Of a stretch of 64,000 nt of DNA, positions 1-64,000 are shown in pieces. How positions within the stretch are numbered: the first letter of the stretch is position 1; each line of letters starts with the position of its first letter. Both the position numbers and the translations under genes were made by a program. The notes under the pieces were generated by a model, which worked only from the letters and a program-made list of their open reading frames with translations, was not told the origin of the DNA and ran no database searches. This DNA comes from a virus. The DNA is taken from IMG/VR virus record IMGVR_UViG_3300045988_023906. One strand, 5' to 3'.

Positions 1-2133
1 AGGGATGATAGGGGTAGAATCATTGTAGACTTGGCTAATCCTCATATATTAGAGGATATGGATTACTTCAGACCATCTGCTATACATTATGAGAAGTATG
101 GTACATTTACTAACCTTAGACCTAATGCCAATCCTAATAGTGAATATGGTAAGTGGGTAAGAGAGGAAAGAAGAAGAATCTGGGATGGTTATGTAAGGGA
201 AAGTGATGGAGAATGGGTTACAGGATATATGTATTGGTTCCTTAATTATTCTCCTATGATGCTCTCTAAGATTAGAGAGTATAAGGATAAGAATGGTAAG
301 AAGAAAAAGTCCAAGAGGGCTGATAGAGTAGAGGCATTACCTGAATGTTGGGAAGGTATCTATTGGAGATTCCATTGCTTAGACCAAGCATCAAATGGTG
401 GTTTATACAATAACTTTGGGGGAGGTCAGCACATGGCTGAACTTGCTTCCAGAGGTAAAGGTAAGTCATATAGTCTTGCATCTATACTTAACCATATCTT
501 TGTGGTAGGTGAGAATGAGGAAGCACATGAAAAGGTAAAGGGTATAGTAACTGCCTATCAGAAGGAGTATCTTACTAAGGATGGTGTCCTTAATAAGTTT
601 GTAGATATGGCTAACTTCTGTGCAACCAATACCCAGTTTCCAAGAAAGAGATTAAAGAACTCTTTACAGGAAATGACATGGATAATGGGGTATAAGGATG
701 TAGAGTTGGATATTGAAAGAGGTACTCAGAATACAGTACTTGGAGTATCATCTAAGGATGATGAGTCTAAGTTGAGAGGTAAGAGAGCTGCTAAGATTCT
801 TATTGAAGAGTTTGGTACATTCCCAAGATTAGTTGATTTGTATAATGTGCTTTTACCTTCAGTACAGGAAGGTGATATTGTCTTTGGACAAATCTATATG
901 TTAGGTACTGCTGGTGATAATGAATCAGACTTTGCTGGTGCTCAGGAAATCATGTATAACCCTAAAGGTTATAATATGTATGCTTTACCTAATGTATTTG
1001 ATAAGTACAACCAAGGTAAACCTTACTTTGTATTCTTCTTTCCTGGCTATGTGAATAGAAAGGGATGTTATAATGAGAATGGTGTATCTGATGTAATTAA
1101 GGCTCTGATTGAAATTCTTATGAATAGGTATAGGGTAAAGTATAATTCTACTGACCCTAACACTATTATTAAGACTATTGCTGAGGTTCCTATTACTCCT
1201 GCTGAAGCTATTGTTAAGACAGGTGTAAATATGTTTCCTATAGCTGACTTGACTGAAAGAATAGGTCAATTGGATGCTAATCCTACAGAATATGATGGTG
1301 TATATGTAGGTGATTTGGTATTCAATAAAGATGGTCAGGTGGAGTATAAACCTACCTCTGCTACACCTATTAGGGATTTCCCACATAAGGATAATAAGAT
1401 AGAGGGTGCTATTGAAATATATCAGTTACCTGAGATTGATAGGAATACAGGTAAGCCATACAATGATAGGTATATATTAGGTGCTGACCCTTATGATGAT
1501 GATGAATCAAATACTATGTCTTTAGGTTCTATATTTGTACTGGATTTATGGACAGATAGGATAGTAGCTGAATACACTGGAAGACCTCCTTTTGCTGATG
1601 ATTACTATGAGATTTGTAGAAAGCTTTGTCTATTCTACAATGGCAGGCTGAACTATGAGTACAATAAAAAAGGTCTATTCTCTCACTTCTCGACAAGAAA
1701 TAGTCTCTATCTTCTTACAGATGTTCTTGATTTCTTAAAGGAAAAGCAGATGATGAAAGATGGCTATGGTAACAAGTCAAAAGGTACTAATGCCTCTCCT
1801 GCCATTAATGCTTATGCAAGGAGTAGATTGAGAAGCTGGCTATTAGCTCCAGTTCCTATTATGCAAACTATTGATGGAGAAGAGAAAGAGGTAATGGTTC
1901 CAAGACTATTTACTGTGAGGAACAGAGCACTGCTGAAAGAGCTTATTAATTACAACTCTGAGGGTAACTTCGATAGAATATCTGCTATGGGTATGTTGAT
2001 GCTTCTAAGGGAAGATAGAATGATAAGATACCAAGGAGATGTTAGTAAGGAAAAGCAGGAGAGGGCTAATAATAGCTATGATGGTAATGACCCATTCTTC
2101 AAGAGGAACTATGACTTTAGGTTTGGGCAGTAA
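1..2133 (+). CDS. terL: Terminase large subunit, 5' end probably off-window
   Basis: The frame is open from nt 1, and the ORF-track start at 31 is a TTG. Walker A-like ASRGKGKS, Walker B-like KILIEEFG and a nuclease-type acidic motif LGADPYDDD are present. A portal-sized gene follows. Confidence 0.9.
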   Translation, partial: RDDRGRIIVDLANPHILEDMDYFRPSAIHYEKYGTFTNLRPNANPNSEYGKWVREERRRIWDGYVRESDGEWVTGYMYWFLNYSPMMLSKIREYKDKNGKKKKSKRADRVEALPECWEGIYWRFHCLDQASNGGLYNNFGGGQHMAELASRGKGKSYSLASILNHIFVVGENEEAHEKVKGIVTAYQKEYLTKDGVLNKFVDMANFCATNTQFPRKRLKNSLQEMTWIMGYKDVELDIERGTQNTVLGVSSKDDESKLRGKRAAKILIEEFGTFPRLVDLYNVLLPSVQEGDIVFGQIYMLGTAGDNESDFAGAQEIMYNPKGYNMYALPNVFDKYNQGKPYFVFFFPGYVNRKGCYNENGVSDVIKALIEILMNRYRVKYNSTDPNTIIKTIAEVPITPAEAIVKTGVNMFPIADLTERIGQLDANPTEYDGVYVGDLVFNKDGQVEYKPTSATPIRDFPHKDNKIEGAIEIYQLPEIDRNTGKPYNDRYILGADPYDDDESNTMSLGSIFVLDLWTDRIVAEYTGRPPFADDYYEICRKLCLFYNGRLNYEYNKKGLFSHFSTRNSLYLLTDVLDFLKEKQMMKDGYGNKSKGTNASPAINAYARSRLRSWLLAPVPIMQTIDGEEKEVMVPRLFTVRNRALLKELINYNSEGNFDRISAMGMLMLLREDRMIRYQGDVSKEKQERANNSYDGNDPFFKRNYDFRFGQ

Positions 2134-2177
2134 ATTTAGTAAAAATGGAGACTGATGGTTAATAAATTACTTATATA

Positions 2178-2209
2178 CTTGCATAGGTCAAGGATTTTAC
2201 TTACCTTTG
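2178..2209 (+). promoter_or_regulatory. Bacteroides-type promoter (cTTG-N20-TAccTTTG) upstream of the GIY-YIG gene
   Basis: TTG at 2179-2181, a 20-nt spacer and TACCTTTG at 2202-2209. It sits inside the conserved block TTACTTACCTTTGCA, 21 nt before the ATG at 2230. Confidence 0.7.
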
Positions 2210-2229
2210 CACAGTAATTAAATTGAAGT

Positions 2230-2916
2230 ATGAGGAAGAGAGATTATACTGTATATTTACATATAAACAAAGTGAATAAGAAAGTATATGTAGGAATAAC
2301 TTCTATGAGGGTAGAGAATAGATGGAGAGAAGGTAAAGGATATAAAAAGTGTGAAATCATGAATAAGGCGATACTAAAGTATGGTTGGAGTAATTTTGAA
2401 CACATTATACTCTGTAAGACTTCAAAGGATAGAGCTATAATTCTTGAAAAATCTCTTATAAAATTCTATAAGAATAGGAGAATAAGCTATAATATCTCTG
2501 GTGGGGGAGAGGATGCAGGCACTGTCAGTGAATACACTAAAGAAAAGCTTAGACAATATAAGGGAGAGAAATCTTCTATGTTTGGTAAGCATCCATCTAA
2601 AGAGACAATAGAAAAGAGAATAAGTACAAGAAAAGCTTTAGGGCATTATTCTAAAGACACTTCATGGTTAGCTCCATACAGATTAAGAAAAGGAAAAGAA
2701 AGTCCTATGTATGGGAGGAAGCCAAGTGAAAACACCTTATTGGCCCATAGAAAAGTAATACTTCAATTTAGTTTAGATGGAGAATTTATAAAAGAATTTA
2801 GTTCAATTAAGGAAGCCTCTGGGGAGATTGGTATTTCCAAGCCAGCAATTGTGCATTGCTTAAAAGGAAAAACTAAAAAGGCAGGAGGATATAAATGGAA
2901 ATATAAATATGAGTGA
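2230..2916 (+). CDS. Free-standing GIY-YIG homing endonuclease (I-TevI/Seg-like) with NUMOD3-like and C-terminal NUMOD1/IENR1-like HTH modules
   Basis: N-terminal YTVYLHINKVNKKVYVGIT...R...GWSNFEH matches the GIY-YIG core. MFGKHPSKETIEKRIS and MYGRKPSENTLLAHRK resemble NUMOD3. F-SIKEAS-EIGISKPAIVHCLKGKTKKAGGYKWKY resembles the HTH module. The 3' end overlaps the portal ATG by 8 nt. Confidence 0.85.
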   Translation: MRKRDYTVYLHINKVNKKVYVGITSMRVENRWREGKGYKKCEIMNKAILKYGWSNFEHIILCKTSKDRAIILEKSLIKFYKNRRISYNISGGGEDAGTVSEYTKEKLRQYKGEKSSMFGKHPSKETIEKRISTRKALGHYSKDTSWLAPYRLRKGKESPMYGRKPSENTLLAHRKVILQFSLDGEFIKEFSSIKEASGEIGISKPAIVHCLKGKTKKAGGYKWKYKYE

Positions 2917-5332
2917 ATTTTGTCAATTGCCCCCTCAAAACTTACCTTTTAATAAAAAGACCAAGGAATGGAGAAAGAAACACTTGGATTTTGCTGATTC
3001 AAAGACATTTTTTAACTATAGTCTTGTAAGGAAGAGTGTTATTCATAAAAAGATAGCGTATGACTTACTTAATGGGAAGCTTCACATGAGTGACCTTGAG
3101 ATGATACTGAATCCTGAGAAGCTACAGGCAGGTTTCATACCTGATAGAATCCAACACTATCCTATTATGAATAGTAAGTTGAATGTGCTTAGAGGTGAGG
3201 AAAGTAAGAGAGTTTTTGACTTCAAAGTAGTAGTTACTAACCCTAATGCTATTACAGAGATAGAGAATAACAAGAAGCAAGAATTACTACAGAAGCTACA
3301 GGAATGGGTATCTAATACTTCTCAATCAGAAGAGGAGGCTAACCAAGAGCTTGAAAAGATAAATGATTACTACACCTATGAGTGGCAGGACATGAGGGAA
3401 ATTAGGGCTAATGCCCTTCTTAACCACTATGTAAAGGAGTTGAATATTCCTTTAATGTTCAATCAAGGGTTCATGGATGCAATGGCAGTTGGTGAAGAGA
3501 TTTATCAATGTGATATTGTAGGAGGTGAGCCTACTATTGAAAGACTAAATCCACTCAAAGTAAGAATCTTTAAGTCAGGATATAGCAATAAGATTGAGGA
3601 TGCAGATATGATAATCCTCGAAGATTATTGGAGTCCAGGCAAGGTTATTGATGCCTACTATGATGTATTGACAAAGAAAGACATGGAGTATATAGAGAAA
3701 ATGCCTGACCATGTAGGTCAAGCTGCTACAGACTCTATGGATAATATTGATGAGAGATATGGCTTTGTCAATAATCACATGATAGGGGATGAAATAAGTA
3801 CAGAGGGATTCTTTTGGGACCCATTAGGAGGATATGATGGGGTTAATAACTCACTTCTTCCTTATGATGTTGCAGGAAACTTGAGAGTACTTAGAGTATA
3901 TTGGAAGTCAAGAAGAAAGATTAAGAAGGTAAGAAGTTATGACCCTCAAACAGGTGAAGAAGTATTTAACTTCTACCCAGAGACTTATGTAATAGATAAG
4001 GATGCTGGAGAAGAAGAGCAGATATTCTACATCAATGAAGCATGGGAAGGAACTAAGATTGGCACAGACATTTATGTCAATATGAGACCAAGAGTAGTTC
4101 AGTACAACAGACTAAGCAACCCTTCAAGATGTCACTTTGGAATTGTAGGTTCTATTTATAACCTTAATGACAACAGACCATTCAGCTTGGTGGATATGAT
4201 GAAGCCATATAACTACTTGTATGATGCAATACATGATAGATTAAATAAGCTGATAGCAAGAAACTGGGGTTCATTGGTGAGATTAGATTTTGCCAAGAAA
4301 CCTAAGGGATGGGATGTAGAGAAATGGTTATACTATGCAAAGACTATGGGTCTTGCAGTAGAAGATAGCTTCAATGAAGGTAATGTAGGTGCAGCTACAG
4401 GTAAACTTGCAGGTGCATTAAACAATGCTTCTACTGGGGTAATTGCAGCTTCTGATGGTAATCAGATACAGCAATACATTAATCTTCTTGAGTTTATCAA
4501 GATGGAAATGGCAGAAGTTGCTGGCATTACCAGGCAAAGAGAAGGTCAGGTAAGTAATAGAGAGACAGTAGGTGGAGTAGAGAGAAGCATGATGCAGTCT
4601 TCTCATATTACAGAGTGGCTATTTGTAGTACATGAGGATGTCAAGAAGAGGGCATTAGAGTGTTTGCTTGAAACAGCTAAGATAGCATTAAGAGGCAGAA
4701 GCAAGAAGTTCCAATATATCTTGTCTGATAATTCAATAAGAGTTATGGAGATAGATGGTGATGAATTTGCAGAAGCTGATTATGGTCTTGTAGTGGATAA
4801 TAGCAATGGTGTTCAAGAATTAAACTCAAAACTTGATACTTTAGCTCAGGCAGCATTGCAGAACCAGACTCTATCATTCTCAACTATTATGAAGTTATTC
4901 AGTTCATCTTCGCTTGCTGAAAAGCAGAGACTTGTTGAAAAGGATGAAAGAAGTATTCAAGAAAGACAGGCTCAAGCTCAACAACAGCAATTGCAGGTAC
5001 AGCAACAAGAGATAGAACAGAAGGCTCAGATGGAACAGGCTAAGATGCAACAGGAAGATGCTCTTAACCAAAGAGATAATGAGACAAAGATTATTATTGC
5101 ACAAATGCAAGCTTATAGCAAGAATAGTGAAGATGATGGTATAGTAGAACCTGAATATTCACAAGAGGCTAAAGACAAGCTAATGGAGCAGATGAGGGAA
5201 TTTGATTTAAGACTTAAGCTTGATAAGGAAAGGCTGGAGCATGATAAGGAGAAGGCTAAAACTGATGCAAGGCTCAAGGAAAAACAAATAAATAAGCAGA
5301 AAGCAACTTCTAATAACAATAATAAGCAATGA
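2909..5332 (+). CDS. Portal protein (807 aa) with a Q/K/E-rich coiled-coil C-terminal tail
   Basis: Called from position after TerL and from size typical of crAss-like portals. No catalytic motif can be read by eye, so the call rests on synteny and size. Confidence 0.7.
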   Translation: MSEFCQLPPQNLPFNKKTKEWRKKHLDFADSKTFFNYSLVRKSVIHKKIAYDLLNGKLHMSDLEMILNPEKLQAGFIPDRIQHYPIMNSKLNVLRGEESKRVFDFKVVVTNPNAITEIENNKKQELLQKLQEWVSNTSQSEEEANQELEKINDYYTYEWQDMREIRANALLNHYVKELNIPLMFNQGFMDAMAVGEEIYQCDIVGGEPTIERLNPLKVRIFKSGYSNKIEDADMIILEDYWSPGKVIDAYYDVLTKKDMEYIEKMPDHVGQAATDSMDNIDERYGFVNNHMIGDEISTEGFFWDPLGGYDGVNNSLLPYDVAGNLRVLRVYWKSRRKIKKVRSYDPQTGEEVFNFYPETYVIDKDAGEEEQIFYINEAWEGTKIGTDIYVNMRPRVVQYNRLSNPSRCHFGIVGSIYNLNDNRPFSLVDMMKPYNYLYDAIHDRLNKLIARNWGSLVRLDFAKKPKGWDVEKWLYYAKTMGLAVEDSFNEGNVGAATGKLAGALNNASTGVIAASDGNQIQQYINLLEFIKMEMAEVAGITRQREGQVSNRETVGGVERSMMQSSHITEWLFVVHEDVKKRALECLLETAKIALRGRSKKFQYILSDNSIRVMEIDGDEFAEADYGLVVDNSNGVQELNSKLDTLAQAALQNQTLSFSTIMKLFSSSSLAEKQRLVEKDERSIQERQAQAQQQQLQVQQQEIEQKAQMEQAKMQQEDALNQRDNETKIIIAQMQAYSKNSEDDGIVEPEYSQEAKDKLMEQMREFDLRLKLDKERLEHDKEKAKTDARLKEKQINKQKATSNNNNKQ

Positions 5333-6198
5333 AAAAATTTAGAGATATTATACAAGATATAAAAGCTCCAAGCACAAGTGACCTCTGGATTAATAATGGA
5401 GAGTTGAAGTACTATACTAGTAATGGCTGGAGAGCCATTACCAGTAATGGCTCTTCCGATGTATATGTTCTACCGGGTAACCTTCAAACAACAGAAGGAT
5501 GGTCTACAACAGACGTAGAATCTATTGTAGGGAATTGGGATGAGTTTACAAAAGCTGTCTCAGGTGGTAAGATAATTGTTGGTTATTTTCAAAACGAGGG
5601 ACAATTTGTCAAAAGTACAGCCTCAGTGATAGAAAATGGCGGGGTAACCTTTTTAAGTTTTAGCTTTTATCAGCTTCTTTGTGTATATATTATTGACCAA
5701 AGTTATATAACTATTGTTACTATTGATAATTTTCTTTGTGTGAGTTCTGTTGTAGACGGACTAAATAGTTCAGGAACTGAACTACCTCTCTCTGCCAACC
5801 AAGGTAGGATTCTTAATGATAGGGTAACAGAATTAGAGAGTAAGTCTAATGTTGCAGTGCTTACACCTACAGGTACAAAACTAACGGAGTTGGTATCCAG
5901 TAGTCCTAATGTTACACAAGAGCAGTTGGCTGAAGCAGGTTTCACTCCTGAAATATGTAGAAGGTTGAATGCTGGAGAAGTGATTTACATGAGTGGTGAA
6001 TGTGCTGGTTTTGGTAATGATGCTTTGTATCCAATACAGGGTATTGCCCCTAATTCCTCTCCTGACTTAGTACCGTCTAGATTGTGCTACTGTCACTATA
6101 GTAGTTATAATGCGGATGGCACTGCTAATGGAGGGTGCTTTACTACAATTAAGAAGCAATCCTCAGGTCAGTACCTTGTAGATTATATTGAGTTGTAG
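5329..6198 (+). CDS. Fibre-like virion protein (289 aa)
   Basis: Has the N-terminal motif SDLWINNGELKYYTSNGWRAI shared with neighbouring fibre ORFs, and one copy of the fibre repeat LPLSANQGRILNDRVTELE. It shows ATGA overlap with the portal stop. Confidence 0.55.
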   Translation: MKKFRDIIQDIKAPSTSDLWINNGELKYYTSNGWRAITSNGSSDVYVLPGNLQTTEGWSTTDVESIVGNWDEFTKAVSGGKIIVGYFQNEGQFVKSTASVIENGGVTFLSFSFYQLLCVYIIDQSYITIVTIDNFLCVSSVVDGLNSSGTELPLSANQGRILNDRVTELESKSNVAVLTPTGTKLTELVSSSPNVTQEQLAEAGFTPEICRRLNAGEVIYMSGECAGFGNDALYPIQGIAPNSSPDLVPSRLCYCHYSSYNADGTANGGCFTTIKKQSSGQYLVDYIEL

Positions 6199-6199
6199 T

Positions 6200-6352
6200 A
6201 TGGAAATGATGAAAAAGAAACAGGTTGTTGCTTCCCATAATAGAGAGCCTCTTATAGAGAATCTATGGTTAAGGGATGGCAAGTTGCTATACTTTGTCAA
6301 TGGAGAGTGGCAACCTGTATTAGGTCAAGATTCTAAAGTAATTATAGAGTAA
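6200..6352 (+). CDS. 50-aa ORF carrying only the fibre N-terminal motif (ENLWLRDGKLLYFVNGEWQPV)
   Basis: Hand-translated and below the ORF-track cutoff. The ATG lies 1 nt after the upstream stop, and the motif is shared with the 5329 ORF N-terminus. Confidence 0.4.
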   Translation: MEMMKKKQVVASHNREPLIENLWLRDGKLLYFVNGEWQPVLGQDSKVIIE

Positions 6353-6353
6353 C

Positions 6354-6545
6354 ATGTTCACTAAGAATCAAATAGAAGAAATTAGAGACAAATTGGCTCA
6401 GTTGGGAGTCAAGGATACAGAGTTTAAGGTAACAGAAGAAGCATCTGAAGATGATATGATAGCCATTGTCTCAGGTGGTGAGAATAAGATAATCCTGTTG
6501 AAAGACCTATTGAGTGAAGCAGCAGGTACTATTATTATCGAGTAA
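6354..6545 (+). CDS. 63-aa hypothetical protein, possible fibre N-terminal/adaptor fragment
   Basis: The ATG lies 1 nt after the previous stop. The DDMIAIVSGGENKIILLKDLL pattern resembles fibre N-terminal segments. The TAA stop runs straight into a 19-nt A tract. Confidence 0.45.
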   Translation: MFTKNQIEEIRDKLAQLGVKDTEFKVTEEASEDDMIAIVSGGENKIILLKDLLSEAAGTIIIE

Positions 6546-6562
6546 AAAAAAAAAAAAAAAAA
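6544..6562 (+). repeat. Homopolymeric A19 tract between the TAA stop (6543-6545) and the ATG at 6565
   Basis: Counted directly: A at 6544-6562, followed by GA then ATG. Confidence 0.95.
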
Positions 6563-6564
6563 GA

Positions 6565-8271
6565 ATGAAGATTGTTAATTCAATTATGCCAATGAGTGAT
6601 GTAAAGGCATTAGCAGCAAGCGGACAAAAATTAAGAGTAGCAGTAACAAAAACTTCCGCACAAGGTAGGGATGCACAAAGTACTACACCCAATTTAATGT
6701 CTTTCAGTATTGATGAAAGCAGTGTGTGGTTTAATGGAAAGAAGTATGGGGTACATAAATTTAATAATGTTTCAAGCCTGAATACTAACTCAACAGCAGA
6801 ACAGGTATTGTCTGCTTTGAATGTCAGGGAATCTTCTGAACTTTATGATTTAGCCCATAAAGGTGTACTTTTCATAGATACCATTTCTGGAAATACGATA
6901 GTAAAATATGAAGATGGGGATGACACTTTCCAACTCTATGTACCAAGCTCAAATTTAGAGTCAATAGAGAGACTTACTATTAATGTATCTAGTAATAAAG
7001 TGGTAAAGTTGACCACTACATCTCATTTAATGGTTGATGATATCAGGAATACTCTAACCTCTGCTGAGACTGCCAAGGTTCTTTCAGCCGCAATGGGCAA
7101 GAAGCTCCAGGATGAGAAGTTGGCTAAGACAGATGTGGTGAACAACCTAACTACGGATGAAGCTTCAAAAGCCTTATCAGCGGCACAGGGTAAAGCGTTG
7201 AATGACAAGTTTAATGGGAACAAGATAAATATCAACTTCTCAGCTATTTCAGATTCAACAAATAATGCCACTATAAAAGGCTACATGGGGAACATAAATG
7301 GTGACACTCTTGTTAGTAAGCTTACTTATGGTGCAAATCTGGTTGACAGTAGTAGTAATGATTGGGTAATTACTTTGCAGGAGGTAAGTGATACAAAGGT
7401 ATCATTTACAGGTATTAAATTCACAGATTTTAACTTATGCAGTAAGAATGTATCAGTTACTATAAGTGGCGGTAATTATACAAATGTGACTGTTGCTCAG
7501 GATAATAGGCTTGTACCTGCTATAAACAATACCTTAACTTCAACTAGTACTAGTGAGGCTCTTTCAGCAGCTCAAGGTAAAGTTCTTAATGACAGAATCT
7601 CAGGTTTGGGCAATGTGTATAGAGTGAGGGGTACTAAGACTAACTTATCTGATGTACTAGCCCTTACTGATGCAAAGGTTGGTGATGTTTGGAATGTGAC
7701 TAATGCCTTTATTTTAGGTGATAAGCCATATCCTGCAAATACCAATGTTGTATGTATTACAGCAACTAGCTCATCTGACCACGATGGAGGAAATTGGGAC
7801 CCGTTGGGAGGTACTGTTGATTTGAATTCTTATGTGCCTAAGAGTGATATAGTTGATAACCTATCAACTTCAGATTCAAAAAAGCCTCTCTCTGCTAAAC
7901 AAGGACTTGCCCTTGCTGATATGATAACGAAATTAAAAGCTGATAAGGAGACCTATCAGCTTCCCAAAGCACTTGTAAGTGGCACACTATCCACTCAGAA
8001 TGAAATAGATACTATTCTAGGTTCCTATAGTAGCTTCAATGCCGCCCTTAATGCAGGTAAGGTAATACATGGAGTATATAAAGACAGCATCAACAGAATG
8101 AATACAGTAGCATTCTCAGCATTCAATGATACTACTAACAGTAGGGTTGAAATGTTTGCGATACTGAATAATTCTACCTTACTATATATACAGGCTACTT
8201 ATAGTGGGGCTAGTTGGGTTAGTGCTACCACAAGGGAAGAGTCTTTTAATGCAAGCATCACTATAGAATAA
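6565..8271 (+). CDS. Tail fibre protein (568 aa) with four copies of the L-S/T-x-x-x-A-L-S-A-x-Q-G-K-x-L repeat
   Basis: The start is moved to M18 at 6565, because the ORF-track start at 6514 reads through the A19 tract as KKKKKK and overlaps the previous ORF. The repeats are LTSAETAKVLSAAMGKKLQDE, LTTDEASKALSAAQGKALNDK, LTSTSTSEALSAAQGKVLNDR and LSTSDSKKPLSAKQGLALADM. Confidence 0.75.
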   Translation: MKIVNSIMPMSDVKALAASGQKLRVAVTKTSAQGRDAQSTTPNLMSFSIDESSVWFNGKKYGVHKFNNVSSLNTNSTAEQVLSALNVRESSELYDLAHKGVLFIDTISGNTIVKYEDGDDTFQLYVPSSNLESIERLTINVSSNKVVKLTTTSHLMVDDIRNTLTSAETAKVLSAAMGKKLQDEKLAKTDVVNNLTTDEASKALSAAQGKALNDKFNGNKININFSAISDSTNNATIKGYMGNINGDTLVSKLTYGANLVDSSSNDWVITLQEVSDTKVSFTGIKFTDFNLCSKNVSVTISGGNYTNVTVAQDNRLVPAINNTLTSTSTSEALSAAQGKVLNDRISGLGNVYRVRGTKTNLSDVLALTDAKVGDVWNVTNAFILGDKPYPANTNVVCITATSSSDHDGGNWDPLGGTVDLNSYVPKSDIVDNLSTSDSKKPLSAKQGLALADMITKLKADKETYQLPKALVSGTLSTQNEIDTILGSYSSFNAALNAGKVIHGVYKDSINRMNTVAFSAFNDTTNSRVEMFAILNNSTLLYIQATYSGASWVSATTREESFNASITIE

Positions 8272-8281
8272 AAAAAAAGTT

Positions 8282-9988
8282 ATGAGTGCAGAAGGTAAAG
8301 AGTTTAAAGTAAATGTATCTACCGACAGAGCTACTGCAATAAGTAGCTCTGCTGGCAGTTACCCTAATGTGTTGTATTTCCCTATAGATGATGATAATGT
8401 CATCATATTTAATGGGAACATATATGATTGGAATGCAAGTGTAACTTCCCCCAAGTTAATCTCCTCAGGAGACCTGAATACATATAGGGGAACTCAATAT
8501 TTAGGTGTTTATTATGCCAATTATGGCAATAGTATAAGTAATAAACCTTCTGGAGTATCACAGTTTGCATTACATGTGCTCTTGGAGAATAATGACTCTT
8601 CGACTATACAGGTACTTTATTCAAAAAACAAGATATATACTAGAGCTTATGAGTCATCTTCTTGGTCTTCTTGGACTGAGATTGGTGCAGGAGGTGTAAC
8701 TTCTATACCTCAAGCTTCTAGTTCAGCATTAGGAGGTATAAAGATAGGGTACTCTGATAATGGCAGGAATTATGCTGTAGAGTTGGATAGTTCTGGTAAG
8801 GCTTATGTTAATGTACCATGGACAGATACAAATACAACATATAATGTTGCTACTGCTAGTGCCAATGGACTTATGAGTTCCAGTGATAAGTCCAAGCTTA
8901 ATGGAATCCAAGCAGGTGCAGATGCTGTGTCATTCAGCAGGTCTTTGTCTTCAGGTACAAAGATAGGTACCATTAATATTAATGGTGTCAATACTGACAT
9001 ATATGCTCCAACAGCAGGAGAGCCAGTTAAATATGAAGTAGCTACCTCAACTACACTAGGATTGGTCAGGATTGGGTATCCTGAGAGTGGTAAGAATTAT
9101 CCTGTTGAGCTTAATTCCTCAAATCAGATGTATGTCAATGTCCCTTGGACTGACAATAACACAACTTACTCAGCAGGAGCTGGACTTAATTTATCAGGAA
9201 CAGTTTTCTCCCTAAGGAAGGCAACACCTACTACACTAGGTGGTGTAAAGGTATCCAGCACTGAGATTAACACAATATCTACTGTTGCTGCTACTACTTT
9301 TGGTTTACAGAACAGAATATATCCTGTCCAGCTTGCTTATCCATCAGGTAGTGCAGGAACAGATGGTAATAAGGTACTTTCAGTGTATGTTCCTTGGGAG
9401 GATACTACTTATAGTGTAGTAAGTACCTCAAAGAATGGGTTAGTCAGTATGGATTCTGCATTGGCAGAGCTAGCCTACGAAGATAAGGATGCTGGTAACC
9501 TAGGTTCTCTTGCTAGATTTGGAGAGATGGGCATGTTGGAGGTTTCAACAATTATGGAAGATGACTTAGCTCTGGTTAATAAGAGTAATAGCTGGACAGC
9601 ATATCAGGACTTTAAGTCAGGTGCTGGTAATTCAGGCTCTGATATGAGATTCAAAAGGGAAGTCACATGTATGCCTGATGTGCTGGACAATCTGATGTCA
9701 TTAAATGTCATAAAGTATATATGGGAACACCCTGATGAAAATGGTATAAGATGCACTTTTGGTGTGAAAGCTGACCAGCTTCTGTCACTAGGTGGTGTAT
9801 ATGCTACTATGGTCCACAGCAGAGCTGATAAATATGATACCAAGTGGGTAGAATATGATAGATTTGGTGTGCTGGCAATCAAGGCATTACAGGAGGTTGT
9901 AATGAGGAACAAGCAACTGGAGAGCAGGATAGAATATCTTGAGGATACGATAAATTCTATGAGAAGAGTATGGGAAGAGAATTCATGA
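8282..9988 (+). CDS. Tail fibre/spike protein with three GxxKxGY...VNVPWTDTNTTY repeats and a C-terminal intramolecular chaperone (peptidase S74-type) domain
   Basis: The repeats are GGIKIGYSDNGRNYAVELDSSGKAYVNVPWTDTNTTY, LGLVRIGYPESGKNYPVELNSSNQMYVNVPWTDNNTTY and LGGVKVSS...LSVYVPWEDTTY. GLMSSSDKSKLNGI motifs are also present. Confidence 0.8.
   Translation: MSAEGKEFKVNVSTDRATAISSSAGSYPNVLYFPIDDDNVIIFNGNIYDWNASVTSPKLISSGDLNTYRGTQYLGVYYANYGNSISNKPSGVSQFALHVLLENNDSSTIQVLYSKNKIYTRAYESSSWSSWTEIGAGGVTSIPQASSSALGGIKIGYSDNGRNYAVELDSSGKAYVNVPWTDTNTTYNVATASANGLMSSSDKSKLNGIQAGADAVSFSRSLSSGTKIGTININGVNTDIYAPTAGEPVKYEVATSTTLGLVRIGYPESGKNYPVELNSSNQMYVNVPWTDNNTTYSAGAGLNLSGTVFSLRKATPTTLGGVKVSSTEINTISTVAATTFGLQNRIYPVQLAYPSGSAGTDGNKVLSVYVPWEDTTYSVVSTSKNGLVSMDSALAELAYEDKDAGNLGSLARFGEMGMLEVSTIMEDDLALVNKSNSWTAYQDFKSGAGNSGSDMRFKREVTCMPDVLDNLMSLNVIKYIWEHPDENGIRCTFGVKADQLLSLGGVYATMVHSRADKYDTKWVEYDRFGVLAIKALQEVVMRNKQLESRIEYLEDTINSMRRVWEENS
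9638..9988 (+). other. Auto-cleaving intramolecular chaperone domain (S74-like) of the 8282 fibre
   Basis: SDMRFKREV at codon 453 matches the S-D-x-R-x-K cleavage motif. It is followed by ...FGVKADQL...VEYDRFGVLAIKALQEV...LESRIEYLE, the typical ICD layout with a terminal coiled coil. Confidence 0.8.
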
Positions 9989-10800
9989 CACAAATAAAGG
10001 CAGTAAAGAAGGTAGGAGGTTTCCTACCTTCTGCTACAAAACGATTTTGTACAGCCTCTTGGCTTGCAGGCCATTCTGGTATATTTGATACCAACTCCCT
10101 ACAAGGGTATGAAGCAAAAGACTTTGTGAGTGAAATGCATATAAAGCCTGCTATAGTAACAACTAAATATGAAATAACAATTCCTGAGGTGAGGGTTTCT
10201 TTTGGATTTGAAAGTGGCACTCCTCAAAGATTTACATATCTTAGTGACTCTGACCAATTATCACAGACTAAGGCAGTCTTATGTGCAGTACCTGTTGATG
10301 GTGGTCAGATTTCTTCAAGTGTATATACTCCTACTAATGGTGGTAGAGATGACAATTATGGTGTACAGTATATGCTATTCTCAGGCATGAAAATATCTGT
10401 TGTTGCAGGCACCTCACTAGCTAAGTTATACATAGTATTGTATAATGACCAAAATACCATGGTTCAGTATAATAACAAGAGCATTACCAATCTTATGTCA
10501 GGTAACAACATATATAAGCTGGCTAATGCTACTATGAGAAATAGTTCTGTTTACAGTAGCCTGTTTAATGGTGCAAATTACACAAAGACACAAGCAGTAG
10601 GTGATTCTAATGGTAATGCTACTAATTCTGTGTGGTGTGCTATGCTTCCATTGACAGATGATGGAAAATCTAATGGGAGTTATTCAGTAGGTTCAAGCAT
10701 GGAGACACCTCCCACTAATGTCAATTCTAACCAGCAACTGTACAACTTCAAGGGTTCTATAGTTTACAACAAATTAAGTTCATTTACTCCAACTACATAG
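9985..10800 (+). CDS. Hypothetical virion/fibre-associated protein (271 aa)
   Basis: The ATG at 9985 forms an ATGA overlap with the upstream stop; an alternative ATG lies at 9970. The protein is Ser/Asn/Thr-rich and appears beta-rich. No motif was recognised. Confidence 0.5.
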   Translation: MTQIKAVKKVGGFLPSATKRFCTASWLAGHSGIFDTNSLQGYEAKDFVSEMHIKPAIVTTKYEITIPEVRVSFGFESGTPQRFTYLSDSDQLSQTKAVLCAVPVDGGQISSSVYTPTNGGRDDNYGVQYMLFSGMKISVVAGTSLAKLYIVLYNDQNTMVQYNNKSITNLMSGNNIYKLANATMRNSSVYSSLFNGANYTKTQAVGDSNGNATNSVWCAMLPLTDDGKSNGSYSVGSSMETPPTNVNSNQQLYNFKGSIVYNKLSSFTPTT

Positions 10801-10802
10801 CT

Positions 10803-11417
10803 ATGAGAAAGATATTAGTAAGTATTATATCAGTGATTATGCTGGCTTCCATATCCTGTTCCATGTATTACTGCAATGGGTATAAGAAAATATCTGATGA
10901 GTTGGCTGTTGCAGTGAATAACAATAAGGCATACTCCTTGGAGAACAGTTCCCTGAAGAAGGAAAATAGAGTGTATAAGCTAACTGCTGAGCAGCTTGAG
11001 TATTACAGTGATTCCATTACTGTTGAAATGGACAGGATTAGAAAGGAGTTGAAGATAAAGGATAAGGATTTGCAATACTTACAATATCTGTTATCTACAT
11101 CAGAAAGGATAGATACTGTTACTTTCCAAGATACCATATTCAGTGAAACAACATTTCATGTTGATACTCTGATTGGGGATAAATGGTATCAGTTGAAGCT
11201 GGGAATGAAATTCCCTAATGTCATTACAGTGCATCCTAAATTTGTAAGTGAGAAATACATAGTTACACATAGCAAGAAAGAGACTGTAAATCCTCCTAAG
11301 AAATTTTTTCTGTTTAGATGGTTTCAGAAGAAACATAGAGTGGTGGAAGTTACTATTGTGGAAAATAGTCCTTATGTGAATAATAAGCAGCAAAAATTTA
11401 TTGAAATAATTAAATGA
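10803..11417 (+). CDS. Signal-anchored or lipoprotein-like coiled-coil protein (204 aa)
   Basis: The N-terminus MRKILVSIISVIMLASISCS is hydrophobic and ends in Cys, followed by a coiled-coil-like segment. The architecture recalls membrane proteins next to lysis genes in Bacteroidota prophages (from memory). Confidence 0.5.
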   Translation: MRKILVSIISVIMLASISCSMYYCNGYKKISDELAVAVNNNKAYSLENSSLKKENRVYKLTAEQLEYYSDSITVEMDRIRKELKIKDKDLQYLQYLLSTSERIDTVTFQDTIFSETTFHVDTLIGDKWYQLKLGMKFPNVITVHPKFVSEKYIVTHSKKETVNPPKKFFLFRWFQKKHRVVEVTIVENSPYVNNKQQKFIEIIK

Positions 11418-11418
11418 C

Positions 11419-11799
11419 ATGATTGACCTAGGTATATTAATTACTGGAGGAGTAGGGATAATAACCACAGTAATCAGTGGTTGGACTTCTTGGTTCTTTG
11501 CAAGAAGAAAGTATAATAGTGAGGTAGATAATAACCTCATAGAGAACATGCAGCAGTCTTTGGAGTTTTATAAGAAGTTGTCTGATGACAACAAAAACAG
11601 ACTTGACGAGGTTCTTAAAAGAAATGCAGAGCTGGAACAGGAGATAAAGGATTTAAGGAAGCAGATGTTCAGTCTCATGAACTCCATCTGTACTGACCTT
11701 ACTTGTCAGTTGAGAAAAAGAAACTTGAATTTATTTAATGAGCAAAATGGAACTGATAGTAGACAGGAAATGGAAGAAACAGAGTTACACGATAAGTAA
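11419..11799 (+). CDS. Single-pass membrane protein with a coiled coil (holin- or i-spanin-like)
   Basis: The TM segment GILITGGVGIITTVISGWTSWFF is followed by ARRK and then a heptad-like region, LDEVLKRNAELEQEIKDLRKQMFSL. Confidence 0.5.
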   Translation: MIDLGILITGGVGIITTVISGWTSWFFARRKYNSEVDNNLIENMQQSLEFYKKLSDDNKNRLDEVLKRNAELEQEIKDLRKQMFSLMNSICTDLTCQLRKRNLNLFNEQNGTDSRQEMEETELHDK

Positions 11800-12211
11800 C
11801 CTCCTTGTAGATGGGAAGTGGTTCTGTAATGTACTTGAAGATACTGATAGAGGATTAGATGACAGCATGAGTGTCGCTAAAATCAAATCCTTAAAGAAAT
11901 CAGGCATTACAGCAATCCCTAGCGGAACTTATGATGTAACTTTAGATGTATATAGCCCTAAGTTTGAGTCTAAATCTTTCTACAAAGAAACATGCAATGG
12001 CAAATTGCCCAGACTTCTTAATGTAAAGGGGTTTGATGGTATCCTTATACATGCAGGTAATACAGATAAGGATACTTCAGGATGTCTCTTGGTAGGTGTA
12101 AACTCTGAAGTTGGTAAGGTTCTGAATAGTCGGGATACATTCAGGAAGCTATATAAGCTACTTCAAGAGGGCAAGAATAGAGGTGAGAAAATAACCATAA
12201 AAATTCTATGA
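11747..12211 (+). CDS. DUF5675-like protein, possible cell-wall-active enzyme (H...SGC motif)
   Basis: MELIVDRKW..SNLLVDGKWFCNVLED...TAIPSGTYDVTL...GILIHAGNTDKDTSGCLLVG fits my memory of DUF5675. The start is uncertain (11738 or 11747). Confidence 0.55.
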   Translation: MELIVDRKWKKQSYTISNLLVDGKWFCNVLEDTDRGLDDSMSVAKIKSLKKSGITAIPSGTYDVTLDVYSPKFESKSFYKETCNGKLPRLLNVKGFDGILIHAGNTDKDTSGCLLVGVNSEVGKVLNSRDTFRKLYKLLQEGKNRGEKITIKIL

Positions 12212-12262
12212 TATGGCAAAGAAGTGTGGTTGCAAAGGAAAAGGTAAGAACAATAGAGGTAA

Positions 12263-12523
12263 ATGATTATGGATGCAAGAATAGTTTCAAATCAAGTTAT
12301 AAATAGCCTTCAAATATCTGTACTGAAGGAGGTGCCTTCAGGGAACTTCAATCCCGGAGTCAACTTCCTACTGAAGAATATATCTGATAATGATGTGGAG
12401 GTTACTATAATTCCAGCAGGACAAAAGGATAGCATAAAGACTATTCTAGGTGTTGGATGGAATCCAGAGATATGTAAAGGTGTTATAAATGCCCCTTCAG
12501 GAGTTCTTCAATATGGATATTAA
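12263..12523 (+). CDS. Hypothetical protein (86 aa)
   Basis: ORF tightly packed before the fibre gene. No motif was recognised. Confidence 0.45.
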   Translation: MIMDARIVSNQVINSLQISVLKEVPSGNFNPGVNFLLKNISDNDVEVTIIPAGQKDSIKTILGVGWNPEICKGVINAPSGVLQYGY

Positions 12524-12526
12524 GAT

Positions 12527-14623
12527 ATGGCAACAGCAATTATAGGTACATTAAAGCATCTTCCTAAGGCATCAATACTGCCTACTTTACCAGAGACAGG
12601 TAGACCTAACAGGATATATTTTATCCCCAATGAAGACCCTACAGAAGATAATAGGTATAATGAATATCTATGGGTAAAGGATGAGACTTATCCTGATGGC
12701 CATTGGGAGCTTGTTGGTCCTGCCACAATAGACCTGACTGATTATGCCACTAAGGAAGAGGTAAGTGATTTGGAAGACTCCATAGGTGAGCAAATAAAGA
12801 AGTATTTGCCCTTATCAGGAGGTACAATGGATAAGGGCAGCAACATATCCTTCCCATCAGATAGTGGGAGTACTGTGTATAATGGTTCTGGAATATCAGT
12901 GGGTGGCAAAGCCAGTACTGACATCCTACATGCAGCAGGAGGCACTACTAAAATCAAGACCTTGAATGGAGAATCTATGTTAGGAGAAGGTAATATTGTA
13001 ATAGACCCTTCAAGTGTTCCAGTATCTTTAAGCTGGTATAATAGGACTAGCAGTCAGCAGGATGCCACAATAAACCTGACAATTGGAGATACCACAGTAA
13101 ACCTATTCCCTAATATATTCAAATTATTTAAGGCTGGTAAAGTTTCCACTTCCGAGTCCCTTAGTATAGAACTTACTGCTAATCCTGGGGTAAGTGGGAC
13201 ACCACAAGTTCCTACCTCATTATGCCAGTGGAGCATACCTTTGGCTGACAGTAATACCGCAGGTATTATATCAAGTGAGGATAAGGCTAAGTTAGATAAC
13301 CTATCTGACCCAAAGAATTTGCTAGCTTATGGTGTGGAATGGGATTCTACCAACAGTAGCCCTGTACTTACTAGAATAGGTAACATGAGCCTGCATAAGT
13401 CTCTCCCAATACAATCAGCATTAAGAGGATGTGTATGCCAAGGTAAAAGGATAATGTATTATTTGGACCCAAATGACTGGTCTAAGAAAGCAGATGGTAC
13501 AGATTCCAGATTGGATGGATATGATGGTACTGTACAGGTAGAAGTACCTGAATTTTATTTGTGGTCTGAAACGGAAGGAACCAAATCCAGAGTATATGTG
13601 TCTACCCAAAAAGTAGTTTCTTATGCTATAAGGATTCCTCATATGTTGGTAGATGCTTATAGGAGTACTGTACTTAATGAAGTGCCTGAGGATATGGGCT
13701 ATTTATCTACACTTCAAGTAAATAGTGCTATTTCAGTTGTAAATACCTCTTCTTATTGTAGAGGAGGAAATAATAGCTCTAGCAGTGATACCTACTTGGA
13801 ATCGGATAAATTCAGGACTAGTTTAGGAAAACCTAGAACAAACACTAGTAGGGCAAACTTCAGAACTTATGCCAAAAATGCTGGCAAGATGTTGCTTACT
13901 TATGAGTACTACAAATCAATATTCTATTGGTTGTATGTTATAGAATATGCAAACTTCAATAGTCAGGCAAACTATGTTGAAGATTTGACTGAAGATGGAT
14001 ATAGACAGGGAGGGCTTGGCAATGGAGTTACTACTTGGAGTGATGCTGTTTGGAATACTTATAATGGCAGATGCCCAATAACTCCATGTGGGTATTGTAA
14101 TGAGTTTGGTAACTTTACTGGAATTAAGGACTTGGTAATTCCTGCTTCAGATGGTATCAGTACCGTAACTTTCAAAGTACCAAGGTGGAGAGGATTTGAT
14201 AATGTGTTTGGAGATATTTGGACTAATCTGGATGGTATCCTAATAGATACTTCTGTCAGTGCCAGTAAGTCCACACCAAACTATGTGTATATTATAAATG
14301 ACCCTGATAAGTTCACTGATACTTTGTCAGATGCACCTACCAATGCGGATAGAGTAGTAGTATCAGGACATACAGGAGGGTATATTACAAAGTGGGCATT
14401 AGGGGAGTATGCAGATATAATACCTGTTAGTGTTGGTGGTTCTGCAACTACTTATATGTGTGACTGTTACTGGGTAGATTCTGATAATACTCAGAATACA
14501 CTACTGGTTGGTGGCCGGGCTCATTATGGTTCTAATGCTGGCTTGGCTTACTTCTTTTCTGCTCATGGTTCGGGTTATGTTTCTGCCCATGTCGGCTTTA
14601 GGTGCTTAACACTGATAAGCTGA
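12527..14623 (+). CDS. Tail fibre / receptor-binding protein (698 aa), target of the DGR, with a CLec/FGE-like C-terminus
   Basis: N-terminal NRIYFIPNE...YNEYLWVKD...GHWELVG, a fibre motif NTAGIISSEDKAKLDNL, and C-terminal LLVGGRAHYGSNAGLAYFFSAHGSGYVSAHVGFRC carrying the variable repeat. Confidence 0.8.
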   Translation: MATAIIGTLKHLPKASILPTLPETGRPNRIYFIPNEDPTEDNRYNEYLWVKDETYPDGHWELVGPATIDLTDYATKEEVSDLEDSIGEQIKKYLPLSGGTMDKGSNISFPSDSGSTVYNGSGISVGGKASTDILHAAGGTTKIKTLNGESMLGEGNIVIDPSSVPVSLSWYNRTSSQQDATINLTIGDTTVNLFPNIFKLFKAGKVSTSESLSIELTANPGVSGTPQVPTSLCQWSIPLADSNTAGIISSEDKAKLDNLSDPKNLLAYGVEWDSTNSSPVLTRIGNMSLHKSLPIQSALRGCVCQGKRIMYYLDPNDWSKKADGTDSRLDGYDGTVQVEVPEFYLWSETEGTKSRVYVSTQKVVSYAIRIPHMLVDAYRSTVLNEVPEDMGYLSTLQVNSAISVVNTSSYCRGGNNSSSSDTYLESDKFRTSLGKPRTNTSRANFRTYAKNAGKMLLTYEYYKSIFYWLYVIEYANFNSQANYVEDLTEDGYRQGGLGNGVTTWSDAVWNTYNGRCPITPCGYCNEFGNFTGIKDLVIPASDGISTVTFKVPRWRGFDNVFGDIWTNLDGILIDTSVSASKSTPNYVYIINDPDKFTDTLSDAPTNADRVVVSGHTGGYITKWALGEYADIIPVSVGGSATTYMCDCYWVDSDNTQNTLLVGGRAHYGSNAGLAYFFSAHGSGYVSAHVGFRCLTLIS
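14504..14603 (+). repeat. DGR variable repeat (VR)
   Basis: 100 nt, 78/100 identical to 14702-14801 with no indels. All 22 mismatches lie opposite an A in the downstream copy. Confidence 0.9.
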
Positions 14624-14701
14624 TTTGATAAAGAAAAGAAAATCATAGTTTTACTATGTAGGACATATATTATACGACTTGGTTAGTTCTAATTGTAAAA
14701 A

Positions 14702-14801
14702 CTAGTTAGTAGCAAGGCTAATAATGGTTCTAATGCTAGCTTGGCTAACTTCAATTCTACTAATAGTTCAGGTAATGTTAATGCCAATATCAGCTTAAGG
14801 T
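14702..14801 (+). repeat. DGR template repeat (TR), non-coding
   Basis: Intergenic copy. It has 31 adenines, 22 of which differ in the VR. In the VR frame it reads LVSSKANNGSNASLANFNSTNSSGNVNANISLR, rich in AAT/AAC/AGC codons. It possibly extends 5 nt upstream to 14697, and is followed by a T10 run. Confidence 0.9.
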
Positions 14802-14928
14802 ATTTTTTTTTTGTTTTCTCTTTAAATTTTATATGTGATATATGTTCCTTGCCTCTAGGCAAAAGATAAATAGTTTAAAAAGTACTAGTAAGAGTTGCTG
14901 AAAGTGCTTAATATGAAACACCTAAATT

Positions 14929-15063
14929 ATGGTTAAAAGAAAAGGAAATTTGATTTTATCCCTATGCAGGATGGATAATATTCTCTTGGCAGATACAAAT
15001 GCTAGGAAAGCTAAAAGGAGGAGTAGAAGATTTATAGAAAAACATGATAAGAATATTATAGAA
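14929..15063 (+). pseudogene. N-terminal stub of a DGR-type reverse transcriptase
   Basis: MVKRKGNLILSLCRMDNILLADTNARKAKRRSRRFIEKHDKN matches the remembered RT N-terminal pattern M-KR-GNL...NL-LA--NARKGK. The RT finger/palm motifs (YxDD) are absent downstream. Confidence 0.6.
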
Positions 15064-15539
15064 GAGGATAGAAACTACCCTAGAAGGCATGAAGATGATG
15101 GTTTCATGGATGTGTTTGATTCTAGAAGCAATAGGTTTGGTGACAGGTTCAGAGACTCTGGCATGAGAGGAAATGACATGGACAGAATAATAAAGTACAT
15201 GAGACATTCCATGAATGATGGAGAACACTTTACTGAATCTGAAGCTATGGATTTGGTATCTAATATGAGGGTGGCAGAAAGTATAGTGGAGAAAAGTTTG
15301 ATATACATAAGGCAAAGGAAATTTGTGAAAGGTATAGAGGAGTGATTCCTGTGTCTGCAACTCCTACTGATGTGTATGTGGCAATCAACTCACAGTATCA
15401 TGATTATGTTGAGCTGTTTAAGAGTTGGTTTGGTGATAATGTAGACCAAAAGATAATAGAATCTGCTATTATATTCTGGTTCAAAGATGTGGATTGCAAA
15501 GCCGAAAACAAGGTAGTAGAATATCTTGGAGAATACTAA
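14929..15539 (+). pseudogene. Chimeric, frameshifted ORF: RT stub fused to an R/D-rich conserved hypothetical gene split by a -1 frameshift near 15264
   Basis: Frame A reads ...GEHFTESEAMDLVSN. The -1 frame continues YEGGRKYSGEKFDIHKAKEICERYRGVIPVSATPTDVYVAINSQYHDYVELFKSWFGDNVDQKIIESAIIFWFKD. Together these reconstitute one familiar protein family (from memory). Confidence 0.55.
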
Positions 15540-15545
15540 TAAGAT

Positions 15546-15577
15546 AAGGGTAAGAGGTAATCTTACCCTTTCTTTTT
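15546..15577 (+). terminator. Rho-independent terminator
   Basis: Perfect 10-bp stem AAGGGTAAGA/TCTTACCCTT with a 5-nt loop, followed by TCTTTTT. Confidence 0.75.
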
Positions 15578-15629
15578 GTCCATATTGCAAGTATTTTTAT
15601 ATGCTACTAATAAGTGTTTTATTTACTAT

Positions 15630-15661
15630 CTTGCAGATATGCAAAACTTTACTTACCTTTG
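15630..15661 (+). promoter_or_regulatory. Bacteroides-type promoter (cTTG-N20-TAccTTTG) for the scaffold/capsid operon
   Basis: TTG at 15631-15633, a 20-nt spacer and TACCTTTG at 15654-15661, within TTACTTACCTTTGCA. Confidence 0.7.
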
Positions 15662-15692
15662 CACTGTTTTAAGAACAAAAAGGTAGAAGAGT

Positions 15693-16859
15693 ATGGAAGA
15701 AGAACTTAGCTTAGATAACATCTTAGGAGCAGAGGAGATTGAGAATCTGTTTGTAGAAGATGAGGATACACAGGATACCCCACCTGCAAATGGGGAGCCT
15801 CCTAAGAAAGAGGAGGAGCCAAATAAGGATAAAGAAGAAACTACTGAGGTTGTTGATGTAGATAACTTATTTACTGATACACCAGAGAGCGTAGGTAGTG
15901 GAAAAGAAAATACAGAGGAAAAGGAAGATACCACTCCTAAAGGGGATGGCACTTCTCCCAAAAACTTCTACTCTTCCATTGCCAAAGCCTTGAAAGAGGA
16001 AGGTATCTTCCCAGCCCTTGATGATGAGGGCTTATCTAAGGTTAAAGACCCTGAAGACTTTAGAGATTTAATTGACCAACAGATAAAGGCAGGTCTTGAT
16101 GAAAGACAGAGAAGAATTGATGAAGCCTTGAATGCTGGAGTTGAACCTACAGAGATTAGAAAGTATGAGAATACTATAAACTTCCTTGATTCTATTAAGG
16201 AAGAGAATATCTCTGATGAAGGTGATAAGGGAGAAAAACTTAGAAAAGACCTGATTTATCAAGACTTTATCAATAGAGGTTATAGTAAGGAAAGAGCTGC
16301 AAGAGAAGTGCAAAAGTCTTTCAATGCTGGTACTGATATTGATGATGCAAAAGAGGCTTTGAAAAGTAATATTGACTTCTTCAAAGATAAGTATGATGAG
16401 CTTGTCAATGAGGCTAAGTCAGAAGCAGAACAGGAAGAGAAAGAAAGAAAGAAACAGGCTGAAAAGCTTAAATTATCAATCCTTAATGACAAGGATGTGT
16501 TTGGGGATTTATCAATAGATAAATCAACAAGACAGAAGGTTTATGATAACATAGCTAAGCCTGTGTATAAAGACCCAGAGACAGGAGAGTACTTTACTGC
16601 TATCCAAAAATATGAGATGGAGAACAGAACAGACTTCCTAAAGAACATTGGGTTACTTTTCACACTAACTGATGGCTTTAAGAACCTTGATGGTTTGGTG
16701 AAAGGTAAAGTAAAGAAAGAAGTAAAGAAAGGTCTTAGAGAGCTGGAACATACTCTCAACAACACAGCAAGAACCTCAGATGGTAATCTAAAGTTTGTCA
16801 GTGGAGTTGATGAGGACCCTGAATCTTTCATAGGAAAAGGGTGGAATCTTGATGTCTAA
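15693..16859 (+). CDS. Scaffolding-like protein (388 aa, acidic N-terminus, K/E-rich helices)
   Basis: Lies immediately upstream of the capsid gene. The N-terminus is highly acidic and low-complexity, and the composition is coiled-coil-like. Confidence 0.45.
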   Translation: MEEELSLDNILGAEEIENLFVEDEDTQDTPPANGEPPKKEEEPNKDKEETTEVVDVDNLFTDTPESVGSGKENTEEKEDTTPKGDGTSPKNFYSSIAKALKEEGIFPALDDEGLSKVKDPEDFRDLIDQQIKAGLDERQRRIDEALNAGVEPTEIRKYENTINFLDSIKEENISDEGDKGEKLRKDLIYQDFINRGYSKERAAREVQKSFNAGTDIDDAKEALKSNIDFFKDKYDELVNEAKSEAEQEEKERKKQAEKLKLSILNDKDVFGDLSIDKSTRQKVYDNIAKPVYKDPETGEYFTAIQKYEMENRTDFLKNIGLLFTLTDGFKNLDGLVKGKVKKEVKKGLRELEHTLNNTARTSDGNLKFVSGVDEDPESFIGKGWNLDV

Positions 16860-16946
16860 GCTATGTTTAAGTCTGGTATTTACTTATGGAGAAATAAAAT
16901 TACTAATGGTTTTATAAAAATAATTTATAATTTTTAATATTTTTTG

Positions 16947-18461
16947 ATGATGGCTGGAAAATTAGGTAAGTTTCAAATGGTAGGCTTCCAACACTGGAAG
17001 GGCCTTACTAAGGAAAACCACCTTGGTTCTATCTTTCAGTTAGCTCCACAGAAGGCTACAAACCTAATGGTACAACTGCTGGCCTTCTATAGAGGAAAGA
17101 CACTTGACACATTCCTAAATCAATTCCCAACAAGAGAGTTTGAGGATGATAATGAATACTACTGGGATGTTATTGGTTCTTCAAGGAGAAACATTCCTCT
17201 TGTAGAGGCAAGAGATGAAAATGGTACTGTTGTTACAGATGCCAGTGGTATGATTGGAGTAGGCACTGCTCCCTTCTATTTGGTATTCCCTGAGGATTGG
17301 TTTGCTGATGGTGAATACATTGTAGGTAATCTGAATGAAATCTATCAGTTCAGAATACTTGGAGACCCAAGAATGGAGGGTACTAATGCAGTGTATAAGG
17401 TAGAGCTTGCTGGTGGTAACACAGCAGGTGTTCCTGCTGAAAGATTGCTTGCAGGTGAGAGATTCTCAGTTGAAGCTGCATTTGTTGAGAAGGAACTTTC
17501 AAGAAAGGTTGGTGATGTAAGATTTACAAGCCCTGTTTCTATGAGAAATGAGTGGTCTGTAGTAAGAATCCAACACAAGGTTCCAGGTTCTATGTTGAAC
17601 AAGAAGCTGGCTGTAGGTATTCCTATTGTTAAGGAAACTGAGGGTAGATATACTAAGTCAGTTGCTACAATGTGGATGCACAATGTAGATTGGGAAGTAG
17701 AACAGCAATTCTCTGAGTACAAGAACAATGCACTTGCATTTGGTAGAAGCAACAGAAATGCCAATGGTGAGTACATGAACTTTGGTAAGTCTGGTAATGT
17801 TATTAAGACAGGTGCTGCTCTGTTTGAGCAGATGGAAGTTGCTAATACTGTGTATTACAACACATTCAGCTTGAAGCTTCTTGAAGATGCTCTATATGAG
17901 CTTTCTGCTTCTAAGTTAGACTTTGGAGACAGATACTTCTTGATTAAGACTGGTGAGAGAGGTGCTATCCAATTCCACAAGGAAGTACTAAAGACAGTAT
18001 CAGGTTGGACACAATTTGTTCTTGACAACAGCTCTATTGGTGTTATTCAAAAGACTCAATCTAAGTTGCACCAAAACTCATTGAGTGCTGGTTTCCAATT
18101 TGTTGAGTATAAGGCTCCTAATGGTGTTAGAGTTAAGATTGATGTAGACCCATTCTATGATGACCCAGTAAGAAACAAGATACTTCATCCAAATGGAGGT
18201 GTTGCATTCTCTTACAGATATGATATTATGTACATTGGTACTATGGACCAACCTAATATCTTTAAGTGTAAGATTAAGGGTGACAATGAGTACAGAGGTT
18301 ATCAATGGGGTCTAAGAAACCCATTCACAGGTCAAAAGGGTAATCCTTACATGTCATTTGATGAGGATTCTGCTGTAATTCACAGAATGGCTACTCTTGG
18401 TATCTGTGTTCTTGACCCAACAAGAACTATGTCACTAATCCCTGCAATTCTACAGGGCTAA
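16947..18461 (+). CDS. Major capsid protein (about 504 aa)
   Basis: Called from size and position (scaffold-like gene upstream, strong terminator downstream) as in crAss-like phages. The ATG is at 16947 or 16950; the track start at 16944 is a TTG. Confidence 0.65.
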   Translation: MMAGKLGKFQMVGFQHWKGLTKENHLGSIFQLAPQKATNLMVQLLAFYRGKTLDTFLNQFPTREFEDDNEYYWDVIGSSRRNIPLVEARDENGTVVTDASGMIGVGTAPFYLVFPEDWFADGEYIVGNLNEIYQFRILGDPRMEGTNAVYKVELAGGNTAGVPAERLLAGERFSVEAAFVEKELSRKVGDVRFTSPVSMRNEWSVVRIQHKVPGSMLNKKLAVGIPIVKETEGRYTKSVATMWMHNVDWEVEQQFSEYKNNALAFGRSNRNANGEYMNFGKSGNVIKTGAALFEQMEVANTVYYNTFSLKLLEDALYELSASKLDFGDRYFLIKTGERGAIQFHKEVLKTVSGWTQFVLDNSSIGVIQKTQSKLHQNSLSAGFQFVEYKAPNGVRVKIDVDPFYDDPVRNKILHPNGGVAFSYRYDIMYIGTMDQPNIFKCKIKGDNEYRGYQWGLRNPFTGQKGNPYMSFDEDSAVIHRMATLGICVLDPTRTMSLIPAILQG

Positions 18462-18467
18462 TGATAA

Positions 18468-18507
18468 AAGGGGAGGAAAGATAATCTTCTCTCCCCTTAT
18501 TTTATTT
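18468..18507 (+). terminator. Rho-independent terminator after the capsid gene
   Basis: Stem AAGGGGAG/CTCCCCTT with additional inner pairing, followed by a T-rich run. Confidence 0.65.
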
Positions 18508-18527
18508 CAAAAAGTTAAGGAGAAGAT

Positions 18528-19550
18528 ATGACAGAAAAGAAAATGGAAGAGAAGGTGGATTATACTGTACCTGACTTTGATATAGACAATACAGAGACTC
18601 CACTTCAAGAAGTACCAAAAGAAGAGGCTACTGTAAAAAGCCCTAAGAGGACACAAAAGAAAGTAGAGGTATCTGATGATGCCTTAGTCAGTTGTCTGAG
18701 AAATGAGAGAATTATTGTAAGACATGTACCTAAGCTGACAGGTATGTGGGGTAATAACCCTAAGCATGTATTGTCGGGAGGTATGGCAGAAGGTGCAGTT
18801 AGAACATTTGTAGTACCAAGATTATCTTCAGGTATGTTTGTTAATGTCCTTACAGACAAGGAAAAGGCATTTCTTGAGGAAATAATGGGTCTTGAATATA
18901 ATGCACTAAGTATCTATAAGAAGGTAGATAACTTCTGGGATGATTCCAATGAGAATGGTATCAATAAGGTAAGATTGACAAAGCAGGATAACTATTTCAA
19001 TCTATCTGACCCAGAGGATTATATCAGATATAAGATACTATTAGCTAATAAGGATTATATTGCCTCTTCATTGCAGGTATTGCAAGACACTCCTAAGGCT
19101 ACTTACCAGTTTGTTATCATTTCTGAGGGTGAAGAGACTAAGGTTGCTAAGAATAATATGAGCACTACAATGATGTGCTATAAAGAGTTTGGTAAGATTG
19201 AGGATGATATTGATACATTAAGAGTTATTGTTGAGACTATTGATGGTAGACCTACATCACAGACTGCTAAACTTGAGTTCTTGCAGACTAAGGTTAATAG
19301 CTTAATACAGGCTGATAGCAAGATATTCCTGAAGGTTATCACTGACCCAATGTTGCCTACTAAGGTATTCATCAAGAAGAGTATAGAAGCAGGATTGATT
19401 TCAAATAGAGGGGGTTTCCTATACTTGAGAAGTGACAATACTCCACTATGTGAGGCTAATGAGGAACCTACATTGAATACAGCAGCCAAGTACCTGAACT
19501 CTCCAAAACATCAGGAAGTCAAGTTTTCCTTGGAGGCCAAGTTAAAATAA
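18528..19550 (+). CDS. Conserved virion-module protein of unknown function (340 aa)
   Basis: Long ORF with an AAGGAG box 7 nt upstream of the ATG. No motif was recognised. Confidence 0.5.
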   Translation: MTEKKMEEKVDYTVPDFDIDNTETPLQEVPKEEATVKSPKRTQKKVEVSDDALVSCLRNERIIVRHVPKLTGMWGNNPKHVLSGGMAEGAVRTFVVPRLSSGMFVNVLTDKEKAFLEEIMGLEYNALSIYKKVDNFWDDSNENGINKVRLTKQDNYFNLSDPEDYIRYKILLANKDYIASSLQVLQDTPKATYQFVIISEGEETKVAKNNMSTTMMCYKEFGKIEDDIDTLRVIVETIDGRPTSQTAKLEFLQTKVNSLIQADSKIFLKVITDPMLPTKVFIKKSIEAGLISNRGGFLYLRSDNTPLCEANEEPTLNTAAKYLNSPKHQEVKFSLEAKLK

Positions 19551-19566
19551 AGAAGAATATAAGATT

Positions 19567-20430
19567 ATGACACTACAGGAGTTTTCAGATGAATTTGATG
19601 TTCTCTACAATAATATATCCAGTAACCAAGCTCCGGGCCTTAATGAGTATGAAAAGTCTGTGTTTCTCACAAAAGCTCAGAATGAGATAGTAAAGAACTA
19701 CTTTACTTCTACCCAAGGAGGTAACAAGTACCAGCAAGGGTTTGATGATTCTGCCAAAAGACAAATAGATTTCTCTACTCTTCTAGTGCAAGAAGCCTGT
19801 CCCTTGATAAAGGTGGATTCCAAGAGGGGAACTGATATTTTGGAGGGTGTCACAATCCCCGGAAATATCTATGGCAGTGCTCCTGAAGCTGTATTATTCA
19901 ATGCCCCTAGCTTTATTGACAAAATACTGTTAGTGGTATCAGAAAGGATAATCATTAAGGATACAGATAATAATGTAGATAAGTATTATCAGGTAGTGCC
20001 TATAAAATTAGATAGTTTGCTTAATAACCTGAGCAAGCCCTATGGAAGACCTTTAAAGAGGCAAGTGTGGAGAGTTATAGAGACTTTTGGAGACCCTAAA
20101 GGGTCTGAAGGCCAGGCTGTAATTCCCACAAAGTACAATGGGTTCAGGTTTATATTGCATGATGCAGATGAGCAATTCCTAGGAGAATCTGGAGGTGAAA
20201 GTCCAGAGGATACCAAGGCCATTTACTTTATCACATATCTAATCAAGCCTAAACCAATAGTATTGGAGGACTTGGTTGGTGTATCAGTAGATGGTGAATC
20301 AGAGCAATCTCCATGTGTCTTGAATAGTGAACTACATCCTGAAATTCTTCAAAGGGCAGTAGAGTTAGCTAAATCTGCTTATATGGGAGATTTGAAAAGT
20401 AGTGTTGAACTGGGACAAAGAAGTGAATAA
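19567..20430 (+). CDS. Head-tail joining candidate, paralogue A (287 aa)
   Basis: N-terminal MTLQEFSDEFDVLYNN...LNEYEKSVFLTKAQNEIV and C-terminal LHPEILQRAVELAKSAY parallel the next ORF. Confidence 0.45.
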   Translation: MTLQEFSDEFDVLYNNISSNQAPGLNEYEKSVFLTKAQNEIVKNYFTSTQGGNKYQQGFDDSAKRQIDFSTLLVQEACPLIKVDSKRGTDILEGVTIPGNIYGSAPEAVLFNAPSFIDKILLVVSERIIIKDTDNNVDKYYQVVPIKLDSLLNNLSKPYGRPLKRQVWRVIETFGDPKGSEGQAVIPTKYNGFRFILHDADEQFLGESGGESPEDTKAIYFITYLIKPKPIVLEDLVGVSVDGESEQSPCVLNSELHPEILQRAVELAKSAYMGDLKSSVELGQRSE

Positions 20431-21116
20431 TGACAACTGAGGAATTTTCTAATGAATTTGATGTTCTATTGAACAGCTACTCTTCAGGTGGAATTGAGTT
20501 CAATGAGTATGAGAAATCAATCTTTCTTACAAAAGCCCAAGAAGACCTATTAGTGGAATTATACAATGGTAAGAATCCATTCAGAGAATCATTTGAAGAG
20601 ACTGAGGAAATAAGGAGATACCTGAGCAACTTGGTAAAGACTTATACCACTACTGAAAAAATAGCAGACATTACTGGAATATCTGATAAGTCTGTATTCT
20701 TCAAGTTACCTAGTGACTTGTGGTTTATAGTTTATGAATCAGTTGAGCTGAGGGATGATAAGCTAGGCTGTAAGGATGGTAACCAAGTACTTGTGGTACC
20801 CACTACCTTGGATGATTACTACAATACATATAACAATCCATTCAGGGGTCCGGGATACAGGAGAGTCCTGAGACTTGATATTGATAATGGGATTGCAGAA
20901 ATAGTATCAAAGTATAATATAAGCAGGTACTTAGTCAGGTACCTATCTAAACCCAATCCAATTATATTGGTAGCACTGCCTGCCCATCTAAACATAAATG
21001 GAGAAAGCAAGATAACAGAGTGTGATTTACATCCTGCATTGCATAGGGTAATACTTGATAGGGCAGTAGGACTTGCAATAGCAAGCAAGGGTTTGGATAC
21101 AAACAGAACAAAATAA
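20430..21116 (+). CDS. Head-tail joining candidate, paralogue B (228 aa)
   Basis: N-terminal MTTEEFSNEFDVLLNS...FNEYEKSIFLTKAQEDLL and C-terminal LHPALHRVILDRAVGLAIAS. The start codon abuts the previous stop (TAATG). Confidence 0.45.
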   Translation: MTTEEFSNEFDVLLNSYSSGGIEFNEYEKSIFLTKAQEDLLVELYNGKNPFRESFEETEEIRRYLSNLVKTYTTTEKIADITGISDKSVFFKLPSDLWFIVYESVELRDDKLGCKDGNQVLVVPTTLDDYYNTYNNPFRGPGYRRVLRLDIDNGIAEIVSKYNISRYLVRYLSKPNPIILVALPAHLNINGESKITECDLHPALHRVILDRAVGLAIASKGLDTNRTK

Positions 21117-21145
21117 ACTATTGTGTAATTTAATATTAAATTAAA

Positions 21146-22201
21146 ATGGCAACATTTAGCGTGAATCAGGTAAGGCAATTTTATGTAGCAACTGCATTTG
21201 AGACTCCCCATGTAATTGAGTCTAATACTGCTGGTACTATTGCAGTATCAAATGATGCTGAAAAGAAACACCTGTATTTTGAATATAAGGGAGCTGATAA
21301 CAGAATGAGAAGTGACCTTATAGATATAGAAAACATTCTCTATGCAAAGGCAACTAGTGCTGATAGCATGGCTTACAAGATGAAGTCAGCTACCATAGCA
21401 TTGGATTCAAGTGTTAATGGTGGTGCTCCAGTTGCAGGTCAGGATTATATCCTAAGAATTGCATTTAAACAGTATGTGGGCATGTCTGATGAGGACCAAT
21501 ACTTCAAATATGGCATAGTTCATGCTTATTCTGGCATGACTGCTGATGTGTTCTACAAGACTCTTGCTCAATCTATTGCTAAGAACTTTAGCAGGGAAAT
21601 AGTTCCCTTGATTAAGATTGAGGTACATAGTGCTGCAACCAAGAGCAAGGAAGGATTTGATGCAAATGGTTATATGACAGTAACTCCTTCTACTAAGGAT
21701 AATGGCAAGAGTGATAGTACTAACCCATACTATGATGGTACTTCAGCAATTGTAGCTGACATTGACAGCATCAGAATTACTGAGGTAGAACAGCCTTGGA
21801 GATTAGGTGTTATGTCTCAGACACCAGTATATTTCACTGTACAGCCAGTTGAAATAATTGTAGATGGAGATGAGAGAATTTGGGGCACTGTAGAGATGGG
21901 TACCAATGGTACAATAGGTAATGGTAAGGTTATTGCAGACTTAGAGTACTTCTGTATGGGTGAAAGAGGAGACATCTACAGAGGCATTGGCTGGCCTAAC
22001 AACATTCCTACCACTTATCTGATAGACCCAAGCAAGACATATAATGTGCTTGATATACACTATGCCTATGTAGGCAGCAATGAGTCAGTACAAAAGTCTG
22101 AAAAGACAATAACTATTGCTTGTGCAGATAAAGTAGTTCTCAATCAGATAATCAGTGCAGTGAAAACTGCTACAGGACTTACTATTGCAGACATCTCCTA
22201 A
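21146..22201 (+). CDS. Virion structural protein of unknown role (351 aa)
   Basis: Long ORF followed directly by a strong terminator. No motif was recognised. Confidence 0.45.
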   Translation: MATFSVNQVRQFYVATAFETPHVIESNTAGTIAVSNDAEKKHLYFEYKGADNRMRSDLIDIENILYAKATSADSMAYKMKSATIALDSSVNGGAPVAGQDYILRIAFKQYVGMSDEDQYFKYGIVHAYSGMTADVFYKTLAQSIAKNFSREIVPLIKIEVHSAATKSKEGFDANGYMTVTPSTKDNGKSDSTNPYYDGTSAIVADIDSIRITEVEQPWRLGVMSQTPVYFTVQPVEIIVDGDERIWGTVEMGTNGTIGNGKVIADLEYFCMGERGDIYRGIGWPNNIPTTYLIDPSKTYNVLDIHYAYVGSNESVQKSEKTITIACADKVVLNQIISAVKTATGLTIADIS

Positions 22202-22216
22202 AAGCGAGATACAAAT

Positions 22217-22246
22217 AAGGAGACTTTTATAGTCTCCTTTTTTTAT
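22217..22246 (+). terminator. Rho-independent terminator
   Basis: 9-bp stem AAGGAGACT/AGTCTCCTT with a 5-nt loop, followed by TTTTT. Confidence 0.75.
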
Positions 22247-22264
22247 TTACCTAATTTGTGTAAT

Positions 22265-22837
22265 ATGATAAGATTTGCTACATTAAAAGCCTCAGGAGAA
22301 TGCAGGCAGTTGGTAATTGATGCTTCTATAGAAGCATACTCCTTCTATGATGATGTCTATATTGACTCAGTAGTCATAGATACTCAGGATACCTTCATGA
22401 CCTCTGGGCCATCATCAAGCAGTGTATATACAAAAAGCATTGATGGTAATTCCAAGCATGTGACATTAATCCTAGACAAGACAGATTTCAATGCAGCAGT
22501 AGATTTTGGTAAGGACTTATTCTTTGTCTATATTACTGTCAAAGGTACAATGGCACCTGATACTCCATGTGGGTATGACAGATATTATGATTTAGGAATA
22601 GCTGTCAATATGCATAACCTTTATAAGTCACTGATGGGTGGCATCAGACAGGTAGAGGAGACTTGCAATATTCCCAAGCAGCTTATAGACAAATACCTTC
22701 AACTGAAGGCTTTTACTACTTCCTTAAAGACAGGGAACTATACTTTGGCAATAAAGTATTGGAACAAGTTCTTTAGGAACTGTGTGATAACAGATGATAC
22801 AAGTACTAAATGTGAGTGTTCATTATGGATAACTTAA
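22265..22837 (+). CDS. Hypothetical virion-module protein (190 aa)
   Basis: First ATG of the ORF. The track TTG start at 22256 lies only 10 nt downstream of the 22217-22246 terminator, so the ATG is preferred. Confidence 0.45.
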   Translation: MIRFATLKASGECRQLVIDASIEAYSFYDDVYIDSVVIDTQDTFMTSGPSSSSVYTKSIDGNSKHVTLILDKTDFNAAVDFGKDLFFVYITVKGTMAPDTPCGYDRYYDLGIAVNMHNLYKSLMGGIRQVEETCNIPKQLIDKYLQLKAFTTSLKTGNYTLAIKYWNKFFRNCVITDDTSTKCECSLWIT

Positions 22838-23163
22838 GTAATGTATTGGAAAGGGCATTAACTACATACTTCAATGTACTTTCAAGTACAGGATATGTGT
22901 GTTATAATGATGTCAATAAGTTACTGCTTTTGTCCTTGATAGAAGAGCTTACTAGTGGCCCAATGTCTGCCTTTATAGATGATAAGGACTACAATAGCAT
23001 GAATAATGCCCTATATTGTATATTTGGTACTTCATGCCTGATACCATATCCTCCTACTGAGGAAAGCTCTGCTGTGTATGGTGAAGAGGGATCTATCAGA
23101 ATATCTGAGGATGGCATGATAAGATTCACACAAGATAACAAACCTAGAACTCCTGCTATATAA
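22825..23163 (+). CDS. Hypothetical protein (112 aa)
   Basis: The ATG at 22825 overlaps the upstream gene by 13 nt. The track start at 22816 is a GTG. Confidence 0.4.
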   Translation: MDNLSNVLERALTTYFNVLSSTGYVCYNDVNKLLLLSLIEELTSGPMSAFIDDKDYNSMNNALYCIFGTSCLIPYPPTEESSAVYGEEGSIRISEDGMIRFTQDNKPRTPAI

Positions 23164-23202
23164 GTTATATATTTGCTTACTGCAAAAGATTCAATTAAAA
23201 CT

Positions 23203-23234
23203 ATTGCAATATTGATTATAAATATCTATATTTG
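23203..23234 (+). promoter_or_regulatory. Bacteroides-type promoter (aTTG-N20-TAtaTTTG)
   Basis: TTG at 23204-23206, a 20-nt spacer and TATATTTG at 23227-23234. A second TATATTTG at 23168-23175 lacks a -33 TTG. Confidence 0.55.
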
Positions 23235-23274
23235 CAATAGTTTTTTATTTATTAATAAGCATGCATATATAGTT

Positions 23275-23949
23275 ATGACATACAGAGAATTAGTTTATTT
23301 ATGTCTGGATGAGGTAAAGAGTATATCAGATGACTCTACTTTCAATGAGAATCATATTATACTTTTGGCAGATAAGTATAGGGCATTCCTTATAAAGCAA
23401 AGATATTCTGATGTTAAGAAGCATATACCTGAAAGCAACTATCAGACTATATGTCTGGATTTGACCAAATCAGTATCTCCTTCTGATTCATGTGGCAGAA
23501 CCTATCTTATGAGTAAGGAAGAGGTACCTAATATATTAAGTGTCAGTAATACCAGAGTATATCCTATTGATTTCTATCAGGATAGTATAACCTTCATAAG
23601 CAGGGATAGGATGAGATATGTAGGATATGACAAATATCTACAGAACATAATATATTGCTCTCTTGCTCCGGATAACCACTTGTATTTAATCTCTATGAAT
23701 CCCCAATTCCTTTACCTCTCCAAGATAAAGGTAACTGCTATATTTGAAGATGCCAGCATAGCCTCTGAATTGGAATGTGGAGACAATAAGGAGTGTGATG
23801 TGCTTGATAGGAAATTTCCTATTGAGGAGAGCCTTGTTACTCCCCTTGTAAGTCTTATAGTAGGAGAGGTGCTGGGTGCTAAATACAGACCTGATGATAA
23901 TAAGAACAATGCTAAGGATGATTCATCTGATGTTTCAGTAAAGCAGTAA
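23275..23949 (+). CDS. Hypothetical tail/virion protein (224 aa)
   Basis: The start is moved to ATG 23275 (MTYRELVY). The track TTG start at 23173 would translate the promoter region. Confidence 0.45.
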   Translation: MTYRELVYLCLDEVKSISDDSTFNENHIILLADKYRAFLIKQRYSDVKKHIPESNYQTICLDLTKSVSPSDSCGRTYLMSKEEVPNILSVSNTRVYPIDFYQDSITFISRDRMRYVGYDKYLQNIIYCSLAPDNHLYLISMNPQFLYLSKIKVTAIFEDASIASELECGDNKECDVLDRKFPIEESLVTPLVSLIVGEVLGAKYRPDDNKNNAKDDSSDVSVKQ

Positions 23950-23952
23950 CCT

Positions 23953-24507
23953 ATGAGTGATTGTCAAGAAGAGTATAAGAAATGGAAGGAGTTTAGGACA
24001 TCAGTGTGCCACTTGAATGAACATAGAACACATAAGGTATCAGGTTCCTTGGGTGTATATGATGCCTATAAGTATATAAGGAAAAACAAGTGGTTTGACA
24101 TAGGCAGGCCATTGACTGAGCATGAGTTTTACAGCATTATAAGAAGGGTCAACAACTATCTGGCTGAAAAGCTGCTTAAAGGACATGATATTAGTCTTCC
24201 TCATAGGATGGGAAGACTGGAGCTGAGAAAATATGATGCCAAAATCTACCTTAAAGATAATAAGGTTATCACCAACTTGCCAATAGACTGGGATAAGACA
24301 TTAAGGTTATGGTATGAAGACAAGGAATCTTATGATAATAGGACTTTAGTTAGAATAGAGGAGAAAGAGGTATTTAAAATCCATTATAATAGAAGTAAGG
24401 CAAACTATAATAACCAAACCTTTTATGAGTTCAATCCCAATAGAGAATTAAGGAAAGAATTGAAGAAGAGGATAAAAGATGGCAAGATTGATGCCTTCAA
24501 GTGTTAA
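23953..24507 (+). CDS. IHF/HU-like protein of the crAss structural module (candidate)
   Basis: Called from its position in the capsid/tail block and the pattern EFYSIIRRVNNYLAEKLLKGHDISLPHRMGRLELRK, which resembles the HU/IHF arm region. From memory only. Confidence 0.35.
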   Translation: MSDCQEEYKKWKEFRTSVCHLNEHRTHKVSGSLGVYDAYKYIRKNKWFDIGRPLTEHEFYSIIRRVNNYLAEKLLKGHDISLPHRMGRLELRKYDAKIYLKDNKVITNLPIDWDKTLRLWYEDKESYDNRTLVRIEEKEVFKIHYNRSKANYNNQTFYEFNPNRELRKELKKRIKDGKIDAFKC

Positions 24508-24543
24508 ACTAAAGGATTGTAGAAATTTAATTGAGATGGATAA

Positions 24544-25251
24544 ATGATTAATAATATTCAATATACTAACATCAGACAGATACTGGATAGACTGAAAAGG
24601 CATCCTCTATTGCAGAACCTTACACTTGAACAAGTGGTATCCCACCTAGTTACATTTATTGGGATATTTGGAATGCCAGAGTTATATTTAAATAAGGAGA
24701 GTGTACTGCATATAGAAGAGTTTAGGGCCATATTGCCCTGTGACCTTGTATCCATAAATCAGGTGAAGGAGTGTAAGACTGGGATATGTTTAAGGAGTAT
24801 GACAGATAATTTCATGCCTAGAGAACATCGTGATAAGTATGAAGGACATAAAAGGCCGCAAGAGTTTGCCTTTAAGACACAAGGCAGAGTAATATATACT
24901 TCCTTCAAGTCAGGAGATATAATAGTCTCATATAAGTCTGTTCCAATAGATGAGGATGGGTTTCCATTGCTCATAGACAATCCTGTGTTTATGAGAACAC
25001 TTGAGCTATATATTAAGATGGAAGAGTTCACTACTTTGTTTGATATGGGAAAGATTCCTCCTGCTGTATTACAGAACACCCAACAACAATATGCTTGGTC
25101 AGCAGGACAATTACAGAGTGAATTTACTATACCATCACAATCTGAAATGGAATCAATAAGCAGAATGTGGAATACTCTTATTCAAAGGACAAGTGAGTTT
25201 GATAATGGATTCTCTTCTCTTGGCAATAAAGAGTATATAAAATTGCAATAG
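24544..25251 (+). CDS. Hypothetical tail protein (235 aa)
   Basis: ORF in the tail block. No motif was recognised. Confidence 0.4.
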   Translation: MINNIQYTNIRQILDRLKRHPLLQNLTLEQVVSHLVTFIGIFGMPELYLNKESVLHIEEFRAILPCDLVSINQVKECKTGICLRSMTDNFMPREHRDKYEGHKRPQEFAFKTQGRVIYTSFKSGDIIVSYKSVPIDEDGFPLLIDNPVFMRTLELYIKMEEFTTLFDMGKIPPAVLQNTQQQYAWSAGQLQSEFTIPSQSEMESISRMWNTLIQRTSEFDNGFSSLGNKEYIKLQ

Positions 25252-25252
25252 T

Positions 25253-28200
25253 ATGATAAAGAAATCTACATGGCAGATAAAAGGTATGCAGAGGGACTTG
25301 TCTGTAAGCAAATTCTCTTCTGAGTATGCTTATGAGAACAAGAATATAAGGATAATGTCTACTGATGATAATACCCTGCTCAGCATAGTAAATGAGAAGG
25401 GTACTAAAGAGGTATCAAACATAGAAGGTATAGACTCTATAAAGGGATTACCTATAGGACAAGCTACAATTAATGGTTATCTAGTACTGTTCACTACAGA
25501 CCAAGACAATGGAAAAGATTACATATATAAGATATGGTTTGACAAGGACAGCTTGCATGGAGTAATATTATATGATAGTAACAAAGGTAATCTTAACTTT
25601 AATCCTCTATATCCTATAGAGACATTGTCATTCTATGAAGATGATAACATACAGAAAGTATATTGGACTGATGGATTAAACCAGCCCAGAGTTATCAATA
25701 TTACTTCTATAGAAGATTACACACCCAATTCTTTTGACTTTGTTATGAGTTTGAATCCCGGTTCAACTGTTAACATAACCAATATAGAAAAAGGGTATAG
25801 TGGGATATTCCCGTCAGGGGTAATACAATATTGTGTTACAGTCTATACCAAGAATGCTCAGGAGTCCAATATACTGGCTATATCTCCTCTATATTACATA
25901 ACAAAGTATGATAATGGAGGTAGTCCTGAGGATTCTTTATCTGTGAGTTTTAATGTAACAGTGTCTGTTAAAGATGTTGCATGTGAGTATGTCAGATTAT
26001 ATTCAATACTGAGAACTACACAAGATTCAACTCCCATTGTCAAAAGAGTTCAAGATATAAAGTTATCTTCCTCTACTCAAATAATCAGTTTTACAGATAC
26101 TGGTAATATTGGAGAGAGTATTGACCCTACTGAATTATTATACTTGGGAGGAGAAGACATATCTTGTGGTACAATGTGCCAAAAGGACAATACATTATTC
26201 TTAGGAAATATCAATGTTAATAGAATTGAGCCTGATAGCTCTATTAGAGAGTACTTCAGAGGATTAAATGTAAACCTCAATACAGTTACCACAATTAATT
26301 TGGGAACACCTTCTGGATATTATCAACATGAGTTTCAGTTGAATAACAACTCTAGCACTATTAAGATATTTAAATATTTGGAGTGGTACAGATTTGGCAT
26401 ACAGTTTAAGCATAAGTCAGGCAGGTGGTCTTCTCCAGTATTCATAAAAGACGCTCAGATTACCAAAACACCCGGTACTAATGACTTATATGGTAGTTTT
26501 GGTGTTTCAAATCTGGTATTCTATAAGTGCATACCTGAGGTATCATTCAATGATGATACCATAATTGGTAAACTAAAGGATTTAGGATATATTGGATTCA
26601 GGCCTATAATAGTATATCCCTCTATAGGGGATAGAGAAGTAATATGCCAAGGAGTTTTATGTCCCACTGTTTATAATGTTGGTGACAGATTCAGTAATTC
26701 CCCATTTGTACAGTCTTCTTGGTTCTCAAGACCCAACATTCCCTTTGATGTGATAAGGTCAGAGTCTGGGGATGCAGGCTTGCCAGATGTGTCACCCATA
26801 TTTGACATTCCTGAAAAGGCATTATATAGTGACCAAACCTTGTCAAGATATGGTGTAATAAATAATGATAAGCAGTTTTATTCTCCTAATGAGCTAGTTA
26901 AAATAAATATTTCCTTGGTTGATGCAGGTACTTGGGCTGAGTGTAGGCATAGTAGTCCTATACCGGGAAACACTCATAGGAATGCGGAGATACAGAATAT
27001 ATCCTACCCTCCTGCCACTCCACGCCTTGCAGGAGGAAACCATTTGCTGACAGATTTTAGTGAATATGTGGAGAAGCATAAACATGAGTTTTTTGTAGAC
27101 CAATCAATAGTTACTCTTCATTCCCCAGATATTGAATTTAACAGTGAAGTTGAGAATTATGATATTTCCAAGTGTAAGCTGAGGATAATAGGTGCAACTT
27201 TGGTAACTGCCAGTGTAGGGGATATTGACATTGTAACTTCTACCACAGGAACTACCATGGTTGGCGCAGATAATGAGAAGTTCCCACCAACAGGGTTTTA
27301 TAAGGAGTCTTGTGGTAGTGTCAACATATCCCCTTGGGCATTCAGAAGCCAATTGGCTAATATCAACTGGATAGATAATATTCAAAGAGACTTTGGTGAT
27401 GTTATGCCCTCACAATATAGAAGGATGCAGGCAGGCTTTGCCACATATCCTTGGCATAGGAGTGGAGGTCTTGATGGTACAGGCTGGGCAGATGAGAATG
27501 GATATAGACCTGCCAAGTTACAGTATAAGAGGCTATCCAATTTGAAATTCTCTGCCACTAACCTGTACCTTAGCAGTACTAGTACATGGGATTCAGGGGA
27601 ACTTGCAGATGCACAGATTTTTAATTCAAACGAGGTTACTCCACTCAAATTGAAAGCTCAGGAGCATTCTGGAAAAGGCACTTTAGTGTACTATGGAAAT
27701 GTAGATAAGATTACTTCAAATACTGAATATTCAGGTAGTGATTATTACCAGATTGTAACATCTTCCACCTATAATCAGAATGATGCCTCATATACTAACC
27801 ACGACATATATGTTGGTGACTTTACACCTACCATACCTTTCACTAATAACTCAATAAATAAGGCATATGACCCTGTACACATAAAGTACAAGTCTACCCC
27901 TCATGCTGTTATTGTACTTGAAGACAAGTACAACTTGAGTAAGTACTCATATAAGGTTTTGCCTACTATCATAGATGGTAATGATTATGGAGAGCCTACA
28001 TCTAGTAGTTGGCCTGTAAACCATGTTGCAATAACTCATGATGGTGCCCCTAACTTCTGGGATACTTTGGAAGTATACAACTCTGTGTCTCAGGATGTTA
28101 TAGGAGACTTTGTAGGTACTGGTCCTAATAAGACAGTTAAAAGTATCCAATATGGCTGGTGGTGGTTAGCAGAATTATACAGAAGTGATGTCACTAATAG

Positions 28201-29614
28201 GTTTGGAGGAGAGTCTGATGATGCTATACAGAGTAATCAATGGTTACCATGTGGAGAAACTACCTATTTCTATGATGATGACTCCAGCCATACTTATCTT
28301 GTAAAGTACTTGGAAGGAGACACATACTTCCAAAGATATGACCATTTAAAGACTTATCCATTTACTTTGGAAGATGAAAACTCGGTGACTGAGATAATGT
28401 CATTTATGTGTGAGACAAGGGTAAATCTAGATGGCAGGTATGACAATAATAGAGGTAATACTTCTAATCTATATATAACCCCTGAGAACTTTAACAAGCT
28501 AAATCAAGTATACAATCAAAAGGATAACTTCTTTACCTATAAGGTAAGTACTGATGATACTTCAGTATTGAACAAATTTCCTAATGTGGTTACTTGGACT
28601 AAGACTAAAACTGCTGGAGAACTTATTGATACTTGGACCAATATCACTCTTGCATCCACTCTTGATTTTGATGGTGATAAGGGTAGTATAACAGCTCTGA
28701 GAATGCATAATAATAATATCCTTGCTTTTCAAGATAAAGGCATTAGTCAGATATTGTATAATGAGAATGTGCAGATTTCTCCCACTAATGGAGTGCCTAT
28801 TGAAATTGCCAACAGTGGAAAAGTTACTGGTAAGAGGTACTTATCTGATAGTATAGGATGTTCTAATAAGTGGTCTATATGCAGGACACCTAATGGTACC
28901 TATTTTATAGATGATATTACCAAAGGTATCTTCCTACTTAACAACCAGTTGGATAACATCTCTGATAGGCTTGGATTCCATTCATGGATTAACAGTAGGT
29001 CAACTGGAATAAATGTATGGAATCCTAAAGACTTTAGTGGATTTGTAACATACTATGATAAGGTAAATGGAGATGTATTCTTCATAAGCAAGGATGAGTG
29101 CTTGGCATTTTCAGAACCATTAGGCCAGTTCTCTTCATTCTACAGCTATGAGAATGTGCCATATTTCTCCAATATACTAGACAGGGGACTGTGGGTAAAG
29201 GATGGGAAGCTATGGCTGCACAATGAAGGTGATTATAATACCTTCTTTAACAGTTACCAGCCTTTCTATACTACTGTCATATCCAATCCTGATATGACCC
29301 AAGATAAGATATTCAACACTCTTGAGTTCAGGGCAGACAGTTGGAACAGTGAAGGCAAGCTATTGGATACAACCTATGATACTCTCAGTGTTTGGAATGA
29401 ATACCAAAGTGGTGAATCCAAGCTTACCCATGTACTTGGAAGACCTTCAAGTCTCAAGAAGAAGTTCAGGATATGGAGGGCTAATATACCAAGGGATAAA
29501 TCAAACAATAAAGACAGGATGAGAAATCCTTGGTTATATCTTAAGCTATCTATGGAATCTGAAAATACAAATAAGACCATATTGCATGATATGGTGGTGC
29601 ACTACTTTGAATAA
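25253..29614 (+). CDS. Large tail protein (1453 aa; muzzle/tail-hub class)
   Basis: Called from size and position at the end of the tail block, with a terminator after it. Confidence 0.5.
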   Translation: MIKKSTWQIKGMQRDLSVSKFSSEYAYENKNIRIMSTDDNTLLSIVNEKGTKEVSNIEGIDSIKGLPIGQATINGYLVLFTTDQDNGKDYIYKIWFDKDSLHGVILYDSNKGNLNFNPLYPIETLSFYEDDNIQKVYWTDGLNQPRVINITSIEDYTPNSFDFVMSLNPGSTVNITNIEKGYSGIFPSGVIQYCVTVYTKNAQESNILAISPLYYITKYDNGGSPEDSLSVSFNVTVSVKDVACEYVRLYSILRTTQDSTPIVKRVQDIKLSSSTQIISFTDTGNIGESIDPTELLYLGGEDISCGTMCQKDNTLFLGNINVNRIEPDSSIREYFRGLNVNLNTVTTINLGTPSGYYQHEFQLNNNSSTIKIFKYLEWYRFGIQFKHKSGRWSSPVFIKDAQITKTPGTNDLYGSFGVSNLVFYKCIPEVSFNDDTIIGKLKDLGYIGFRPIIVYPSIGDREVICQGVLCPTVYNVGDRFSNSPFVQSSWFSRPNIPFDVIRSESGDAGLPDVSPIFDIPEKALYSDQTLSRYGVINNDKQFYSPNELVKINISLVDAGTWAECRHSSPIPGNTHRNAEIQNISYPPATPRLAGGNHLLTDFSEYVEKHKHEFFVDQSIVTLHSPDIEFNSEVENYDISKCKLRIIGATLVTASVGDIDIVTSTTGTTMVGADNEKFPPTGFYKESCGSVNISPWAFRSQLANINWIDNIQRDFGDVMPSQYRRMQAGFATYPWHRSGGLDGTGWADENGYRPAKLQYKRLSNLKFSATNLYLSSTSTWDSGELADAQIFNSNEVTPLKLKAQEHSGKGTLVYYGNVDKITSNTEYSGSDYYQIVTSSTYNQNDASYTNHDIYVGDFTPTIPFTNNSINKAYDPVHIKYKSTPHAVIVLEDKYNLSKYSYKVLPTIIDGNDYGEPTSSSWPVNHVAITHDGAPNFWDTLEVYNSVSQDVIGDFVGTGPNKTVKSIQYGWWWLAELYRSDVTNRFGGESDDAIQSNQWLPCGETTYFYDDDSSHTYLVKYLEGDTYFQRYDHLKTYPFTLEDENSVTEIMSFMCETRVNLDGRYDNNRGNTSNLYITPENFNKLNQVYNQKDNFFTYKVSTDDTSVLNKFPNVVTWTKTKTAGELIDTWTNITLASTLDFDGDKGSITALRMHNNNILAFQDKGISQILYNENVQISPTNGVPIEIANSGKVTGKRYLSDSIGCSNKWSICRTPNGTYFIDDITKGIFLLNNQLDNISDRLGFHSWINSRSTGINVWNPKDFSGFVTYYDKVNGDVFFISKDECLAFSEPLGQFSSFYSYENVPYFSNILDRGLWVKDGKLWLHNEGDYNTFFNSYQPFYTTVISNPDMTQDKIFNTLEFRADSWNSEGKLLDTTYDTLSVWNEYQSGESKLTHVLGRPSSLKKKFRIWRANIPRDKSNNKDRMRNPWLYLKLSMESENTNKTILHDMVVHYFE

Positions 29615-29632
29615 CTTGATAGAGATAGCCTG

Positions 29633-29672
29633 AAGGGAAGATAAGTAATAAACTTATCTTCCCTTTACTTTT
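29633..29672 (+). terminator. Rho-independent terminator
   Basis: Perfect 14-bp stem AAGGGAAGATAAGT/ACTTATCTTCCCTT with a 5-nt loop, followed by TACTTTTT. Confidence 0.85.
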
Positions 29673-29683
29673 TAAATAATATT

Positions 29684-29715
29684 CTTGTATAATTCTGATA
29701 CTTTACTTATCTTTG
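29684..29715 (+). promoter_or_regulatory. Bacteroides-type promoter (cTTG-N20-TAtcTTTG) for the cargo-protein operon
   Basis: TTG at 29685-29687, a 20-nt spacer and TATCTTTG at 29708-29715, within TTACTTATCTTTGCA. Confidence 0.7.
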
Positions 29716-29733
29716 CAAATAAATTATTATAAC

Positions 29734-32520
29734 ATGGTTAATAGAAAAGTTATAAGGAAACACAATAGTCCTGTTACTACTGGTATCATTAATAGATATG
29801 ATGATGGTGGTAGTATATGGGACATTAGCAAGCTTTTTACCAAAGAAAACTTAGGTAAACTAGGTCTTGGATTATTAGGCCCCGCTGGTAATGCAGCAAA
29901 TGGTTTAATAAGTAATGGACTAAGTTCAGGAGCAGGCAATGCAGTCAATAAAGTAGGAAGTACTGTGGGTTCTGCCATTAGCACAGTCAACCCTTTATTA
30001 GGAGGCATTGTATCTGCTGGTACTGGGTTGATAGGTGGTATAACCAATGCATTATTCGGTTCAAAGATTAATGAGGAAAATGTCAATAATGTCAGAAACT
30101 CCAATAATGCCCTGAGTACAGTTAAAGTTGATAGCAGTAGCAATGACTCTATACTTAATCAATGGTCTAATCAGGACTTTGGAGCAGACTTCTCCCAATC
30201 AGATATTGGGAAAGATGGATTGTTCAGTGACAAGGCAGAAGATTTATATAATGAGTTGAAGAAGGAACAGGAGATAGCCAGAGGCAGAGCACTGCTAAGT
30301 TATGATAATGCAATAGAAAGTGCTGATAAGATGAATGATTTAAGAGCTATGTCCAATTACATGGCAAAGGGAGGTAAGATTCATATCAAGCCTGAGAACA
30401 GAGGCAAGTTTACTGCCCTTAAAAAGAGGACTGGAAAGTCAGCATCTTGGTTCAAGGAGCATGGTACTCCTGCACAAAAGAAGATGGCTACCTTTGCCTT
30501 GAATGCTAGAAAGTGGAAACATGATGATGGAGGATGGATAGATGAAGAGTTTACTTTGCCTTACAGTGCCTATATAGCAGACAGGGTAAATAACATGGGA
30601 CTTAATAACTCTCAAAAGGCTGCTGTATACAGTTCAATATATGGGGAATCAAGGTTCAATCCCTATGCCTATAATCCCAGAGGTGGTGGAAAGGGAGCAC
30701 ATGGAATCATGCAATGGAGAGGTGCCAGAATACCTGAAAGCTCTTATCTGCCTAGCCAAATGGACTACTTGGAAAATACACTTAATAGTGTAGATAGGAT
30801 GAATTGGTTGAGTAAGAGAAGTCTGAACAATTTCAAGAAATCCAATACTCCTGAGGCTTCCTCCTCTGCATTTGAAAGAGGATATGTCAGGGGAGAGGAG
30901 TTCTCTAGAACCTCTAAAAGAAAGAAGGCAAGGTCTGTATATGACAAGATGCACACTCCCAGTCTGTCTGACTTATCAGATTATAATATGAGAACTATTA
31001 CCAAACCTAATATACAAATACCTTTTAATCCATTTGGAGATGGTGGCCTCATGGGTACTCATGGGGCAGATTTTACCAATGGTGTCACTGTTATAAATAA
31101 TGGAGGATACCATGAAGAGAATCCACATGAAGGAGTACAGATTGGGGTTGATTATAATGGAATACCTAATCTTGTGGAAGAAGGAGAGGTGATTTATAAT
31201 GATTATGTATTTAGTAACAGGATTAAAGTACCTGATTCAGTGAAGCAGAAGTATAAATTGAAAGGTGGCAAAGGTCTGACATTTGCAGATGCTGCCAAAA
31301 GGATTCAAAAGGAGTCTGAGGAAAGACCCAATGACCCAATAAGCAAGAGAGGGCTGGAAGATGGTCTCATAAAGTTAATGCAGGAGCAAGAGGCTCTTAG
31401 AGGACAGGGGCAATATGGACTTGAAGGAGTACAATATGCAGAAGGAGGTCTTATACCTGATGATTACACATATACTCCGGTGTTTGGTTCTTGGAAATCA
31501 GGAGAGATGCCAGAGGTTACAGCTACAGCAAAGAGACCCAGCATGATTAAATATGTGGATTATGACATACCTTCTACCATAGAGCCTATAGGTATTGATG
31601 GGCTTTATGCAGGATTTAGTGGCCTGTCTCCTATGGAAATATCAGGTATTGGTGAAGTAGGATATGATATACCTTCTAATGTGGAAGGTACAACTCCTGC
31701 TAAAGTTAGGGTACCCAAAAGAAAGGGTAATACAGATAGAAGAGGATTTGATGCTACTTGGCTAAGATATGCACCTGTAGTAGGAGCTGCAATAGGACTA
31801 GGACAGAACTTATTCAGTAGACCAGACTATACAAGTGCAGATACAATACTTGAAGCAGCTAATCAAGCAGGTAATTATACTCCAGTAGAATATACTCCAA
31901 TAGGCAACTACTTACAATATAGACCTTTTGACAGAAGCTTCTATTTGAATAAACTTAATGCACAGGCAGGTGCTACAAGAAGGGCTATTATGAATACTAC
32001 AAGTCCTTCAAGAAATGCAGCTTTACTTGCAGCAGACTATAATGCTTTAGGCAGATTAGGAGACTTGGCTAGACAAGCTGAAGAGTATAATCTAGCACAG
32101 AGACAAGCTGTTGAGACATTCAATAGAGGTACTAATATGACTAACTCAGAAATGGGACTCAAAGCTGCAATGGCTAATCAGGAAGCTGCATTAAAGGCAA
32201 GGAGTTCAAGATTAAGTGGAGTAGCACAGGCTATGGCAATGAGAGATGCTATTGATAATAGAAGAAGTGCTAGTATGAGTGCTAATCTTACTAACTTATT
32301 TGACTCATTAGGAAGTATTGGTAAAGAGGAATTTACTAAGGATATGATAGAAAAGAACTCTGCTCTATTGTATGATTGGATGGGCAAGTATAAAGGTCTA
32401 GGTGATAAATCTAAAGAAGATGACCAAGCTCACTTTGCAGAAAGTTTTGAGTCAATGAAGAAGGCAAGTAAGAAAAGAAGTAAAGGTGGGTATTTAACTA
32501 TTAAAAAGAGGAGAAAGTAA
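29734..32520 (+). CDS. Virion internal/ejection protein (928 aa) with a Gly-rich hydrophobic N-terminus and a phage-tail-lysozyme-like domain
   Basis: The start is moved to ATG 29734, because the track TTG at 29713 lies inside the -7 box. Gly-rich segment GLGLLGPAGNAANGLISNGLSSGAGNAV. YGESRFNPYAYNPRGGGKGAHGIMQWRGAR (about 30640-30725) resembles the E-S-x-F-N-P...G-x-x-Q-W lysozyme motif. Confidence 0.6.
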   Translation: MVNRKVIRKHNSPVTTGIINRYDDGGSIWDISKLFTKENLGKLGLGLLGPAGNAANGLISNGLSSGAGNAVNKVGSTVGSAISTVNPLLGGIVSAGTGLIGGITNALFGSKINEENVNNVRNSNNALSTVKVDSSSNDSILNQWSNQDFGADFSQSDIGKDGLFSDKAEDLYNELKKEQEIARGRALLSYDNAIESADKMNDLRAMSNYMAKGGKIHIKPENRGKFTALKKRTGKSASWFKEHGTPAQKKMATFALNARKWKHDDGGWIDEEFTLPYSAYIADRVNNMGLNNSQKAAVYSSIYGESRFNPYAYNPRGGGKGAHGIMQWRGARIPESSYLPSQMDYLENTLNSVDRMNWLSKRSLNNFKKSNTPEASSSAFERGYVRGEEFSRTSKRKKARSVYDKMHTPSLSDLSDYNMRTITKPNIQIPFNPFGDGGLMGTHGADFTNGVTVINNGGYHEENPHEGVQIGVDYNGIPNLVEEGEVIYNDYVFSNRIKVPDSVKQKYKLKGGKGLTFADAAKRIQKESEERPNDPISKRGLEDGLIKLMQEQEALRGQGQYGLEGVQYAEGGLIPDDYTYTPVFGSWKSGEMPEVTATAKRPSMIKYVDYDIPSTIEPIGIDGLYAGFSGLSPMEISGIGEVGYDIPSNVEGTTPAKVRVPKRKGNTDRRGFDATWLRYAPVVGAAIGLGQNLFSRPDYTSADTILEAANQAGNYTPVEYTPIGNYLQYRPFDRSFYLNKLNAQAGATRRAIMNTTSPSRNAALLAADYNALGRLGDLARQAEEYNLAQRQAVETFNRGTNMTNSEMGLKAAMANQEAALKARSSRLSGVAQAMAMRDAIDNRRSASMSANLTNLFDSLGSIGKEEFTKDMIEKNSALLYDWMGKYKGLGDKSKEDDQAHFAESFESMKKASKKRSKGGYLTIKKRRK

Positions 32521-32521
32521 C

Positions 32522-33829
32522 ATGGCAAATTATTCATTAGTGGTAGGGTCAAAATTCAGTCCTTTCTCTTACCAAGAGTTACTTCAGCCTGCTTTAATGG
32601 CTACACAAGCACATCAAGAACTTGAAAATCAATACTCAGAGTTAGCTACTAAAGCTAATATATGGGATAAACTTGCTAATAAACAGACTGATCCTAAGGC
32701 TTATAGAATGTATAAGACATATTCAGATGAACTCAAAGATAAGGCAAGTAAACTAGCAAGAGAAGGATTAAATGCTTCAAGTAGGCAAGAACTGTTAAAT
32801 ATGAGGAATAGGTACTCACAGGATATAGTACCAATAGAGAAAGTATATAATCAAAGAAGCAAGTTAGCAGAAGAACAGAGAAAGTTAAGAGCAGCTAATC
32901 CATCAATCATGTTTGACAGGGATTTCTCTTTAATATCATTAGATGACCTTCTAGACAATCCAGAGTTAAGTTATACTTCAGTTAGTGGAGATGATTTATA
33001 TAAGAAAGGTAAGGAAGCTGCTATATCTGCATCATCAAGAATGATGAATGTATCTCCTGCATTACAAGGTCAATACTGGAAGATAAGACAGGGATATGGA
33101 GCAGATGCAGCTAATGAGTTCTTATTAAACCAATCTAATATACCTGAACTTAAAGATGCTATAAATAGAATAGTATCACAGTCAGGAGTTACAAAGGAAA
33201 ATTTAAGTAGAGCTATAGACTATACTATAAGTGGTATAATGTCTGGAATATCATATAATGAAAGTTATCAAGCTAATAGGGGATATATAGACCCAGCAGA
33301 AAGAGAAAGATTAGCTTTAGCTAGAGAACAGTTTGAGTGGTCTAAGGATAGATGGGAAGATGAGCAGTTAGGAGCTGAATTACCTAATGGAGATAGAGTT
33401 AAAGATGTTGGAGGTGGAAGAGTTAGGATAACACACCCTGATGGAAAGGTTGAAATTATGGCTGCCCCTAAATCTACTAGTGTCTCAAAAGGTCAGAATA
33501 AAGATAAGAAGCCATTCTCTGGATTACAATTTAAGATGTGGAACAACTCTAGTGCTACTACAGATTTCCAAGAAGGATTATCTAATGAAGAGTGGACTAC
33601 TAAGAGAAAGGGCTTTGATACAGGAGATGAAGAACAAATATCATTTACTGACCTAAGTAACTCAATGCAGACTAATTTGGCAGCTAAGTTAGCTGAGTAT
33701 GGCTTAACATTTGATGATGTAGAAGTATGGAGAGACCATGACTCATTCTCAGATGACCATTACCAAATAAGATTAAAACAAAGTGAATCAAATACATCTC
33801 AAGAACCTATAGGGTTTGGAGATTTATAA
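32522..33829 (+). CDS. Hypothetical virion cargo protein (435 aa)
   Basis: Tightly packed ORF between two large virion genes. Confidence 0.45.
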   Translation: MANYSLVVGSKFSPFSYQELLQPALMATQAHQELENQYSELATKANIWDKLANKQTDPKAYRMYKTYSDELKDKASKLAREGLNASSRQELLNMRNRYSQDIVPIEKVYNQRSKLAEEQRKLRAANPSIMFDRDFSLISLDDLLDNPELSYTSVSGDDLYKKGKEAAISASSRMMNVSPALQGQYWKIRQGYGADAANEFLLNQSNIPELKDAINRIVSQSGVTKENLSRAIDYTISGIMSGISYNESYQANRGYIDPAERERLALAREQFEWSKDRWEDEQLGAELPNGDRVKDVGGGRVRITHPDGKVEIMAAPKSTSVSKGQNKDKKPFSGLQFKMWNNSSATTDFQEGLSNEEWTTKRKGFDTGDEEQISFTDLSNSMQTNLAAKLAEYGLTFDDVEVWRDHDSFSDDHYQIRLKQSESNTSQEPIGFGDL

Positions 33830-33838
33830 ATTAATAAT

Positions 33839-36800
33839 ATGGCTTTAGAAGGATTAAAAGGATTGACAGCTCAGGATAGAGCCAATTGGGAAAAGAAATA
33901 TAGTGCATATCTTTCAGGAAAATCTTCTGATGAAATAGAAAGAATGTATAGAAATGAAATGTTTAAGGCAAAGTTTAAGGGCAGAGAAGATTACTCTGCC
34001 CTTAAACAGATGTCTCCTGAAGAGAGGGATGCCTTTTATAATAAAAGCTATACTGATTCTATTGAAGCAGTTAGGAGAAGTGCAAAAAGATATAGTGCCA
34101 ATAATGATTTATTTACTGTAAAGTCAGATGCAACTAGAGTCAGAGAGCCTATAAGATATGAACTGTCTCCTCAAGAGCAAGAGGCTTTCAAGGCTAAGTC
34201 AATAGCCTATGATAATGCTATGAGGAAGTATAGTAGTGATTATGCTAAAAATGCCTATGATAGGGACCATGCTGTAAAAGATATAAGAACTGTTGCTGAG
34301 AGTGTATCACCATATTATAGAAAGTATAAAAACACTGATTATCTTCCCTTTACAAATAATGACTGGCAAAATATTGCTACTGAGTATAATGCCAAGAGAG
34401 ATGCTTATGGAGAAGAAAGTGCTAATATATGGCTGCAAGGTAAAATGCAGGATACAGCATCAAAGAACCAAAGCTTGTTTGAAAAGGCATGGAATGGTTT
34501 TGTAGGAATGGGGGCATCAGCAGCAGGAGCACTTATAGGAACTTATGGTATGCTCAAAGGTGCTTATGACTATGTTGCTGGCAATTATAAGGATGTAAAA
34601 GGCCTGAATGGGTTTGAGAATTTTATGAATTCTGTAATGGATAATGATATTACCAGATTTGGTAATGATGTTACCCAATACGGAACAATAATTAACTTAG
34701 ATGAAGCTAAAAAGAGTGGATTATCTGAGTTGGAGGTAATGCAGACTCAAGGACAACAAAGTGGTTCAGATAGTTTATTTGACCAAATATTCAATGTAAA
34801 TACTATACCTGTAGCCATGCAGTCAGGAGGATTTACTGCAGCATCTATGCTAGCTGGATATGGAGAGGCCAAGTTGGCTGGATGGGCATTTAAAGGCATG
34901 AAGGGTGCTACAATGTTAGGTAAGACAGGTAGTACTACTCAGAAGTTAATGCAGGCTAGAAACACTCTCAATTCTATTCAAAAGGCTGAAAACTTTACTA
35001 ATAAGTTTGTTATCCCTGGTCTTGCTGGAACTACTGAGGGTGTTATTGAAGGGCTTAATACTAAACTAGAAGTTCTAGAGGACTCCAAGAAAAAAATAGC
35101 AGAAGCTCAATCTAAATATGTAGATAGAAGATTTAAGGAACTGTATGAGGCTGAGTATAATAAAAGAATGCAGGAAGCCTACAATAAGTCAAAACTCACT
35201 AGGAATAGAGAAACAGGAAGGATGACTTCTTCTTTTAACCCTAATAAAGAGTCAAAGAAGATTTTAGATGATTTATATAAGCAAGCTTGGGATGAATATT
35301 CATCTAAGTATAAAGAAGCCCTAAATCAGGCAGAGTTTGCTGCTAGTAAAGCAGGAGTTAATAATTTCTTAGTGAACTCAGCTATTAATGGAGTAATAAA
35401 CCAAACATTAAAAGCTGGATTGCAGTCTTCTACTGTACAGGGTACTCTTCAAAAGTCAAGACTATTTAATTGGGCAACTCCTAAAGGTAAATTTGATATA
35501 ACAGGCTCAGGTGCAAATACTACTGTAACTCCTAAGTATAGAGCTTGGAAACAAACTTGGAATATAGCAAAAGAGCCACTTGGTGAATTTACAGAAGAGT
35601 ACTTACAGAGTGTATCTAATGCTACAATGAGTGGAGGTGCAGCCAATAATATTCATCAGTTTATTGAAAATAAATATAATGGTGATGGCTCTGCTGAAGT
35701 AGGTGATTATATGGCTGGAGATTTTACAGCAGCCCTACTATCTATGGGTGAATCTATGGTAGATAATGAAACCATTAAATCAGGTATTTATGGTGCTATA
35801 TCTTCAGCTATGGGAACTCCTGTATTTAGAGGTGGAGATTATACTAAAAGAGTGAAAGGAAGTGATGGTAAATACCATACTGAAATTGACTTGTCTAGAA
35901 GAGAAGGAGAGAGCAGGTTAGGTCATATAACCAGACTAATGCCTTGGAGAAGTGGTATCACTAATGCTATAAGAGAGAATGCTGAGACAAAAAGACAATT
36001 ATATGATGATGCTAAGACCTTAGAAACTTGGTTAAGAGACCCTAATAACAAAGCTAAGTTTGATGGTATAGTAGGTACATATAACTGGGCAAAGCAGATG
36101 GAGAGTGATGCTAAAAGTAATGATGAGTTTGGATATAGAAACAGCTTGTTAGGTAAGACTATCAATGATGTATTCATGTTAGATAAGATGAGGGGAACTC
36201 AGTATTATGATTCATTTATGAATGAACTTATTACTGTAGCTAACCTTGAAGAAGGTACAGAACAGGCTAATAGCTATATTAAATCTATGAGGGACAACAT
36301 CAATACTCAAGATAGTAATGTTAGTGATACAGAAGTACTTAACCAGTTAAAGAGTAATGCCAATAAACTACTTAATACTATTAATACCATACAGAAGGAG
36401 TCTGATAAGATAGATAGAACATTAGGCAATGTAGATGAAGATACAAAGCAAGCTCTTATATTTGGTCAGATGTCTTTGCAGGATTGGGATAGTAGAGGCA
36501 AGAAGATTGAATCTGAACTTGGTAATATAGCATCTCTTATAACTGACAGCTCTAAGCCTGTTAGTAACATGTCTCCTGAACTAAGAGATATTGTAAGTAG
36601 GTATGGCTCATTAAGTAGGGCTAAAAAAGTTAAGGAAGAGTTATCTAACTCCTTACAGAGCATTAGCAAGGATATTGATAATCTGAATAATAGGAAGGAT
36701 AACCTTACAGACTCTGAAAAGACAATCCTGAAAGAGAAGAAAGCTAAGCTGAAATCTATTAATAAGGTACTTAATACATTAAAGAGCATTGATAATGTAG

Positions 36801-39800
36801 AAGAGGAGTCTACTGTATTAAATGACTCTGAAATAATGGCTTTGCCTGCAATAGATAGAGCTATTATGATGAATAAAGAAAATCTCTCAAATTATTCAGA
36901 GGAGCAAAGAGATATTATAAGTAATCTTATAGATAGAGGTACATCTAAGGATATAAACTTCTACAATAAGATACAGGATGCTGGAAGAATGGAATTGGCT
37001 AAACAGTCATTCTTGACTCAATACAATGAGATACTGAGAGACCCTAACAGCTTTAATATGTATGTTCAAAGAGCTAAGCAGGCTGCATCTGATGTACTTA
37101 CTAAGAAGAAGTATGAATCTATAGATAAAATATCTGATTATAAGGACTTTGCACTGAAGATGGATAAACTTATGGATAATGGGTCTCCTAGAGAACAAAG
37201 ACTTATAATAAATGCTCTATCCAAATCAAATAACTCTAATTATGAGAGATATAAGAATGATAGAAAAACTCTTGAAGGTTTATTTAATCAGATAGTAAAT
37301 GATGATGCTTTTAGGGATATAGATGCTAATGATGCAGATATGTTTGCATTATCTCTACAGTATTTAAGTAACAATGGAGTTGATTTGAATGATGAGAATG
37401 CTGTTGTTAATTCACTGTCTGAAGTAGATAGTGATGGTAACTCATTATTCCAAAAGTATGTAGAAGATATAAACTCTAACTCTCCTGATGAGACTAAAGT
37501 TGTATTTACTAGTATTGGTGAAGCAATACAGACTTATAAGGATGTAATGCAGAACTATAAAAGGGATGAAGATGAAAGAGCTAATAACTCTAAGCCAGTA
37601 GAGGTACAAAGTACTACAACAGAACAATCTGCCCCTGCTAAGCCTGTAAATCCTATGCCTGGCATATTTGGTTCAGCAGCTACTACATTAGAGGAAGCCA
37701 ATGAGTCTGCAAAGAAGACTGTAGAGGAACAGTCTTTACCAGCTGATAATACTACTTCAGCAACTACAGATAATACAGTTGAGAGTAAAGAAGATAAGAA
37801 ATCAGATGAAAAACCAGAACCATTTGATACTTCTTCAAGACAGGAGAGTAATAACTCTATAGAGGAATTTAGAGAAAACAGTAATGATGATATAGCTAAA
37901 AGTGCTGAACTGGGGTCAAGAGTTATAAGAAACTCTTCTGATAATTATTCAGAAAATGCAAAGAATACAGCAGAGGAAATACTAAACAGCTTCAGTAAGA
38001 ATGAGTTTGAAAACCCAGATGAGTTAAGTGAAGCTTTAGTACAAAAGGCTAATCAGTTAGATACTTCAGCTGATGAAAATGATGAGGATGCTATGCAGGC
38101 ATCTGCATTACTGAGGCAGGCTGCATCTAAAATTACAAACCAAACTCAGGAAAGAAAAATAAAGGAAAAGGAGGAAGAAGAGAGAGCTTCAGAAAACAAG
38201 AAACCTTCACTATTTGATAGAGCAAGGCAGAAGACTCAAGATACCAATAGAAGCATATTTGATAATAACTCAATGTCTTCTTTAATAGACTCTTCAGATA
38301 TACAGTGGTTAAGGGAGAATTACCCAGATAGCCCAATAGTTAAATATTGGGATAAGAACAATATAGAGTCTTTTATAAGAAGTGGAAAGTTAAAGACTGG
38401 TAAAGATGCTACTAGAGTATATTTTGTAACAGATAATATATTAGCTCAAGAAATAAAAGCTAATATGGAATCTAATGGAGCTAATTATACTAACTTGGAT
38501 ATTCCTATAATAGCAGTGGTTGAGGATGAGAATGGTACATTAATCATAGATAACAAGAAGTATCAGCCTATAGGTACTTTCCCATCAACTAATACTAGTA
38601 ATTATAAAGGTGTAGGAAATGTAGGAAGGATAAGAGAGTTAGTGGGAAACCAAAAATCTGGAAAACTCATAAGGGATAAGAATGGTAATATACTGACTTC
38701 AACATTAGCATCAATAGTTGCTAAGGCTCCTGAAAGAGTACCAGTAGGTAAACCTAATAATAATGCACAAAATCTATCTTTTAATACTTTAAGTAAGGAA
38801 GACCAAACCTCATTAAGAAGTGTCCCAAAGAGGGATAGGTATAAGAATCCTATATATGCTAAAATGAGAAAAGCATTTCTTGATAGATTAGGATTCTCTG
38901 AAAGTAACAAGTACCTATATGTAAATGTACCTAATTTGAAAGATAGTGTAAAAGACTTTAGAGTATTTATAAGGTCTATTTCTAACACTGTTGACAGAAA
39001 CTCTAATAAGTCTATAGTAGAATTATTTAATGAGGGTGATATAAATGCCCTATTAAATTCTAATAGTAGGTTAATCAAGGCAGGTACTGTATTGGATGAA
39101 ATGTCTTCCAGCTTTCCTGATAACTCTGAAATTACATTGGATAGAGTAGATGGGCAATTAGTTCCTACTAGTGAGTTTGCTGATAGATTAAATGAGCTGT
39201 CTAATACTCTGACTAGAAAGATGAATAACTATCTTATTCTGCCTAATCAGAATTGGAAATATGTAATATCACCTACTGAAGAAATATTAGAGGATGGAAG
39301 AAGAATGTTCTCTATAAGTATCTCAGATGGTAATACTACTATACTAGTAGGTAGGATAACTAATGGTACAATGTCTCCACAAACTAAGTTTGAGTTCTTT
39401 AGGAATCTTATAATGGATGGAACTGAAACTAGGAAGATGGGAAACTTTGATTTTATAAAGTGGCAGGTAGAGTACCCAAAAAGTGGAAATAGTATAGATA
39501 CTGTCAAGGGAAATCTAGCTAATGCCTTTGATGATGGTATATTGGAAATGAGTAATGAAGGTATAGAGTATAAAGTTAAGGGAATAGAAGTTAGGTCCCC
39601 TTTCACTTCTACAGGTGAAACTATAAGACCAGTAGAAGTATCTAACCCAAGTAATGCTACTCCTTCTACTCCTGTTAATACTCCTACTGTATCAGCTACT
39701 GACCAAGTGCAATCTGATAAAGCTATAATAGATAGTGAGACAGGTACTGTACTTGAAGGAAAGGTAGAAGAAAAGACTAATGTTAAGTTAGAAGCAGCAA

Positions 39801-41029
39801 GAGTTATAGCTGATAGAATTACAGAGGACTCTAAATTGATACAACTGGCTCCTGATGGAAGTGGATATATTAACACTAAGACAGGAAAGAAGTATTCAAG
39901 AATAACTTCAATAATTCAAGCAGATGCTGAAGCTGGTAATAGATTTGACCCTAATAGTCCTTGGATATTACCATCTACAAATATAGGAACTAGTGTGGAT
40001 GAATTTGTAAGAGATTTCTTTGCTGGAGAGTTCCATGAGGATGGTAAATTAATAAGTGATTTCTTCTATGACTATCCTAATGCTACTAATGCACAATGGA
40101 AACATTTTGTGCAAGAACTCCAAAGTCTGAAAAATTCTTTTGATGCTATGGGATTGACTATAATACCTAGAGATGTTACAGTTACTGGTACATTAAATGT
40201 TACAGATTCTGAAGGAAAAGTACATACTATAGATGTTGCTGGAACACTTGACTTACTGGCCTATGACCAAGAAGGTAACTTCTATATCTATGATATGAAG
40301 ACTGTAAGGAGTTCCATAGACCAACATAAGGAAGAGAAGTATGCAAGACAATTATCTTTGTATAAGAAGTTCTTAGAGAATACTTATGGTATTAGTGTTA
40401 AGAGCCTGAATATTATTCCTATACAAGTTGAGTACCCTGAACCTAAAGGTTGGAAGAACAGCACTAATGAATATACTGTAATAGAAGGTAATCAATTAGC
40501 TATTAATGGTGAGGAATATAGAAATGCTAAGCCTCAGTTGTTTAGACCTAAGGAAGTAGGATATAGAGAGCCTAATATACAATATGAGAAATTAACTGAT
40601 ATTGAGAAGTCTCAAATATCTGAAATAGAGAAGATGATTGAAGAAAAAGATGCTTCAGTAAATCAGACTAGTACTGAAACTATTACTCCTACTGAGACCA
40701 AAGAAGTTAAAGTTGAAGAAGTTACAGTAGCTGACAATACTGAACCTACAGTTGATTTAAATACAGGATTAAACATAGGAAAGGTTAAAGATAGAAGAAA
40801 GAAGAAGTCAGGTACTAAGGTAAATCCTAAACCTACAAGGCTAATACCTTCAAGATTAACTTGGGGAGTTTGGGAAAACTTTATAACTGAGGATGGTGTA
40901 TCATTATGGAATGAAGAAACCATTAAAGTACTAGAGTCTGTAGGATATACAGAAGAATCATGGAATCAACTTTCTGATGAAGAGATGGAGCATGAACTTA
41001 AATGTAAAGGAGTTAAAGTTCCATTCTAA
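33839..41029 (+). CDS. Giant virion protein (2396 aa) with hydrophobic Gly/Ala segments, coiled coils, an acidic disordered region and a C-terminal PD-(D/E)xK nuclease-like domain
   Basis: Single uninterrupted ORF. See the domain feature at 39845-40440. Confidence 0.6.
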   Translation: MALEGLKGLTAQDRANWEKKYSAYLSGKSSDEIERMYRNEMFKAKFKGREDYSALKQMSPEERDAFYNKSYTDSIEAVRRSAKRYSANNDLFTVKSDATRVREPIRYELSPQEQEAFKAKSIAYDNAMRKYSSDYAKNAYDRDHAVKDIRTVAESVSPYYRKYKNTDYLPFTNNDWQNIATEYNAKRDAYGEESANIWLQGKMQDTASKNQSLFEKAWNGFVGMGASAAGALIGTYGMLKGAYDYVAGNYKDVKGLNGFENFMNSVMDNDITRFGNDVTQYGTIINLDEAKKSGLSELEVMQTQGQQSGSDSLFDQIFNVNTIPVAMQSGGFTAASMLAGYGEAKLAGWAFKGMKGATMLGKTGSTTQKLMQARNTLNSIQKAENFTNKFVIPGLAGTTEGVIEGLNTKLEVLEDSKKKIAEAQSKYVDRRFKELYEAEYNKRMQEAYNKSKLTRNRETGRMTSSFNPNKESKKILDDLYKQAWDEYSSKYKEALNQAEFAASKAGVNNFLVNSAINGVINQTLKAGLQSSTVQGTLQKSRLFNWATPKGKFDITGSGANTTVTPKYRAWKQTWNIAKEPLGEFTEEYLQSVSNATMSGGAANNIHQFIENKYNGDGSAEVGDYMAGDFTAALLSMGESMVDNETIKSGIYGAISSAMGTPVFRGGDYTKRVKGSDGKYHTEIDLSRREGESRLGHITRLMPWRSGITNAIRENAETKRQLYDDAKTLETWLRDPNNKAKFDGIVGTYNWAKQMESDAKSNDEFGYRNSLLGKTINDVFMLDKMRGTQYYDSFMNELITVANLEEGTEQANSYIKSMRDNINTQDSNVSDTEVLNQLKSNANKLLNTINTIQKESDKIDRTLGNVDEDTKQALIFGQMSLQDWDSRGKKIESELGNIASLITDSSKPVSNMSPELRDIVSRYGSLSRAKKVKEELSNSLQSISKDIDNLNNRKDNLTDSEKTILKEKKAKLKSINKVLNTLKSIDNVEEESTVLNDSEIMALPAIDRAIMMNKENLSNYSEEQRDIISNLIDRGTSKDINFYNKIQDAGRMELAKQSFLTQYNEILRDPNSFNMYVQRAKQAASDVLTKKKYESIDKISDYKDFALKMDKLMDNGSPREQRLIINALSKSNNSNYERYKNDRKTLEGLFNQIVNDDAFRDIDANDADMFALSLQYLSNNGVDLNDENAVVNSLSEVDSDGNSLFQKYVEDINSNSPDETKVVFTSIGEAIQTYKDVMQNYKRDEDERANNSKPVEVQSTTTEQSAPAKPVNPMPGIFGSAATTLEEANESAKKTVEEQSLPADNTTSATTDNTVESKEDKKSDEKPEPFDTSSRQESNNSIEEFRENSNDDIAKSAELGSRVIRNSSDNYSENAKNTAEEILNSFSKNEFENPDELSEALVQKANQLDTSADENDEDAMQASALLRQAASKITNQTQERKIKEKEEEERASENKKPSLFDRARQKTQDTNRSIFDNNSMSSLIDSSDIQWLRENYPDSPIVKYWDKNNIESFIRSGKLKTGKDATRVYFVTDNILAQEIKANMESNGANYTNLDIPIIAVVEDENGTLIIDNKKYQPIGTFPSTNTSNYKGVGNVGRIRELVGNQKSGKLIRDKNGNILTSTLASIVAKAPERVPVGKPNNNAQNLSFNTLSKEDQTSLRSVPKRDRYKNPIYAKMRKAFLDRLGFSESNKYLYVNVPNLKDSVKDFRVFIRSISNTVDRNSNKSIVELFNEGDINALLNSNSRLIKAGTVLDEMSSSFPDNSEITLDRVDGQLVPTSEFADRLNELSNTLTRKMNNYLILPNQNWKYVISPTEEILEDGRRMFSISISDGNTTILVGRITNGTMSPQTKFEFFRNLIMDGTETRKMGNFDFIKWQVEYPKSGNSIDTVKGNLANAFDDGILEMSNEGIEYKVKGIEVRSPFTSTGETIRPVEVSNPSNATPSTPVNTPTVSATDQVQSDKAIIDSETGTVLEGKVEEKTNVKLEAARVIADRITEDSKLIQLAPDGSGYINTKTGKKYSRITSIIQADAEAGNRFDPNSPWILPSTNIGTSVDEFVRDFFAGEFHEDGKLISDFFYDYPNATNAQWKHFVQELQSLKNSFDAMGLTIIPRDVTVTGTLNVTDSEGKVHTIDVAGTLDLLAYDQEGNFYIYDMKTVRSSIDQHKEEKYARQLSLYKKFLENTYGISVKSLNIIPIQVEYPEPKGWKNSTNEYTVIEGNQLAINGEEYRNAKPQLFRPKEVGYREPNIQYEKLTDIEKSQISEIEKMIEEKDASVNQTSTETITPTETKEVKVEEVTVADNTEPTVDLNTGLNIGKVKDRRKKKSGTKVNPKPTRLIPSRLTWGVWENFITEDGVSLWNEETIKVLESVGYTEESWNQLSDEEMEHELKCKGVKVPF
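39845..40440 (+). other. PD-(D/E)xK (RecB/Cas4/YqaJ-type) nuclease-like domain inside the 2396-aa protein
   Basis: KKYSRITSIIQ is an SVT-like N-terminal motif. GTLDLLAYDQEGNFYIYDMKT supplies D...D-x-K. YARQLSLYKKF supplies QxxxY. Confidence 0.55.
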
Positions 41030-41043
41030 GGCAAAAAAAAAAT

Positions 41044-41073
41044 AAGGCTAGGGAGGATAACCTCTCTAGCCTT
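41044..41073. terminator. Bidirectional terminator between the convergent modules
   Basis: 13-bp stem AAGGCTAGGGAGG/CCTCTCTAGCCTT (one G-T pair) with a 4-nt loop. It is flanked by A10 upstream and a T-rich run downstream. Confidence 0.8.
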
Positions 41074-41083
41074 TATTGTTTTA

Positions 41084-44000
41084 TTAGTTTCTAACCTTTC
41101 TACCATACTCATAAGATTTAGCTGCTTCATAGGGGTGTTCCCATACATAGTTACTTCTAAGATAAGGAAACATTCTCCAGAATTTAGCCTCCCATTTGGA
41201 ATCTCCTTTCTCATACATACCTTCTTTCTTAGATTGATAGTAAAATTCACTATTATCTTCATCAGCTACAAGGCTTCCACCAAATTGGTATGCCAGATTA
41301 GAAATATCTATAAGACCACTTACACCAACAGGAATCATACTCATAAGATTTTGTGACTCATCAACCATACCCCAAGCAGTATTCATTGCAGACTGCTCTC
41401 TCAACAATCTAGCTGCAAAGTAGTAAACTATACCAGTAGTAGTGTCTACTTCCTCCTCAGATTCTTTGTCATCATCATCTCCACCACCTTTAGCAGTCAA
41501 TATCTTTAGTAGAGTTAATGCAAGGATAAACATAGCATCACCCATATTTCTCCTCATATTATAATACTGATTAGCAGAGAATCCAGCATTAAGCATTGCT
41601 TGTTTTGTCTTCTTACTAACTGGCAGTAATATGGCTCTCATAGTTAAACCAAAGCCTCCTCTATCAGTAAAAGTAGATGCAATAACTTTAGCTAAGCTTC
41701 TCATTGAACCCTCAGTTTCTCCACCAAGTATAGTATTATATTTGCTTGCACCATATCTTCTTTCAAGCATACCTAAGGCATAACCTCTCATGGCTAGCAA
41801 CATATTACCAAACATATTCTGTTGGAAAGCTACTTTATCTTGGTTATTATAGATACCATGTAATCTGTTGTTTATTTCTCTGGCTTTATCCATGAAAGCA
41901 GATTCATCATCAATAGTCCAAGTAAGTTTATATGAATCCTCAAGTAGCTTTGTTTTAACATCTGCCATGTCAGCTAGATTATAGCCCTTGGAATTTATAT
42001 AATCTAACTCTTCCTGACTAAGATTCAGCACAGAGCCAAAAGGGGAAGGGTTACTAAGAACATTATCTATCTGACCTATTATAGATTGTATAAAGTTATA
42101 TTCTTTGACACCCTCTTTACTCTTAAAGAATGTGCCTTCTAGTTTAAGAGTTTTGCCATATTTTGGGTCTGCATTTCCACTTTCATCCTCAACATCTACT
42201 ACCTTATAAGCATTAAATAATGATATTCTGTTGCCATTAGAATCATACAACTTAATTTTATTAGCTAAAGCAAGATAAGACATAGAAGACATGTAGTGCT
42301 CTCCTGCTTTATATGGTAGGAATAGGCTTTCTCCGAACATATTAAGTATCCTAGAATCTCTTGTGTGCCATGCTCTTTGGTTACCTCTATTTTCACTAAG
42401 TATATTAAAATGCCTAATCATTAAGGATACTTTATCTTCCTTAAATTCCTTTCCATATCCCCACCAATTCTGCATGAAACTTCCATAATAGGATTTATGT
42501 GCCTTGGCCCAATCTTTTACATCAAAGTATTCACCAGAGAAAGCTTCCTTAAATATTTCTATAGAACCAGTTCCAACATTGACCATACCACCTGCAATAT
42601 TACCTCCTAAGAAGTATTTACTTGCAAATCCAGTAAGAAATCCAAATAGTTTATTAAGCACTAGCTTATTGCCAATCTTCAGCTTTGGAACTCCAATACC
42701 ATATACTTGTTTATCAAGAAATTTAAGGTATCTATTATAAGCCCTAGACTTATCCTTCAATCTACTTTCTTCTGAGTTAATACCTTCTACAGTCCTCCTA
42801 TTAAGAACCTCCTTTCCAACTTCAAGAGTATCAACAACCTGACTCATAGCTGCATAAGAATTTGCCATTCCTGCATAAGCAAATGTAGAATAGAATAAGT
42901 CAGTAGATAGCTCAGAAGGGTCTTTCAGCTTGTTGACCCCATATAGAGGAACCCTATTAATCTTCTCCCTTTCAAATGCAAGTTGATTATGGAACATATC
43001 CTCATCTATAGTATTGTATGTCTGCTGACTTCCAAAATCAGTATCTTCACTGTCCTCACAGAAAGTATCTCTCATTTCAGTCATTACAGTATGTATAGTA
43101 GCCTTACTTGAATTTTCAAATAATCTCCTATTCCTAATCTTATTGGAGAATGTACCCTTGAATTGAGGCATTCTGTGTAAAGGCATACTACCTTCAGGCA
43201 GTCTACTATCCAAATCAGCTTTAAGTTGCATATACTCATTAAGCCATTTTACCCTTTCAGGATATGGCTGTATATCTCTCTTATACTGTTCACTTTCATA
43301 GTCAGAGCTAGGAATGTACATCTGCTGCTGATTGTCCCACTGACTATGGGCAATATGTGTTGCATCTCCCTTATGCCATATTTTAGCTTTAGGTTTAAAG
43401 AAGTTATCCCATAGCAATGCTTTTTCAAAGTCAGATTTTCCATCAAGATTAGGGTACTTTTGGTTAAACTCCTCTATACTTTGTTTCTTGAAGTCTAGCC
43501 AGTCATTTTCATAATCTCCCCAGCAGTATGCTGATATAATGTTTCCTGTTATAGTACCATCCCTGTTACTTCTTTCAACAAAAATATCAGTATTACTCAG
43601 CTTAATATCTTTTAACCTAGACTGTAATACCCTAAGTTGGTCCTGAGCTTGAATAGTCATATCATCTGCCCACTTATTAGCTAGCTTCACAGTCTTATCT
43701 GCTAACTGACCTATAACATCTGAATTGTTAGACATAGATGCAAGGAACCTTTCAAACAGAGATATATCACTCTCCAAGTCATTCATCAAATCTGATATAG
43801 GAATGTCCTCTGAATCTCTATACTCAATAAGCTTGTTATTGCCTCTACCTTTCCAATTGAATATGACTCTGGCTGCTCTTGTAATATATTTATTGCCATA
43901 GTTAGCACCTTCAAGGAATTTAAGGAAGAATTGACTTTCCTTATTCTTGAGTTCATTAATCAATCCATTTCTACCAGTAAGTAGCTTGTTCAACTTATCA

Positions 44001-45505
44001 GTAATATCTAATAAGTTATATGATACTCTGTTACCAAGAGAGTCAGTAATTATAACATTCCTTGTATCTCCAAGTAATCTATTTGCCCCAGATATGTTAG
44101 AGGTAGATGAGTTTATAAGGTCTATTAATGCAAGAGCATTCCTAGCAAATGCCCTAACAACTCTTAGTGCCTTAGCATTAGCTGGCATATTGGAGTTGAA
44201 GTCAGTTACATTATCAAAGTCAATTGATGCCAATATATCAGGTATCTCAGCTACCATTAAGTCACTCATTAGTGATATAGCTTCTGTTATCCCTTCAAGA
44301 GCAATTGAATCTGCAAATGAAGAGGGCACATTTAAGTTTCTACCACTCTCAACCTGGCCCACTATATTATTGAATTTATCAAATAATGTATTACTGATAG
44401 ACTTCATCTCTGAAGCTTGCAATTTAAGCCTGTTCACAGCCTGCTTGAATACTTTAACATTAAAGGAAGTAGGAGCATTATATAAGGTCTCCTTGGTTTT
44501 AATAGCCTCTTCTACACTACCTGTAAAGTTGGGAGACATAAATCCCTTAGCTATCATATCTGCAATTCTTTCAGCCTCTAATGCAGCATTGGCAATGCTA
44601 TCTCCTTTTATGCTATGAAATATTCTCTTGGCTGTATTGACTATTCTCTTAACAAGAGATTGCCAAGGTGCTCTATCATCTATATTACCTGCTATAGCCT
44701 GACCAACTAAGGTACCAGCTATCTCTCTTCTGGAAGACTCTCCTAGATATTTACTATCATACTCATCCCCTACTATCTGCTTTTGTACCTCTGGAGTTAA
44801 TAACCTCATAAGCCTCTCTACTAGAGGGGAATTTCCTAAGGCACCTATAGCAAAGTGTCCTGCCTCTTCTGCCAATACACCAGTTACATTTTTACCATTA
44901 GCTACTTGTATTAACTGATATAGGCCATCAGCAGTCTTCTTGGCATTTTTAGTACTATACCTTCCATTTACCTTCTCATCATTCTCAATGAATTCTATAC
45001 TGACTCCAGCCTTATTCAGGTAGTATTTAATCCTGTCTTGAAGAGTCCTATTAGAGATTTCCTGATTAAGGGCTAATTCATTGGAAGGATTCTTCTCAAC
45101 TACAGATAAGTAATACTTACCATCTGTTGTAGATTTAATGGTAGCCATAAATTCATTATTAAACTGGCTGTTTCTATTAAAAGATTGCAGTCTGTTTACT
45201 GCTTCCTCATAATCATAAATGCCAGAGTTTATATCCTTATTCAGAGTATTAATCAATGTATCTTTGTCTACATTAAGCTTAGCAAGACTTCTCAATGATT
45301 GGAAAGTAATTTCACCATTCTCATCAAACTTAGCACTTCCTTGTACCTTTTCAAGAAATTTAGGATTAATTCCTATACCATAATACTCCTTTGCAAGTTC
45401 CCTATTATTAGAAGTGTAGTGAAGCAGGTCTTTGAATAACCTGCTTTCTACTACTTCACCTTTAGAGTTTGTGCAATGAGCATAAATTGAACATTTATCT
45501 GCCAT
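41084..45505 (-). CDS. Giant protein of unknown function (1473 aa), probably a virion/ejected protein, co-transcribed with the RNAP gene
   Basis: Uninterrupted ORF starting 2 nt after the RNAP stop. It has a hydrophobic C-terminal segment and a GGGDDDDKESEEE acidic patch. The LAEEAGHFAIGALG segment is noted but not assignable. Confidence 0.55.
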   Translation of the reverse strand: MADKCSIYAHCTNSKGEVVESRLFKDLLHYTSNNRELAKEYYGIGINPKFLEKVQGSAKFDENGEITFQSLRSLAKLNVDKDTLINTLNKDINSGIYDYEEAVNRLQSFNRNSQFNNEFMATIKSTTDGKYYLSVVEKNPSNELALNQEISNRTLQDRIKYYLNKAGVSIEFIENDEKVNGRYSTKNAKKTADGLYQLIQVANGKNVTGVLAEEAGHFAIGALGNSPLVERLMRLLTPEVQKQIVGDEYDSKYLGESSRREIAGTLVGQAIAGNIDDRAPWQSLVKRIVNTAKRIFHSIKGDSIANAALEAERIADMIAKGFMSPNFTGSVEEAIKTKETLYNAPTSFNVKVFKQAVNRLKLQASEMKSISNTLFDKFNNIVGQVESGRNLNVPSSFADSIALEGITEAISLMSDLMVAEIPDILASIDFDNVTDFNSNMPANAKALRVVRAFARNALALIDLINSSTSNISGANRLLGDTRNVIITDSLGNRVSYNLLDITDKLNKLLTGRNGLINELKNKESQFFLKFLEGANYGNKYITRAARVIFNWKGRGNNKLIEYRDSEDIPISDLMNDLESDISLFERFLASMSNNSDVIGQLADKTVKLANKWADDMTIQAQDQLRVLQSRLKDIKLSNTDIFVERSNRDGTITGNIISAYCWGDYENDWLDFKKQSIEEFNQKYPNLDGKSDFEKALLWDNFFKPKAKIWHKGDATHIAHSQWDNQQQMYIPSSDYESEQYKRDIQPYPERVKWLNEYMQLKADLDSRLPEGSMPLHRMPQFKGTFSNKIRNRRLFENSSKATIHTVMTEMRDTFCEDSEDTDFGSQQTYNTIDEDMFHNQLAFEREKINRVPLYGVNKLKDPSELSTDLFYSTFAYAGMANSYAAMSQVVDTLEVGKEVLNRRTVEGINSEESRLKDKSRAYNRYLKFLDKQVYGIGVPKLKIGNKLVLNKLFGFLTGFASKYFLGGNIAGGMVNVGTGSIEIFKEAFSGEYFDVKDWAKAHKSYYGSFMQNWWGYGKEFKEDKVSLMIRHFNILSENRGNQRAWHTRDSRILNMFGESLFLPYKAGEHYMSSMSYLALANKIKLYDSNGNRISLFNAYKVVDVEDESGNADPKYGKTLKLEGTFFKSKEGVKEYNFIQSIIGQIDNVLSNPSPFGSVLNLSQEELDYINSKGYNLADMADVKTKLLEDSYKLTWTIDDESAFMDKAREINNRLHGIYNNQDKVAFQQNMFGNMLLAMRGYALGMLERRYGASKYNTILGGETEGSMRSLAKVIASTFTDRGGFGLTMRAILLPVSKKTKQAMLNAGFSANQYYNMRRNMGDAMFILALTLLKILTAKGGGDDDDKESEEEVDTTTGIVYYFAARLLREQSAMNTAWGMVDESQNLMSMIPVGVSGLIDISNLAYQFGGSLVADEDNSEFYYQSKKEGMYEKGDSKWEAKFWRMFPYLRSNYVWEHPYEAAKSYEYGRKVRN

Positions 45506-45506
45506 A

Positions 45507-48500
45507 TTAACAAACTTTTTCTCCTGTATTATCAGTTAAACCACTATTTTGAATCTCATTCCTTATTGCATTGACAGTGTCTGATAGGTCTACATCTGAC
45601 TGACTATTAAGATACTCTTTTATAGATTCCACTTGTTCAGCCATGAATTCTCCATTCTTGATGCCATAATCAATTATCTGATTGATAGCTTCTTCTCTAT
45701 TGAAAGAGTTAGGAGTATTTTCAGGAATAAATTCCTGAGAGCTATTACCTTCCATATTGTTATCATATTGCTCATTGTCTGTCAATCTAGATTCTGAGTC
45801 AGATACATATTGAAGGGATTTATTAGTGGTACCTAATTGAGATACCTTATAATAGGTTATAGACCCATCATAACTTACATTGAACTTATCATTGCTACTA
45901 TCACATATATATGTTATACCATTTACTACTATACATGGTCTGAATGCCACACAGTTCTTTGGTAATGTACTATCCTTAATAGTATAGTTCTTAGCATCAT
46001 CACCAAGTTTATTGACATCTAGAGTAAAGTTAGAAACAGCTTCACCATTCTTATAAACTAATGTTTTAAGATATTTAAGATTGCTTCCTTTTGCTGTAAA
46101 TACCAGTCTCCTGTTATCAAGATGATTCAATATATACTGTTTAGCAAACTTCTCACTATTAGCAGTAACAGTACCTTCCTTAACATCATTAAGGAAGTCT
46201 ACATAACTCCTTTCAACCCATGCACCATTTCCATCATTAGCACTAGAATCCCACTTTCTTCCTACTTTGATAGCAAGCTTCAATTCAGTAGGAGCAAGGT
46301 TCATAAAAGCTAAAGGACTGAATGTAAATCCTAGCTTATAGAAATTGTACATGAACAAGTCTCTAGCTAAGTCAGGCTCTGTTTTAAGTAACTCTGCCCA
46401 ACTTTCTTTCAACTCATCTTTCTGATAAGGAGCAAGTCCACCTATTCCCTGTACATTCATACTTATATCACCAGTCTTTTCATTGGTAACAAACTGCATA
46501 TACTGGAATAAAGGGAGAGACTTCAAATCAGGATTACTTTCAAGAGTATTGAATACTTCTTTAGCAAAGTGTTTAGTATAATATTCTCTGGCTGGAATAC
46601 CATCTTTAGTAGGCATCTCACCATTAAATAAACTATCCTCTTGCTGAGAAAGCATATAAACAAGCATATCACTATGGATACTATTGATTGTATCAGCATC
46701 TAAGAAATTACTCTTAGTAAGTTCTGCTAATCTATTTCTAGCTCCACTATATGAAGGAGTATTATATGGATAGTAACTGTTAAGTAACATACCAGCTCTC
46801 CTGTTCATATCATACATAGCCTGTTCATAAGCCAAAGGATTCTCAATAAGACTTTTAAGATATTCCTGATTACTTCCTTGCAAGTTGGTGTTATTGGTTA
46901 TAGGAGAATCTATAATATCTGTAACTTTCATATTTACAGACAAAGCATTCTTACCATTCTTAACAACAAACTTATCAATATAATTCTTGACTTTCATCTG
47001 TTGAGAATATAAATCACCAAAAGTAGAACCAACTGCATTAGAAGCTGTAAACTTAGATGAAGTAACAAACTGGGAAATATCACCTGCTACTGTCTGAATC
47101 TGAGAGAATAATTCTGCTACTTTCAATTGGTCAGCCTTGAATGACTGATTATCCATAGCATTCTTACCTTGCTCTCTCATAACTCTATCATTGACAATAT
47201 TCAATGCAAGTTTGTTGATAGAGAAGTCTTCATCAGGGTTAGCTTTAGGACTTTCTGTATCATCTCCCATATAGTTCTTAACTACTTCTCTCATTGCCAT
47301 ATCAGCAGTAACACCATTATTAAAGCTATACTCACATATCTCTTTAATTATAGGTTGGTTAAATAACAAACCAATCTCTTGGGTTGTATAACCTATTCTA
47401 GCTAATACAGCACCAGCATCAGCAGTTATAGTATTCAAGTTCAAGAAATTCAATACAGGGTCTTTTACAGCATCTACAGAAGCTGCCAAGAACTCTGCAA
47501 CATTCAAATCAACATCAATACCTTTAGGAGCATGTAACAAATCATTATAACTATGACCAGCAAATCTAATAGGGTCCTTCAGAGTGAACTCACTCATTAA
47601 AGAGGAGAAAGCATGATTAGTATTCTGATTAGCAAATATACCAATCAACTTTCCAGCTACTTGATTCTGCTGATTATAAGTAATGATAGTCATTGGGTCT
47701 GAAGGGTCATAGTTAGGTTCTGGGTCTGACTTACTATCTTTAGCTCTTTCAGCTATAGCATTGAAGTCTACAGTTCCTCTACTTACAATACCTTCAAGAT
47801 TACCAAATAACAACTCTCTTAAAGTTCTGGCAGCCTTAGAAGCATTAGCAAATCCACCTGGAGTATATCTCTGCTCAAAGGTTTCATAGTCCATAAGTCT
47901 TTCTTGAATTAACTTTATAAGCATGTTATTTCTAGCAGCTCTAGTATTATCAAGTGAAGACTTACTGAAGTCATAACTCTCAAAAGAGATATAACCTCTA
48001 TCAGCAATAAACTGTGCAAAAGCTTCTTTATAACTGTAAGGCAGTCCTACTTTATCCCAATACTTGTAAAGTCTGTTAAGAGATTCAGTATCTTCTTCTC
48101 TAGCTTCCTTCAAGACATCTTTTATGTTGGGATATGTTTCATAGAATTCCTTCCATATTTCAGCTACTTCAGAAGATGATAATTCTCTCTGTCTATACTC
48201 ATTTCTCATGAAGTACAGCTTATCAATATCAAAGTCAAATCCTGCAATAGTAGTACCTTGTGCTGGAACTTTGATAGTACCTCCTGCTGTTTTCTGACTG
48301 AATCTTTTCACTCTAAGATTAATCATAGAGTAATCTCTTTCAGTAGGAATTCTATAAGCAAGGATACTTAAAGCATTAGGGAATTTCTTTTCAAGTAATG
48401 TGTTACCATCCTTATCAGTCTTGAGAGTACCATCTTCATTACAGTAATCACTGAACTCCAATGCTACTTCCTTACCATTAATATCAGTATAACTAATATC

Positions 48501-51500
48501 CCAAGGAATTTCACACTCTGCATATAAGATGTTATTAGGATTATTAGGGTCTACAACATAGTGTAAATCACCAGACTCTTCATATCCCTTAATACCCATT
48601 GCAGATACCTGAACAGCACTACCTCCTTTAATAGACTGCTTATTAACTCTCTTCTTGAATATACTGAATAGCATTGCAGAAGAATCATGTTCCAATGCTC
48701 CTTCAAACAAAGGTACCAAGAACTTGTCATCTCCTGTCAAAGAATATGCCAACATATTATCCATAGATTCCCTGCTATTATTGATAGTAGTCTGAAGAAG
48801 TTTATCACTTAACTTCTTTATATCAGATACTTCATTAGCAAATAAATCATAGGACTTAAGTATATTAGCTACAATAAGAGAGTTATAGAATGAAACTAGG
48901 TTTCTACCATTCAATCTTACCTCACCATATTTACCTCCAAGATTTACTTTCTTTCCACCAACATAATTCTCATAGTGATAGTCATCCATTTTAATGTTAG
49001 CCATAATAAGCTTTCTTACCTGAGTACCAAATAACTGAGAGCTATTAATATGCTCAGGTACATTAGTCTGAATTCTATAATCACCATAACTTAATTGATG
49101 GATATAAGCCTTGTCAAGTGCATTACTTAACTCTTGAGCATTAGAAGCTTTAGATATATCAGTAGAACCAAATCCACCAACCTTAACAATCTCAGTAGAA
49201 CCTACCAAATCTACGCCCTTAGACTCCATCCAATAGGCCATATCCCTTAACTTACTACCAGCAGGTAATAACTCTGGGATAAGTACTGCTTCAGCATACT
49301 TATGCTGAACTGGAATTTTTAACTTATCAGTACTATTTACTGCCAAGTTTTCTATAGTGTACATATAAGGTTTAATAGGTTGAAATACTACAGACATATT
49401 AGCAACTTCAGTAAGTTTGTCAGAAGGAATCTGAGCATCTTTACCATATTCAGCTCTGAGCTGTTTAATAGTATTATACACATTTTCCATTTCCTGTGTC
49501 CACTTACCAGCCATACCCATTACTTTTCTGTAGCTTTCAAGGGTTCTATATCCCTGACCATCAGTAAGAGTATTCTTAGTATAAGCTTTATATACTGGAG
49601 AGTTCTTGCCGAACTTAGCTTCAATAGCTTTCATGAATTCAGGATTAGACACTTCTGCATTTAAATTAATGTCATCAAAATAAACACATCTTTCTATTCC
49701 ATCCTCACTATAAAGATTGCCATCAAAGTCTCTAGCTTCAAGGCTTAATACACTGCCTGGGGCATGTATTTCCTTATATCTCTTCTGTAAGTCTTTAGTT
49801 CCCTTATAGAATGCCGGGTCAATAGTGAACAATTGAAGCTGCTGTATAGTAGCAAACTTTGTATTCCAATAGTAGTCTGCTATTACCTCATCTATAGACT
49901 TATTACCATTTACTTCTTGACTGAAATATACATATTGTACCTCCTTTTTGTTTGTCTTAGGATTATATACTTCTTTAGTTTCAAGAAGACCTAAGTTATT
50001 AAGGCTTGTTTTGAAGCTATTTACAGCCTCCTCCATATAGGCTTGAATAGCCTTTACAACTTCCTGCTTTGAAGGATTTTCCCCTATCATAGCTGCATAC
50101 TTGCCTACAGTACCATCAGGAGATTTGTAATCCTTGTTGAGGAAAGGAAGAGCTGTATATTCATTCTCTTTACTTGAGAAGTTTTCAATAAGTGAATACC
50201 CACCTTCTTTTAACTTAGTATTAGCTGCTGATGTGAGAGCCATTCTTCTTCTCTCTTGTCTATATACATCATACAGACCATCAAGTATCTCCTGAGTAGA
50301 ATATCTTTTAGCTTTAATAAACTTAGATACTCCACTATCTCCTAAGATAAATACAGGATAATAAGCATATTGACTATTAGCACTTAGCTGTCTTTCAGAG
50401 AAATATTCTGCCATCATGTCAATAGTATGTTGTTTACTAGTAAAGTTCTCAAAGCTATTATCAGAAGTTCCTAAGAATCTCTTAAATCCAAAGTTGGCAG
50501 CAAAATCTTTCTCATCTAAGCCACTCTCATAAAGGTCTCTCAACCACCTATTGAATATAGTACCATTATCCTTATCCATGAAGAAAGAAGAGTCCAAGAA
50601 CTCATTTTCAATCATTCTCCTAAGACCTTGCCTGTCATTGTTAGACACAAAACTGGCAATTCTATCCATCCTGTCTCCAAGATATGAAGGAATGACATTA
50701 CTGAACAAAGTAACATTATTACCATTCTTATCTTTATGCCTTACTCTAGACTCAAGTCTAAGACCTTCTCTGTTCTTAGTTACAATAGATAACATCTTGT
50801 CAATCTTCTCTCTTATAACTCCCTGCTTTGCTGTAGAGCCTGCTGGAGAAAATCTTATAAAGTCTTTGAAAGACCTATTAGACAAAGAGTACTCACCTTT
50901 ATCAAGTGATTCAAGCTCCTTCTTATTAAGAATCTTGTCAGTACCAAACTCTACTAACTCACTGATAGCATCAGTAAACTTATGAAGGTCTCTACCACTA
51001 GACATAATCTTATCCAATGTTCCACCATCAATGTCTATACCCAAAGCTTCAGTAATCTTAATGAGAACTCTTTTCTTTTCTTGCCAAGAAGTTTCTTTAT
51101 TGTTATAGAACTTTGGTGTAATGCTTACAGACTTACTTGGAAAATATTCCTTAACCAACTCTCTTAGACTCTGTAAGTTTTTCCAATTGATACTACCATC
51201 CTTGTTAAATACAGAGGTATTTGGATTAACCTGTTTACCCAAAGTGATACTAGTAAGGTATTGACCAGAGAGACTATTATTAACTCTATTCAATATAAGA
51301 GTCTTGAAAGTTCTTAACCCATTCTTTACCTCTTCAAGAAGGATAGAGTAAGGTTGAAAGTTCTTCTTAAAATCTACATAGAACTGTGTCCTAAGCTGGT
51401 CATTATTTTCAAGCTCTTCTATAACAGGCTGTAACCAAGTCTGACTGTTAGAGGCATTTCTAAGCAAACCTATCATTTGTCTTTCAGATGTAACACCTCT

Positions 51501-52349
51501 TAATATTTCAATCAAAGACTGGTGTGCTTTAACAGGGTCAAGCATTATAGGAAAACCTAAGTCATCATATACTTCTTCTCCATTTTCAACTCTCTGAATA
51601 GAACCTAAAAGTTTTCTTACTTGTTTTCCTACAGAACCAAATGCAGAGTGCATATCAGAGGTCTCTTGCCATGCTTCTCTTTTAGACTCTGAAGCATCAT
51701 ATAATTCAGATAACTTATTATCATTGTAGTTATCTGGATTTGTATCATCTGCATACTCTATCTTGTCACCAAGTCTGAGTTCCTCTGTATCTCTCAATCT
51801 CATTCTAGCATGAGAGACTAGTGCTCCCCAGTTTTCAAGAACCTTCTTATAACTATTGGCTGTATCCATATCACCTTCTTCAACAGCCTCTGAATAGTAT
51901 TCAAGCAAGTCATTATAAACACCTTCAAATACTGAGAATTGACCTGCCACTAGTTTACCATTTGAAACAAATCCATTACATATAACTTTCCTACTTAGGA
52001 AAGGATTAGCTTCTTGTAAGGCATCAAGTCTGTCAGAAAACATAGTAGAAATCATATTGATTCTATTAAATCTCTCTTCAGCACTAAAAGACTCCTTCAA
52101 CTTCTGATAAGACTCAGATAAATTAGAACTAGTAGTCTTGATAGACTCTGCATTCATTTTTCCTAAGTCTCTTCTATATGAGATCAAGTCCTGTACAGCC
52201 TTATCAAGGTCTGATGTATCAAGTGGAGATGAGTGTGATTCATCATACATTCCTCTTAATGTAGCTACTCTATACTCATTCCAACCCTGAATTTTACTAG
52301 CAATTACGTCATCAATTCCCTTAATAGGATTATAACATTTTGTACTCAT
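45507..52349 (-). CDS. crAss-type virion RNA polymerase (2280 aa, double-psi beta-barrel type)
   Basis: GTTIAGFDFDIDKLYF contains the DxDxD metal-binding motif (codons at 48222-48236). The size matches the single-subunit giant RNAPs of crAss-like phages. Confidence 0.7.
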   Translation of the reverse strand: MSTKCYNPIKGIDDVIASKIQGWNEYRVATLRGMYDESHSSPLDTSDLDKAVQDLISYRRDLGKMNAESIKTTSSNLSESYQKLKESFSAEERFNRINMISTMFSDRLDALQEANPFLSRKVICNGFVSNGKLVAGQFSVFEGVYNDLLEYYSEAVEEGDMDTANSYKKVLENWGALVSHARMRLRDTEELRLGDKIEYADDTNPDNYNDNKLSELYDASESKREAWQETSDMHSAFGSVGKQVRKLLGSIQRVENGEEVYDDLGFPIMLDPVKAHQSLIEILRGVTSERQMIGLLRNASNSQTWLQPVIEELENNDQLRTQFYVDFKKNFQPYSILLEEVKNGLRTFKTLILNRVNNSLSGQYLTSITLGKQVNPNTSVFNKDGSINWKNLQSLRELVKEYFPSKSVSITPKFYNNKETSWQEKKRVLIKITEALGIDIDGGTLDKIMSSGRDLHKFTDAISELVEFGTDKILNKKELESLDKGEYSLSNRSFKDFIRFSPAGSTAKQGVIREKIDKMLSIVTKNREGLRLESRVRHKDKNGNNVTLFSNVIPSYLGDRMDRIASFVSNNDRQGLRRMIENEFLDSSFFMDKDNGTIFNRWLRDLYESGLDEKDFAANFGFKRFLGTSDNSFENFTSKQHTIDMMAEYFSERQLSANSQYAYYPVFILGDSGVSKFIKAKRYSTQEILDGLYDVYRQERRRMALTSAANTKLKEGGYSLIENFSSKENEYTALPFLNKDYKSPDGTVGKYAAMIGENPSKQEVVKAIQAYMEEAVNSFKTSLNNLGLLETKEVYNPKTNKKEVQYVYFSQEVNGNKSIDEVIADYYWNTKFATIQQLQLFTIDPAFYKGTKDLQKRYKEIHAPGSVLSLEARDFDGNLYSEDGIERCVYFDDINLNAEVSNPEFMKAIEAKFGKNSPVYKAYTKNTLTDGQGYRTLESYRKVMGMAGKWTQEMENVYNTIKQLRAEYGKDAQIPSDKLTEVANMSVVFQPIKPYMYTIENLAVNSTDKLKIPVQHKYAEAVLIPELLPAGSKLRDMAYWMESKGVDLVGSTEIVKVGGFGSTDISKASNAQELSNALDKAYIHQLSYGDYRIQTNVPEHINSSQLFGTQVRKLIMANIKMDDYHYENYVGGKKVNLGGKYGEVRLNGRNLVSFYNSLIVANILKSYDLFANEVSDIKKLSDKLLQTTINNSRESMDNMLAYSLTGDDKFLVPLFEGALEHDSSAMLFSIFKKRVNKQSIKGGSAVQVSAMGIKGYEESGDLHYVVDPNNPNNILYAECEIPWDISYTDINGKEVALEFSDYCNEDGTLKTDKDGNTLLEKKFPNALSILAYRIPTERDYSMINLRVKRFSQKTAGGTIKVPAQGTTIAGFDFDIDKLYFMRNEYRQRELSSSEVAEIWKEFYETYPNIKDVLKEAREEDTESLNRLYKYWDKVGLPYSYKEAFAQFIADRGYISFESYDFSKSSLDNTRAARNNMLIKLIQERLMDYETFEQRYTPGGFANASKAARTLRELLFGNLEGIVSRGTVDFNAIAERAKDSKSDPEPNYDPSDPMTIITYNQQNQVAGKLIGIFANQNTNHAFSSLMSEFTLKDPIRFAGHSYNDLLHAPKGIDVDLNVAEFLAASVDAVKDPVLNFLNLNTITADAGAVLARIGYTTQEIGLLFNQPIIKEICEYSFNNGVTADMAMREVVKNYMGDDTESPKANPDEDFSINKLALNIVNDRVMREQGKNAMDNQSFKADQLKVAELFSQIQTVAGDISQFVTSSKFTASNAVGSTFGDLYSQQMKVKNYIDKFVVKNGKNALSVNMKVTDIIDSPITNNTNLQGSNQEYLKSLIENPLAYEQAMYDMNRRAGMLLNSYYPYNTPSYSGARNRLAELTKSNFLDADTINSIHSDMLVYMLSQQEDSLFNGEMPTKDGIPAREYYTKHFAKEVFNTLESNPDLKSLPLFQYMQFVTNEKTGDISMNVQGIGGLAPYQKDELKESWAELLKTEPDLARDLFMYNFYKLGFTFSPLAFMNLAPTELKLAIKVGRKWDSSANDGNGAWVERSYVDFLNDVKEGTVTANSEKFAKQYILNHLDNRRLVFTAKGSNLKYLKTLVYKNGEAVSNFTLDVNKLGDDAKNYTIKDSTLPKNCVAFRPCIVVNGITYICDSSNDKFNVSYDGSITYYKVSQLGTTNKSLQYVSDSESRLTDNEQYDNNMEGNSSQEFIPENTPNSFNREEAINQIIDYGIKNGEFMAEQVESIKEYLNSQSDVDLSDTVNAIRNEIQNSGLTDNTGEKVC

Positions 52350-52372
52350 ATAAATTAATATTAATTTTTATG

Positions 52373-52404
52373 CAAAGGTAAGTAACTTAATTGTAATACA
52401 CAAG
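52373..52404 (-). promoter_or_regulatory. Bacteroides-type promoter (cTTG-N20-TAccTTTG) for the RNAP gene
   Basis: The minus strand reads CTTG, a 20-nt spacer, then TACCTTTG (52380-52373), within TTACTTACCTTTGCA. The ATG is at 52349. Confidence 0.7.
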
Positions 52405-52422
52405 CTTTTATTCAAAAAGCTA

Positions 52423-52455
52423 AAGGGAGAACAAGTATTTAACTTATTCTCCCTT
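52423..52455 (-). terminator. Rho-independent terminator (minus strand) after the 52462 gene
   Basis: 14-bp stem with one mismatch, AAGGGAGAACAAGT/ACTTATTCTCCCTT. On the minus strand it is followed by TAGCTTTTT. Confidence 0.7.
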
Positions 52456-52461
52456 ATAAGA

Positions 52462-52956
52462 TTACTCAACAATGTACTTGACACCATTGAATATGAGCCA
52501 TTTGATTGTTAAGATATTGACTGGTCTAATACCTGACTCTTTATCAGTCTTAGTAATGTCCATATCTACACAATCATATCTGCCATCTCTTGATTCAAAT
52601 TGAATCTTATAGCCTCTAAGAACTCTATCTTCACCTTCTTCATAAGGAAGTACAGGGTTATTAACCAGCTCAGTAATAAGATTCTTTGCTGCATTTGCAA
52701 CACCTTTCTTATTGTTCTTAACTGTGTCAATACTATTTGAGAACTGCTCTACAATAGCATCAATCTCCTCCTGTAACTTTCTCTTACTCTTAGGTTTATC
52801 CTGCTTCTTGAAACATACAGTAAATACCTGACCAGAATGGATGTTCTCCCAAATACTTCTAATACCAAGAGTACCATCCTTCTTATCTTCCTTAGTTACC
52901 TTTACTGTAGTTTCAAACAAGTCAGCAGAATTAGTGTAGTTCTTCAGATAGCTCAT
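52462..52956 (-). CDS. Hypothetical protein (164 aa), SH3-barrel/DUF2693-like C-terminus (tentative)
   Basis: The start is taken at MSYLKNY. The pattern FTVCFKKQDK...RVLRGYKIQFESRDGRYDCVDMD...TIKWLIFNGVKYIV recalls a small phage family (from memory). Confidence 0.4.
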   Translation of the reverse strand: MSYLKNYTNSADLFETTVKVTKEDKKDGTLGIRSIWENIHSGQVFTVCFKKQDKPKSKRKLQEEIDAIVEQFSNSIDTVKNNKKGVANAAKNLITELVNNPVLPYEEGEDRVLRGYKIQFESRDGRYDCVDMDITKTDKESGIRPVNILTIKWLIFNGVKYIVE

Positions 52957-53077
52957 ACCAGTCACCACTCTTAAATTGAGTAAGCCAAGCATTAGAGCCT
53001 GATACTCTGTTCACAATATAGTGAGAACTCTCACTAATAATGGAACCTTGCTTTAACTGATTTATTTGCTCAATCAT
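52934..53077 (-). CDS. 47-aa micro-ORF (MIEQINQLKQGSIISESSHYIVNRV...)
   Basis: Hand-translated. The ATG lies 1 nt after the upstream stop, and the ORF overlaps the next gene by 23 nt. Confidence 0.25.
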
Positions 53078-53078
53078 A

Positions 53079-53318
53079 TCAAATAAGCTTTTCTATATTA
53101 GACATAAATGTTTCAGCCTCCTGCTTAGTAACACCAATAGTTTTGATGTCTTCCTGCAATGCAGCAATTTGAGATTCCTTCTTTGCAATCTCTGACTCCA
53201 TTTCTGCATGGAGATTACTTGCATTCTCATGTGCAGTCTTAAACATAGACTTAATGCTTGCCACTCTTTCACTGAAAGAAGGTGCAGCTACAACTGATTT
53301 CTTCGTACCAAAAGCCAT
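53079..53318 (-). CDS. Small coiled-coil protein (79 aa)
   Basis: The start is moved to MAFGTKK at 53318. The track start would overlap thyX through an A tract. Confidence 0.4.
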   Translation of the reverse strand: MAFGTKKSVVAAPSFSERVASIKSMFKTAHENASNLHAEMESEIAKKESQIAALQEDIKTIGVTKQEAETFMSNIEKLI

Positions 53319-53328
53319 ACTTTTTTTT

Positions 53329-54219
53329 TTAGTTATTAATATACTTTCTTGCAATAAACTCTTTCATTAGAGGTTCTGCTAATTCCTTAGCCTGAGGATG
53401 TGGAGCACCTGTAGTACCTCTTGCTCTTAGGTCAAAGAAGTGATTCCAATCAGATACAAATCCAGTTACAACCAATTCTGTCTTTAAGGAGTTAGGTAAA
53501 ACAGCTCTTGCTTCTTGTGGTTTCCAACCTAAGTCAATCAAGTCAATATAATCCTTTTCAGCATTATTTAGACTGGCAATGAAGATACTTTCAAGAGATT
53601 TATCCCTTATTACAGTATGATAAGGTCCATATAGTTTCAGTCTCTCATCATCCAACCAACAGGGTTGAATAAATGTAAGCTCATTGCCAAATTTATCCTT
53701 GGAATAGTTACAATACCTTGTGCTTTCTTGGGCAAAAGACATTACTCTGTGCCTTACAAACTCATGTGATACGCCTCTATCACATACAAAGTGTACAGTG
53801 ATTCTCTTCTCATGGAACTCTGTAGGTTTACAGATATACTTTAAGTCATCAAGCCAGCCATTCTCTACCAATACTCTGTAGTTAGTAGTAATGCACTTAC
53901 AACTTCCATAAAGTATATCACCATGACAATTATATACCTCTGTTCCTTCTTTAACTACTGAATACTTATTAGACTTATATTTATCAATCAGCTCAGAGTT
54001 TTCAATAACATTGAATACTTTAAGATATACTGTACCATGCTCTAACATAGCACCATGACCAGACTTAATCATTCTATCTACAAATGACTTGGCAGAATCT
54101 TCTGTAATCTTGTCCTCTGACTTATAGCATATTCTGCCTGCTCTCTCTATCTGTTTATATACTCCTTCAAGTCCAGAAGGTTGTTCCCATATCTCAAATG
54201 ATGGTTTAATCAGTTTCAT
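53329..54219 (-). CDS. thyX: Flavin-dependent thymidylate synthase ThyX
   Basis: Signature EFVRHRVMSFAQESTRY (RHR-x7-S), with appropriate length. Confidence 0.85.
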   Translation of the reverse strand: MKLIKPSFEIWEQPSGLEGVYKQIERAGRICYKSEDKITEDSAKSFVDRMIKSGHGAMLEHGTVYLKVFNVIENSELIDKYKSNKYSVVKEGTEVYNCHGDILYGSCKCITTNYRVLVENGWLDDLKYICKPTEFHEKRITVHFVCDRGVSHEFVRHRVMSFAQESTRYCNYSKDKFGNELTFIQPCWLDDERLKLYGPYHTVIRDKSLESIFIASLNNAEKDYIDLIDLGWKPQEARAVLPNSLKTELVVTGFVSDWNHFFDLRARGTTGAPHPQAKELAEPLMKEFIARKYINN

Positions 54220-54240
54220 TGTGCCTAAATATTTTACTTA

Positions 54241-54621
54241 TTAATTCCATAATCCTATCTTCTTTCCTGCTAATTCATCAATAAAACAGAATCTAGTTCC
54301 ATCCTTCAAGGAATGTATATACTTACTGAAGTGTGCAATTAAAGGAGTCTCATTTCTTACCCCAACAACTTGCCCTGTTCTATATACTTCTTCACTAGAA
54401 GATTTCTCTGGGTCTATTCCAATAAAGAACACAACTTTGTCTTTATACTCAGAACACTCCTTACAGGCATGGTCAGAAAATCCTATAGCCTTCCCATCTA
54501 ACTCCTCTACTTCAGAAGCAGCCTCCTTTGTAAGGCGAGTGTTTGTCACAATTACCTCTTCAGCTACTCCTCCGCAGATTGGGCACATGTACTTGACCAA
54601 GGAAACTTTAAAATTATCCAT
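54241..54621 (-). CDS. Zinc-ribbon protein (126 aa)
   Basis: The start is moved to MDNFKV at 54621. Two Cys pairs are present, CPICGG...CKEC. The track start reads through the A20 tract as KKKKKK. Confidence 0.45.
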   Translation of the reverse strand: MDNFKVSLVKYMCPICGGVAEEVIVTNTRLTKEAASEVEELDGKAIGFSDHACKECSEYKDKVVFFIGIDPEKSSSEEVYRTGQVVGVRNETPLIAHFSKYIHSLKDGTRFCFIDELAGKKIGLWN

Positions 54622-54629
54622 TTTCTTTC

Positions 54630-54649
54630 TTTTTTTTTTTTTTTTTTTT
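54630..54649 (-). repeat. Homopolymeric A20 tract (T20 on the plus strand) between the TAA stop (54650-54648) and the ATG at 54621
   Basis: Counted directly. The minus strand reads TAA, then further A's, then GAAAGAAAATG. Confidence 0.95.
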
Positions 54650-54836
54650 AACCGGCAGTCTTTTTCAAGGCCCTTATACCATACTCTCTGACTCCAATTA
54701 GTTTGCATTTATGAAAATTCTCATCGAATAGTTTTTCAGCCTCAGAGATACTGTCGGCCTCTATAAACACTGTATCTTCAAACCCAAGCTTACCAATGTA
54801 GCTTATGAGGTAAAGTTTAATTTCTACAAGTTTCAT
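54648..54836 (-). CDS. Hypothetical protein (62 aa)
   Basis: ORF with an ATGA overlap to the upstream micro-ORF. Confidence 0.4.
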   Translation of the reverse strand: MKLVEIKLYLISYIGKLGFEDTVFIEADSISEAEKLFDENFHKCKLIGVREYGIRALKKTAG

Positions 54837-54940
54837 ATTCCTTCTCTATATTTCTTACATAAGTAGAGTAAGGAAAGGGCATATGCCTTATTGTAATTAC
54901 CCTTGCTTGCCTCTTCCATTATCCTATCCTCAAGATTCAT
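54833..54940 (-). CDS. 35-aa micro-ORF (MNLEDRIMEEASKGNYNKAYALSLLYLCKKYREGI)
   Basis: Hand-translated. It has ATGA overlaps at both ends. Confidence 0.3.
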   Translation of the reverse strand: MNLEDRIMEEASKGNYNKAYALSLLYLCKKYREGI

Positions 54941-55089
54941 GTGCTAAGCATTGCTACTATTCCATTCTGACACCTATTAGCTTCCTCCCATGCTGACTCC
55001 AAGTCCTCAAATACTAATACATCACATGTATCAAGGTCTCTTACAAGTTCAATGCTTCCATTAAAATCCTCTATCACTACTGCTCTCAT
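54937..55089 (-). CDS. 50-aa micro-ORF (MRAVVIEDFNGSIELVRDLDTCDVLVFEDLESAWEEANRCQNGIVAMLST)
   Basis: Hand-translated. It has ATGA overlaps at both ends. Confidence 0.35.
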   Translation of the reverse strand: MRAVVIEDFNGSIELVRDLDTCDVLVFEDLESAWEEANRCQNGIVAMLST

Positions 55090-55835
55090 ATTTGCTTAAG
55101 TTTAGTGCGGTCTTCACAATCTTCACACCAACAATCATTACTCTCAAGAGTGTCTATAATCTGCCCAGTATTAGGGTTTATCCATGCTTGCACTTGAACA
55201 TTGGTACCACCACATTCACTGCAACAATACTTTGGTCTGTCCAAGACCTTTGGATAGTAGAGCAATGTTCCCATAGAGTTCTTATGAACATCTACATCAG
55301 GAAAATCTGCCTCAAACTTTCCTGAGTTAAAAGGCTTTACTATCAGGTGTTCCCCTTGAACTGTGGGAATAGTGGCATATAAATAGTCATCATTAACATT
55401 GAAATAGTGCTCTAACCACTCAACTATAGGCTTTTTCAAAGTTAAATCATCAATATCTATAATCCACTTGGACAATCTGGATTTGATTGTACCAGCAGCA
55501 CTATTAAGTACCTTTCTGGGATTCACAGCCGACATATTATTCAAACAAACATTATTAGCCAATGCAGCTAACATGTGTTTATTGACAGCCTCAAAGTCCT
55601 TCCCAGTCACGTTAATATATGCCCTTGCTCCATAATGTTCACAAAGGAGTATAATTTCTTCCCTCAAACTCTCAAGATGCTCCCTGCTTCTAATGAAGTA
55701 GGTTTTAATAGCACCTTCTTTGACCTTATCAGGCTTGTGGTCTTTAGCCCTTCGTACTATCTGACAATGAAAGAACATATTGTTTGCCTCATTGAAATAG
55801 AATAAAGGCTTGATTAATTCAAAATTGTCTATCAT
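55086..55835 (-). CDS. AEP (primase-polymerase)-like protein with a C-terminal zinc ribbon (tentative)
   Basis: KWIIDIDD is a DxD motif, TVQGEHLIVKPF a G-x-H motif and DVDVHKN an acidic third motif, with AEP-like spacing. The C-terminus has CCSECGG...CWCEDC. Confidence 0.3.
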   Translation of the reverse strand: MIDNFELIKPLFYFNEANNMFFHCQIVRRAKDHKPDKVKEGAIKTYFIRSREHLESLREEIILLCEHYGARAYINVTGKDFEAVNKHMLAALANNVCLNNMSAVNPRKVLNSAAGTIKSRLSKWIIDIDDLTLKKPIVEWLEHYFNVNDDYLYATIPTVQGEHLIVKPFNSGKFEADFPDVDVHKNSMGTLLYYPKVLDRPKYCCSECGGTNVQVQAWINPNTGQIIDTLESNDCWCEDCEDRTKLKQI

Positions 55836-55848
55836 ATTATTACTTTTA

Positions 55849-56397
55849 CTAGGAATTAACTTCCAATTTTAGTAATGCCTCATATAACTTTTGTATTTCT
55901 TCAAAAGTACAATTATTTTTAATTGTGTTTGCCCTATAACTAATAACCCAAATATTTCCTTTAGCATATCCTAGTGAGGGAATAATTTTATCTAAAGAAG
56001 GTGAATCATAGTTTCTTAAATTATCTCCTCTATCTCCCCTATTAGGTATTTTAAGATTAAGTTTAATACCTAAAACAGGGCACTCTGTAGGGATTACTAT
56101 ATCATCTTCACATATATTAAAAGGTAAATTAGATTTCTTAGCCCTTGCTTTAGCTGCTATAAACATTCTATGTTTATAAAAAGAAATAGGGTCTTCTAAA
56201 AATTTCTTCTTTACATAAGAATTTTGCATATTAGCAGCATATTCAGGGTCAAGCAGTCTTTTATTTATTTTCCATTGTTTATCATAACTTCTTCTATGAA
56301 GTTTTCTACAAACAGGACATCTCTTAGCATGTGTAGCTCTCCTACTTTCTACTATAAATTCTTTCCCACAATCAATACAAACATATTTTCTTTCCAT
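55849..56397 (-). CDS. His-Me finger (HNH-like) endonuclease with an N-terminal zinc ribbon, putative free-standing homing endonuclease
   Basis: CIDCG...CPVC at the N-terminus. CPVLGIKL...SPSLDKIIPSLGYAKGNIWVISYRANTIKNN matches the common phage HNH-like pattern CP-LG...SPSLDRI-P--GY--GN--vIS--AN--K. The segment is conspicuously AT-rich. Confidence 0.5.
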   Translation of the reverse strand: MERKYVCIDCGKEFIVESRRATHAKRCPVCRKLHRRSYDKQWKINKRLLDPEYAANMQNSYVKKKFLEDPISFYKHRMFIAAKARAKKSNLPFNICEDDIVIPTECPVLGIKLNLKIPNRGDRGDNLRNYDSPSLDKIIPSLGYAKGNIWVISYRANTIKNNCTFEEIQKLYEALLKLEVNS

Positions 56398-56419
56398 ACT
56401 ATACTAAATATATAATAAG

Positions 56420-56451
56420 CAAAGATAAATATAATAGGAAAGAGAATCAAG
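56420..56451 (-). promoter_or_regulatory. Bacteroides-type promoter (cTTG-N20-TAtcTTTG) for the HNH-like gene
   Basis: The minus strand reads CTTG (56451-56448), a 20-nt spacer, then TATCTTTG (56427-56420). The ATG is at 56397. Confidence 0.6.
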
Positions 56452-56470
56452 GAATATTGGTTAATAAAAG

Positions 56471-56812
56471 TTAATCAAGGACAATTTCAAAATCATCAAC
56501 ACACCAACCTTTAAGGTCATTGTATTGGTCATTATTGAACTCTCCCTTTACATATTTGTAGGCATCTTGTGGAAGTGTAATTTGCTCTTCTACTGCCCTT
56601 TTAAGGTCACATTTAGAGTAGTCTATATCCTCAAAATACTCACCATCCTCGTCCTTTCCAGAGTCAGTTATGCTATAATCGGATACTTTAATCTTAACAG
56701 TCTTACTAAGTGTGACACTTACTGTAACCTCAATTTCCCTTTCAGGATTATCAACCTGATTCCAGGGTGCATCTTTAGTATCTGCACCCATAGGATAATT
56801 ATAATTGTCCAT
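56471..56812 (-). CDS. Acidic hypothetical protein (113 aa) with the N-terminal YPMGADTKDAPWNQ motif
   Basis: The start codon overlaps the hicA-like stop (TAATG). It is D/E-rich. The motif is familiar from phage hypothetical proteins. Confidence 0.5.
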   Translation of the reverse strand: MDNYNYPMGADTKDAPWNQVDNPEREIEVTVSVTLSKTVKIKVSDYSITDSGKDEDGEYFEDIDYSKCDLKRAVEEQITLPQDAYKYVKGEFNNDQYNDLKGWCVDDFEIVLD

Positions 56813-57018
56813 TATTTTTTTTTTCTCCTTTTAATGTCTGTTATCAAGTTATTCTCTTTAATCAGTCTTCGAGCAATTACACATTCAAGATTCTTAGGCA
56901 TGCTGATATGCCTTCCCTTATCATTCACATAGATAGCATGGTCTCCATTATGTCTGCTATAATAGAAACCATTAAATTCCACTATCTTTATGAACTCTCT
57001 TGATGTATATTGTCTCAT
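56812..57018 (-). CDS. hicA: HicA-like mRNA interferase toxin (68 aa)
   Basis: TSREFIKIVEFNGFYYSRHNGDHAIYVNDKGRHISMPKNLECVIARRLIKENNL aligns by eye to the HicA pattern S-RE-I--LE--GF---R--GSH--Y----GR---VP......I-----L. Confidence 0.7.
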   Translation of the reverse strand: MRQYTSREFIKIVEFNGFYYSRHNGDHAIYVNDKGRHISMPKNLECVIARRLIKENNLITDIKRRKKK

Positions 57019-57019
57019 A

Positions 57020-57477
57020 CTACACTTTCAGAATGTCTTTATACTTCTCATAAGTCTTCCTTATGACCTCTTCCCCTATTGGATTAGGTCTCTTTGAGTC
57101 TCTCTCTATACAGTCTTGAAGAGGTATAAGAAGTCTTTGAACTCAAGGTCATACTTTGGTCTAACCACAGCAGGTACTATTCCTTTAGGATTGTTCCAAT
57201 CATCAAGCACTCTATTATAGTATTCTAATTCCTTGGGATTGAGATTCATATTGTCAATAACAATATCAAAACCATAGGACATAGAACTCCATAGGAAAGT
57301 ACTCTTCAAGTCCTTTACTAAGTCTTCTCTACTGGGAACCCAATACTTACCTAACATATTTCTGATGTCATCATTGTTGAATCTTACTCTATGTTCAGGG
57401 TCTTCAAGTGCCCATTGTTTAGCCCATGTAGTTTTACCACTACCTTGAATACCTCGGCATAAAATTATCTTTGGCAT
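57020..57477 (-). pseudogene. Pnk-like P-loop polynucleotide/nucleotide kinase interrupted by a -1 frameshift near 57127-57132
   Basis: P-loop CRGIQGSGKTTWAKQW. Frame 0 stops at 57106. The -1 frame continues LIPLQDCIERDSKRPNPIGEEVIRKTYEKYKDILKV, the canonical C-terminus of this kinase family, and ends at TAG 57022-57020, 1 nt before the hicA ATG. Confidence 0.65.
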
Positions 57478-57755
57478 TGTCTTTCCTCCATATATTCTTT
57501 ATGTTCTTTACAGTACTCACTACCTTCCACAACAGGCTTCCCACAAAAGTGGCACCTCTTTTTAGCATTAAATCCTAATTCAATACTTGACTCTACTGAA
57601 TCTTGAATTACTCCTCTAATAATACCAAAGGCAGTATTCAGTCTATCATTCTCAAGAGGCGTAAGTACTCCTTCCTCAAAGGGAAAGCCTACCATACCTT
57701 TTAACCTCCAAAGTATTCTATTCCTTTTCTGCCATCTCAGTTGCTTCTCTGTCAT
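57465..57755 (-). CDS. Hypothetical protein (96 aa) with a C-terminal Cys/His cluster
   Basis: CHFCGKPVVEGSEYCKEH is present. No family was recognised. Confidence 0.4.
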   Translation of the reverse strand: MTEKQLRWQKRNRILWRLKGMVGFPFEEGVLTPLENDRLNTAFGIIRGVIQDSVESSIELGFNAKKRCHFCGKPVVEGSEYCKEHKEYMEERQCQR

Positions 57756-57756
57756 A

Positions 57757-57939
57757 TTATTTACTCTTGCTGACCACAGAGTTCAAAACTAACAAAGCAT
57801 CTCTAAGGGTTTTCTTTTGAGCAGGGGTACAGTTACTTAATTCACCATACTCCTGTTCAAAAAGATATGACCTTAGATGGTTAGATAGTTTCAGAGTCTC
57901 TTTAGCCTTTGTTTTAACACTAACTTTAATCCCACTCAT
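57757..57939 (-). CDS. Hypothetical protein (60 aa)
   Basis: Tightly packed ORF. Confidence 0.35.
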   Translation of the reverse strand: MSGIKVSVKTKAKETLKLSNHLRSYLFEQEYGELSNCTPAQKKTLRDALLVLNSVVSKSK

Positions 57940-57962
57940 CTTTCTACCCTCCTATGATGGAC

Positions 57963-58106
57963 TTAGAAAGACTCAATGTACTCTGCATCAGGAAATGTAG
58001 CATAGACATCATCCCAAGCTGCATCTCTCTCATGCTCTACATCCTCATCATACCTATTATTATAGGTTTCTCTATGTCCATCTTTGAAATGAATTATAAA
58101 TGTCAT
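57963..58106 (-). CDS. 47-aa micro-ORF (MTFIIHFKDGHRETYNNRYDEDVEHERDAAWDDVYATFPDAEYIESF)
   Basis: Hand-translated. It has an ATGA overlap with the DUF3310 stop. Confidence 0.3.
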   Translation of the reverse strand: MTFIIHFKDGHRETYNNRYDEDVEHERDAAWDDVYATFPDAEYIESF

Positions 58107-58351
58107 ACTTCACCACCTAATTGCTTTATCCTGTCATTGATATACCATATAGCCTTCTTCAAATCCTCAATTTCCTTCTGATTATCTATAAGGCTTGCAT
58201 CCTGCTTATGTCCTGCCCTAAGTATATACTTAATAGCATTGCCTAAGCAAAAATCCATGTGTCTTGTTATATCAATCACCTCAATTCCACATTTATCTTT
58301 AAGCCATGTATAATGTGGAGGATGATTAACATTATCAACTTTCTGTTCCAT
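58103..58351 (-). CDS. DUF3310-family protein (82 aa)
   Basis: NHPPHY...GIEVIDI...FCLGNAIKYILRAGHK...DLKKAIWYIN matches the DUF3310 pattern. The start is moved to MEQKV so it does not overlap the polymerase. Confidence 0.65.
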   Translation of the reverse strand: MEQKVDNVNHPPHYTWLKDKCGIEVIDITRHMDFCLGNAIKYILRAGHKQDASLIDNQKEIEDLKKAIWYINDRIKQLGGEV

Positions 58352-58364
58352 ATTATTTTTCCTT

Positions 58365-60677
58365 TTAATGTACCCAGCAGGATGCCAGTTCGGGAACTGC
58401 CTTAATGGATACTTTTTTACAAAAGATATTAGCCGCATATTCCATACACTCACTTAACTTCTTAGCTTCCTGCTCTGCAATTTCCTCAGGTGGTTCTATC
58501 AGATACTCATCATGTACATCATTAGGAATGAGGACTTTGAATATAAGACCATCATTAACCAAATGATTAAAGTATCTAATACCTGCTATCTTAGTCATTG
58601 CAGCAGCAGTACCTTGAGAAGGATAGTTACATGACTGATTATCAGAAGCACTCTTTCTCTTCCATAAGTGTTTCATCACTGACACATATACAGTCTCCCT
58701 GTTAATATCAATGAATCTTTCCTCTACCTTACCTGCTTTTTTAACCTTATATGAATACCTAACAGCTATTTCTTCAATAGGAACACCTTGGGCAAACTTC
58801 TTTGCAATTTCTTGCATGACAGATGGTGGAATCTCAGATATTACTCTGCCACTATCTCTTGCAGCTTTGTATATATCCCAGAAATCTTCCATACCATTCT
58901 TTCTCCTTTCAATACCTTTCAGTATAGGATAGTCATAGATATATGCCCTTAGTCCAGTTATCTTTGAGATTAGGATATAGCCTCTATTCCACATATCTCT
59001 CTTCTGTACCTTGAAATAGCTTGCTATACCATTAAATCTCTTGAAATAGTTGTTATAAATCTCAGTTGCAAAGTCCACAGGAATATTACAATTAGTTGCC
59101 ATTGTAGGAGCTTGACCATTATAATTGAAACAGAACCTTGCCTTCTTAGCCAAATCTCTAAGGTCTTTTCTTACCTTCTTGACATCCTTCTCTGCAACCC
59201 CATCAAGGTCTTTAGGGAAACACATCTTGGCTACAAAGGAGTGTCCATCTCTTTGATTAGGGTCATTGTAGAATGCAATCCACTCCTTATCATTAGACAA
59301 CTCAGTGAACACATGACCCTCTTGGTCTCCATAATCACAATCTACTAACAAATGTCCCTTTTCAGGTACAAATGCTGCTCTTGTTTCTTCTGTAGCTGGA
59401 AGCTGCTGAACATTGACACTCTTATCATTTGTTTGTGTAGAAGTGTCCTTGTTTTCATCTTCCTCCTCTGCAATATCATCATCTTTAGTCTTACCTCCTT
59501 TACCTTTTCCTCCTGAGCCACAACTCAATCTACCAGTATCCATCATTTGATTGAATGTTGGGTGGATTCTTTGTGTAACAGGATTAATGGCATCAAGGAA
59601 GTTTTGACCAAAAGATGTTACTACCTTGAAGGCTGCTGAATATTCCAAGTATAAAGGAACAATACTACTCTTACTTGCCTGCAATTCTATAAACTTAGAC
59701 TCCACAGACTTTTTCATCTTGCCTGTTTTCTTGTCTTTAACCAATAGGTCAAATCCAAGTTCTTCAAGCAATCTGATTACCTGCTTGGAACTATTCCAGT
59801 TAATAATACATTGAGGTCCAGTATTAAACTCAGAGAATAATGAAGGTTGTGGTATTACCACATACACATTATCTGCAAGTTTGGCTGGCTTACCTTTCTT
59901 GTGAGTATCATAGTTTCTTGCAATGAGGGAAAGGTCATCCTTTTTCATTACATAATCTATTACCCAATCATTAAGTTTCTGCTCAGCAATCCTTAACCTC
60001 TCTGCATCTTTAGCCATCTTAGCCTTCCACTTAACAGGGTCAAGTTTAATGCCACAATATTCAATATATGCAAGGACTCTTACAAACTCATTCTCAATAT
60101 CAAGTGCCACTTTTTGACCTCTTGCATTGATAGTAATAAGCTGCAAGTTCATAATATCCTTAAGATGCACAACATCATTTGCTGCATAAACTATAACCTC
60201 TTCTGTCATACCTGCATGTATCTGTCCTCTGACAGTCTTGTCAAGATAGATATGTAAATACCTATCACAACAAGCCTGCAAGGACAAAGATACAATGCCA
60301 GGTGGAAATCCAAGAAATAGAATCTTCTCAGCTAAATAAGTATCATAGACATTTCTGACTACAATATGTTCCTTATACAGCCATCTTAAATCAAACTTTG
60401 CATTATGAATGATGAATAGTCTGTCACTTTCAAGATAATCCTTATACTGCTTGACATCAATAGTCATACAGTCTATTACAACTTGATTTTCCTTATTGCC
60501 AAGTTGAAGAGTAAGTAATCTACCCTGCCATATCTCCGTACCTGTAGTTTCAGTATCTAAACCTACTACTCGAAGAGGCTCTAATATTTTAAGAGACTCT
60601 TCTACAGAAATACATTTATACTTAGCATCAGGAGACTCAAATAGTTCTCTCTGACCAGTAACAAAATATATCATCAT
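58365..60677 (-). CDS. Family A DNA polymerase with a 3'-5' exonuclease domain
   Basis: Exo I VVGLDTETTG, Exo II IIHNAKFDLRWL, Exo III YAANDVVHL. Motif A LLVDCDYGDQEGHV, motif B RDLAKKARFCFNYNG, motif C DVHDEYLIE. Confidence 0.9.
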   Translation of the reverse strand: MMIYFVTGQRELFESPDAKYKCISVEESLKILEPLRVVGLDTETTGTEIWQGRLLTLQLGNKENQVVIDCMTIDVKQYKDYLESDRLFIIHNAKFDLRWLYKEHIVVRNVYDTYLAEKILFLGFPPGIVSLSLQACCDRYLHIYLDKTVRGQIHAGMTEEVIVYAANDVVHLKDIMNLQLITINARGQKVALDIENEFVRVLAYIEYCGIKLDPVKWKAKMAKDAERLRIAEQKLNDWVIDYVMKKDDLSLIARNYDTHKKGKPAKLADNVYVVIPQPSLFSEFNTGPQCIINWNSSKQVIRLLEELGFDLLVKDKKTGKMKKSVESKFIELQASKSSIVPLYLEYSAAFKVVTSFGQNFLDAINPVTQRIHPTFNQMMDTGRLSCGSGGKGKGGKTKDDDIAEEEDENKDTSTQTNDKSVNVQQLPATEETRAAFVPEKGHLLVDCDYGDQEGHVFTELSNDKEWIAFYNDPNQRDGHSFVAKMCFPKDLDGVAEKDVKKVRKDLRDLAKKARFCFNYNGQAPTMATNCNIPVDFATEIYNNYFKRFNGIASYFKVQKRDMWNRGYILISKITGLRAYIYDYPILKGIERRKNGMEDFWDIYKAARDSGRVISEIPPSVMQEIAKKFAQGVPIEEIAVRYSYKVKKAGKVEERFIDINRETVYVSVMKHLWKRKSASDNQSCNYPSQGTAAAMTKIAGIRYFNHLVNDGLIFKVLIPNDVHDEYLIEPPEEIAEQEAKKLSECMEYAANIFCKKVSIKAVPELASCWVH

Positions 60678-60952
60678 TCAAATGTTATAGTCCATCCATA
60701 ACCCTCAACAAAGTCTATAGATTTGACAACTGCTTTGGCTTCCTCAAGCTCCTGACCTTCTATAATTATTGGACCTTCTGATGGATTAATAAACTTATGT
60801 ATGTGGCATACACCTCCCACTTCACCAACTCTTAATGTAGGCACATCAGTCTTAAGTACATAAGTTTTTGATTCAGAACCATCAGGCTTAGGCATCTTCT
60901 TGAGATAGTTTACAGCTTTGTATCCAGACCTAAGTTTTATAATATCTTCCAT
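60674..60952 (-). CDS. Hypothetical protein (92 aa)
   Basis: ORF with ATGA-type overlaps on both sides. Confidence 0.4.
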   Translation of the reverse strand: MEDIIKLRSGYKAVNYLKKMPKPDGSESKTYVLKTDVPTLRVGEVGGVCHIHKFINPSEGPIIIEGQELEEAKAVVKSIDFVEGYGWTITFE

Positions 60953-61446
60953 TATTTCTTAGAATAGGCAATTAACTCTTTAAAATCTAGTACATATTGG
61001 TACTTATGAAAGAATTGACTTCCTAGTATTCCAGAAAGTGTCACTCCACTCTCTTCTTTTATATTACCAAAGGCATTACTCATATCTAGAACTTGAAAAT
61101 CCTCTTTATAGTTTTCCCCTTTATAGTCTAATTGTGCTCTTACATAAGACACTGGAACCTTATTACCTTCAACACCAAATACTGTACCAACATCTTTCAG
61201 TTTTTCACAAGTAAGGCTATCTAATATATTTGAGTCTACTATGGATATTGTAGCCCCAGTATCTAGTAGAAAATTAAACTTTTTGCCATTATTATAAAAT
61301 GTGATAACTGGCAAATCTACTAAATCCATTGCCTCTTTGAAAGACATATTTACCCTTTTACTTTGCTTACAGTAATCTTCTGCACCATTAATAATAACAG
61401 CTAAGATGATTACTGCAAGCAATATACCCACTATTTCTAATATCAT
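60952..61446 (-). CDS. Membrane-anchored retropepsin-like aspartic protease (164 aa)
   Basis: N-terminal TM segment ILEIVGILLAVIILAVII, catalytic FLLDTGATISIV (DTGA codons at 61252-61263) and a flap/C-terminal GILGSQFF motif. Confidence 0.65.
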   Translation of the reverse strand: MILEIVGILLAVIILAVIINGAEDYCKQSKRVNMSFKEAMDLVDLPVITFYNNGKKFNFLLDTGATISIVDSNILDSLTCEKLKDVGTVFGVEGNKVPVSYVRAQLDYKGENYKEDFQVLDMSNAFGNIKEESGVTLSGILGSQFFHKYQYVLDFKELIAYSKK

Positions 61447-61467
61447 GCTTCCTGCTTTTTTTCATTA

Positions 61468-62019
61468 TTACTTAATTCCTGTTGAGCCAAATCCTAATCT
61501 ATTTTCATTACCCAAATCATCTACTTCCACAAGTTCAATACCTGAACTTAGCAGCCATTTAATCTTCTGCCACATAGTAGCTTTCTGACTAAGCTGTATC
61601 CTAAATTGACAGATTCTGTCACCTGCTTCAATAGTGGTCTCTCTCATAGGAGAACATACATAGTGCCACTGGTCATCATTGCCATTATATGTGTTATCTA
61701 CTACACCTTGACCATTTGGGATGAATAATCCTAACTTTTTAGGACCACTACTCCTTGAATCAATAATAGCTTCAAATCCTTGTGGTAGTTGCATTGCAAC
61801 TCCAAGAGGAATATAATAGGTAGGAATTTCTACATCCCTATGACCTACCCTCTCTCCTCCAATGGTCTTCCTTTTGAGGACATCAGACTGTGGTGCAGGA
61901 ATAGTAATATCTACTGCTGATTTCAAATCAACCCAATCACCATTCTCATTAATCACAGGCATACAACCCTCAGTCAATACTTTTACTTTAATCTTTAGTC
62001 TCATCTTTCCAAAATTCAC
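61468..62019 (-). CDS. dut: dUTPase (trimeric type)
   Basis: Motifs DLKSA, DSRSSG, GVVDNTYNG and C-terminal RLGFGSTG. The true start may be the MRLKIKV ATG at 62004. Confidence 0.85.
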   Translation of the reverse strand: MNFGKMRLKIKVKVLTEGCMPVINENGDWVDLKSAVDITIPAPQSDVLKRKTIGGERVGHRDVEIPTYYIPLGVAMQLPQGFEAIIDSRSSGPKKLGLFIPNGQGVVDNTYNGNDDQWHYVCSPMRETTIEAGDRICQFRIQLSQKATMWQKIKWLLSSGIELVEVDDLGNENRLGFGSTGIK

Positions 62020-62521
62020 TTGTCATATCTATAGTATAATACCTCTCTTCTTTTTTCAAATCAGGATATTCATGTATTGCCTTGCATACCCAGTAGAACC
62101 TTTGATTTGTGCCCCTTCTTGTAAGTGGGCCATACTCTTCCATATATGGGCCAAGTTTGATATAGTCAAAGTTTTTCAGGTCAATTTCATCAGCCTGAAT
62201 ATCCCTGCCACTATACCATGCAACCTTTATATTGTTCCACTCTTTTAAGCCCATGCTACGTTTCTTCTTTACAAACTCTGCAAGCCTGTTTATGCTCTCA
62301 GGGTCTGAATCTCCACCCATAAATGCAATGCAGGTAATACCCTTATTGGCAAGTACCATCTCCTCTAAAGCATCTTCATCCAATATTTCCCCAATGTCCT
62401 CTGCCAAGTAAGGGCTATGGCAGTTTTTGCACCCATTTTTACATCCTGTAATATTTATACATAATGTAATTTCGTCAGGCACCTCTGCAAATGTTACTTG
62501 AGTATTCAAATATTTCAACAT
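61988..62521 (-). CDS. nrdG: Anaerobic ribonucleotide reductase activating protein (radical SAM)
   Basis: ITGCKNGCKNCHSPY supplies CX3CX2C. It lies next to nrdD. Confidence 0.8.
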   Translation of the reverse strand: MLKYLNTQVTFAEVPDEITLCINITGCKNGCKNCHSPYLAEDIGEILDEDALEEMVLANKGITCIAFMGGDSDPESINRLAEFVKKKRSMGLKEWNNIKVAWYSGRDIQADEIDLKNFDYIKLGPYMEEYGPLTRRGTNQRFYWVCKAIHEYPDLKKEERYYTIDMTSEFWKDETKD

Positions 62522-63203
62522 ATCTTTTAACTATATTAAGGTTATCTATAGGTAGGGGATATTTTTCCACTAAGGTATTAAGATATTCCATATCTCTATC
62601 CTTCTTATAAGCAACTGCCTCTTCCAAAGTTTTGAAATTTCTATTAACCTTAGCAAACTTCCTCCTCAATCTAACACAATATGTATTATGAGGAGTAAGA
62701 TAAATACCCTTACCTATAGTTGAAATAAAAGTGTTAATCTCTGGAGGTAAGAGAATACAAGTATTAGGAGAGTATATTTTGGGAATATTTAGTATAAGAG
62801 ATTTGCAATCTTTATCTATTTCGAGACTATGACTACTATCTCCATTTTCTTCATACCATCTCCTAAAATTTGAATATATCTTGAACTCTTCTGATACTAT
62901 TATCCCCTTAGCTCCATAAGTACTGTAAGCAGGACATTTAGGGTCATAACATCTCCTCTCCATATTCTTCCAAACATTATAAATATGCTTATCAGTAATA
63001 GACTCATCACAGATAAATCCATATTCATCTCTCTTATCTGGATTAGAGACATTACCATATTGGGCACTATCTAATCTAAAATATAGCCTTCTGGTGTATC
63101 CCTCAAAATGTCCTGTGTAATAGTACCTATTCCTTACTTTCTTTGTTGATTTACCTTCTATTACCAAGACATCACCACAACTTTGTAAAATTTTATCTTC
63201 CAT
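62475..63203 (-). CDS. HNH-type homing endonuclease with an AP2-like DNA-binding C-terminus, inserted between nrdD and nrdG
   Basis: IYNVWKNMERRCYDPKCPAYSTYGAKGIIVSEEF..FRRWYEENG...LEIDKD...YSPNTC matches the common phage HNH pattern. YCVRLRR...NFKTLEEAVAYKK is AP2-like. Confidence 0.6.
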   Translation of the reverse strand: MEDKILQSCGDVLVIEGKSTKKVRNRYYYTGHFEGYTRRLYFRLDSAQYGNVSNPDKRDEYGFICDESITDKHIYNVWKNMERRCYDPKCPAYSTYGAKGIIVSEEFKIYSNFRRWYEENGDSSHSLEIDKDCKSLILNIPKIYSPNTCILLPPEINTFISTIGKGIYLTPHNTYCVRLRRKFAKVNRNFKTLEEAVAYKKDRDMEYLNTLVEKYPLPIDNLNIVKRYVEIFEYSSNICRGA

Positions 63204-63220
63204 ACTAAATTATTTTGATG

Positions 63221-63251
63221 CAAAGGTACTAAAAATAATGCAAATAACAAA
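63221..63251 (-). promoter_or_regulatory. Bacteroides-type promoter (TTTG-N19-TAccTTTG) for the HNH gene
   Basis: The minus strand reads TTTG (63251-63248), a 19-nt spacer, then TACCTTTG (63228-63221). The ATG is at 63203. Confidence 0.6.
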
Positions 63252-63265
63252 ATCTTAAGGACAAA

Positions 63266-64000
63266 TTATACACCTTTACTATAAACCCTTTTGTTAGCTT
63301 CAATCTGCCTATCTTTACCAAATGATTTAATAGGTCTTAAATACCCTATCACTCTTGTATATTGAGTAATATTCTTACTATGGCACTTTGGGCATTCAGT
63401 GATAGGATGCTTAGTAATGTAGCCACAATCATCACACTTACTATTAGGAATATTAAATGTGAAGTAGTTAGTTCCATTAGCTATTGCAAAGTCTATCAGC
63501 TTGAGATACTGCTCCTTACTCAGGTGGTCTTCAAGATTAATATGAGCTGCACTGCCTCCATCAGTGAATTGATAAGTCTGCCTTCCATGAAGAATAAACT
63601 TGTCAAGTACTGAAGTATCATCATGTGCATCATAGAAGTATGAATTGTACAGATTCTCATCATCAGGAACCCAATATCCATCCTCTTTATCCCAATTATA
63701 ATTCTTTCCTCCTAACCCTTCAGCAGGAACTACCTCAGAATTGAATAGGAATGGTCTATTGGCATCATGGATAGAATGTATCTTGTTCTGCTCTTTGATA
63801 GTACCAAGAACCAGTTGCAGGAACTCAATATACTCCTTGTTGTTGCCAACAGTCATACCTAAGAATCTTGCAGCCTCATTCAAGCCATTGATACCTATAG
63901 TACTATACAATTTGCTGATGTGAATATACCCGCCATTTGAAGCAGCAAACATACCCTTATCTTCAAGTTCATATAGCATTGTCTTAAATGCAACATGGTA
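63266..64000 (-). CDS. nrdD: Anaerobic ribonucleoside-triphosphate reductase, C-terminal part (5' end off-window)
   Basis: Zinc ribbon CDDCGY...CPKCH and glycyl-radical motif TRVIGYLRP. The frame stays open to the window edge. Confidence 0.85.
   Translation of the reverse strand, partial: YHVAFKTMLYELEDKGMFAASNGGYIHISKLYSTIGINGLNEAARFLGMTVGNNKEYIEFLQLVLGTIKEQNKIHSIHDANRPFLFNSEVVPAEGLGGKNYNWDKEDGYWVPDDENLYNSYFYDAHDDTSVLDKFILHGRQTYQFTDGGSAAHINLEDHLSKEQYLKLIDFAIANGTNYFTFNIPNSKCDDCGYITKHPITECPKCHSKNITQYTRVIGYLRPIKSFGKDRQIEANKRVYSKGV

What the first reader, a model, noticed from the sequence alone, without database searches (positions are those of the whole stretch)
14504..14801. Adenine-specific VR/TR repeat pair: a diversity-generating retroelement targets the C-terminus of a tail fibre
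Two 100-nt copies align without indels.
- Copy A (14504-14603) encodes ...LVGGRAHYGSNAGLAYFFSAHGSGYVSAHVGFR of the 698-aa fibre.
- Copy B (14702-14801) is non-coding and lies about 80 nt past the stop.

By hand alignment 78/100 positions are identical. Every one of the 22 mismatches has A in copy B (A to G 10, A to T 7, A to C 5). No C, G or T of copy B is mismatched, and 22 of its 31 adenines differ.

In the VR frame, copy B is full of AAT/AAC/AGC codons (LVSSKANNGSNASLANFNSTNSSGNVNANISLR). This is the defining signature of DGR mutagenic retrohoming. The GG...GFRC-type C-terminus looks like the CLec/FGE fold typical of DGR targets.

One feature is unusual. Copy B also carries adenines at apparently scaffold positions (GG, GFR), which are G-containing codons in the VR.
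Basis: partly seen in the sequence, partly recalled or inferred. Interest (0 to 1): 0.9.

Follow-up and report, generated by a model that had tools for sequence, protein, structure and literature searches.

The report
Orphaned DGR repeat pair, reverse transcriptase deleted
The two repeats are a genuine variable/template pair of a diversity-generating retroelement on a crAss-like gut phage tail fibre, but this genome has deleted the reverse transcriptase, so the fibre tip is a frozen record of past hypermutation, a decay state already known in other crAss-like phages.

Summary
Copies 14504-14603 and 14702-14801 are 78/100 identical, and all 22 mismatches have A in copy B (P about 3e-15).

It is a DGR VR/TR pair on the C-terminus of a 698-aa fibre of a Kahnovirus-like (Steigviridae) crAss-like phage. 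Structure search puts the fibre's C-terminal module nearest the DGR variable proteins TaqVP and Mtd and formylglycine-generating enzymes. An RT-17-like spacer RNA (14845-14921) is also retained.

The reverse transcriptase is gone. Only codons 1-47 remain (14929-15069). A 4,714-nt deletion across a 10-nt microhomology (15063-15072) fuses them in frame to a DUF7841 gene fragment. An intact relative (L084) shows the ancestral layout: fibre-VR, TR, spacer, 338-aa RT, then eight further genes.

No other RT is found in the window or in the rest of the closest complete genome. At least 10 independent contigs carry this same deletion, all with the identical fibre.

Of 27 genomes of the species, one is demonstrably intact. 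The others carry many different deletions and 16 VR alleles.

This is a new member of a known kind, of modest interest.

The parts
12527..14623 (+). Target gene: 698-aa tail protein / putative fibre. Residues ~253-698 form the conserved C-terminal module with a CLec-like fold.
   Evidence: ORF. It is 98.5% identical at nucleotide level to the cr85_1 gene annotated 'tail protein'. More than 7,000 homologue clusters, none with a Pfam domain. AlphaFold model pTM 0.82. Top Foldseek PDB matches are TaqVP 5vf4 (prob 0.95), Mtd 1yu0-4 and FGEs.
14504..14603 (+). Variable repeat (VR), encoding ...LVGGRAHYGSNAGLAYFFSAHGSGYVSAHVGFR.
   Evidence: Hypervariable among relatives at TR-A positions. There are 16 VR allele groups in 27 genomes of the species.
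14702..14801 (+). Template repeat (TR), non-coding. It differs from the ancestral TR at col 42 (A>G) and col 88 (G>A).
   Evidence: The same TR, within 1-2 nt, occurs in L002, L005, L006, L008 and L084 with different VRs.
14845..14921 (+). Structured spacer RNA element between the TR and the RT start (Rfam RT-17-like): an invariant hairpin CCUUGCC-NCUN-GGCAAAA plus a second stem.
   Evidence: RT-17 RF03020 at 37.5 bits (gathering 40.4), full-length model, E 7.5e-6. Found at the same position in the intact cassettes L084 and L014. Conserved hairpin and 4 covarying pairs in 8 lineages.
14929..15069 (+). Remnant of the DGR reverse transcriptase gene: codons 1-47 only. All catalytic motifs are absent.
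   Evidence: 47 of 48 residues identical to the N-terminus of the intact 338-aa RT of L084. tblastn with the L014 RT matches only residues 1-47. The nucleotide alignment to L015 stops at the junction.
15063..15072 (.). Deletion junction: the 10-nt microhomology AGAGGATAGA is present in both the RT gene and the DUF7841 gene of intact relatives. 4,714 nt are missing here.
   Evidence: window = R1-569 joined to R5284-7103 of intact reference L084, with a 10-nt overlap.
15073..15539 (+). Remnant of the DUF7841 gene (cr85_1 gp071 homologue). It lacks its first ~53 codons, is fused in frame to the RT remnant (fusion ORF 14929-15345), and is broken by a further 10-nt deletion between 15266 and 15267, so the C-terminal part reads as ORF 15342-15539.
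   Evidence: Pfam DUF7841. tblastn. Alignment to cr85_1. Coordinates.

Best explanation
The pair is the VR and TR of an avd-less DGR cassette of the crAss-phage type: target gene-VR, TR, structured spacer RNA, RT.

In the ancestor, TR-spacer RNA was reverse transcribed by the adjacent RT with misincorporation opposite adenines, and the cDNA replaced the VR. This diversified the CLec-like receptor-binding tip of a tail fibre. That step is inferred from the signature and from established DGR knowledge.

In this genome a single 4,714-nt deletion between two copies of a 10-nt microhomology removed:
- RT codons 48-338;
- seven downstream genes (a 141-aa ORF, an HTH protein, a GIY-YIG endonuclease, and homologues of cr85_1 gp075, gp074, gp073 and gp072);
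- the first ~53 codons of a DUF7841 gene.

What remains is the VR, the TR, the spacer RNA and 47 RT codons fused in frame to the DUF7841 remnant. This is shown directly by alignment to intact relatives.

The element can therefore no longer diversify on its own. The present VR is the frozen product of the last homing event. The absence of any mismatch at the 69 non-A positions means the loss is recent.
For: - A-only mismatch signature, P = 2.7e-15.
- Intact same-species cassette in L084: VR/TR with 20 A and 0 non-A mismatches, 338-aa RVT_1 RT with IGNYLSQ and YADD motifs, and eight further genes. L014 is also intact.
- The RT family matches BPP-1 Brt at 33% identity (E 9e-34) and many crAss-like phage RTs at 45-60%.
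- The window equals L084 R1-569 joined to R5284-7103 with a 10-nt overlap. The window has RT residues 1-47 only.
- No RT core or YxDD-type candidate elsewhere in the window, and none in the rest of cr85_1.
- The deletion is real. The exact fusion ORF occurs on at least 10 contigs of ~98.4 kb from ENA, JGI and Logan. The two contigs retrieved are identical to the window over 8,417 nt.
- The exact fibre sequence has the same carrier distribution as the fusion ORF, whereas its 90% cluster has 1,910 members.
- VR variation among relatives lies at TR-A positions while the TR is conserved.
- In RT-intact lineages, genomes differing at 8-9 of 2,300 flank positions differ at 15-19 of 100 VR positions.
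- Most genomes sharing an inactivating deletion have near-identical VRs.
- CLec-type fold and spacer RNA.
Against: - About 34 kb of this phage's ~98.4-kb genome lie outside the window and were checked only through the relative cr85_1, not directly.
- The invariant VR in carriers of this deletion has limited power. The two carriers retrieved show no differences at all over 8.4 kb, and an RT-intact pair with zero flank differences also had identical VRs.
- Two deletion groups contain members with very different VRs (L080 in G1; L005/L082 against L087/L088 in G3). VR alleles can therefore still change hands after RT loss, by recombination or by homing in trans.
- No IMH or hairpin could be identified.
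- Fold similarity is moderate: E about 1e-3 and TM 0.33-0.41 over a multi-domain model.
Confidence: 0.85

Rival explanations
1. The orphan cassette is still serviced in trans. A co-infecting relative with an intact RT either uses this genome's retained TR-spacer RNA or supplies its own mutagenised cDNA, which homes into this VR. The fibre would then still diversify, at a reduced rate.
For: - The TR and the RT-17-like spacer RNA are retained, with 0 non-A VR/TR mismatches.
- Intact relatives with a near-identical TR circulate in human gut samples (L084, L085).
- Members of the same deletion group can carry VRs differing at ~20 positions with only 9 of 800 upstream differences (G3).
Against: - All known carriers of the window's deletion have one identical fibre.
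- Within deletion groups, most VRs differ by 5 positions or fewer, and some of those differences are at non-A sites, as ordinary mutation would give.
- Homologous recombination between co-infecting phages explains the exceptions equally well. L080 also differs at ~77 of 800 upstream fibre positions.
- Nothing tested here distinguishes trans homing from recombination.
Confidence: 0.1
2. The DGR is fully active in cis, because a functional RT is encoded elsewhere in the same genome.
For: About 34 kb of the genome lie outside the window. The VR/TR signature is pristine.
Against: - In every relative with an RT, it lies directly after the TR and spacer.
- The window keeps the first 47 codons of exactly that RT at exactly that place.
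- No RT-like sequence is found elsewhere in the window, or in cr85_1 positions 1-18000 and 66000-98164.
Confidence: 0.03
3. The repeat is an ordinary diverged duplication, or a chance similarity, and is unrelated to retrohoming.
For: None beyond the bare existence of two similar 100-nt stretches.
Against: - All 22 mismatches fall at A of one copy, P = 2.7e-15.
- The same arrangement with an adjacent RT occurs in dozens of related loci.
- The TR is conserved and the VR is variable across genomes.
Confidence: 0.01

Closest known systems
DGR of crAssphage LMMB and the incomplete DGR cassettes of AlphacrAssvirinae genus I (Morozova et al. 2020, PMC7290462)
   Same: Same architecture: target gene-VR, TR, RT, without avd, on a tail-fibre gene of a crAss-like phage. 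Same population pattern: a minority of genomes have the complete cassette (16% there) and most carry truncated RT and/or missing TR (73% there). Here 1 of 27 is demonstrably intact across the whole region.
   Different: A different crAss family (Steigviridae/Kahnovirus here, against Intestiviridae genus I) and a different target protein (698 aa here, 486-aa T-CFP there). Here the exact deletion junctions, the microhomology and a series of shared first-hit deletions are resolved against an intact same-species reference. I found no report of DGRs in Steigviridae in the searchable literature.
Bordetella phage BPP-1 DGR (mtd-VR, avd, TR, brt)
   Same: Adenine-specific TR-to-VR differences at the C-terminus of a tail-fibre receptor-binding protein with a CLec fold. 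The RT of intact relatives is homologous to Brt at 33% identity, E 9e-34. Mtd is among the top structural matches.
   Different: No avd in this clade. No GC-rich IMH or strong hairpin was recognisable. The TR contains many 'AG' adenines that always appear as G in the VR, whereas the BPP-1 TR contains no AG dinucleotide. In the window the RT is deleted.
[quoted passage not shown]
   Same: The more distant relatives of this fibre module and RT (42-55% fibre identity) lie mostly on contigs of ~95-190 kb, many about 180 kb. They have complete fibre-VR/TR/RT cassettes with 0-4 non-A mismatches. That fits the description of full-length RTs and C-type-lectin tail fibre targets in Zeta phages.
   Different: The window is a ~98-kb Steigviridae genome and its cassette is decayed.
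Context-dependent adenine misincorporation of BPP-1 bRT (PMC12875486; bioRxiv 10.1101/2025.08.18.670894)
   Same: In BPP-1 bRT the base 3' of the template adenine dominates the error profile, C misincorporation (A-to-G in the target) dominates most contexts, and G misincorporation in NAG is 0.08%. Here TR adenines followed by G give only G or A, never C or T.
   Different: The average misincorporation rate reported for bRT is ~31%. Here AG adenines are G in 94% of 265 cases, and in 60 of 64 cases at 4-fold degenerate sites. The TRs of this clade also place such adenines in scaffold glycine codons, which the other three DGRs examined avoid entirely.

Membership tests
Diversity-generating retroelement (DGR) | A VR/TR repeat pair whose differences are confined to adenines of the TR | tested here: met
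   22 of 22 mismatches at TR adenines and 0 of 69 non-A positions mismatched. P = 2.7e-15.
Diversity-generating retroelement (DGR) | A DGR-clade reverse transcriptase ([I/L/V]GxxxSQ and YxDD motifs) encoded next to the TR | tested here: not met
   Only codons 1-47 remain (14929-15069). The motifs IGNYLSQ and YADD, present in L084, L014 and L015, are deleted here. No RT elsewhere in the window.
Diversity-generating retroelement (DGR) | TR invariant and VR variable among related genomes, with variation at TR-A positions | tested here: met
   25 of 31 A positions vary, against 12 of 69 non-A positions, all singletons or doubletons. Identical TRs are shared by 8-9 loci with different VRs. 16 VR allele groups in 27 genomes.
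Diversity-generating retroelement (DGR) | Target protein with a C-type-lectin (CLec/FGE) or Ig-type variable domain carrying the VR at its C-terminus | tested here: met
   Model pTM 0.82. The top 20 PDB matches are exclusively TaqVP, Mtd and FGE, best E 1.5e-3 and prob 0.95. The strength is moderate, and there is no sequence-level hit.
Diversity-generating retroelement (DGR) | IMH/IMH* at the 3' ends of VR and TR, and a hairpin downstream of the VR | tested here: inconclusive
   VR/TR similarity ends at ...AGGT. There is only a weak 5-bp hairpin GCTTA-N7-TAAGC after the VR, and it is not conserved across lineages. Cols 96-97 behave as a fixed end difference.
Diversity-generating retroelement (DGR) | Accessory protein Avd (or an HRDC-type accessory) | tested here: not met
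   There is no ORF between the fibre and the RT other than spurious ones over the TR, both in the window and in intact relatives. Absence of avd is reported as normal for lineage-3 / crAss-type cassettes (PMC7290462), so this does not count against membership of that sub-type.
Diversity-generating retroelement (DGR) | Structured RNA between the TR and the RT (spacer / RT-associated motif) | tested here: met
   RT-17-like element at 14845-14921, 37.5 bits, just under the gathering score of 40.4. Same place in L084 and L014. Conserved hairpin and 4 covarying pairs. That the Rfam RT-N motifs are named for their association with RT genes is from my own knowledge.
Incomplete / remnant DGR cassettes of crAss-like phages (as in PMC7290462) | VR and/or TR retained with a truncated or absent RT, in a genome whose close relatives carry the complete cassette at the same locus | tested here: met
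   The window against intact L084 of the same species (8 differences in 469 nt outside the VR over R101-569). 23 further decayed genomes were mapped.

The most novel reading that the evidence does not exclude
In the avd-less DGR clade of crAss-like phages, the reverse transcriptase may convert a template adenine to G almost deterministically when the base 3' of it (the base copied just before) is G.

The TR would then carry two classes of adenine:
- randomising ones, in AA and AT contexts;
- 'cryptic guanines', in the AG context.

The cryptic guanines let the TR spell invariant glycine and other scaffold codons (AGY read as GGY) while staying less similar to the VR.

Evidence so far:
- AG gives G in 94% of 265 sites in this fibre family and in 40 of 42 sites in five independent Suoliviridae cassettes.
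- At 4-fold degenerate sites the count is 60 G, 4 A, 0 C and 0 T.
- TR A/G polymorphisms fall at AG sites.
- Three non-crAss DGR TRs contain no AG at all.

Selection on synonymous sites, or another post-synthesis bias, is not excluded.
Probability: 0.5. Interest if true: 0.55.

Novelty: new member of a known kind. Interest (0 to 1): 0.35.

Why it matters
For annotation, a perfect adenine-only VR/TR signature is not evidence of an active DGR. Here it sits beside a 47-codon stump of the RT, so DGR callers that key on the repeat pair, or readers of raw sequence, would over-call activity.

For phage biology, the locus adds Steigviridae to the crAss-like families in which DGR cassettes are mostly found in decayed form. 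It also supplies a well-resolved natural series: one intact genome, one with a single 699-nt inactivating deletion, and more than 20 with nested or independent deletions. That series could be used to date DGR loss, and to ask whether inactivation is selected to lock in a successful receptor-binding allele. One VR allele is found on three mutually incompatible inactivating deletions.

For DGR mechanism and engineering, the AG-to-GG rule would extend the context map recently measured for BPP-1 bRT to a different RT lineage, if it proves to be enzymatic. It would also suggest how templates can encode fixed positions with adenines.

Tried and rejected
- Sequence-level classification of the fibre failed. 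Pfam, NCBIfam and PDB sequence searches gave nothing significant, so only the fold comparison was informative.
- Rfam at gathering threshold found nothing in eight related loci. The RT-17 match is just below threshold and needed E-value mode plus my own alignment and covariation check.
- The search for an IMH or a conserved hairpin downstream of the VR was inconclusive.
- Mapping deletions against L015 produced an apparent recurrent breakpoint at 'A316'. This was an artefact of L015's aberrant, VR-like TR and disappeared when the intact L084 was used as reference.
- The VR comparison used a TR register off by 3 nt and is void. It was redone. L073, L075 and L076 have indels in the VR and were left out of the allele counts.
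- 'Frozen VR in carriers of the window's deletion' was intended as a decisive test but is underpowered, because the carriers retrieved are clonal. The shared-deletion groups give a better but not clean test.
- I considered RNA editing, very-short-patch repair, partial homing and G>A drift of the TR as explanations for AG>GG. None fits the interspersed, lineage-wide pattern, which includes synonymous sites, as well as a neighbour-dependent RT bias does. None was tested directly.
- I considered that the window might be a misassembly. This was rejected because the exact fusion ORF is present on at least 10 independently assembled ~98.4-kb contigs.
Full report
**1. The observation**

Window 14504-14603 and 14702-14801 align without gaps at 78/100. 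All 22 mismatches have A in the downstream copy (A>G 10, A>T 7, A>C 5). None of its 69 non-A positions differs, and 22 of its 31 adenines differ. An independent repeat search found the same pair. The hypergeometric probability that 22 mismatches all land on the 31 adenines is 2.7e-15. The upstream copy is the 3' end of a 698-aa ORF (12527-14623). The downstream copy begins 78 nt after the stop codon.

**2. What surrounds it**

The window is a crAss-like phage. It has a Crass_capsid major capsid protein at 16944-18461 and giant ORFs. Its closest GenBank relative is cr85_1 (Kahnovirus oralis, Steigviridae).

A DGR should have a reverse transcriptase after the TR, and here it does not. The ORF that starts 128 nt after the TR (14929-15345, 138 aa) begins with a DGR-RT-like N-terminus and then continues as a DUF7841 protein.

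No RT core motif and no similarity to DGR RTs exists anywhere else in the 64 kb. The parts of cr85_1 that correspond to the genome outside the window have none either.

**3. The ancestral state and the deletion**

Loci encoding relatives of the fibre were collected from IMG/VR and from metagenome contigs. More distant relatives (42-55% fibre identity) almost all carry the canonical cassette:
- fibre-VR, with the TR 189-212 nt downstream (start to start);
- then an RT;
- 14-28 adenine mismatches and 0-4 non-A mismatches.

L014 (69% fibre identity) has an intact 344-aa RVT_1 RT.

L084 is a 102.7-kb contig of the same species as the window, with 8 differences in 469 nt outside the VR. It carries the complete arrangement:
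- VR and TR with 20 A and 0 non-A mismatches;
- the spacer;
- a 338-aa RT with IGNYLSQ and YADD motifs;
- a 141-aa ORF, an HTH protein and a GIY-YIG endonuclease;
- homologues of cr85_1 gp075-gp072;
- the DUF7841 gene (gp071 homologue).

Aligned to L084, the window is R1-569 joined directly to R5284-7103. A single 4,714-nt deletion runs from nucleotide 144 of the RT gene to nucleotide 159 of the DUF7841 gene. The two ends share the 10-nt microhomology AGAGGATAGA, of which one copy remains at window 15063-15072.

The result is an in-frame fusion of RT residues 1-47 (47 of 48 residues identical to L084) to the DUF7841 remnant. A further 10-nt deletion between 15266 and 15267 then breaks the remnant's frame.

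The RT family is a bona fide DGR RT family. It matches BPP-1 Brt at 33% identity (E 9e-34) and many crAss-like phage RTs at 45-60%.

**4. The deletion is real and circulating**

The exact 138-aa fusion protein is encoded on at least 10 contigs of ~98.4 kb from ENA, JGI and Logan assemblies. The two retrieved contigs are identical to the window over 8,417 nt.

The exact 698-aa fibre has the same carrier distribution as the fusion ORF. Its 90%-identity cluster, by contrast, contains 1,910 distinct sequences. Every known carrier of this deletion therefore has the same VR.

This fits loss of diversification, but the test is weak. The carriers are essentially clonal, and an RT-intact pair with zero flank differences also had identical VRs. 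RT-intact genomes differing at only 8-9 of 2,300 flank positions do differ at 15-19 of 100 VR positions.

**5. Other retained DGR parts**

Between the TR and the RT start lies a structured RNA element at 14845-14921. It matches Rfam RT-17 over the full model at 37.5 bits (gathering 40.4). The same element lies at the same place in the intact cassettes L084 and L014. An alignment of eight cassette lineages shows an invariant hairpin and a second stem with four covarying pairs.

The fibre's conserved C-terminal module (residues ~253-698) has more than 7,000 homologue clusters and no Pfam domain. An AlphaFold model built on 30 sequences has pTM 0.82. Its top 20 matches among solved structures are exclusively CLec-fold proteins:
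- the DGR variable protein TaqVP (prob 0.95, E 1.5e-3);
- Mtd;
- formylglycine-generating enzymes.

I could not identify an IMH or a conserved hairpin after the VR. There is no avd in this clade, as reported for crAss-type lineage-3 cassettes (PMC7290462).

**6. Variation among relatives**

Among 14 close relatives, 25 of 31 TR-adenine positions of the VR vary. Twelve of 69 non-A positions vary, all as singletons or doubletons, and 53 of 783 positions vary in the upstream fibre. TRs are shared unchanged by up to 9 loci with different VRs.

**7. The species-wide picture**

Against L084, 27 genomes of this species show the following:
- one demonstrably intact cassette;
- two partial contigs that are intact as far as they reach;
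- one with a frameshifted RT and an aberrant TR;
- 23 with deletions.

Several first-hit deletions are shared by groups that then carry further, different deletions:
- R152>852 in six genomes, of which L083 has only this one;
- R274>1062 in three;
- R291>1357 in four;
- R257>916 in two;
- R210>331 in two.

Right-hand ends cluster inside the DUF7841 gene, just upstream of the next gene block. Junction overlaps range from 0 to about 50 nt. The three longest (31-50 nt) all end inside or just past the GIY-YIG gene and may reflect presence or absence of that mobile gene rather than deletion.

VRs fall into 16 allele groups. The largest (10 genomes) spans three mutually incompatible first-hit deletions, and each intact or near-intact genome has its own allele. 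Most members of a deletion group have near-identical VRs, with a few ordinary point differences that include non-A sites. L080, and L005/L082 against L087/L088, are exceptions. They require recombination or homing in trans.

This pattern of decay was described for AlphacrAssvirinae genus I (16% complete and 73% incomplete cassettes; PMC7290462). It is mentioned for Alpha and Epsilon phages in PMC12386605. I found no report for Steigviridae.

**8. The 'scaffold adenines'**

This is a family-wide rule.

Across 36 VR/TR pairs with 13 distinct TRs, the VR base at a TR adenine depends on the base that follows the adenine:

| Base after the TR adenine | n | A | C | G | T |
|---|---|---|---|---|---|
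| G | 265 | 5% | 0% | 94% | 0% |
| A | 353 | 25% | 17% | 29% | 29% |
| T | 313 | 52% | 22% | 15% | 11% |
| C | 110 | 47% | 1% | 49% | 3% |

At 4-fold degenerate third positions (CTA, TCA, GGA, GTA before G) the count is 60 G, 4 A, 0 C and 0 T. Selection for glycine alone therefore cannot explain the pattern.

Five independent Suoliviridae crAss-like DGRs give G in 40 of 42 AG cases. The TRs of Bacteroides phage Versailles, hankyphage and BPP-1 contain no AG at all. TR A/G polymorphisms fall at AG sites: window col 42, L084 col 91 and five sites in L047.

For BPP-1 bRT it was recently shown that the 3' neighbour dominates the error profile and that A-to-G dominates most contexts, at an average misincorporation rate of ~31% (PMC12875486; bioRxiv 10.1101/2025.08.18.670894). 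The pattern here is consistent in kind but much stronger, and it appears to be exploited to encode fixed codons. In the window, 8 of the 10 A>G differences are of this type.

**9. Verdict**

The repeat pair is real and is of DGR origin. The element in this genome is a recently orphaned relic that cannot diversify by itself.

It is a new member of a known kind, namely the incomplete DGR cassettes of crAss-like phages. Interest is modest. The most novel reading not excluded is the near-deterministic AG>GG recoding by this RT clade.

Noticed in passing
window 14702-14801 (TR) against 14504-14603 (VR); loci L002-L054 and L062-L066: TR adenines followed by G are G in the VR in 94% of 265 cases (never C or T), in 60 of 64 cases at 4-fold degenerate sites, and in 40 of 42 cases in five independent Suoliviridae DGRs. 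The TRs of Versailles, hankyphage and BPP-1 contain no AG dinucleotide. This explains the 'scaffold adenines'.
   Followed up: partly
L001-L016 and L070-L088, region corresponding to window 14620-15700: The ~5.6 kb between the fibre stop and the gene upstream of the capsid gene is a deletion mosaic. There are more than 15 distinct deletion alleles in 27 genomes and up to 6 deletions per genome, with right ends clustered inside the DUF7841 gene. Only L084 is intact across the whole region.
   Followed up: partly
L001, L003, L016, L078, L083 (R152>852); L072, L081, L086 (R274>...); L087, L088 (R291>1357): One VR allele (5 or fewer differences) is found on three mutually incompatible RT/TR-inactivating deletions. 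This suggests either repeated independent inactivation on one successful fibre allele or recombination.
   Followed up: partly
L015 about 10173-10272: In this near-intact relative the 'TR' keeps TR-like adenines in its first ~30 nt, but its 3' 70 nt carry A>N substitutions that differ from its own VR. Either the TR itself was overwritten by mutagenised cDNA, or the short contig is an assembly chimera. Its RT also has a frame break near codon 113.
   Followed up: no
L084 5098-5700 (absent from the window): A GIY-YIG endonuclease gene (Pfam E 4e-7) and an HTH protein lie between the RT and the gp075 homologue in the intact cassette. The three longest junction overlaps (31-50 nt), all ending inside or just past this gene, suggest a presence/absence polymorphism of a mobile endonuclease, which could contribute to local instability.
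   Followed up: partly
window 2167-2215, 15619-15667, 29673-29721: Three copies of a ~49-nt intergenic motif ending in TTACTTACCTTTGCA lie just upstream of gene blocks. They look like a repeated phage promoter of the Bacteroidetes type. The middle copy lies just beyond where most of the deletions end.
   Followed up: no
window 19567-20430 and 20430-21116: Adjacent ORFs of 287 and 228 aa share 75-80% identical nucleotide stretches at their 5' ends (repeats D3 and D4), so they are tandem paralogues in the structural module.
   Followed up: no
window 15266/15267: A 10-nt deletion relative to cr85_1 splits the DUF7841 remnant into two frames (ORFs 14929-15345 and 15342-15539). It is reproduced in all carriers of the fusion ORF, so it is not a sequencing error.
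   Followed up: yes
loci L019-L055 (IMG/VR contigs, many about 180-190 kb): The same fibre C-terminal module and RT family occur on contigs twice the size of the window's genome, possibly Zeta crAss-like phages. This implies exchange of the fibre-DGR module between crAss families.
   Followed up: no

Follow-up and report, generated by a model that had tools for sequence, protein, structure and literature searches.

A probable fossil DGR in a crAss-like phage, with its reverse transcriptase reduced to an N-terminal stub

The DNA analysed here, a stretch of 64,000 nucleotides (IMG/VR record IMGVR_UViG_3300045988_023906; hereafter, the window), is part of the genome of a crAss-like phage of the Steigviridae, most closely related to Kahnovirus oralis cr85_1. 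It very probably carries a decayed DGR, a fossil left by deletion of the reverse transcriptase (RT) gene. Target gene, VR, TR and spacer are all intact in the window, and the RT is represented by its first codons. The initial annotation had offered a fossil DGR as one of two readings, and this one fits both the mapped deletion and the population data described below. The retained cassette consists of five features:

12527-14623, + strand: DGR target gene, intact, encoding a 698-aa tail protein with a C-terminal VR (ORF; PHROG phrog_5302 'tail protein', E 7.8e-85)
14503-14603, + strand: VR, inside the target gene, a 101-nt direct repeat with the TR
14701-14801, + strand: TR, with 32 adenines, reading LVSSKANNGSNASLANFNSTNSSGNVNANISLR (Asn-rich) in the VR frame
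14802-14928, + strand: TR-RT spacer with a T-run and a short hairpin, retained and collinear with 3219-3345 of the relative L011
14929-15072, + strand: RT stub; codons 1-45 are clearly RT, and codons 46-48 (E-D-R) lie within the junction microhomology

The target gene is 98.4% identical in nucleotide sequence to gp076 ('tail protein') of cr85_1, the nearest deposited genome. VR forms the last ~40 codons of the tail protein, which ends in ...GFRCLTLIS, and TR is the second repeat copy, 198 nt downstream of VR. The two repeats differ at 22 of 101 nt, and all 22 mismatches fall at TR adenines (10 A>G, 7 A>T, 5 A>C; hypergeometric P 6.9e-15, given 32 A in the 101-nt TR). Such adenine-only differences are the classical DGR signature. 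When the IMH and IMH* ends are compared, the repeats part right after ...AGGT, with GCTTAACACTG in VR and ATTTTTTTTTT in TR. Pfam, NCBIfam and PDB sequence searches assigned no fold to the target protein, and the predicted RNA fold of TR plus spacer is no more stable than shuffled sequences (z +1.13). At two sites, TR position 43 (14743; A>G) and position 89 (14789; G>A), the TR of the window differs from every other TR seen, a pattern that would fit a relaxation of constraint on a template no longer in use.

An ORF of 138 aa (14929-15345) opens 127 nt 3' of TR, as the initial annotation had noted, and it starts with codons 1-45/48 of a DGR RT. Stub residues 1-46 match the N-terminus of the intact 338-aa RT of L011 at 45 of 46 positions. 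When a profile made from 19 DGR RTs of crAss-like phages is compared with the window in six frames (804 segments), it picks out just one ORF, that at 14929 (E 3.6e-13, profile positions 1-53; runner-up E 0.66), so that the proposed homology of residues 1-45 to RT is significant in an HMM search. A tblastn search for RT in the window likewise returns the stub alone (E 5e-17). Pfam RVT_1 does not match the stub ORF because RVT_1 begins at residue 75 of the intact protein. The earlier description of an RT cut down to a stub of ~45 N-terminal codons is thus upheld by both the identity to L011 and the profile match.

A protein-database search with the stub finds short ORFs only and no intact RT; intact copies were found only by a pattern scan of metagenome contigs with the stub DNA. 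The most informative of these, L011 (UEYF01000054), is a 102,674 bp gut contig that contains, in order, the target gene with its C-terminal VR, TR, a 127-nt spacer and an intact 338-aa RT. This RT matches RVT_1 (E 1.3e-16) and phrog_1423 'reverse transcriptase' (E 9e-107), possesses the motifs IGNYLSQ and YADD, and aligns over residues 2-324, N-terminus included, with BPP-1 bRT (PDB 8ub7; E 4.8e-40). The catalytic motifs of a DGR-type RT (YxDD, IGxxxSQ) are missing from the window, in which codons 1-45/48 are all that is left of the gene. The ancestral cassette was probably target-VR-TR-spacer-RT with no avd, the arrangement preserved in L011.

The accessory gene Avd is present in most DGRs, though not in all. 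No ORF lies between target and TR/RT in the window or in intact L011, where 306 nt, with TR inside, separate the target stop from the RT start. Since L011 has an intact RT and also has no Avd, the missing gene is not part of the decay, and the cassette is natively avd-less. The initial annotation was right that Avd is absent, but its absence is not a loss.

Alignment with L011 also places the deletion at base level. The two sequences are collinear over L011 1-3489, after which that of the window continues at L011 8204; the junction, which had been anticipated near 15060, maps to 15063-15072. The features on its right-hand side are as follows:

15063-15072, + strand: deletion junction, a 10-nt microhomology (AGAGGATAGA) present in one copy in the window
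15073-15345, + strand: remnant of a gp071-like gene (DUF7841 family), fused in frame to the RT stub (tblastn with cr85_1 gp071; DNA alignment; Pfam)
15342-15539, + strand: 65-aa ORF, the out-of-frame remainder of gp071, encoding the C-terminal half of the DUF7841 domain (Pfam PF25223, E 2.4e-19, profile positions 55-112 of 114)
15546-15570, + strand: terminator-like hairpin and T-run that ends the transcription unit
15693-16859, + strand: cr85_1 gp070 homologue, 388 aa, the first retained downstream gene and right limit of the dispensable region

The repeat AGAGGATAGA occurs twice in L011, in the RT gene at 3480-3489 (codons 45-48) and in the gp071-like gene at 8204-8213 (codons 47-50), and the 4,714 bp between the two copies are absent from the window. 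The missing DNA comprises RT codons 49-338, with all catalytic motifs, the first ~47 codons of gp071 and seven whole genes: a 135-aa membrane ORF, an HTH_17 gene, a GIY-YIG homing endonuclease and homologues of gp075, gp074, gp073 and gp072. None of the seven occurs elsewhere in the window. In the lineage of the window, a deletion of 4,714 bp joined the two AGAGGATAGA copies. A further deletion of 10 nt (TGTATCACAC) after 15265 shifts the frame and leads to a stop at 15343-15345; it would have come later, frameshifting the RT-gp071 fusion. This frameshift explains why DUF7841, which forms the C-terminal part of gp071, is split over the 138-aa and 65-aa ORFs, and the in-frame fusion explains why the stub ORF continues into sequence that the initial annotation had called R/D-rich. 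That sequence is indeed not RT, but neither is it arbitrary, being the in-frame middle of a DUF7841-family gene (cr85_1 gp071). We infer that the 138-aa chimeric ORF is a pseudogene product. Beyond the gp070 homologue comes the major capsid gene (16944-18461).

Because the join is located at a 10-nt repeat, it could in principle be a chimera created there during assembly, but the chance of this is negligible. Such a repeat is far below assembly k-mer size, and the identical junction is found in all 10 contigs read with the ORF, which come from ENA megahit k119, JGI and Logan assemblies. Exact look-ups of the chimeric ORF and of the 698-aa target give the same index-block distribution (2 at 20-50 kb, 10 at 50-200 kb), and the 10 contigs read in each represent at least three samples and assemblers. 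Fetched contig copies with this junction are 99.99-100% identical to the window, VR included. The same junction and VR in the contigs read indicate that the junction is real and that the consensus VR is invariant, although as a test of stasis this is weak, since contigs sharing the junction are nearly clonal and have little time depth.

The search for another RT was extended over the window and its surroundings. There is no RT-like YxDD block in the 64 kb, as previously stated, and neither tblastn nor the 19-RT profile over six frames finds a second RT in the window. It is very improbable that the cognate RT has moved, or that a second RT exists, within the ~34 kb of genome outside the window. 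About 17 kb of the strain's genome lie beyond the stretches inspected and could hold such a gene, but the RT gene has been deleted in place, with stub and junction still present. Moreover, L021, from the same strain, has no RT in the 7.8 kb preceding the window, and relatives with 96.6-99% identity over the window's adjoining last 1.6 kb have none in the ~9.2 kb past its end. In the complete cr85_1 genome, RT similarity is confined to a single remnant, located at the same locus, that covers RT residues 143-269, with TR and the RT 5' end deleted.

About 40 related loci were gathered by searching with the stub, target and junction ORFs. A scan of IMG/VR with a 26-nt TR pattern found nothing, since the pattern held a TR base private to the window strain; the stub pattern found one IMG/VR contig, and the protein-seeded scan worked. 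Mapped on L011, nearly each contig has its own set of deletions between ~650 and 8710. Of the 27 close relatives that are informative, 24 carry RT deletions, each a different one; in L044 the RT is frameshifted, and in L011 and L012 it is intact, in the latter as far as its locus reaches. A functional RT is thus missing in 25 of 27. One clade, whose members are 0-4 SNPs apart over 1,957 nt of target gene, contains at least three distinct RT deletions as well as a frameshifted RT, so RT loss is recent and recurrent. More distant target homologues (42-57% identity) have a full-length RT directly behind the target in 31 of 37 cases. An apparent hot spot for deletion at RT codons 31-66, suggested by the left ends of the first 12 alleles, was rejected as ascertainment bias because the stub had been the query: left ends in target-seeded relatives are spread from L011 position 3072 onward.

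Once the RT is gone, decay of the cassette continues, with VRxTR collapse in L008 and L027 and truncated targets in L004-6, L008, L026 and L028. In the collapsed loci, homologous recombination between VR and TR (L008 5557-5786, L027 5774-5874) removed the 198 bp between them, leaving one hybrid repeat with the 5' part of VR and the 3' part of TR and truncating the target C-terminus. VR-TR collapse is a second recurrent route of cassette decay. A different change is seen in L044 (IMGVR_UViG_3300029780_000039), whose RT (9396-10380) is frameshifted near codon 110. The 3' two-thirds of its TR (~9270-9370) have no adenine at all (A>N), with a 7-nt deletion at the end, and it looks as if mutagenized cDNA homed into the TR.

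The deletions are spread over a block of ~8 kb (L011 ~650-8710, corresponding to window ~12230-15560) that spans an 86-aa ORF, target, RT, the membrane ORF, HTH, GIY-YIG, gp075-gp072 and most of gp071. Up to five or six strain-specific deletions occur per contig, as seen in loci L001, L004-L010, L018, L019, L026-L029 and L031-L047, and the retained segments of the block are 97-100% identical. Except for GIY-YIG, every gene from the 135-aa membrane ORF through gp071 is also conserved in bajarodcaudo virus 1 (L002), which has no DGR. Despite that conservation, these backbone genes are evidently dispensable in the phages studied here.

With no cognate RT, mutagenic homing would have stopped, and the 22 A-to-N differences between VR and TR would then be a frozen record of past activity. 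Comparisons of VRs, made on consensus contigs only, are in line with this reading. L004, L005 and L006, from three samples, have one junction and identical VRs, with 6 mismatches and 4 gaps in 11 kb. L026 and L027 have a common junction and a common 5' part of VR; in L027, VR is collapsed onto TR. Four loci, cr85_1 (L001), L032, L040 and L045, have in common a deletion of L011 3073-3771 (TR and the RT 5' end) and differ in later deletions. This clade has one VR with few point changes, some of them at non-A sites, and is a natural example of a frozen VR. The VRs of different alleles agree at just 6-15 of 25 variable A-sites.

The second reading in the initial annotation was that the orphan VR/TR is serviced in trans. 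The RT of a co-infecting relative of the L011/L012 type, or that of another element, would then act on the retained TR and spacer RNA, and VR would still diversify. This reading gained no positive evidence and is unlikely. Trans-complementation is physically possible, since human guts harbour circulating relatives whose RT is intact (L011, L012) and whose cassette DNA is ~98% identical to that of the window, where TR, spacer, VR and target are intact. A further point in its favour comes from four junction alleles, L029, L008/9, the window and L018, which lie within 10 nt of one another in the RT gene and within 53 nt in gp071. Taking L029 as the starting point, L008 lacks a 12-nt repeat unit and the window lacks 48 nt flanked by short direct repeats, while L018 equals the window minus GAGG; the VRs of L029, L008, the window and L018 nevertheless differ. 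The four near-coincident junctions could derive from one primary deletion plus slippage, in which case the differing VRs arose after RT loss, via recombination or an RT acting in trans.

Several observations speak against trans-servicing. The same junction with a different VR was not found among the contigs compared. The target gene of L018 differs by 1 SNP in 1,957 nt from that of L044, in which the RT is present though frameshifted, and by 18 from that of the window. Left-flank SNPs at window 14884 and 14893 put the window and L018 on different haplotypes, the left flank of the window having SNPs in common with L029 and L012. These flank haplotypes favour independent deletions or recombination over trans-homing. 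The window VR is also mosaic-like, with the A-site pattern of L008 in its 5' part and that of L029 in its 3' third, as predicted by recombination between fixed VRs and not by fresh mutagenic homing. Finally, decay continues in the RT-less cassettes of relatives, which speaks against their being selected for function. Of the two readings, the fossil one is clearly probable and is preferred to servicing in trans. A more specific version, in which RT-less cassettes with a TR are 'cheater' DGRs whose TR RNA is used by the RT of co-infecting relatives while VR goes on diversifying, is slightly less likely still; if it is true, the near-coincident junctions with different VRs reflect diversification after RT loss. 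Two private TR changes in L018 that are copied in its VR were considered as proof of homing after TR divergence, and this was rejected, as the bases concerned are the commonest VR bases at those sites and a chance match has a probability of ~0.24.

The fossil reading has a close parallel in p-crAssphage. Of genus I genomes, 73% have incomplete DGR cassettes, with truncated RT and/or target genes and with or without TR, and 16% have complete target-VR-TR-RT cassettes without avd; the DGR was suggested to be dispensable in the stable gut, or the region to be unstable from imperfect retrohoming (Morozova et al. 2020, PMC7290462). As in that genus, the group of the window has an avd-less target-VR-TR-RT cassette beside tail genes that is mostly decayed (intact here in 2 of 27). 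The window retains VR beside a truncated RT, whereas its relatives L011 and L012 are complete at the locus, the arrangement of an incomplete cassette. The initial annotation had called an orphan VR/TR cassette relying on a trans RT unusual, but an RT-less VR/TR is not unusual in crAss-like phages, given the 73% of p-crAssphage genus I genomes with incomplete cassettes and the 25 of 27 relatives without a functional RT here. The two groups differ in family (Steigviridae, Kahnovirus-like, versus Intestiviridae) and in target (a 698-aa tail protein versus a 486-aa tail-collar fibre protein), and the deletions described here also take neighbouring backbone genes.

Two complete systems serve as further references. 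CrAssphage LMMB has an avd-less, lineage-3 DGR architecture (PMC7290462), the same as that of L011, whose RT is 57% identical to its own over residues 2-324; LMMB is complete with a lineage 3 RT, unlike the window with its stub. The BPP-1 DGR (bRT, Avd, TR, Mtd) resembles the cassette described here in its adenine-specific TR-to-VR differences at the C-terminus of a tail protein, and its RT is homologous end to end with that of L011 (PDB 8ub7). It differs in that the window lineage has no Avd and the gene order target-TR-RT, and in that the RT has been deleted in the window. Decayed cassettes without RT are thus already known in another crAss-like group, and the window is a further case in a different family. 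What this case adds is a set of junctions with microhomology resolved to the base, the removal of adjacent backbone genes and a clade with a frozen VR.

Other variation is found around the cassette. Homing-endonuclease genes are numerous: a GIY-YIG/NUMOD ORF lies among tail-fibre genes at window 2230-2916 (+ strand), an HNH gene follows the major capsid gene in L019 (10083-10670), and endonucleases associated with introns interrupt the major capsid gene of bajarodcaudo virus 1 (L002 9143-13230). The upstream tail-fibre genes vary in number and size among otherwise near-identical contigs (L020-L022). Over 12 kb, the window and L018 differ at ~270 alignment columns (223 mismatches plus gap positions), and 112 of these fall in the 500 nt at window 15500-16000, from the gp071 3' end to the gp070 5' end, which is a recombination patch relative to L018. 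Target homologues with 42-57% identity and an adjoining full-length RT (L048-L084) are present on viral contigs that reach 186-282 kb, indicating that DGRs of this type are widespread among crAss-like or related phages with much larger genomes.

Taken together, these loci provide a base-by-base record of how a phage DGR dies, through microhomology-associated RT deletion, VR-TR collapse, target truncation and the freezing of VR. They also provide a natural set of alleles for testing whether RT acts in trans, with RT-plus, RT-minus with TR, and RT-minus without TR all represented. For annotation, the finding is a caution that VR/TR pairs with a perfect adenine signature can be relics, and that DGR finders seeded with RT miss most cassettes of this lineage. 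In this second crAss-like family, RT has been lost many times within a very young clade, whereas distant relatives almost always keep it.

Follow-up and report, generated by a model that had tools for sequence, protein, structure and literature searches.

A HicA-like toxin and an acidic partner unlike HicB, encoded as two chains or as one in crAss-like gut phages

The stretch of DNA analysed here, hereafter the window, is the whole 64,000-nucleotide IMG/VR record IMGVR_UViG_3300045988_023906. Its match to crAss-like phages places it as a crAss-like gut phage of the Steigviridae/Asinivirinae, and the nearest named genome is cr85_1 (Kahnovirus; 92.7% over a patch). Two small genes on the minus strand concern us: a hicA-like gene (56812..57018) and, overlapping its end, the gene for an acidic partner protein (56471..56812). 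They are placed in an array of replication and nucleotide-metabolism genes, with a DNA polymerase I gene on one side and a ThyX gene on the other. An ORF scan and the raw sequence show both reading frames, co-oriented, exactly as the initial annotation of this DNA gave them; what that annotation observed is confirmed throughout, and its interpretation is supported in part only. A sigma-70 scan, whose consensus does not extend to Bacteroides-type promoters, returned no promoter-like site above chance in or around the pair, and a terminator scan returned no terminator-like site there.

The hicA-like gene encodes a basic protein of 68 aa (MRQYTSREFIKIVEFNGFYYSRHNGDHAIYVNDKGRHISMPKNLECVIARRLIKENNLITDIKRRKKK; pI 10.1, net charge +8.8) with a lysine/arginine tail, RRKKK, at its end. 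The protein had been likened to HicA mRNA interferases by eye, and HMM searches show this call to be correct. With 32.3 bits (E 1.1e-7) it exceeds the gathering score of 27 set for Pfam HicA_toxin (PF07927), in a partial match that covers HMM positions 1-38 of 58, the N-terminal two thirds of the model, and it matches PHROG 353, 'toxin', with an E value of 7e-9. Read from the sequence, G25-D26-H27 (codons GGA GAC CAT, 56938..56946, minus strand) is the counterpart of the catalytic G-S-H in HicA toxins. This G-x-H motif is kept at 84 of 86 related loci, both exceptions being truncated copies; the canonical GSH is found in some relatives, and a BLASTP comparison with E. coli HicA aligned the NG..H region.

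A structural model of the HicA protein is of low confidence (pLDDT about 61-65, residues 11-40) and contains helices at 6-16 and 42-69 and strands at 19-24, 27-31 and 37-41. The top three PDB chains that Foldseek retrieves with this model (1whz, 5yrz_B and 6g26_E) are all HicA structures, at probabilities of 0.90-0.96 and E values of only ~0.1-0.2. A phmmer search of PDB sequences with the single HicA sequence gave chance matches only and no HicA, and neither NCBIfam nor PADLOC matched the HicA protein, the acidic partner or the fused protein of cr106_1 described below. On its sequence, we assign the 68-aa protein to the HicA family, with a predicted endoribonuclease domain of the basic, dsRBD type that carries G-x-H. 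The window's HicA is presumably an active RNase.

The partner gene encodes a protein of 113 aa (MDNYNYPMGADTKDAPWNQ...) that is indeed very acidic (pI 4.14, net charge -15.5) and belongs to a large, uncharacterised family of crAss-like phages. Homologues fall into 1534 clusters at E <= 0.01, and a profile search of 1.84 billion representatives yields, at 50% identity, 813 or more clusters at E <= 0.001, of which 189 reach E <= 1e-10; given this breadth, the partner is a real gene. Among the best 150 of the 813 clusters, nearly all proteins stand alone, at about 80-130 aa, and one is fused. Nothing in Pfam, PHROGs, NCBIfam or PADLOC matches the 113-aa protein, nor does any consistent Pfam or PHROG family emerge across 147 diverse members of its family. 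Its most conspicuous feature is an N-terminal motif, Y-P-x-G-A-x-x-x-D-A-P-W-N (residues 6-18; 56759..56797, minus strand), located in a region predicted to be unstructured. In three family alignments P7, G9, A15, P16 and N18 are nearly invariant.

An AlphaFold2 model of the partner, based on the diverse 147-sequence alignment, reached a pLDDT of 88.2 and a pTM of 0.61. Apart from a three-residue helical turn (16-18), no regular structure is predicted in residues 1-28, and the first 20 residues have pLDDT values of 58-77. Strands follow at 29-36, 47-53 and 59-64, then helices at 70-77, 81-87 and 94-100 and a last strand at 104-112. Short forms of the family lack the acidic hairpin, an insert spanning roughly residues 45-66, and the C-terminal end of the 113-aa protein is a beta strand of the form W-x-V-D-D-F-E-V. 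Foldseek found no PDB chain at E <= 0.001 for this model (best E 3.5, TM 0.11), in a search that can miss very remote similarity with long insertions; in BFVD the sole match was the cr85_1 orthologue of the partner itself. A search of PDB sequences with the partner profile gave no match.

The initial annotation had seen neither a HicB-like pattern nor an RHH/HTH tail in this protein, an observation that withstands every comparison we made. HicB Pfam models match none of the 147 family members (0/147), and Pfam gives no match to an RHH/HTH C-terminal DNA-binding domain in the partner. An hhalign comparison of the family profile with E. coli HicB and with the class-1 HicB of Planktothrix phage PaV-LD returned a probability of 0.14% in each case, and Foldseek matched the modelled fold to no HicB structure in the PDB. 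Sequence, profile and fold searches all fail to connect the two, and we conclude that the acidic partner, as far as its sequence and modelled fold reveal it, is not HicB.

On the minus strand the junction of the two genes reads ...GAC ATT AAA AGG AGA AAA AAA AAA TAA TG. The hicA TAA stop (56812-56814) and the partner ATG (56810-56812) overlap by one base, confirming the TAATG overlap reported before. The A10 homopolymer (56815..56824, minus strand; T10 on the plus strand) encodes the HicA lysine tail, forms the A-rich leader of the partner ATG, and is a hypervariable indel site. At TAATG-type junctions, the length n of this A run fixes the reading frame. When n mod 3 is 1 (A7, A10), the result is a TAATG split with the hicA stop overlapping the ATG. 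When n mod 3 is 2 (A8, A11), the junction reads ATA ATG, or Ile-Met, and the two genes form an in-frame fusion (..RRKK(K)IMDNY..). When n mod 3 is 0 (A9), HicA acquires an NNGQL tail and overlaps the partner by 14 nt. The window's pair is in the A10 state and comprises two ORFs, not a single-chain fusion.

Near-identical genomes differ at this site. Contigs that share at least 99.3% identity with the window across the 548-nt pair have A7 (L106), A9 (L108, L110 and L111) or A10 (the window, L105 and L107), and L096, which is 98.5% identical over the same 548 nt, carries A8 and is fused. States A7 to A10 were observed directly; A11 is deduced from fusion proteins with RRKKKIM at the boundary. 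The fused protein P0007 occurs on at least 24 contigs from different projects and assemblers, its index entry pointing to 33 blocks of the collection, with A8 in all eight places listed (L097-L104, one lineage), and the window's exact 113-aa partner is found on 17 contigs. Because split and fused states both recur on many contigs, random homopolymer error is argued against. As read from these alleles, tract length sets linkage only, both domains being intact in every state. The pair had been described as translationally coupled. The overlap behind that description is present in the window; it represents one allelic state only, and in many close relatives and in ΦcrAss001 the pair is a single ORF.

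Two familiar explanations for such a tract were considered and set aside. Programmed slippage was not adopted because long pure A runs at the junction are not conserved across the clade. A phase-variable on/off locus would account for the length polymorphism, yet all frames leave both ORFs intact. Other gene junctions in the window also carry long A/T runs.

Upstream of hicA lies a kinase gene (57106..57477; AAA_33, PHROG polynucleotide kinase), reported before as broken. It is so in fact: a 1-nt deletion (TTT to TT) leaves 123 aa, compared with 152 aa for the intact, otherwise near-identical allele in L106, and L105 and L108 share this frameshift. The further suggestion that RNA cleavage and RNA end-healing functions sit side by side fares less well. 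The kinase does adjoin hicA in the window, but this adjacency is not conserved, the kinase of ΦcrAss001 being six genes from hicA; a link to RNA repair is therefore weak. An RNA ligase gene lies directly next to hicA in cr116_1; in IAS virus an HxsC-like gene comes between the two, which places the RNA ligase gene one position further upstream. A functional connection between RNA cleavage and RNA healing is only suggestive.

The association of hicA with its acidic partner is far more consistent. Among IMG/VR crAss-type hicA loci, the partner is found downstream in 79 of 80, abutting or overlapping in 67, fused in 10 and separated by an insert in two; in L042 this insert is a NUMOD4-HNH_3 homing endonuclease. 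The sole locus of the 80 without the partner, L132, has a Thy1-like gene in its place. In GenBank, every phage record with this hicA (37/37) has the partner adjacent or fused. Taken from the other side, partner loci of close relatives have hicA in 82 of 87 cases. Distant members of the partner family were sampled as well: P0170, P0192, P0152 and P0262, along with cr111_1 and DAC15, have no hicA, and P0131 has it. On the crAss-like contigs with enough flanking sequence (P0170, P0192, P0262 and cr111_1), the partner gene is beside DNA polymerase genes, Thy1 genes or both. No other toxin is found upstream of the partner in the phages without hicA, where thioredoxin, small helical ORFs or a crAss_PVA homologue occur instead.

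These counts reveal an asymmetry: hicA hardly ever lacks the partner, and the partner often lacks hicA. Of the readings offered by the initial annotation, that of a non-canonical partner fits a pair co-conserved at 79 of 80 loci and repeatedly fused, and that of a solitary toxin fails, hicA so rarely standing alone. In being adjacent, co-oriented, overlapping and co-inherited, the pair has the general layout of a type II toxin-antitoxin system. However, the partner family extends across crAss-like phages mostly without hicA, so that a role as dedicated antitoxin and nothing more is unlikely.

Fusion of the two domains is common. Among the best 120 clusters matching the 113-aa protein, 67 are in-frame HicA fusions of 180-183 aa, with junctions such as ..RRKKIMDNYNYP.. 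or ..RRKKKIMDNYNYP.., and among IMG/VR loci found with the partner as the starting point 8 of 82 are fused, with several different junction sequences. This diversity of junctions implies independent fusion events. In ΦcrAss001, Gp55 (YP_009910795, 146 aa) consists of HicA and a short acidic domain (MSNAPLGADEDPRAPWN...VDFDEIVILEE), and cr106_1 and cr112_1 have a HicA-acidic fusion of the same kind. Of the best 120 clusters related to Gp55, every one is a fusion (120/120), with lengths of 142-153 or 180 aa and identities as low as 51%, and several of them recur across many contigs of ~100 kb. The fusion is ancient, and in the ΦcrAss001 clade it is fixed.

The fused proteins retain features of the junction. 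The boundary Met between the two domains is kept in at least 95% of the best 120 Gp55-related fused clusters, where neighbouring positions vary, and it comes after a conserved lysine/arginine-rich stretch with A/G-rich codons. Upstream of the long ORFs of the window, A makes up 0.44 of bases -15 to -1, versus 0.32 overall. The retained boundary ATG suggests an internal start that would also provide free partner. Within the same fused proteins, mean pairwise identity is 83% for the HicA domain and 53% for the partner domain, and mean net charge is +7.6 for HicA and -9.6 for the partner. An AlphaFold2 model of a natural fusion, P0002, from a shallow alignment (79-98% identity) reached a pLDDT of 46.8 and contained no usable interface.

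Given that the two ORFs are inherited together, overlap at start and stop, have been fused several times independently and have held one deep, stable fusion, they very probably form a physically cooperating unit. In the mechanism that we propose, a HicA RNase and an acidic domain of new fold would act together, on one chain or on two. The window represents the two-chain state, with A10 putting the hicA stop on the partner ATG. In A8/A11 relatives the same sequence is read as a 181-182-aa fusion, and internal initiation at the boundary Met would also yield free partner. The acidic domain may mask the basic RNA-binding and active-site face of HicA. In this way an RNase expressed as a middle gene, and possibly aimed at host or early transcripts, would be restrained, or released only under certain conditions. 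In function, such a unit would resemble the fused HicAB classes as well as the small HicBs that lack a DNA-binding domain.

What the acidic domain does within such a unit is a more delicate matter. We lean, tentatively and with slightly less than even confidence, towards a non-HicB neutraliser or regulator of the RNase, working in cis or in trans. Several lines of evidence favour it. The two proteins of the window are oppositely charged (+8.8 for HicA, -15.5 for the partner), and the asymmetry of their distribution is the pattern expected if hicA needs its partner. The partner evolves faster (53% versus 83% identity), as is typical of antitoxins and regulators, and the retained internal start would give an excess of partner. 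There is also precedent in HicBs without a DNA-binding domain and in fused HicAB proteins (PMC10865869). Such a partner would be expected to bind HicA physically and neutralise it. Against a neutraliser, distant partners hold the same slot between polA and ThyX with unrelated upstream genes, which calls for a primary role elsewhere, and a permanently fused inhibitor would be odd in a lytic phage that is thought to use its RNase. A role for HicA as a host shut-off RNase, also raised initially, is compatible with these data.

Alternatively, the acidic protein may serve crAss-like phages chiefly in host takeover or within the replication module, its disordered YPxGAxxDxxAPWN motif binding a host or phage factor, and HicA may have been added to it as an effector in one clade. 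In that case the partner would serve to target the RNase or to activate it, not to inhibit it. The size of the family, at least 813 clusters at 50% identity whose best 150 are nearly all stand-alone proteins of about 80-130 aa, is in keeping with this proposal, as is the position between polA and Thy1, which is retained in phages without HicA. The N-terminal motif, the fold elements and the acidity of the family are alike in HicA-linked and HicA-free members, and the motif, in an unstructured N-terminus modelled at low confidence, resembles short linear binding motifs. The stable fusion of the ΦcrAss001 clade would also suit a working two-domain enzyme better than a permanently inhibited one. 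However, charge complementarity and the conserved internal Met are no less in keeping with a neutraliser produced in excess, and rapid evolution of the partner fits both models. We regard a targeting or activating partner as somewhat doubtful, if worth serious attention.

A further alternative is that the two genes are unrelated neighbours, the fusions being neutral by-products of an indel-prone, A-rich junction in a genome with tightly packed genes or, in part, homopolymer assembly errors. The homopolymer does differ in length among near-identical sequences, and long A/T runs occur at other gene junctions of the window. Both ORFs stay intact in every frame, so fusion may be free of cost, and the partner is widespread without hicA. 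Yet fusions last to 51% identity with no long homopolymer at the junction, and they have several distinct junction sequences. A8 is uniform in eight contigs of a single lineage (L097-L104), which argues against random sequencing error, and the partner is absent at only one of 80 hicA loci, its adjacency to hicA outlasting even the insertion of a homing endonuclease. Chance proximity is distinctly unlikely in light of these observations. Least probable is a canonical small HicB that has diverged beyond recognition, its partial RNase-H fold masked by insertions (Gerdes class 1 where split, a class-11-like fusion without a DNA-binding domain where fused): the gene order of hicA followed by an overlapping partner, a size slightly over the 67-97 aa of class 1 HicB (Gerdes, 2024; PMC10865869), the missing DNA-binding domain and a succession of three strands, helices and a last strand that superficially resembles the HicB beta-beta-beta-alpha-beta order would all agree with it, but the 0/147 matches to HicB Pfam models, the hhalign probability of 0.14% against both E. 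coli and PaV-LD class-1 HicB and the empty PDB profile search do not, and Foldseek went no lower than E 3.5 though the PDB contains HicAB complexes (e.g. 6g26, 5yrz).

Returning to the neutraliser or regulator that we favour, one could envision a bolder form of it, in which the unit is an unrecognised HicA module: an RNase under the control of a new-fold acidic domain, recruited from a family widespread in crAss-like phages, with the A tract and the internal start shifting a phage population between forms with one chain (auto-inhibited or targeted) and forms with two (separable). We consider this unlikely as a complete account. If it were true, such a module in a non-lysogenic phage could aid the control of host shut-off, or the unexplained long-term persistence of crAss-like phages in a carrier state.

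HicA itself is already annotated in crAss-like phages. A HicA mRNAse is listed among the middle genes of ΦcrAss001, where it may degrade host mRNA (PMC8375218). Gp55 of that phage bears the label 'HicA toxin (mRNAse)', as do its counterparts in cr106_1, cr112_1 and the PhiCrAssBcn isolates; the label 'mRNAse' is used in IAS virus, cr116_1, cr106_1 and cr112_1, and hicA is present without annotation in at least two reference genomes. The literature found on Gp55 (PMC8375218) makes no mention of its C-terminal domain. More broadly, we found no description of the second domain or partner, of its family or of the split/fused polymorphism in the searchable literature or in the portion of the Gerdes table covered here.

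The 'HicA toxin' of a model phage, Gp55, is thus a two-domain protein whose second half has so far gone unremarked; the family of this half numbers 813 clusters or more (50% identity), and nothing in Pfam, PHROGs or the PDB matches it. Proteins of the Gp55 type would be better annotated as HicA plus a domain of unknown function. Should the acidic domain prove to regulate the RNase, it would represent a new, non-HicB way of keeping a HicA toxin under control. Naturally occurring alleles, split or fused and one or two bases apart, provide a ready-made test.

Several known systems invite comparison, the closest being ΦcrAss001 Gp55. Its HicA domain is 69-71% identical to that of the window, and the acidic domain after it is a homologue of the window's partner that shares both its N-terminal motif and its C-terminal pattern. 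The gene is in the same module, flanked by DNA polymerase and ThyX genes. Unlike the window, which has two ORFs and the long partner of 113 aa, ΦcrAss001 has one ORF with a short acidic domain (about 76 aa) that lacks the hairpin insert. Homopolymer contingency loci offer a second parallel. As at those loci, the A run varies in length among near-identical genomes and shifts the downstream frame; unlike them, the hicA tract switches no gene off and alters linkage only.

Among HicA systems, Gerdes (2024; PMC10865869) describes fused HicAB arrangements and arrangements without a DNA-binding domain (classes 1/2 and 11-13); in the portion of that source covered here, Planktothrix phage PaV-LD is an example of a small phage-encoded hicAB, and neither the text nor the covered part of the table has an entry for a crAss-like phage. 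In the small and fused hicAB loci, as in the present pair, hicA is the first gene and overlaps a small partner that lacks a DNA-binding domain, and the two occur either split or fused. The difference lies in the partner, which in those loci is recognisably HicB, of partial RNase-H fold, and in the window is not. The same work cites CapRel-SJ46 and EzeT as a paradigm for fused HicAB (PMC10865869). Like these, the HicA-acidic fusion joins a toxin and a putative regulatory domain on one polypeptide. CapRel-SJ46 and EzeT, however, are bacterial defence or addiction proteins in which cis-inhibition has been demonstrated experimentally, whereas the HicA-acidic unit is encoded by a phage of lytic type, its regulation is inferred, and it toggles between one chain and two.

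The gene directly 5' of hicA, the HicA-family RNase gene of the window, is a polynucleotide-kinase-like gene (AAA_33; 57106..57477, minus strand) that the initial annotation had described as broken. Comparison with related loci bears this out: a 1-nt deletion (TTT to TT) frameshifts the window gene, leaving 123 aa, whereas locus L106 carries an intact 152-aa allele that runs up to the start of hicA. Two independent contigs, L105 and L108, share the window's frameshift. Direct upstream neighbors of hicA differ among IAS virus, cr116_1 and ΦcrAss001. In cr116_1 (L005, 1570..2498) the abutting gene is an RNA ligase gene; in IAS virus (L003, 1529..2998) an HxsC-like radical-SAM protein lies between an RNA ligase and hicA and abuts the latter, and in ΦcrAss001 (L088, 1959..2501) an HxsC-like protein occupies the abutting position. 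RNA-repair genes recur near hicA in no fixed order. Intact 69-aa hicA ORFs that are unannotated in the GenBank/RefSeq records are also present in cr85_1 (L001, 2777..2986) and cr128_1 (L004, 2277..2486).

The region between hicA and its partner, the gene for an acidic 113-aa protein that overlaps the hicA stop, looks like a homing site. In L042, L024 and L045 the two genes are separated by an inserted element of 350-620 nt, which in L042 is a NUMOD4-HNH_3 homing endonuclease. In the window itself, the gene that immediately follows the partner encodes an endonuclease (PHROG 3322 'endonuclease'; 55849..56397, minus strand); the relatives L096-L104 lack it at this position. Downstream of the window HNH gene lies a gene for a 249-aa protein with a C-terminal zinc ribbon (PHROG 14949; 55086..55835, minus strand). 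Its sole counterpart in cr85_1 is a 52-aa ORF (L001, 3352..3510) matching the C-terminal zinc-ribbon end, which suggests deletion or module exchange in cr85_1.

Very long homopolymers occur elsewhere in the window: A19 (6544..6562), T10 (14803..14812), A10 (41033..41042) and T10 (53321..53330). A T20 tract (54630..54649) lies at another minus-strand gene junction, where ORF 54241..54708 carries it as poly-Lys/A20 shortly before MDNFKV.... Long A/T tracts of this kind may commonly act as indel-prone leaders in this phage.

An 83-aa protein in L054 (885..1136) and L079 (878..1129), 22% identical in one alignment of partner relatives (A1), resembles the partner core in its strand, helix, LP-like motif and W-x-V-x-x-Y-D. 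It looks like a distant paralogue of that core but lacks the N-terminal YPxGA...APWN motif. Partner homologues also occur in crAss-like phages without hicA. In Bacteroides phage DAC15 (L192, 1733..2011 and 1998..2243), the gene immediately before the homologue, and overlapping it, matches Pfam crAss_PVA (portal vertex auxiliary protein; E 6e-26). L092 (2207..2494) shows this arrangement too, with a weaker crAss_PVA match.
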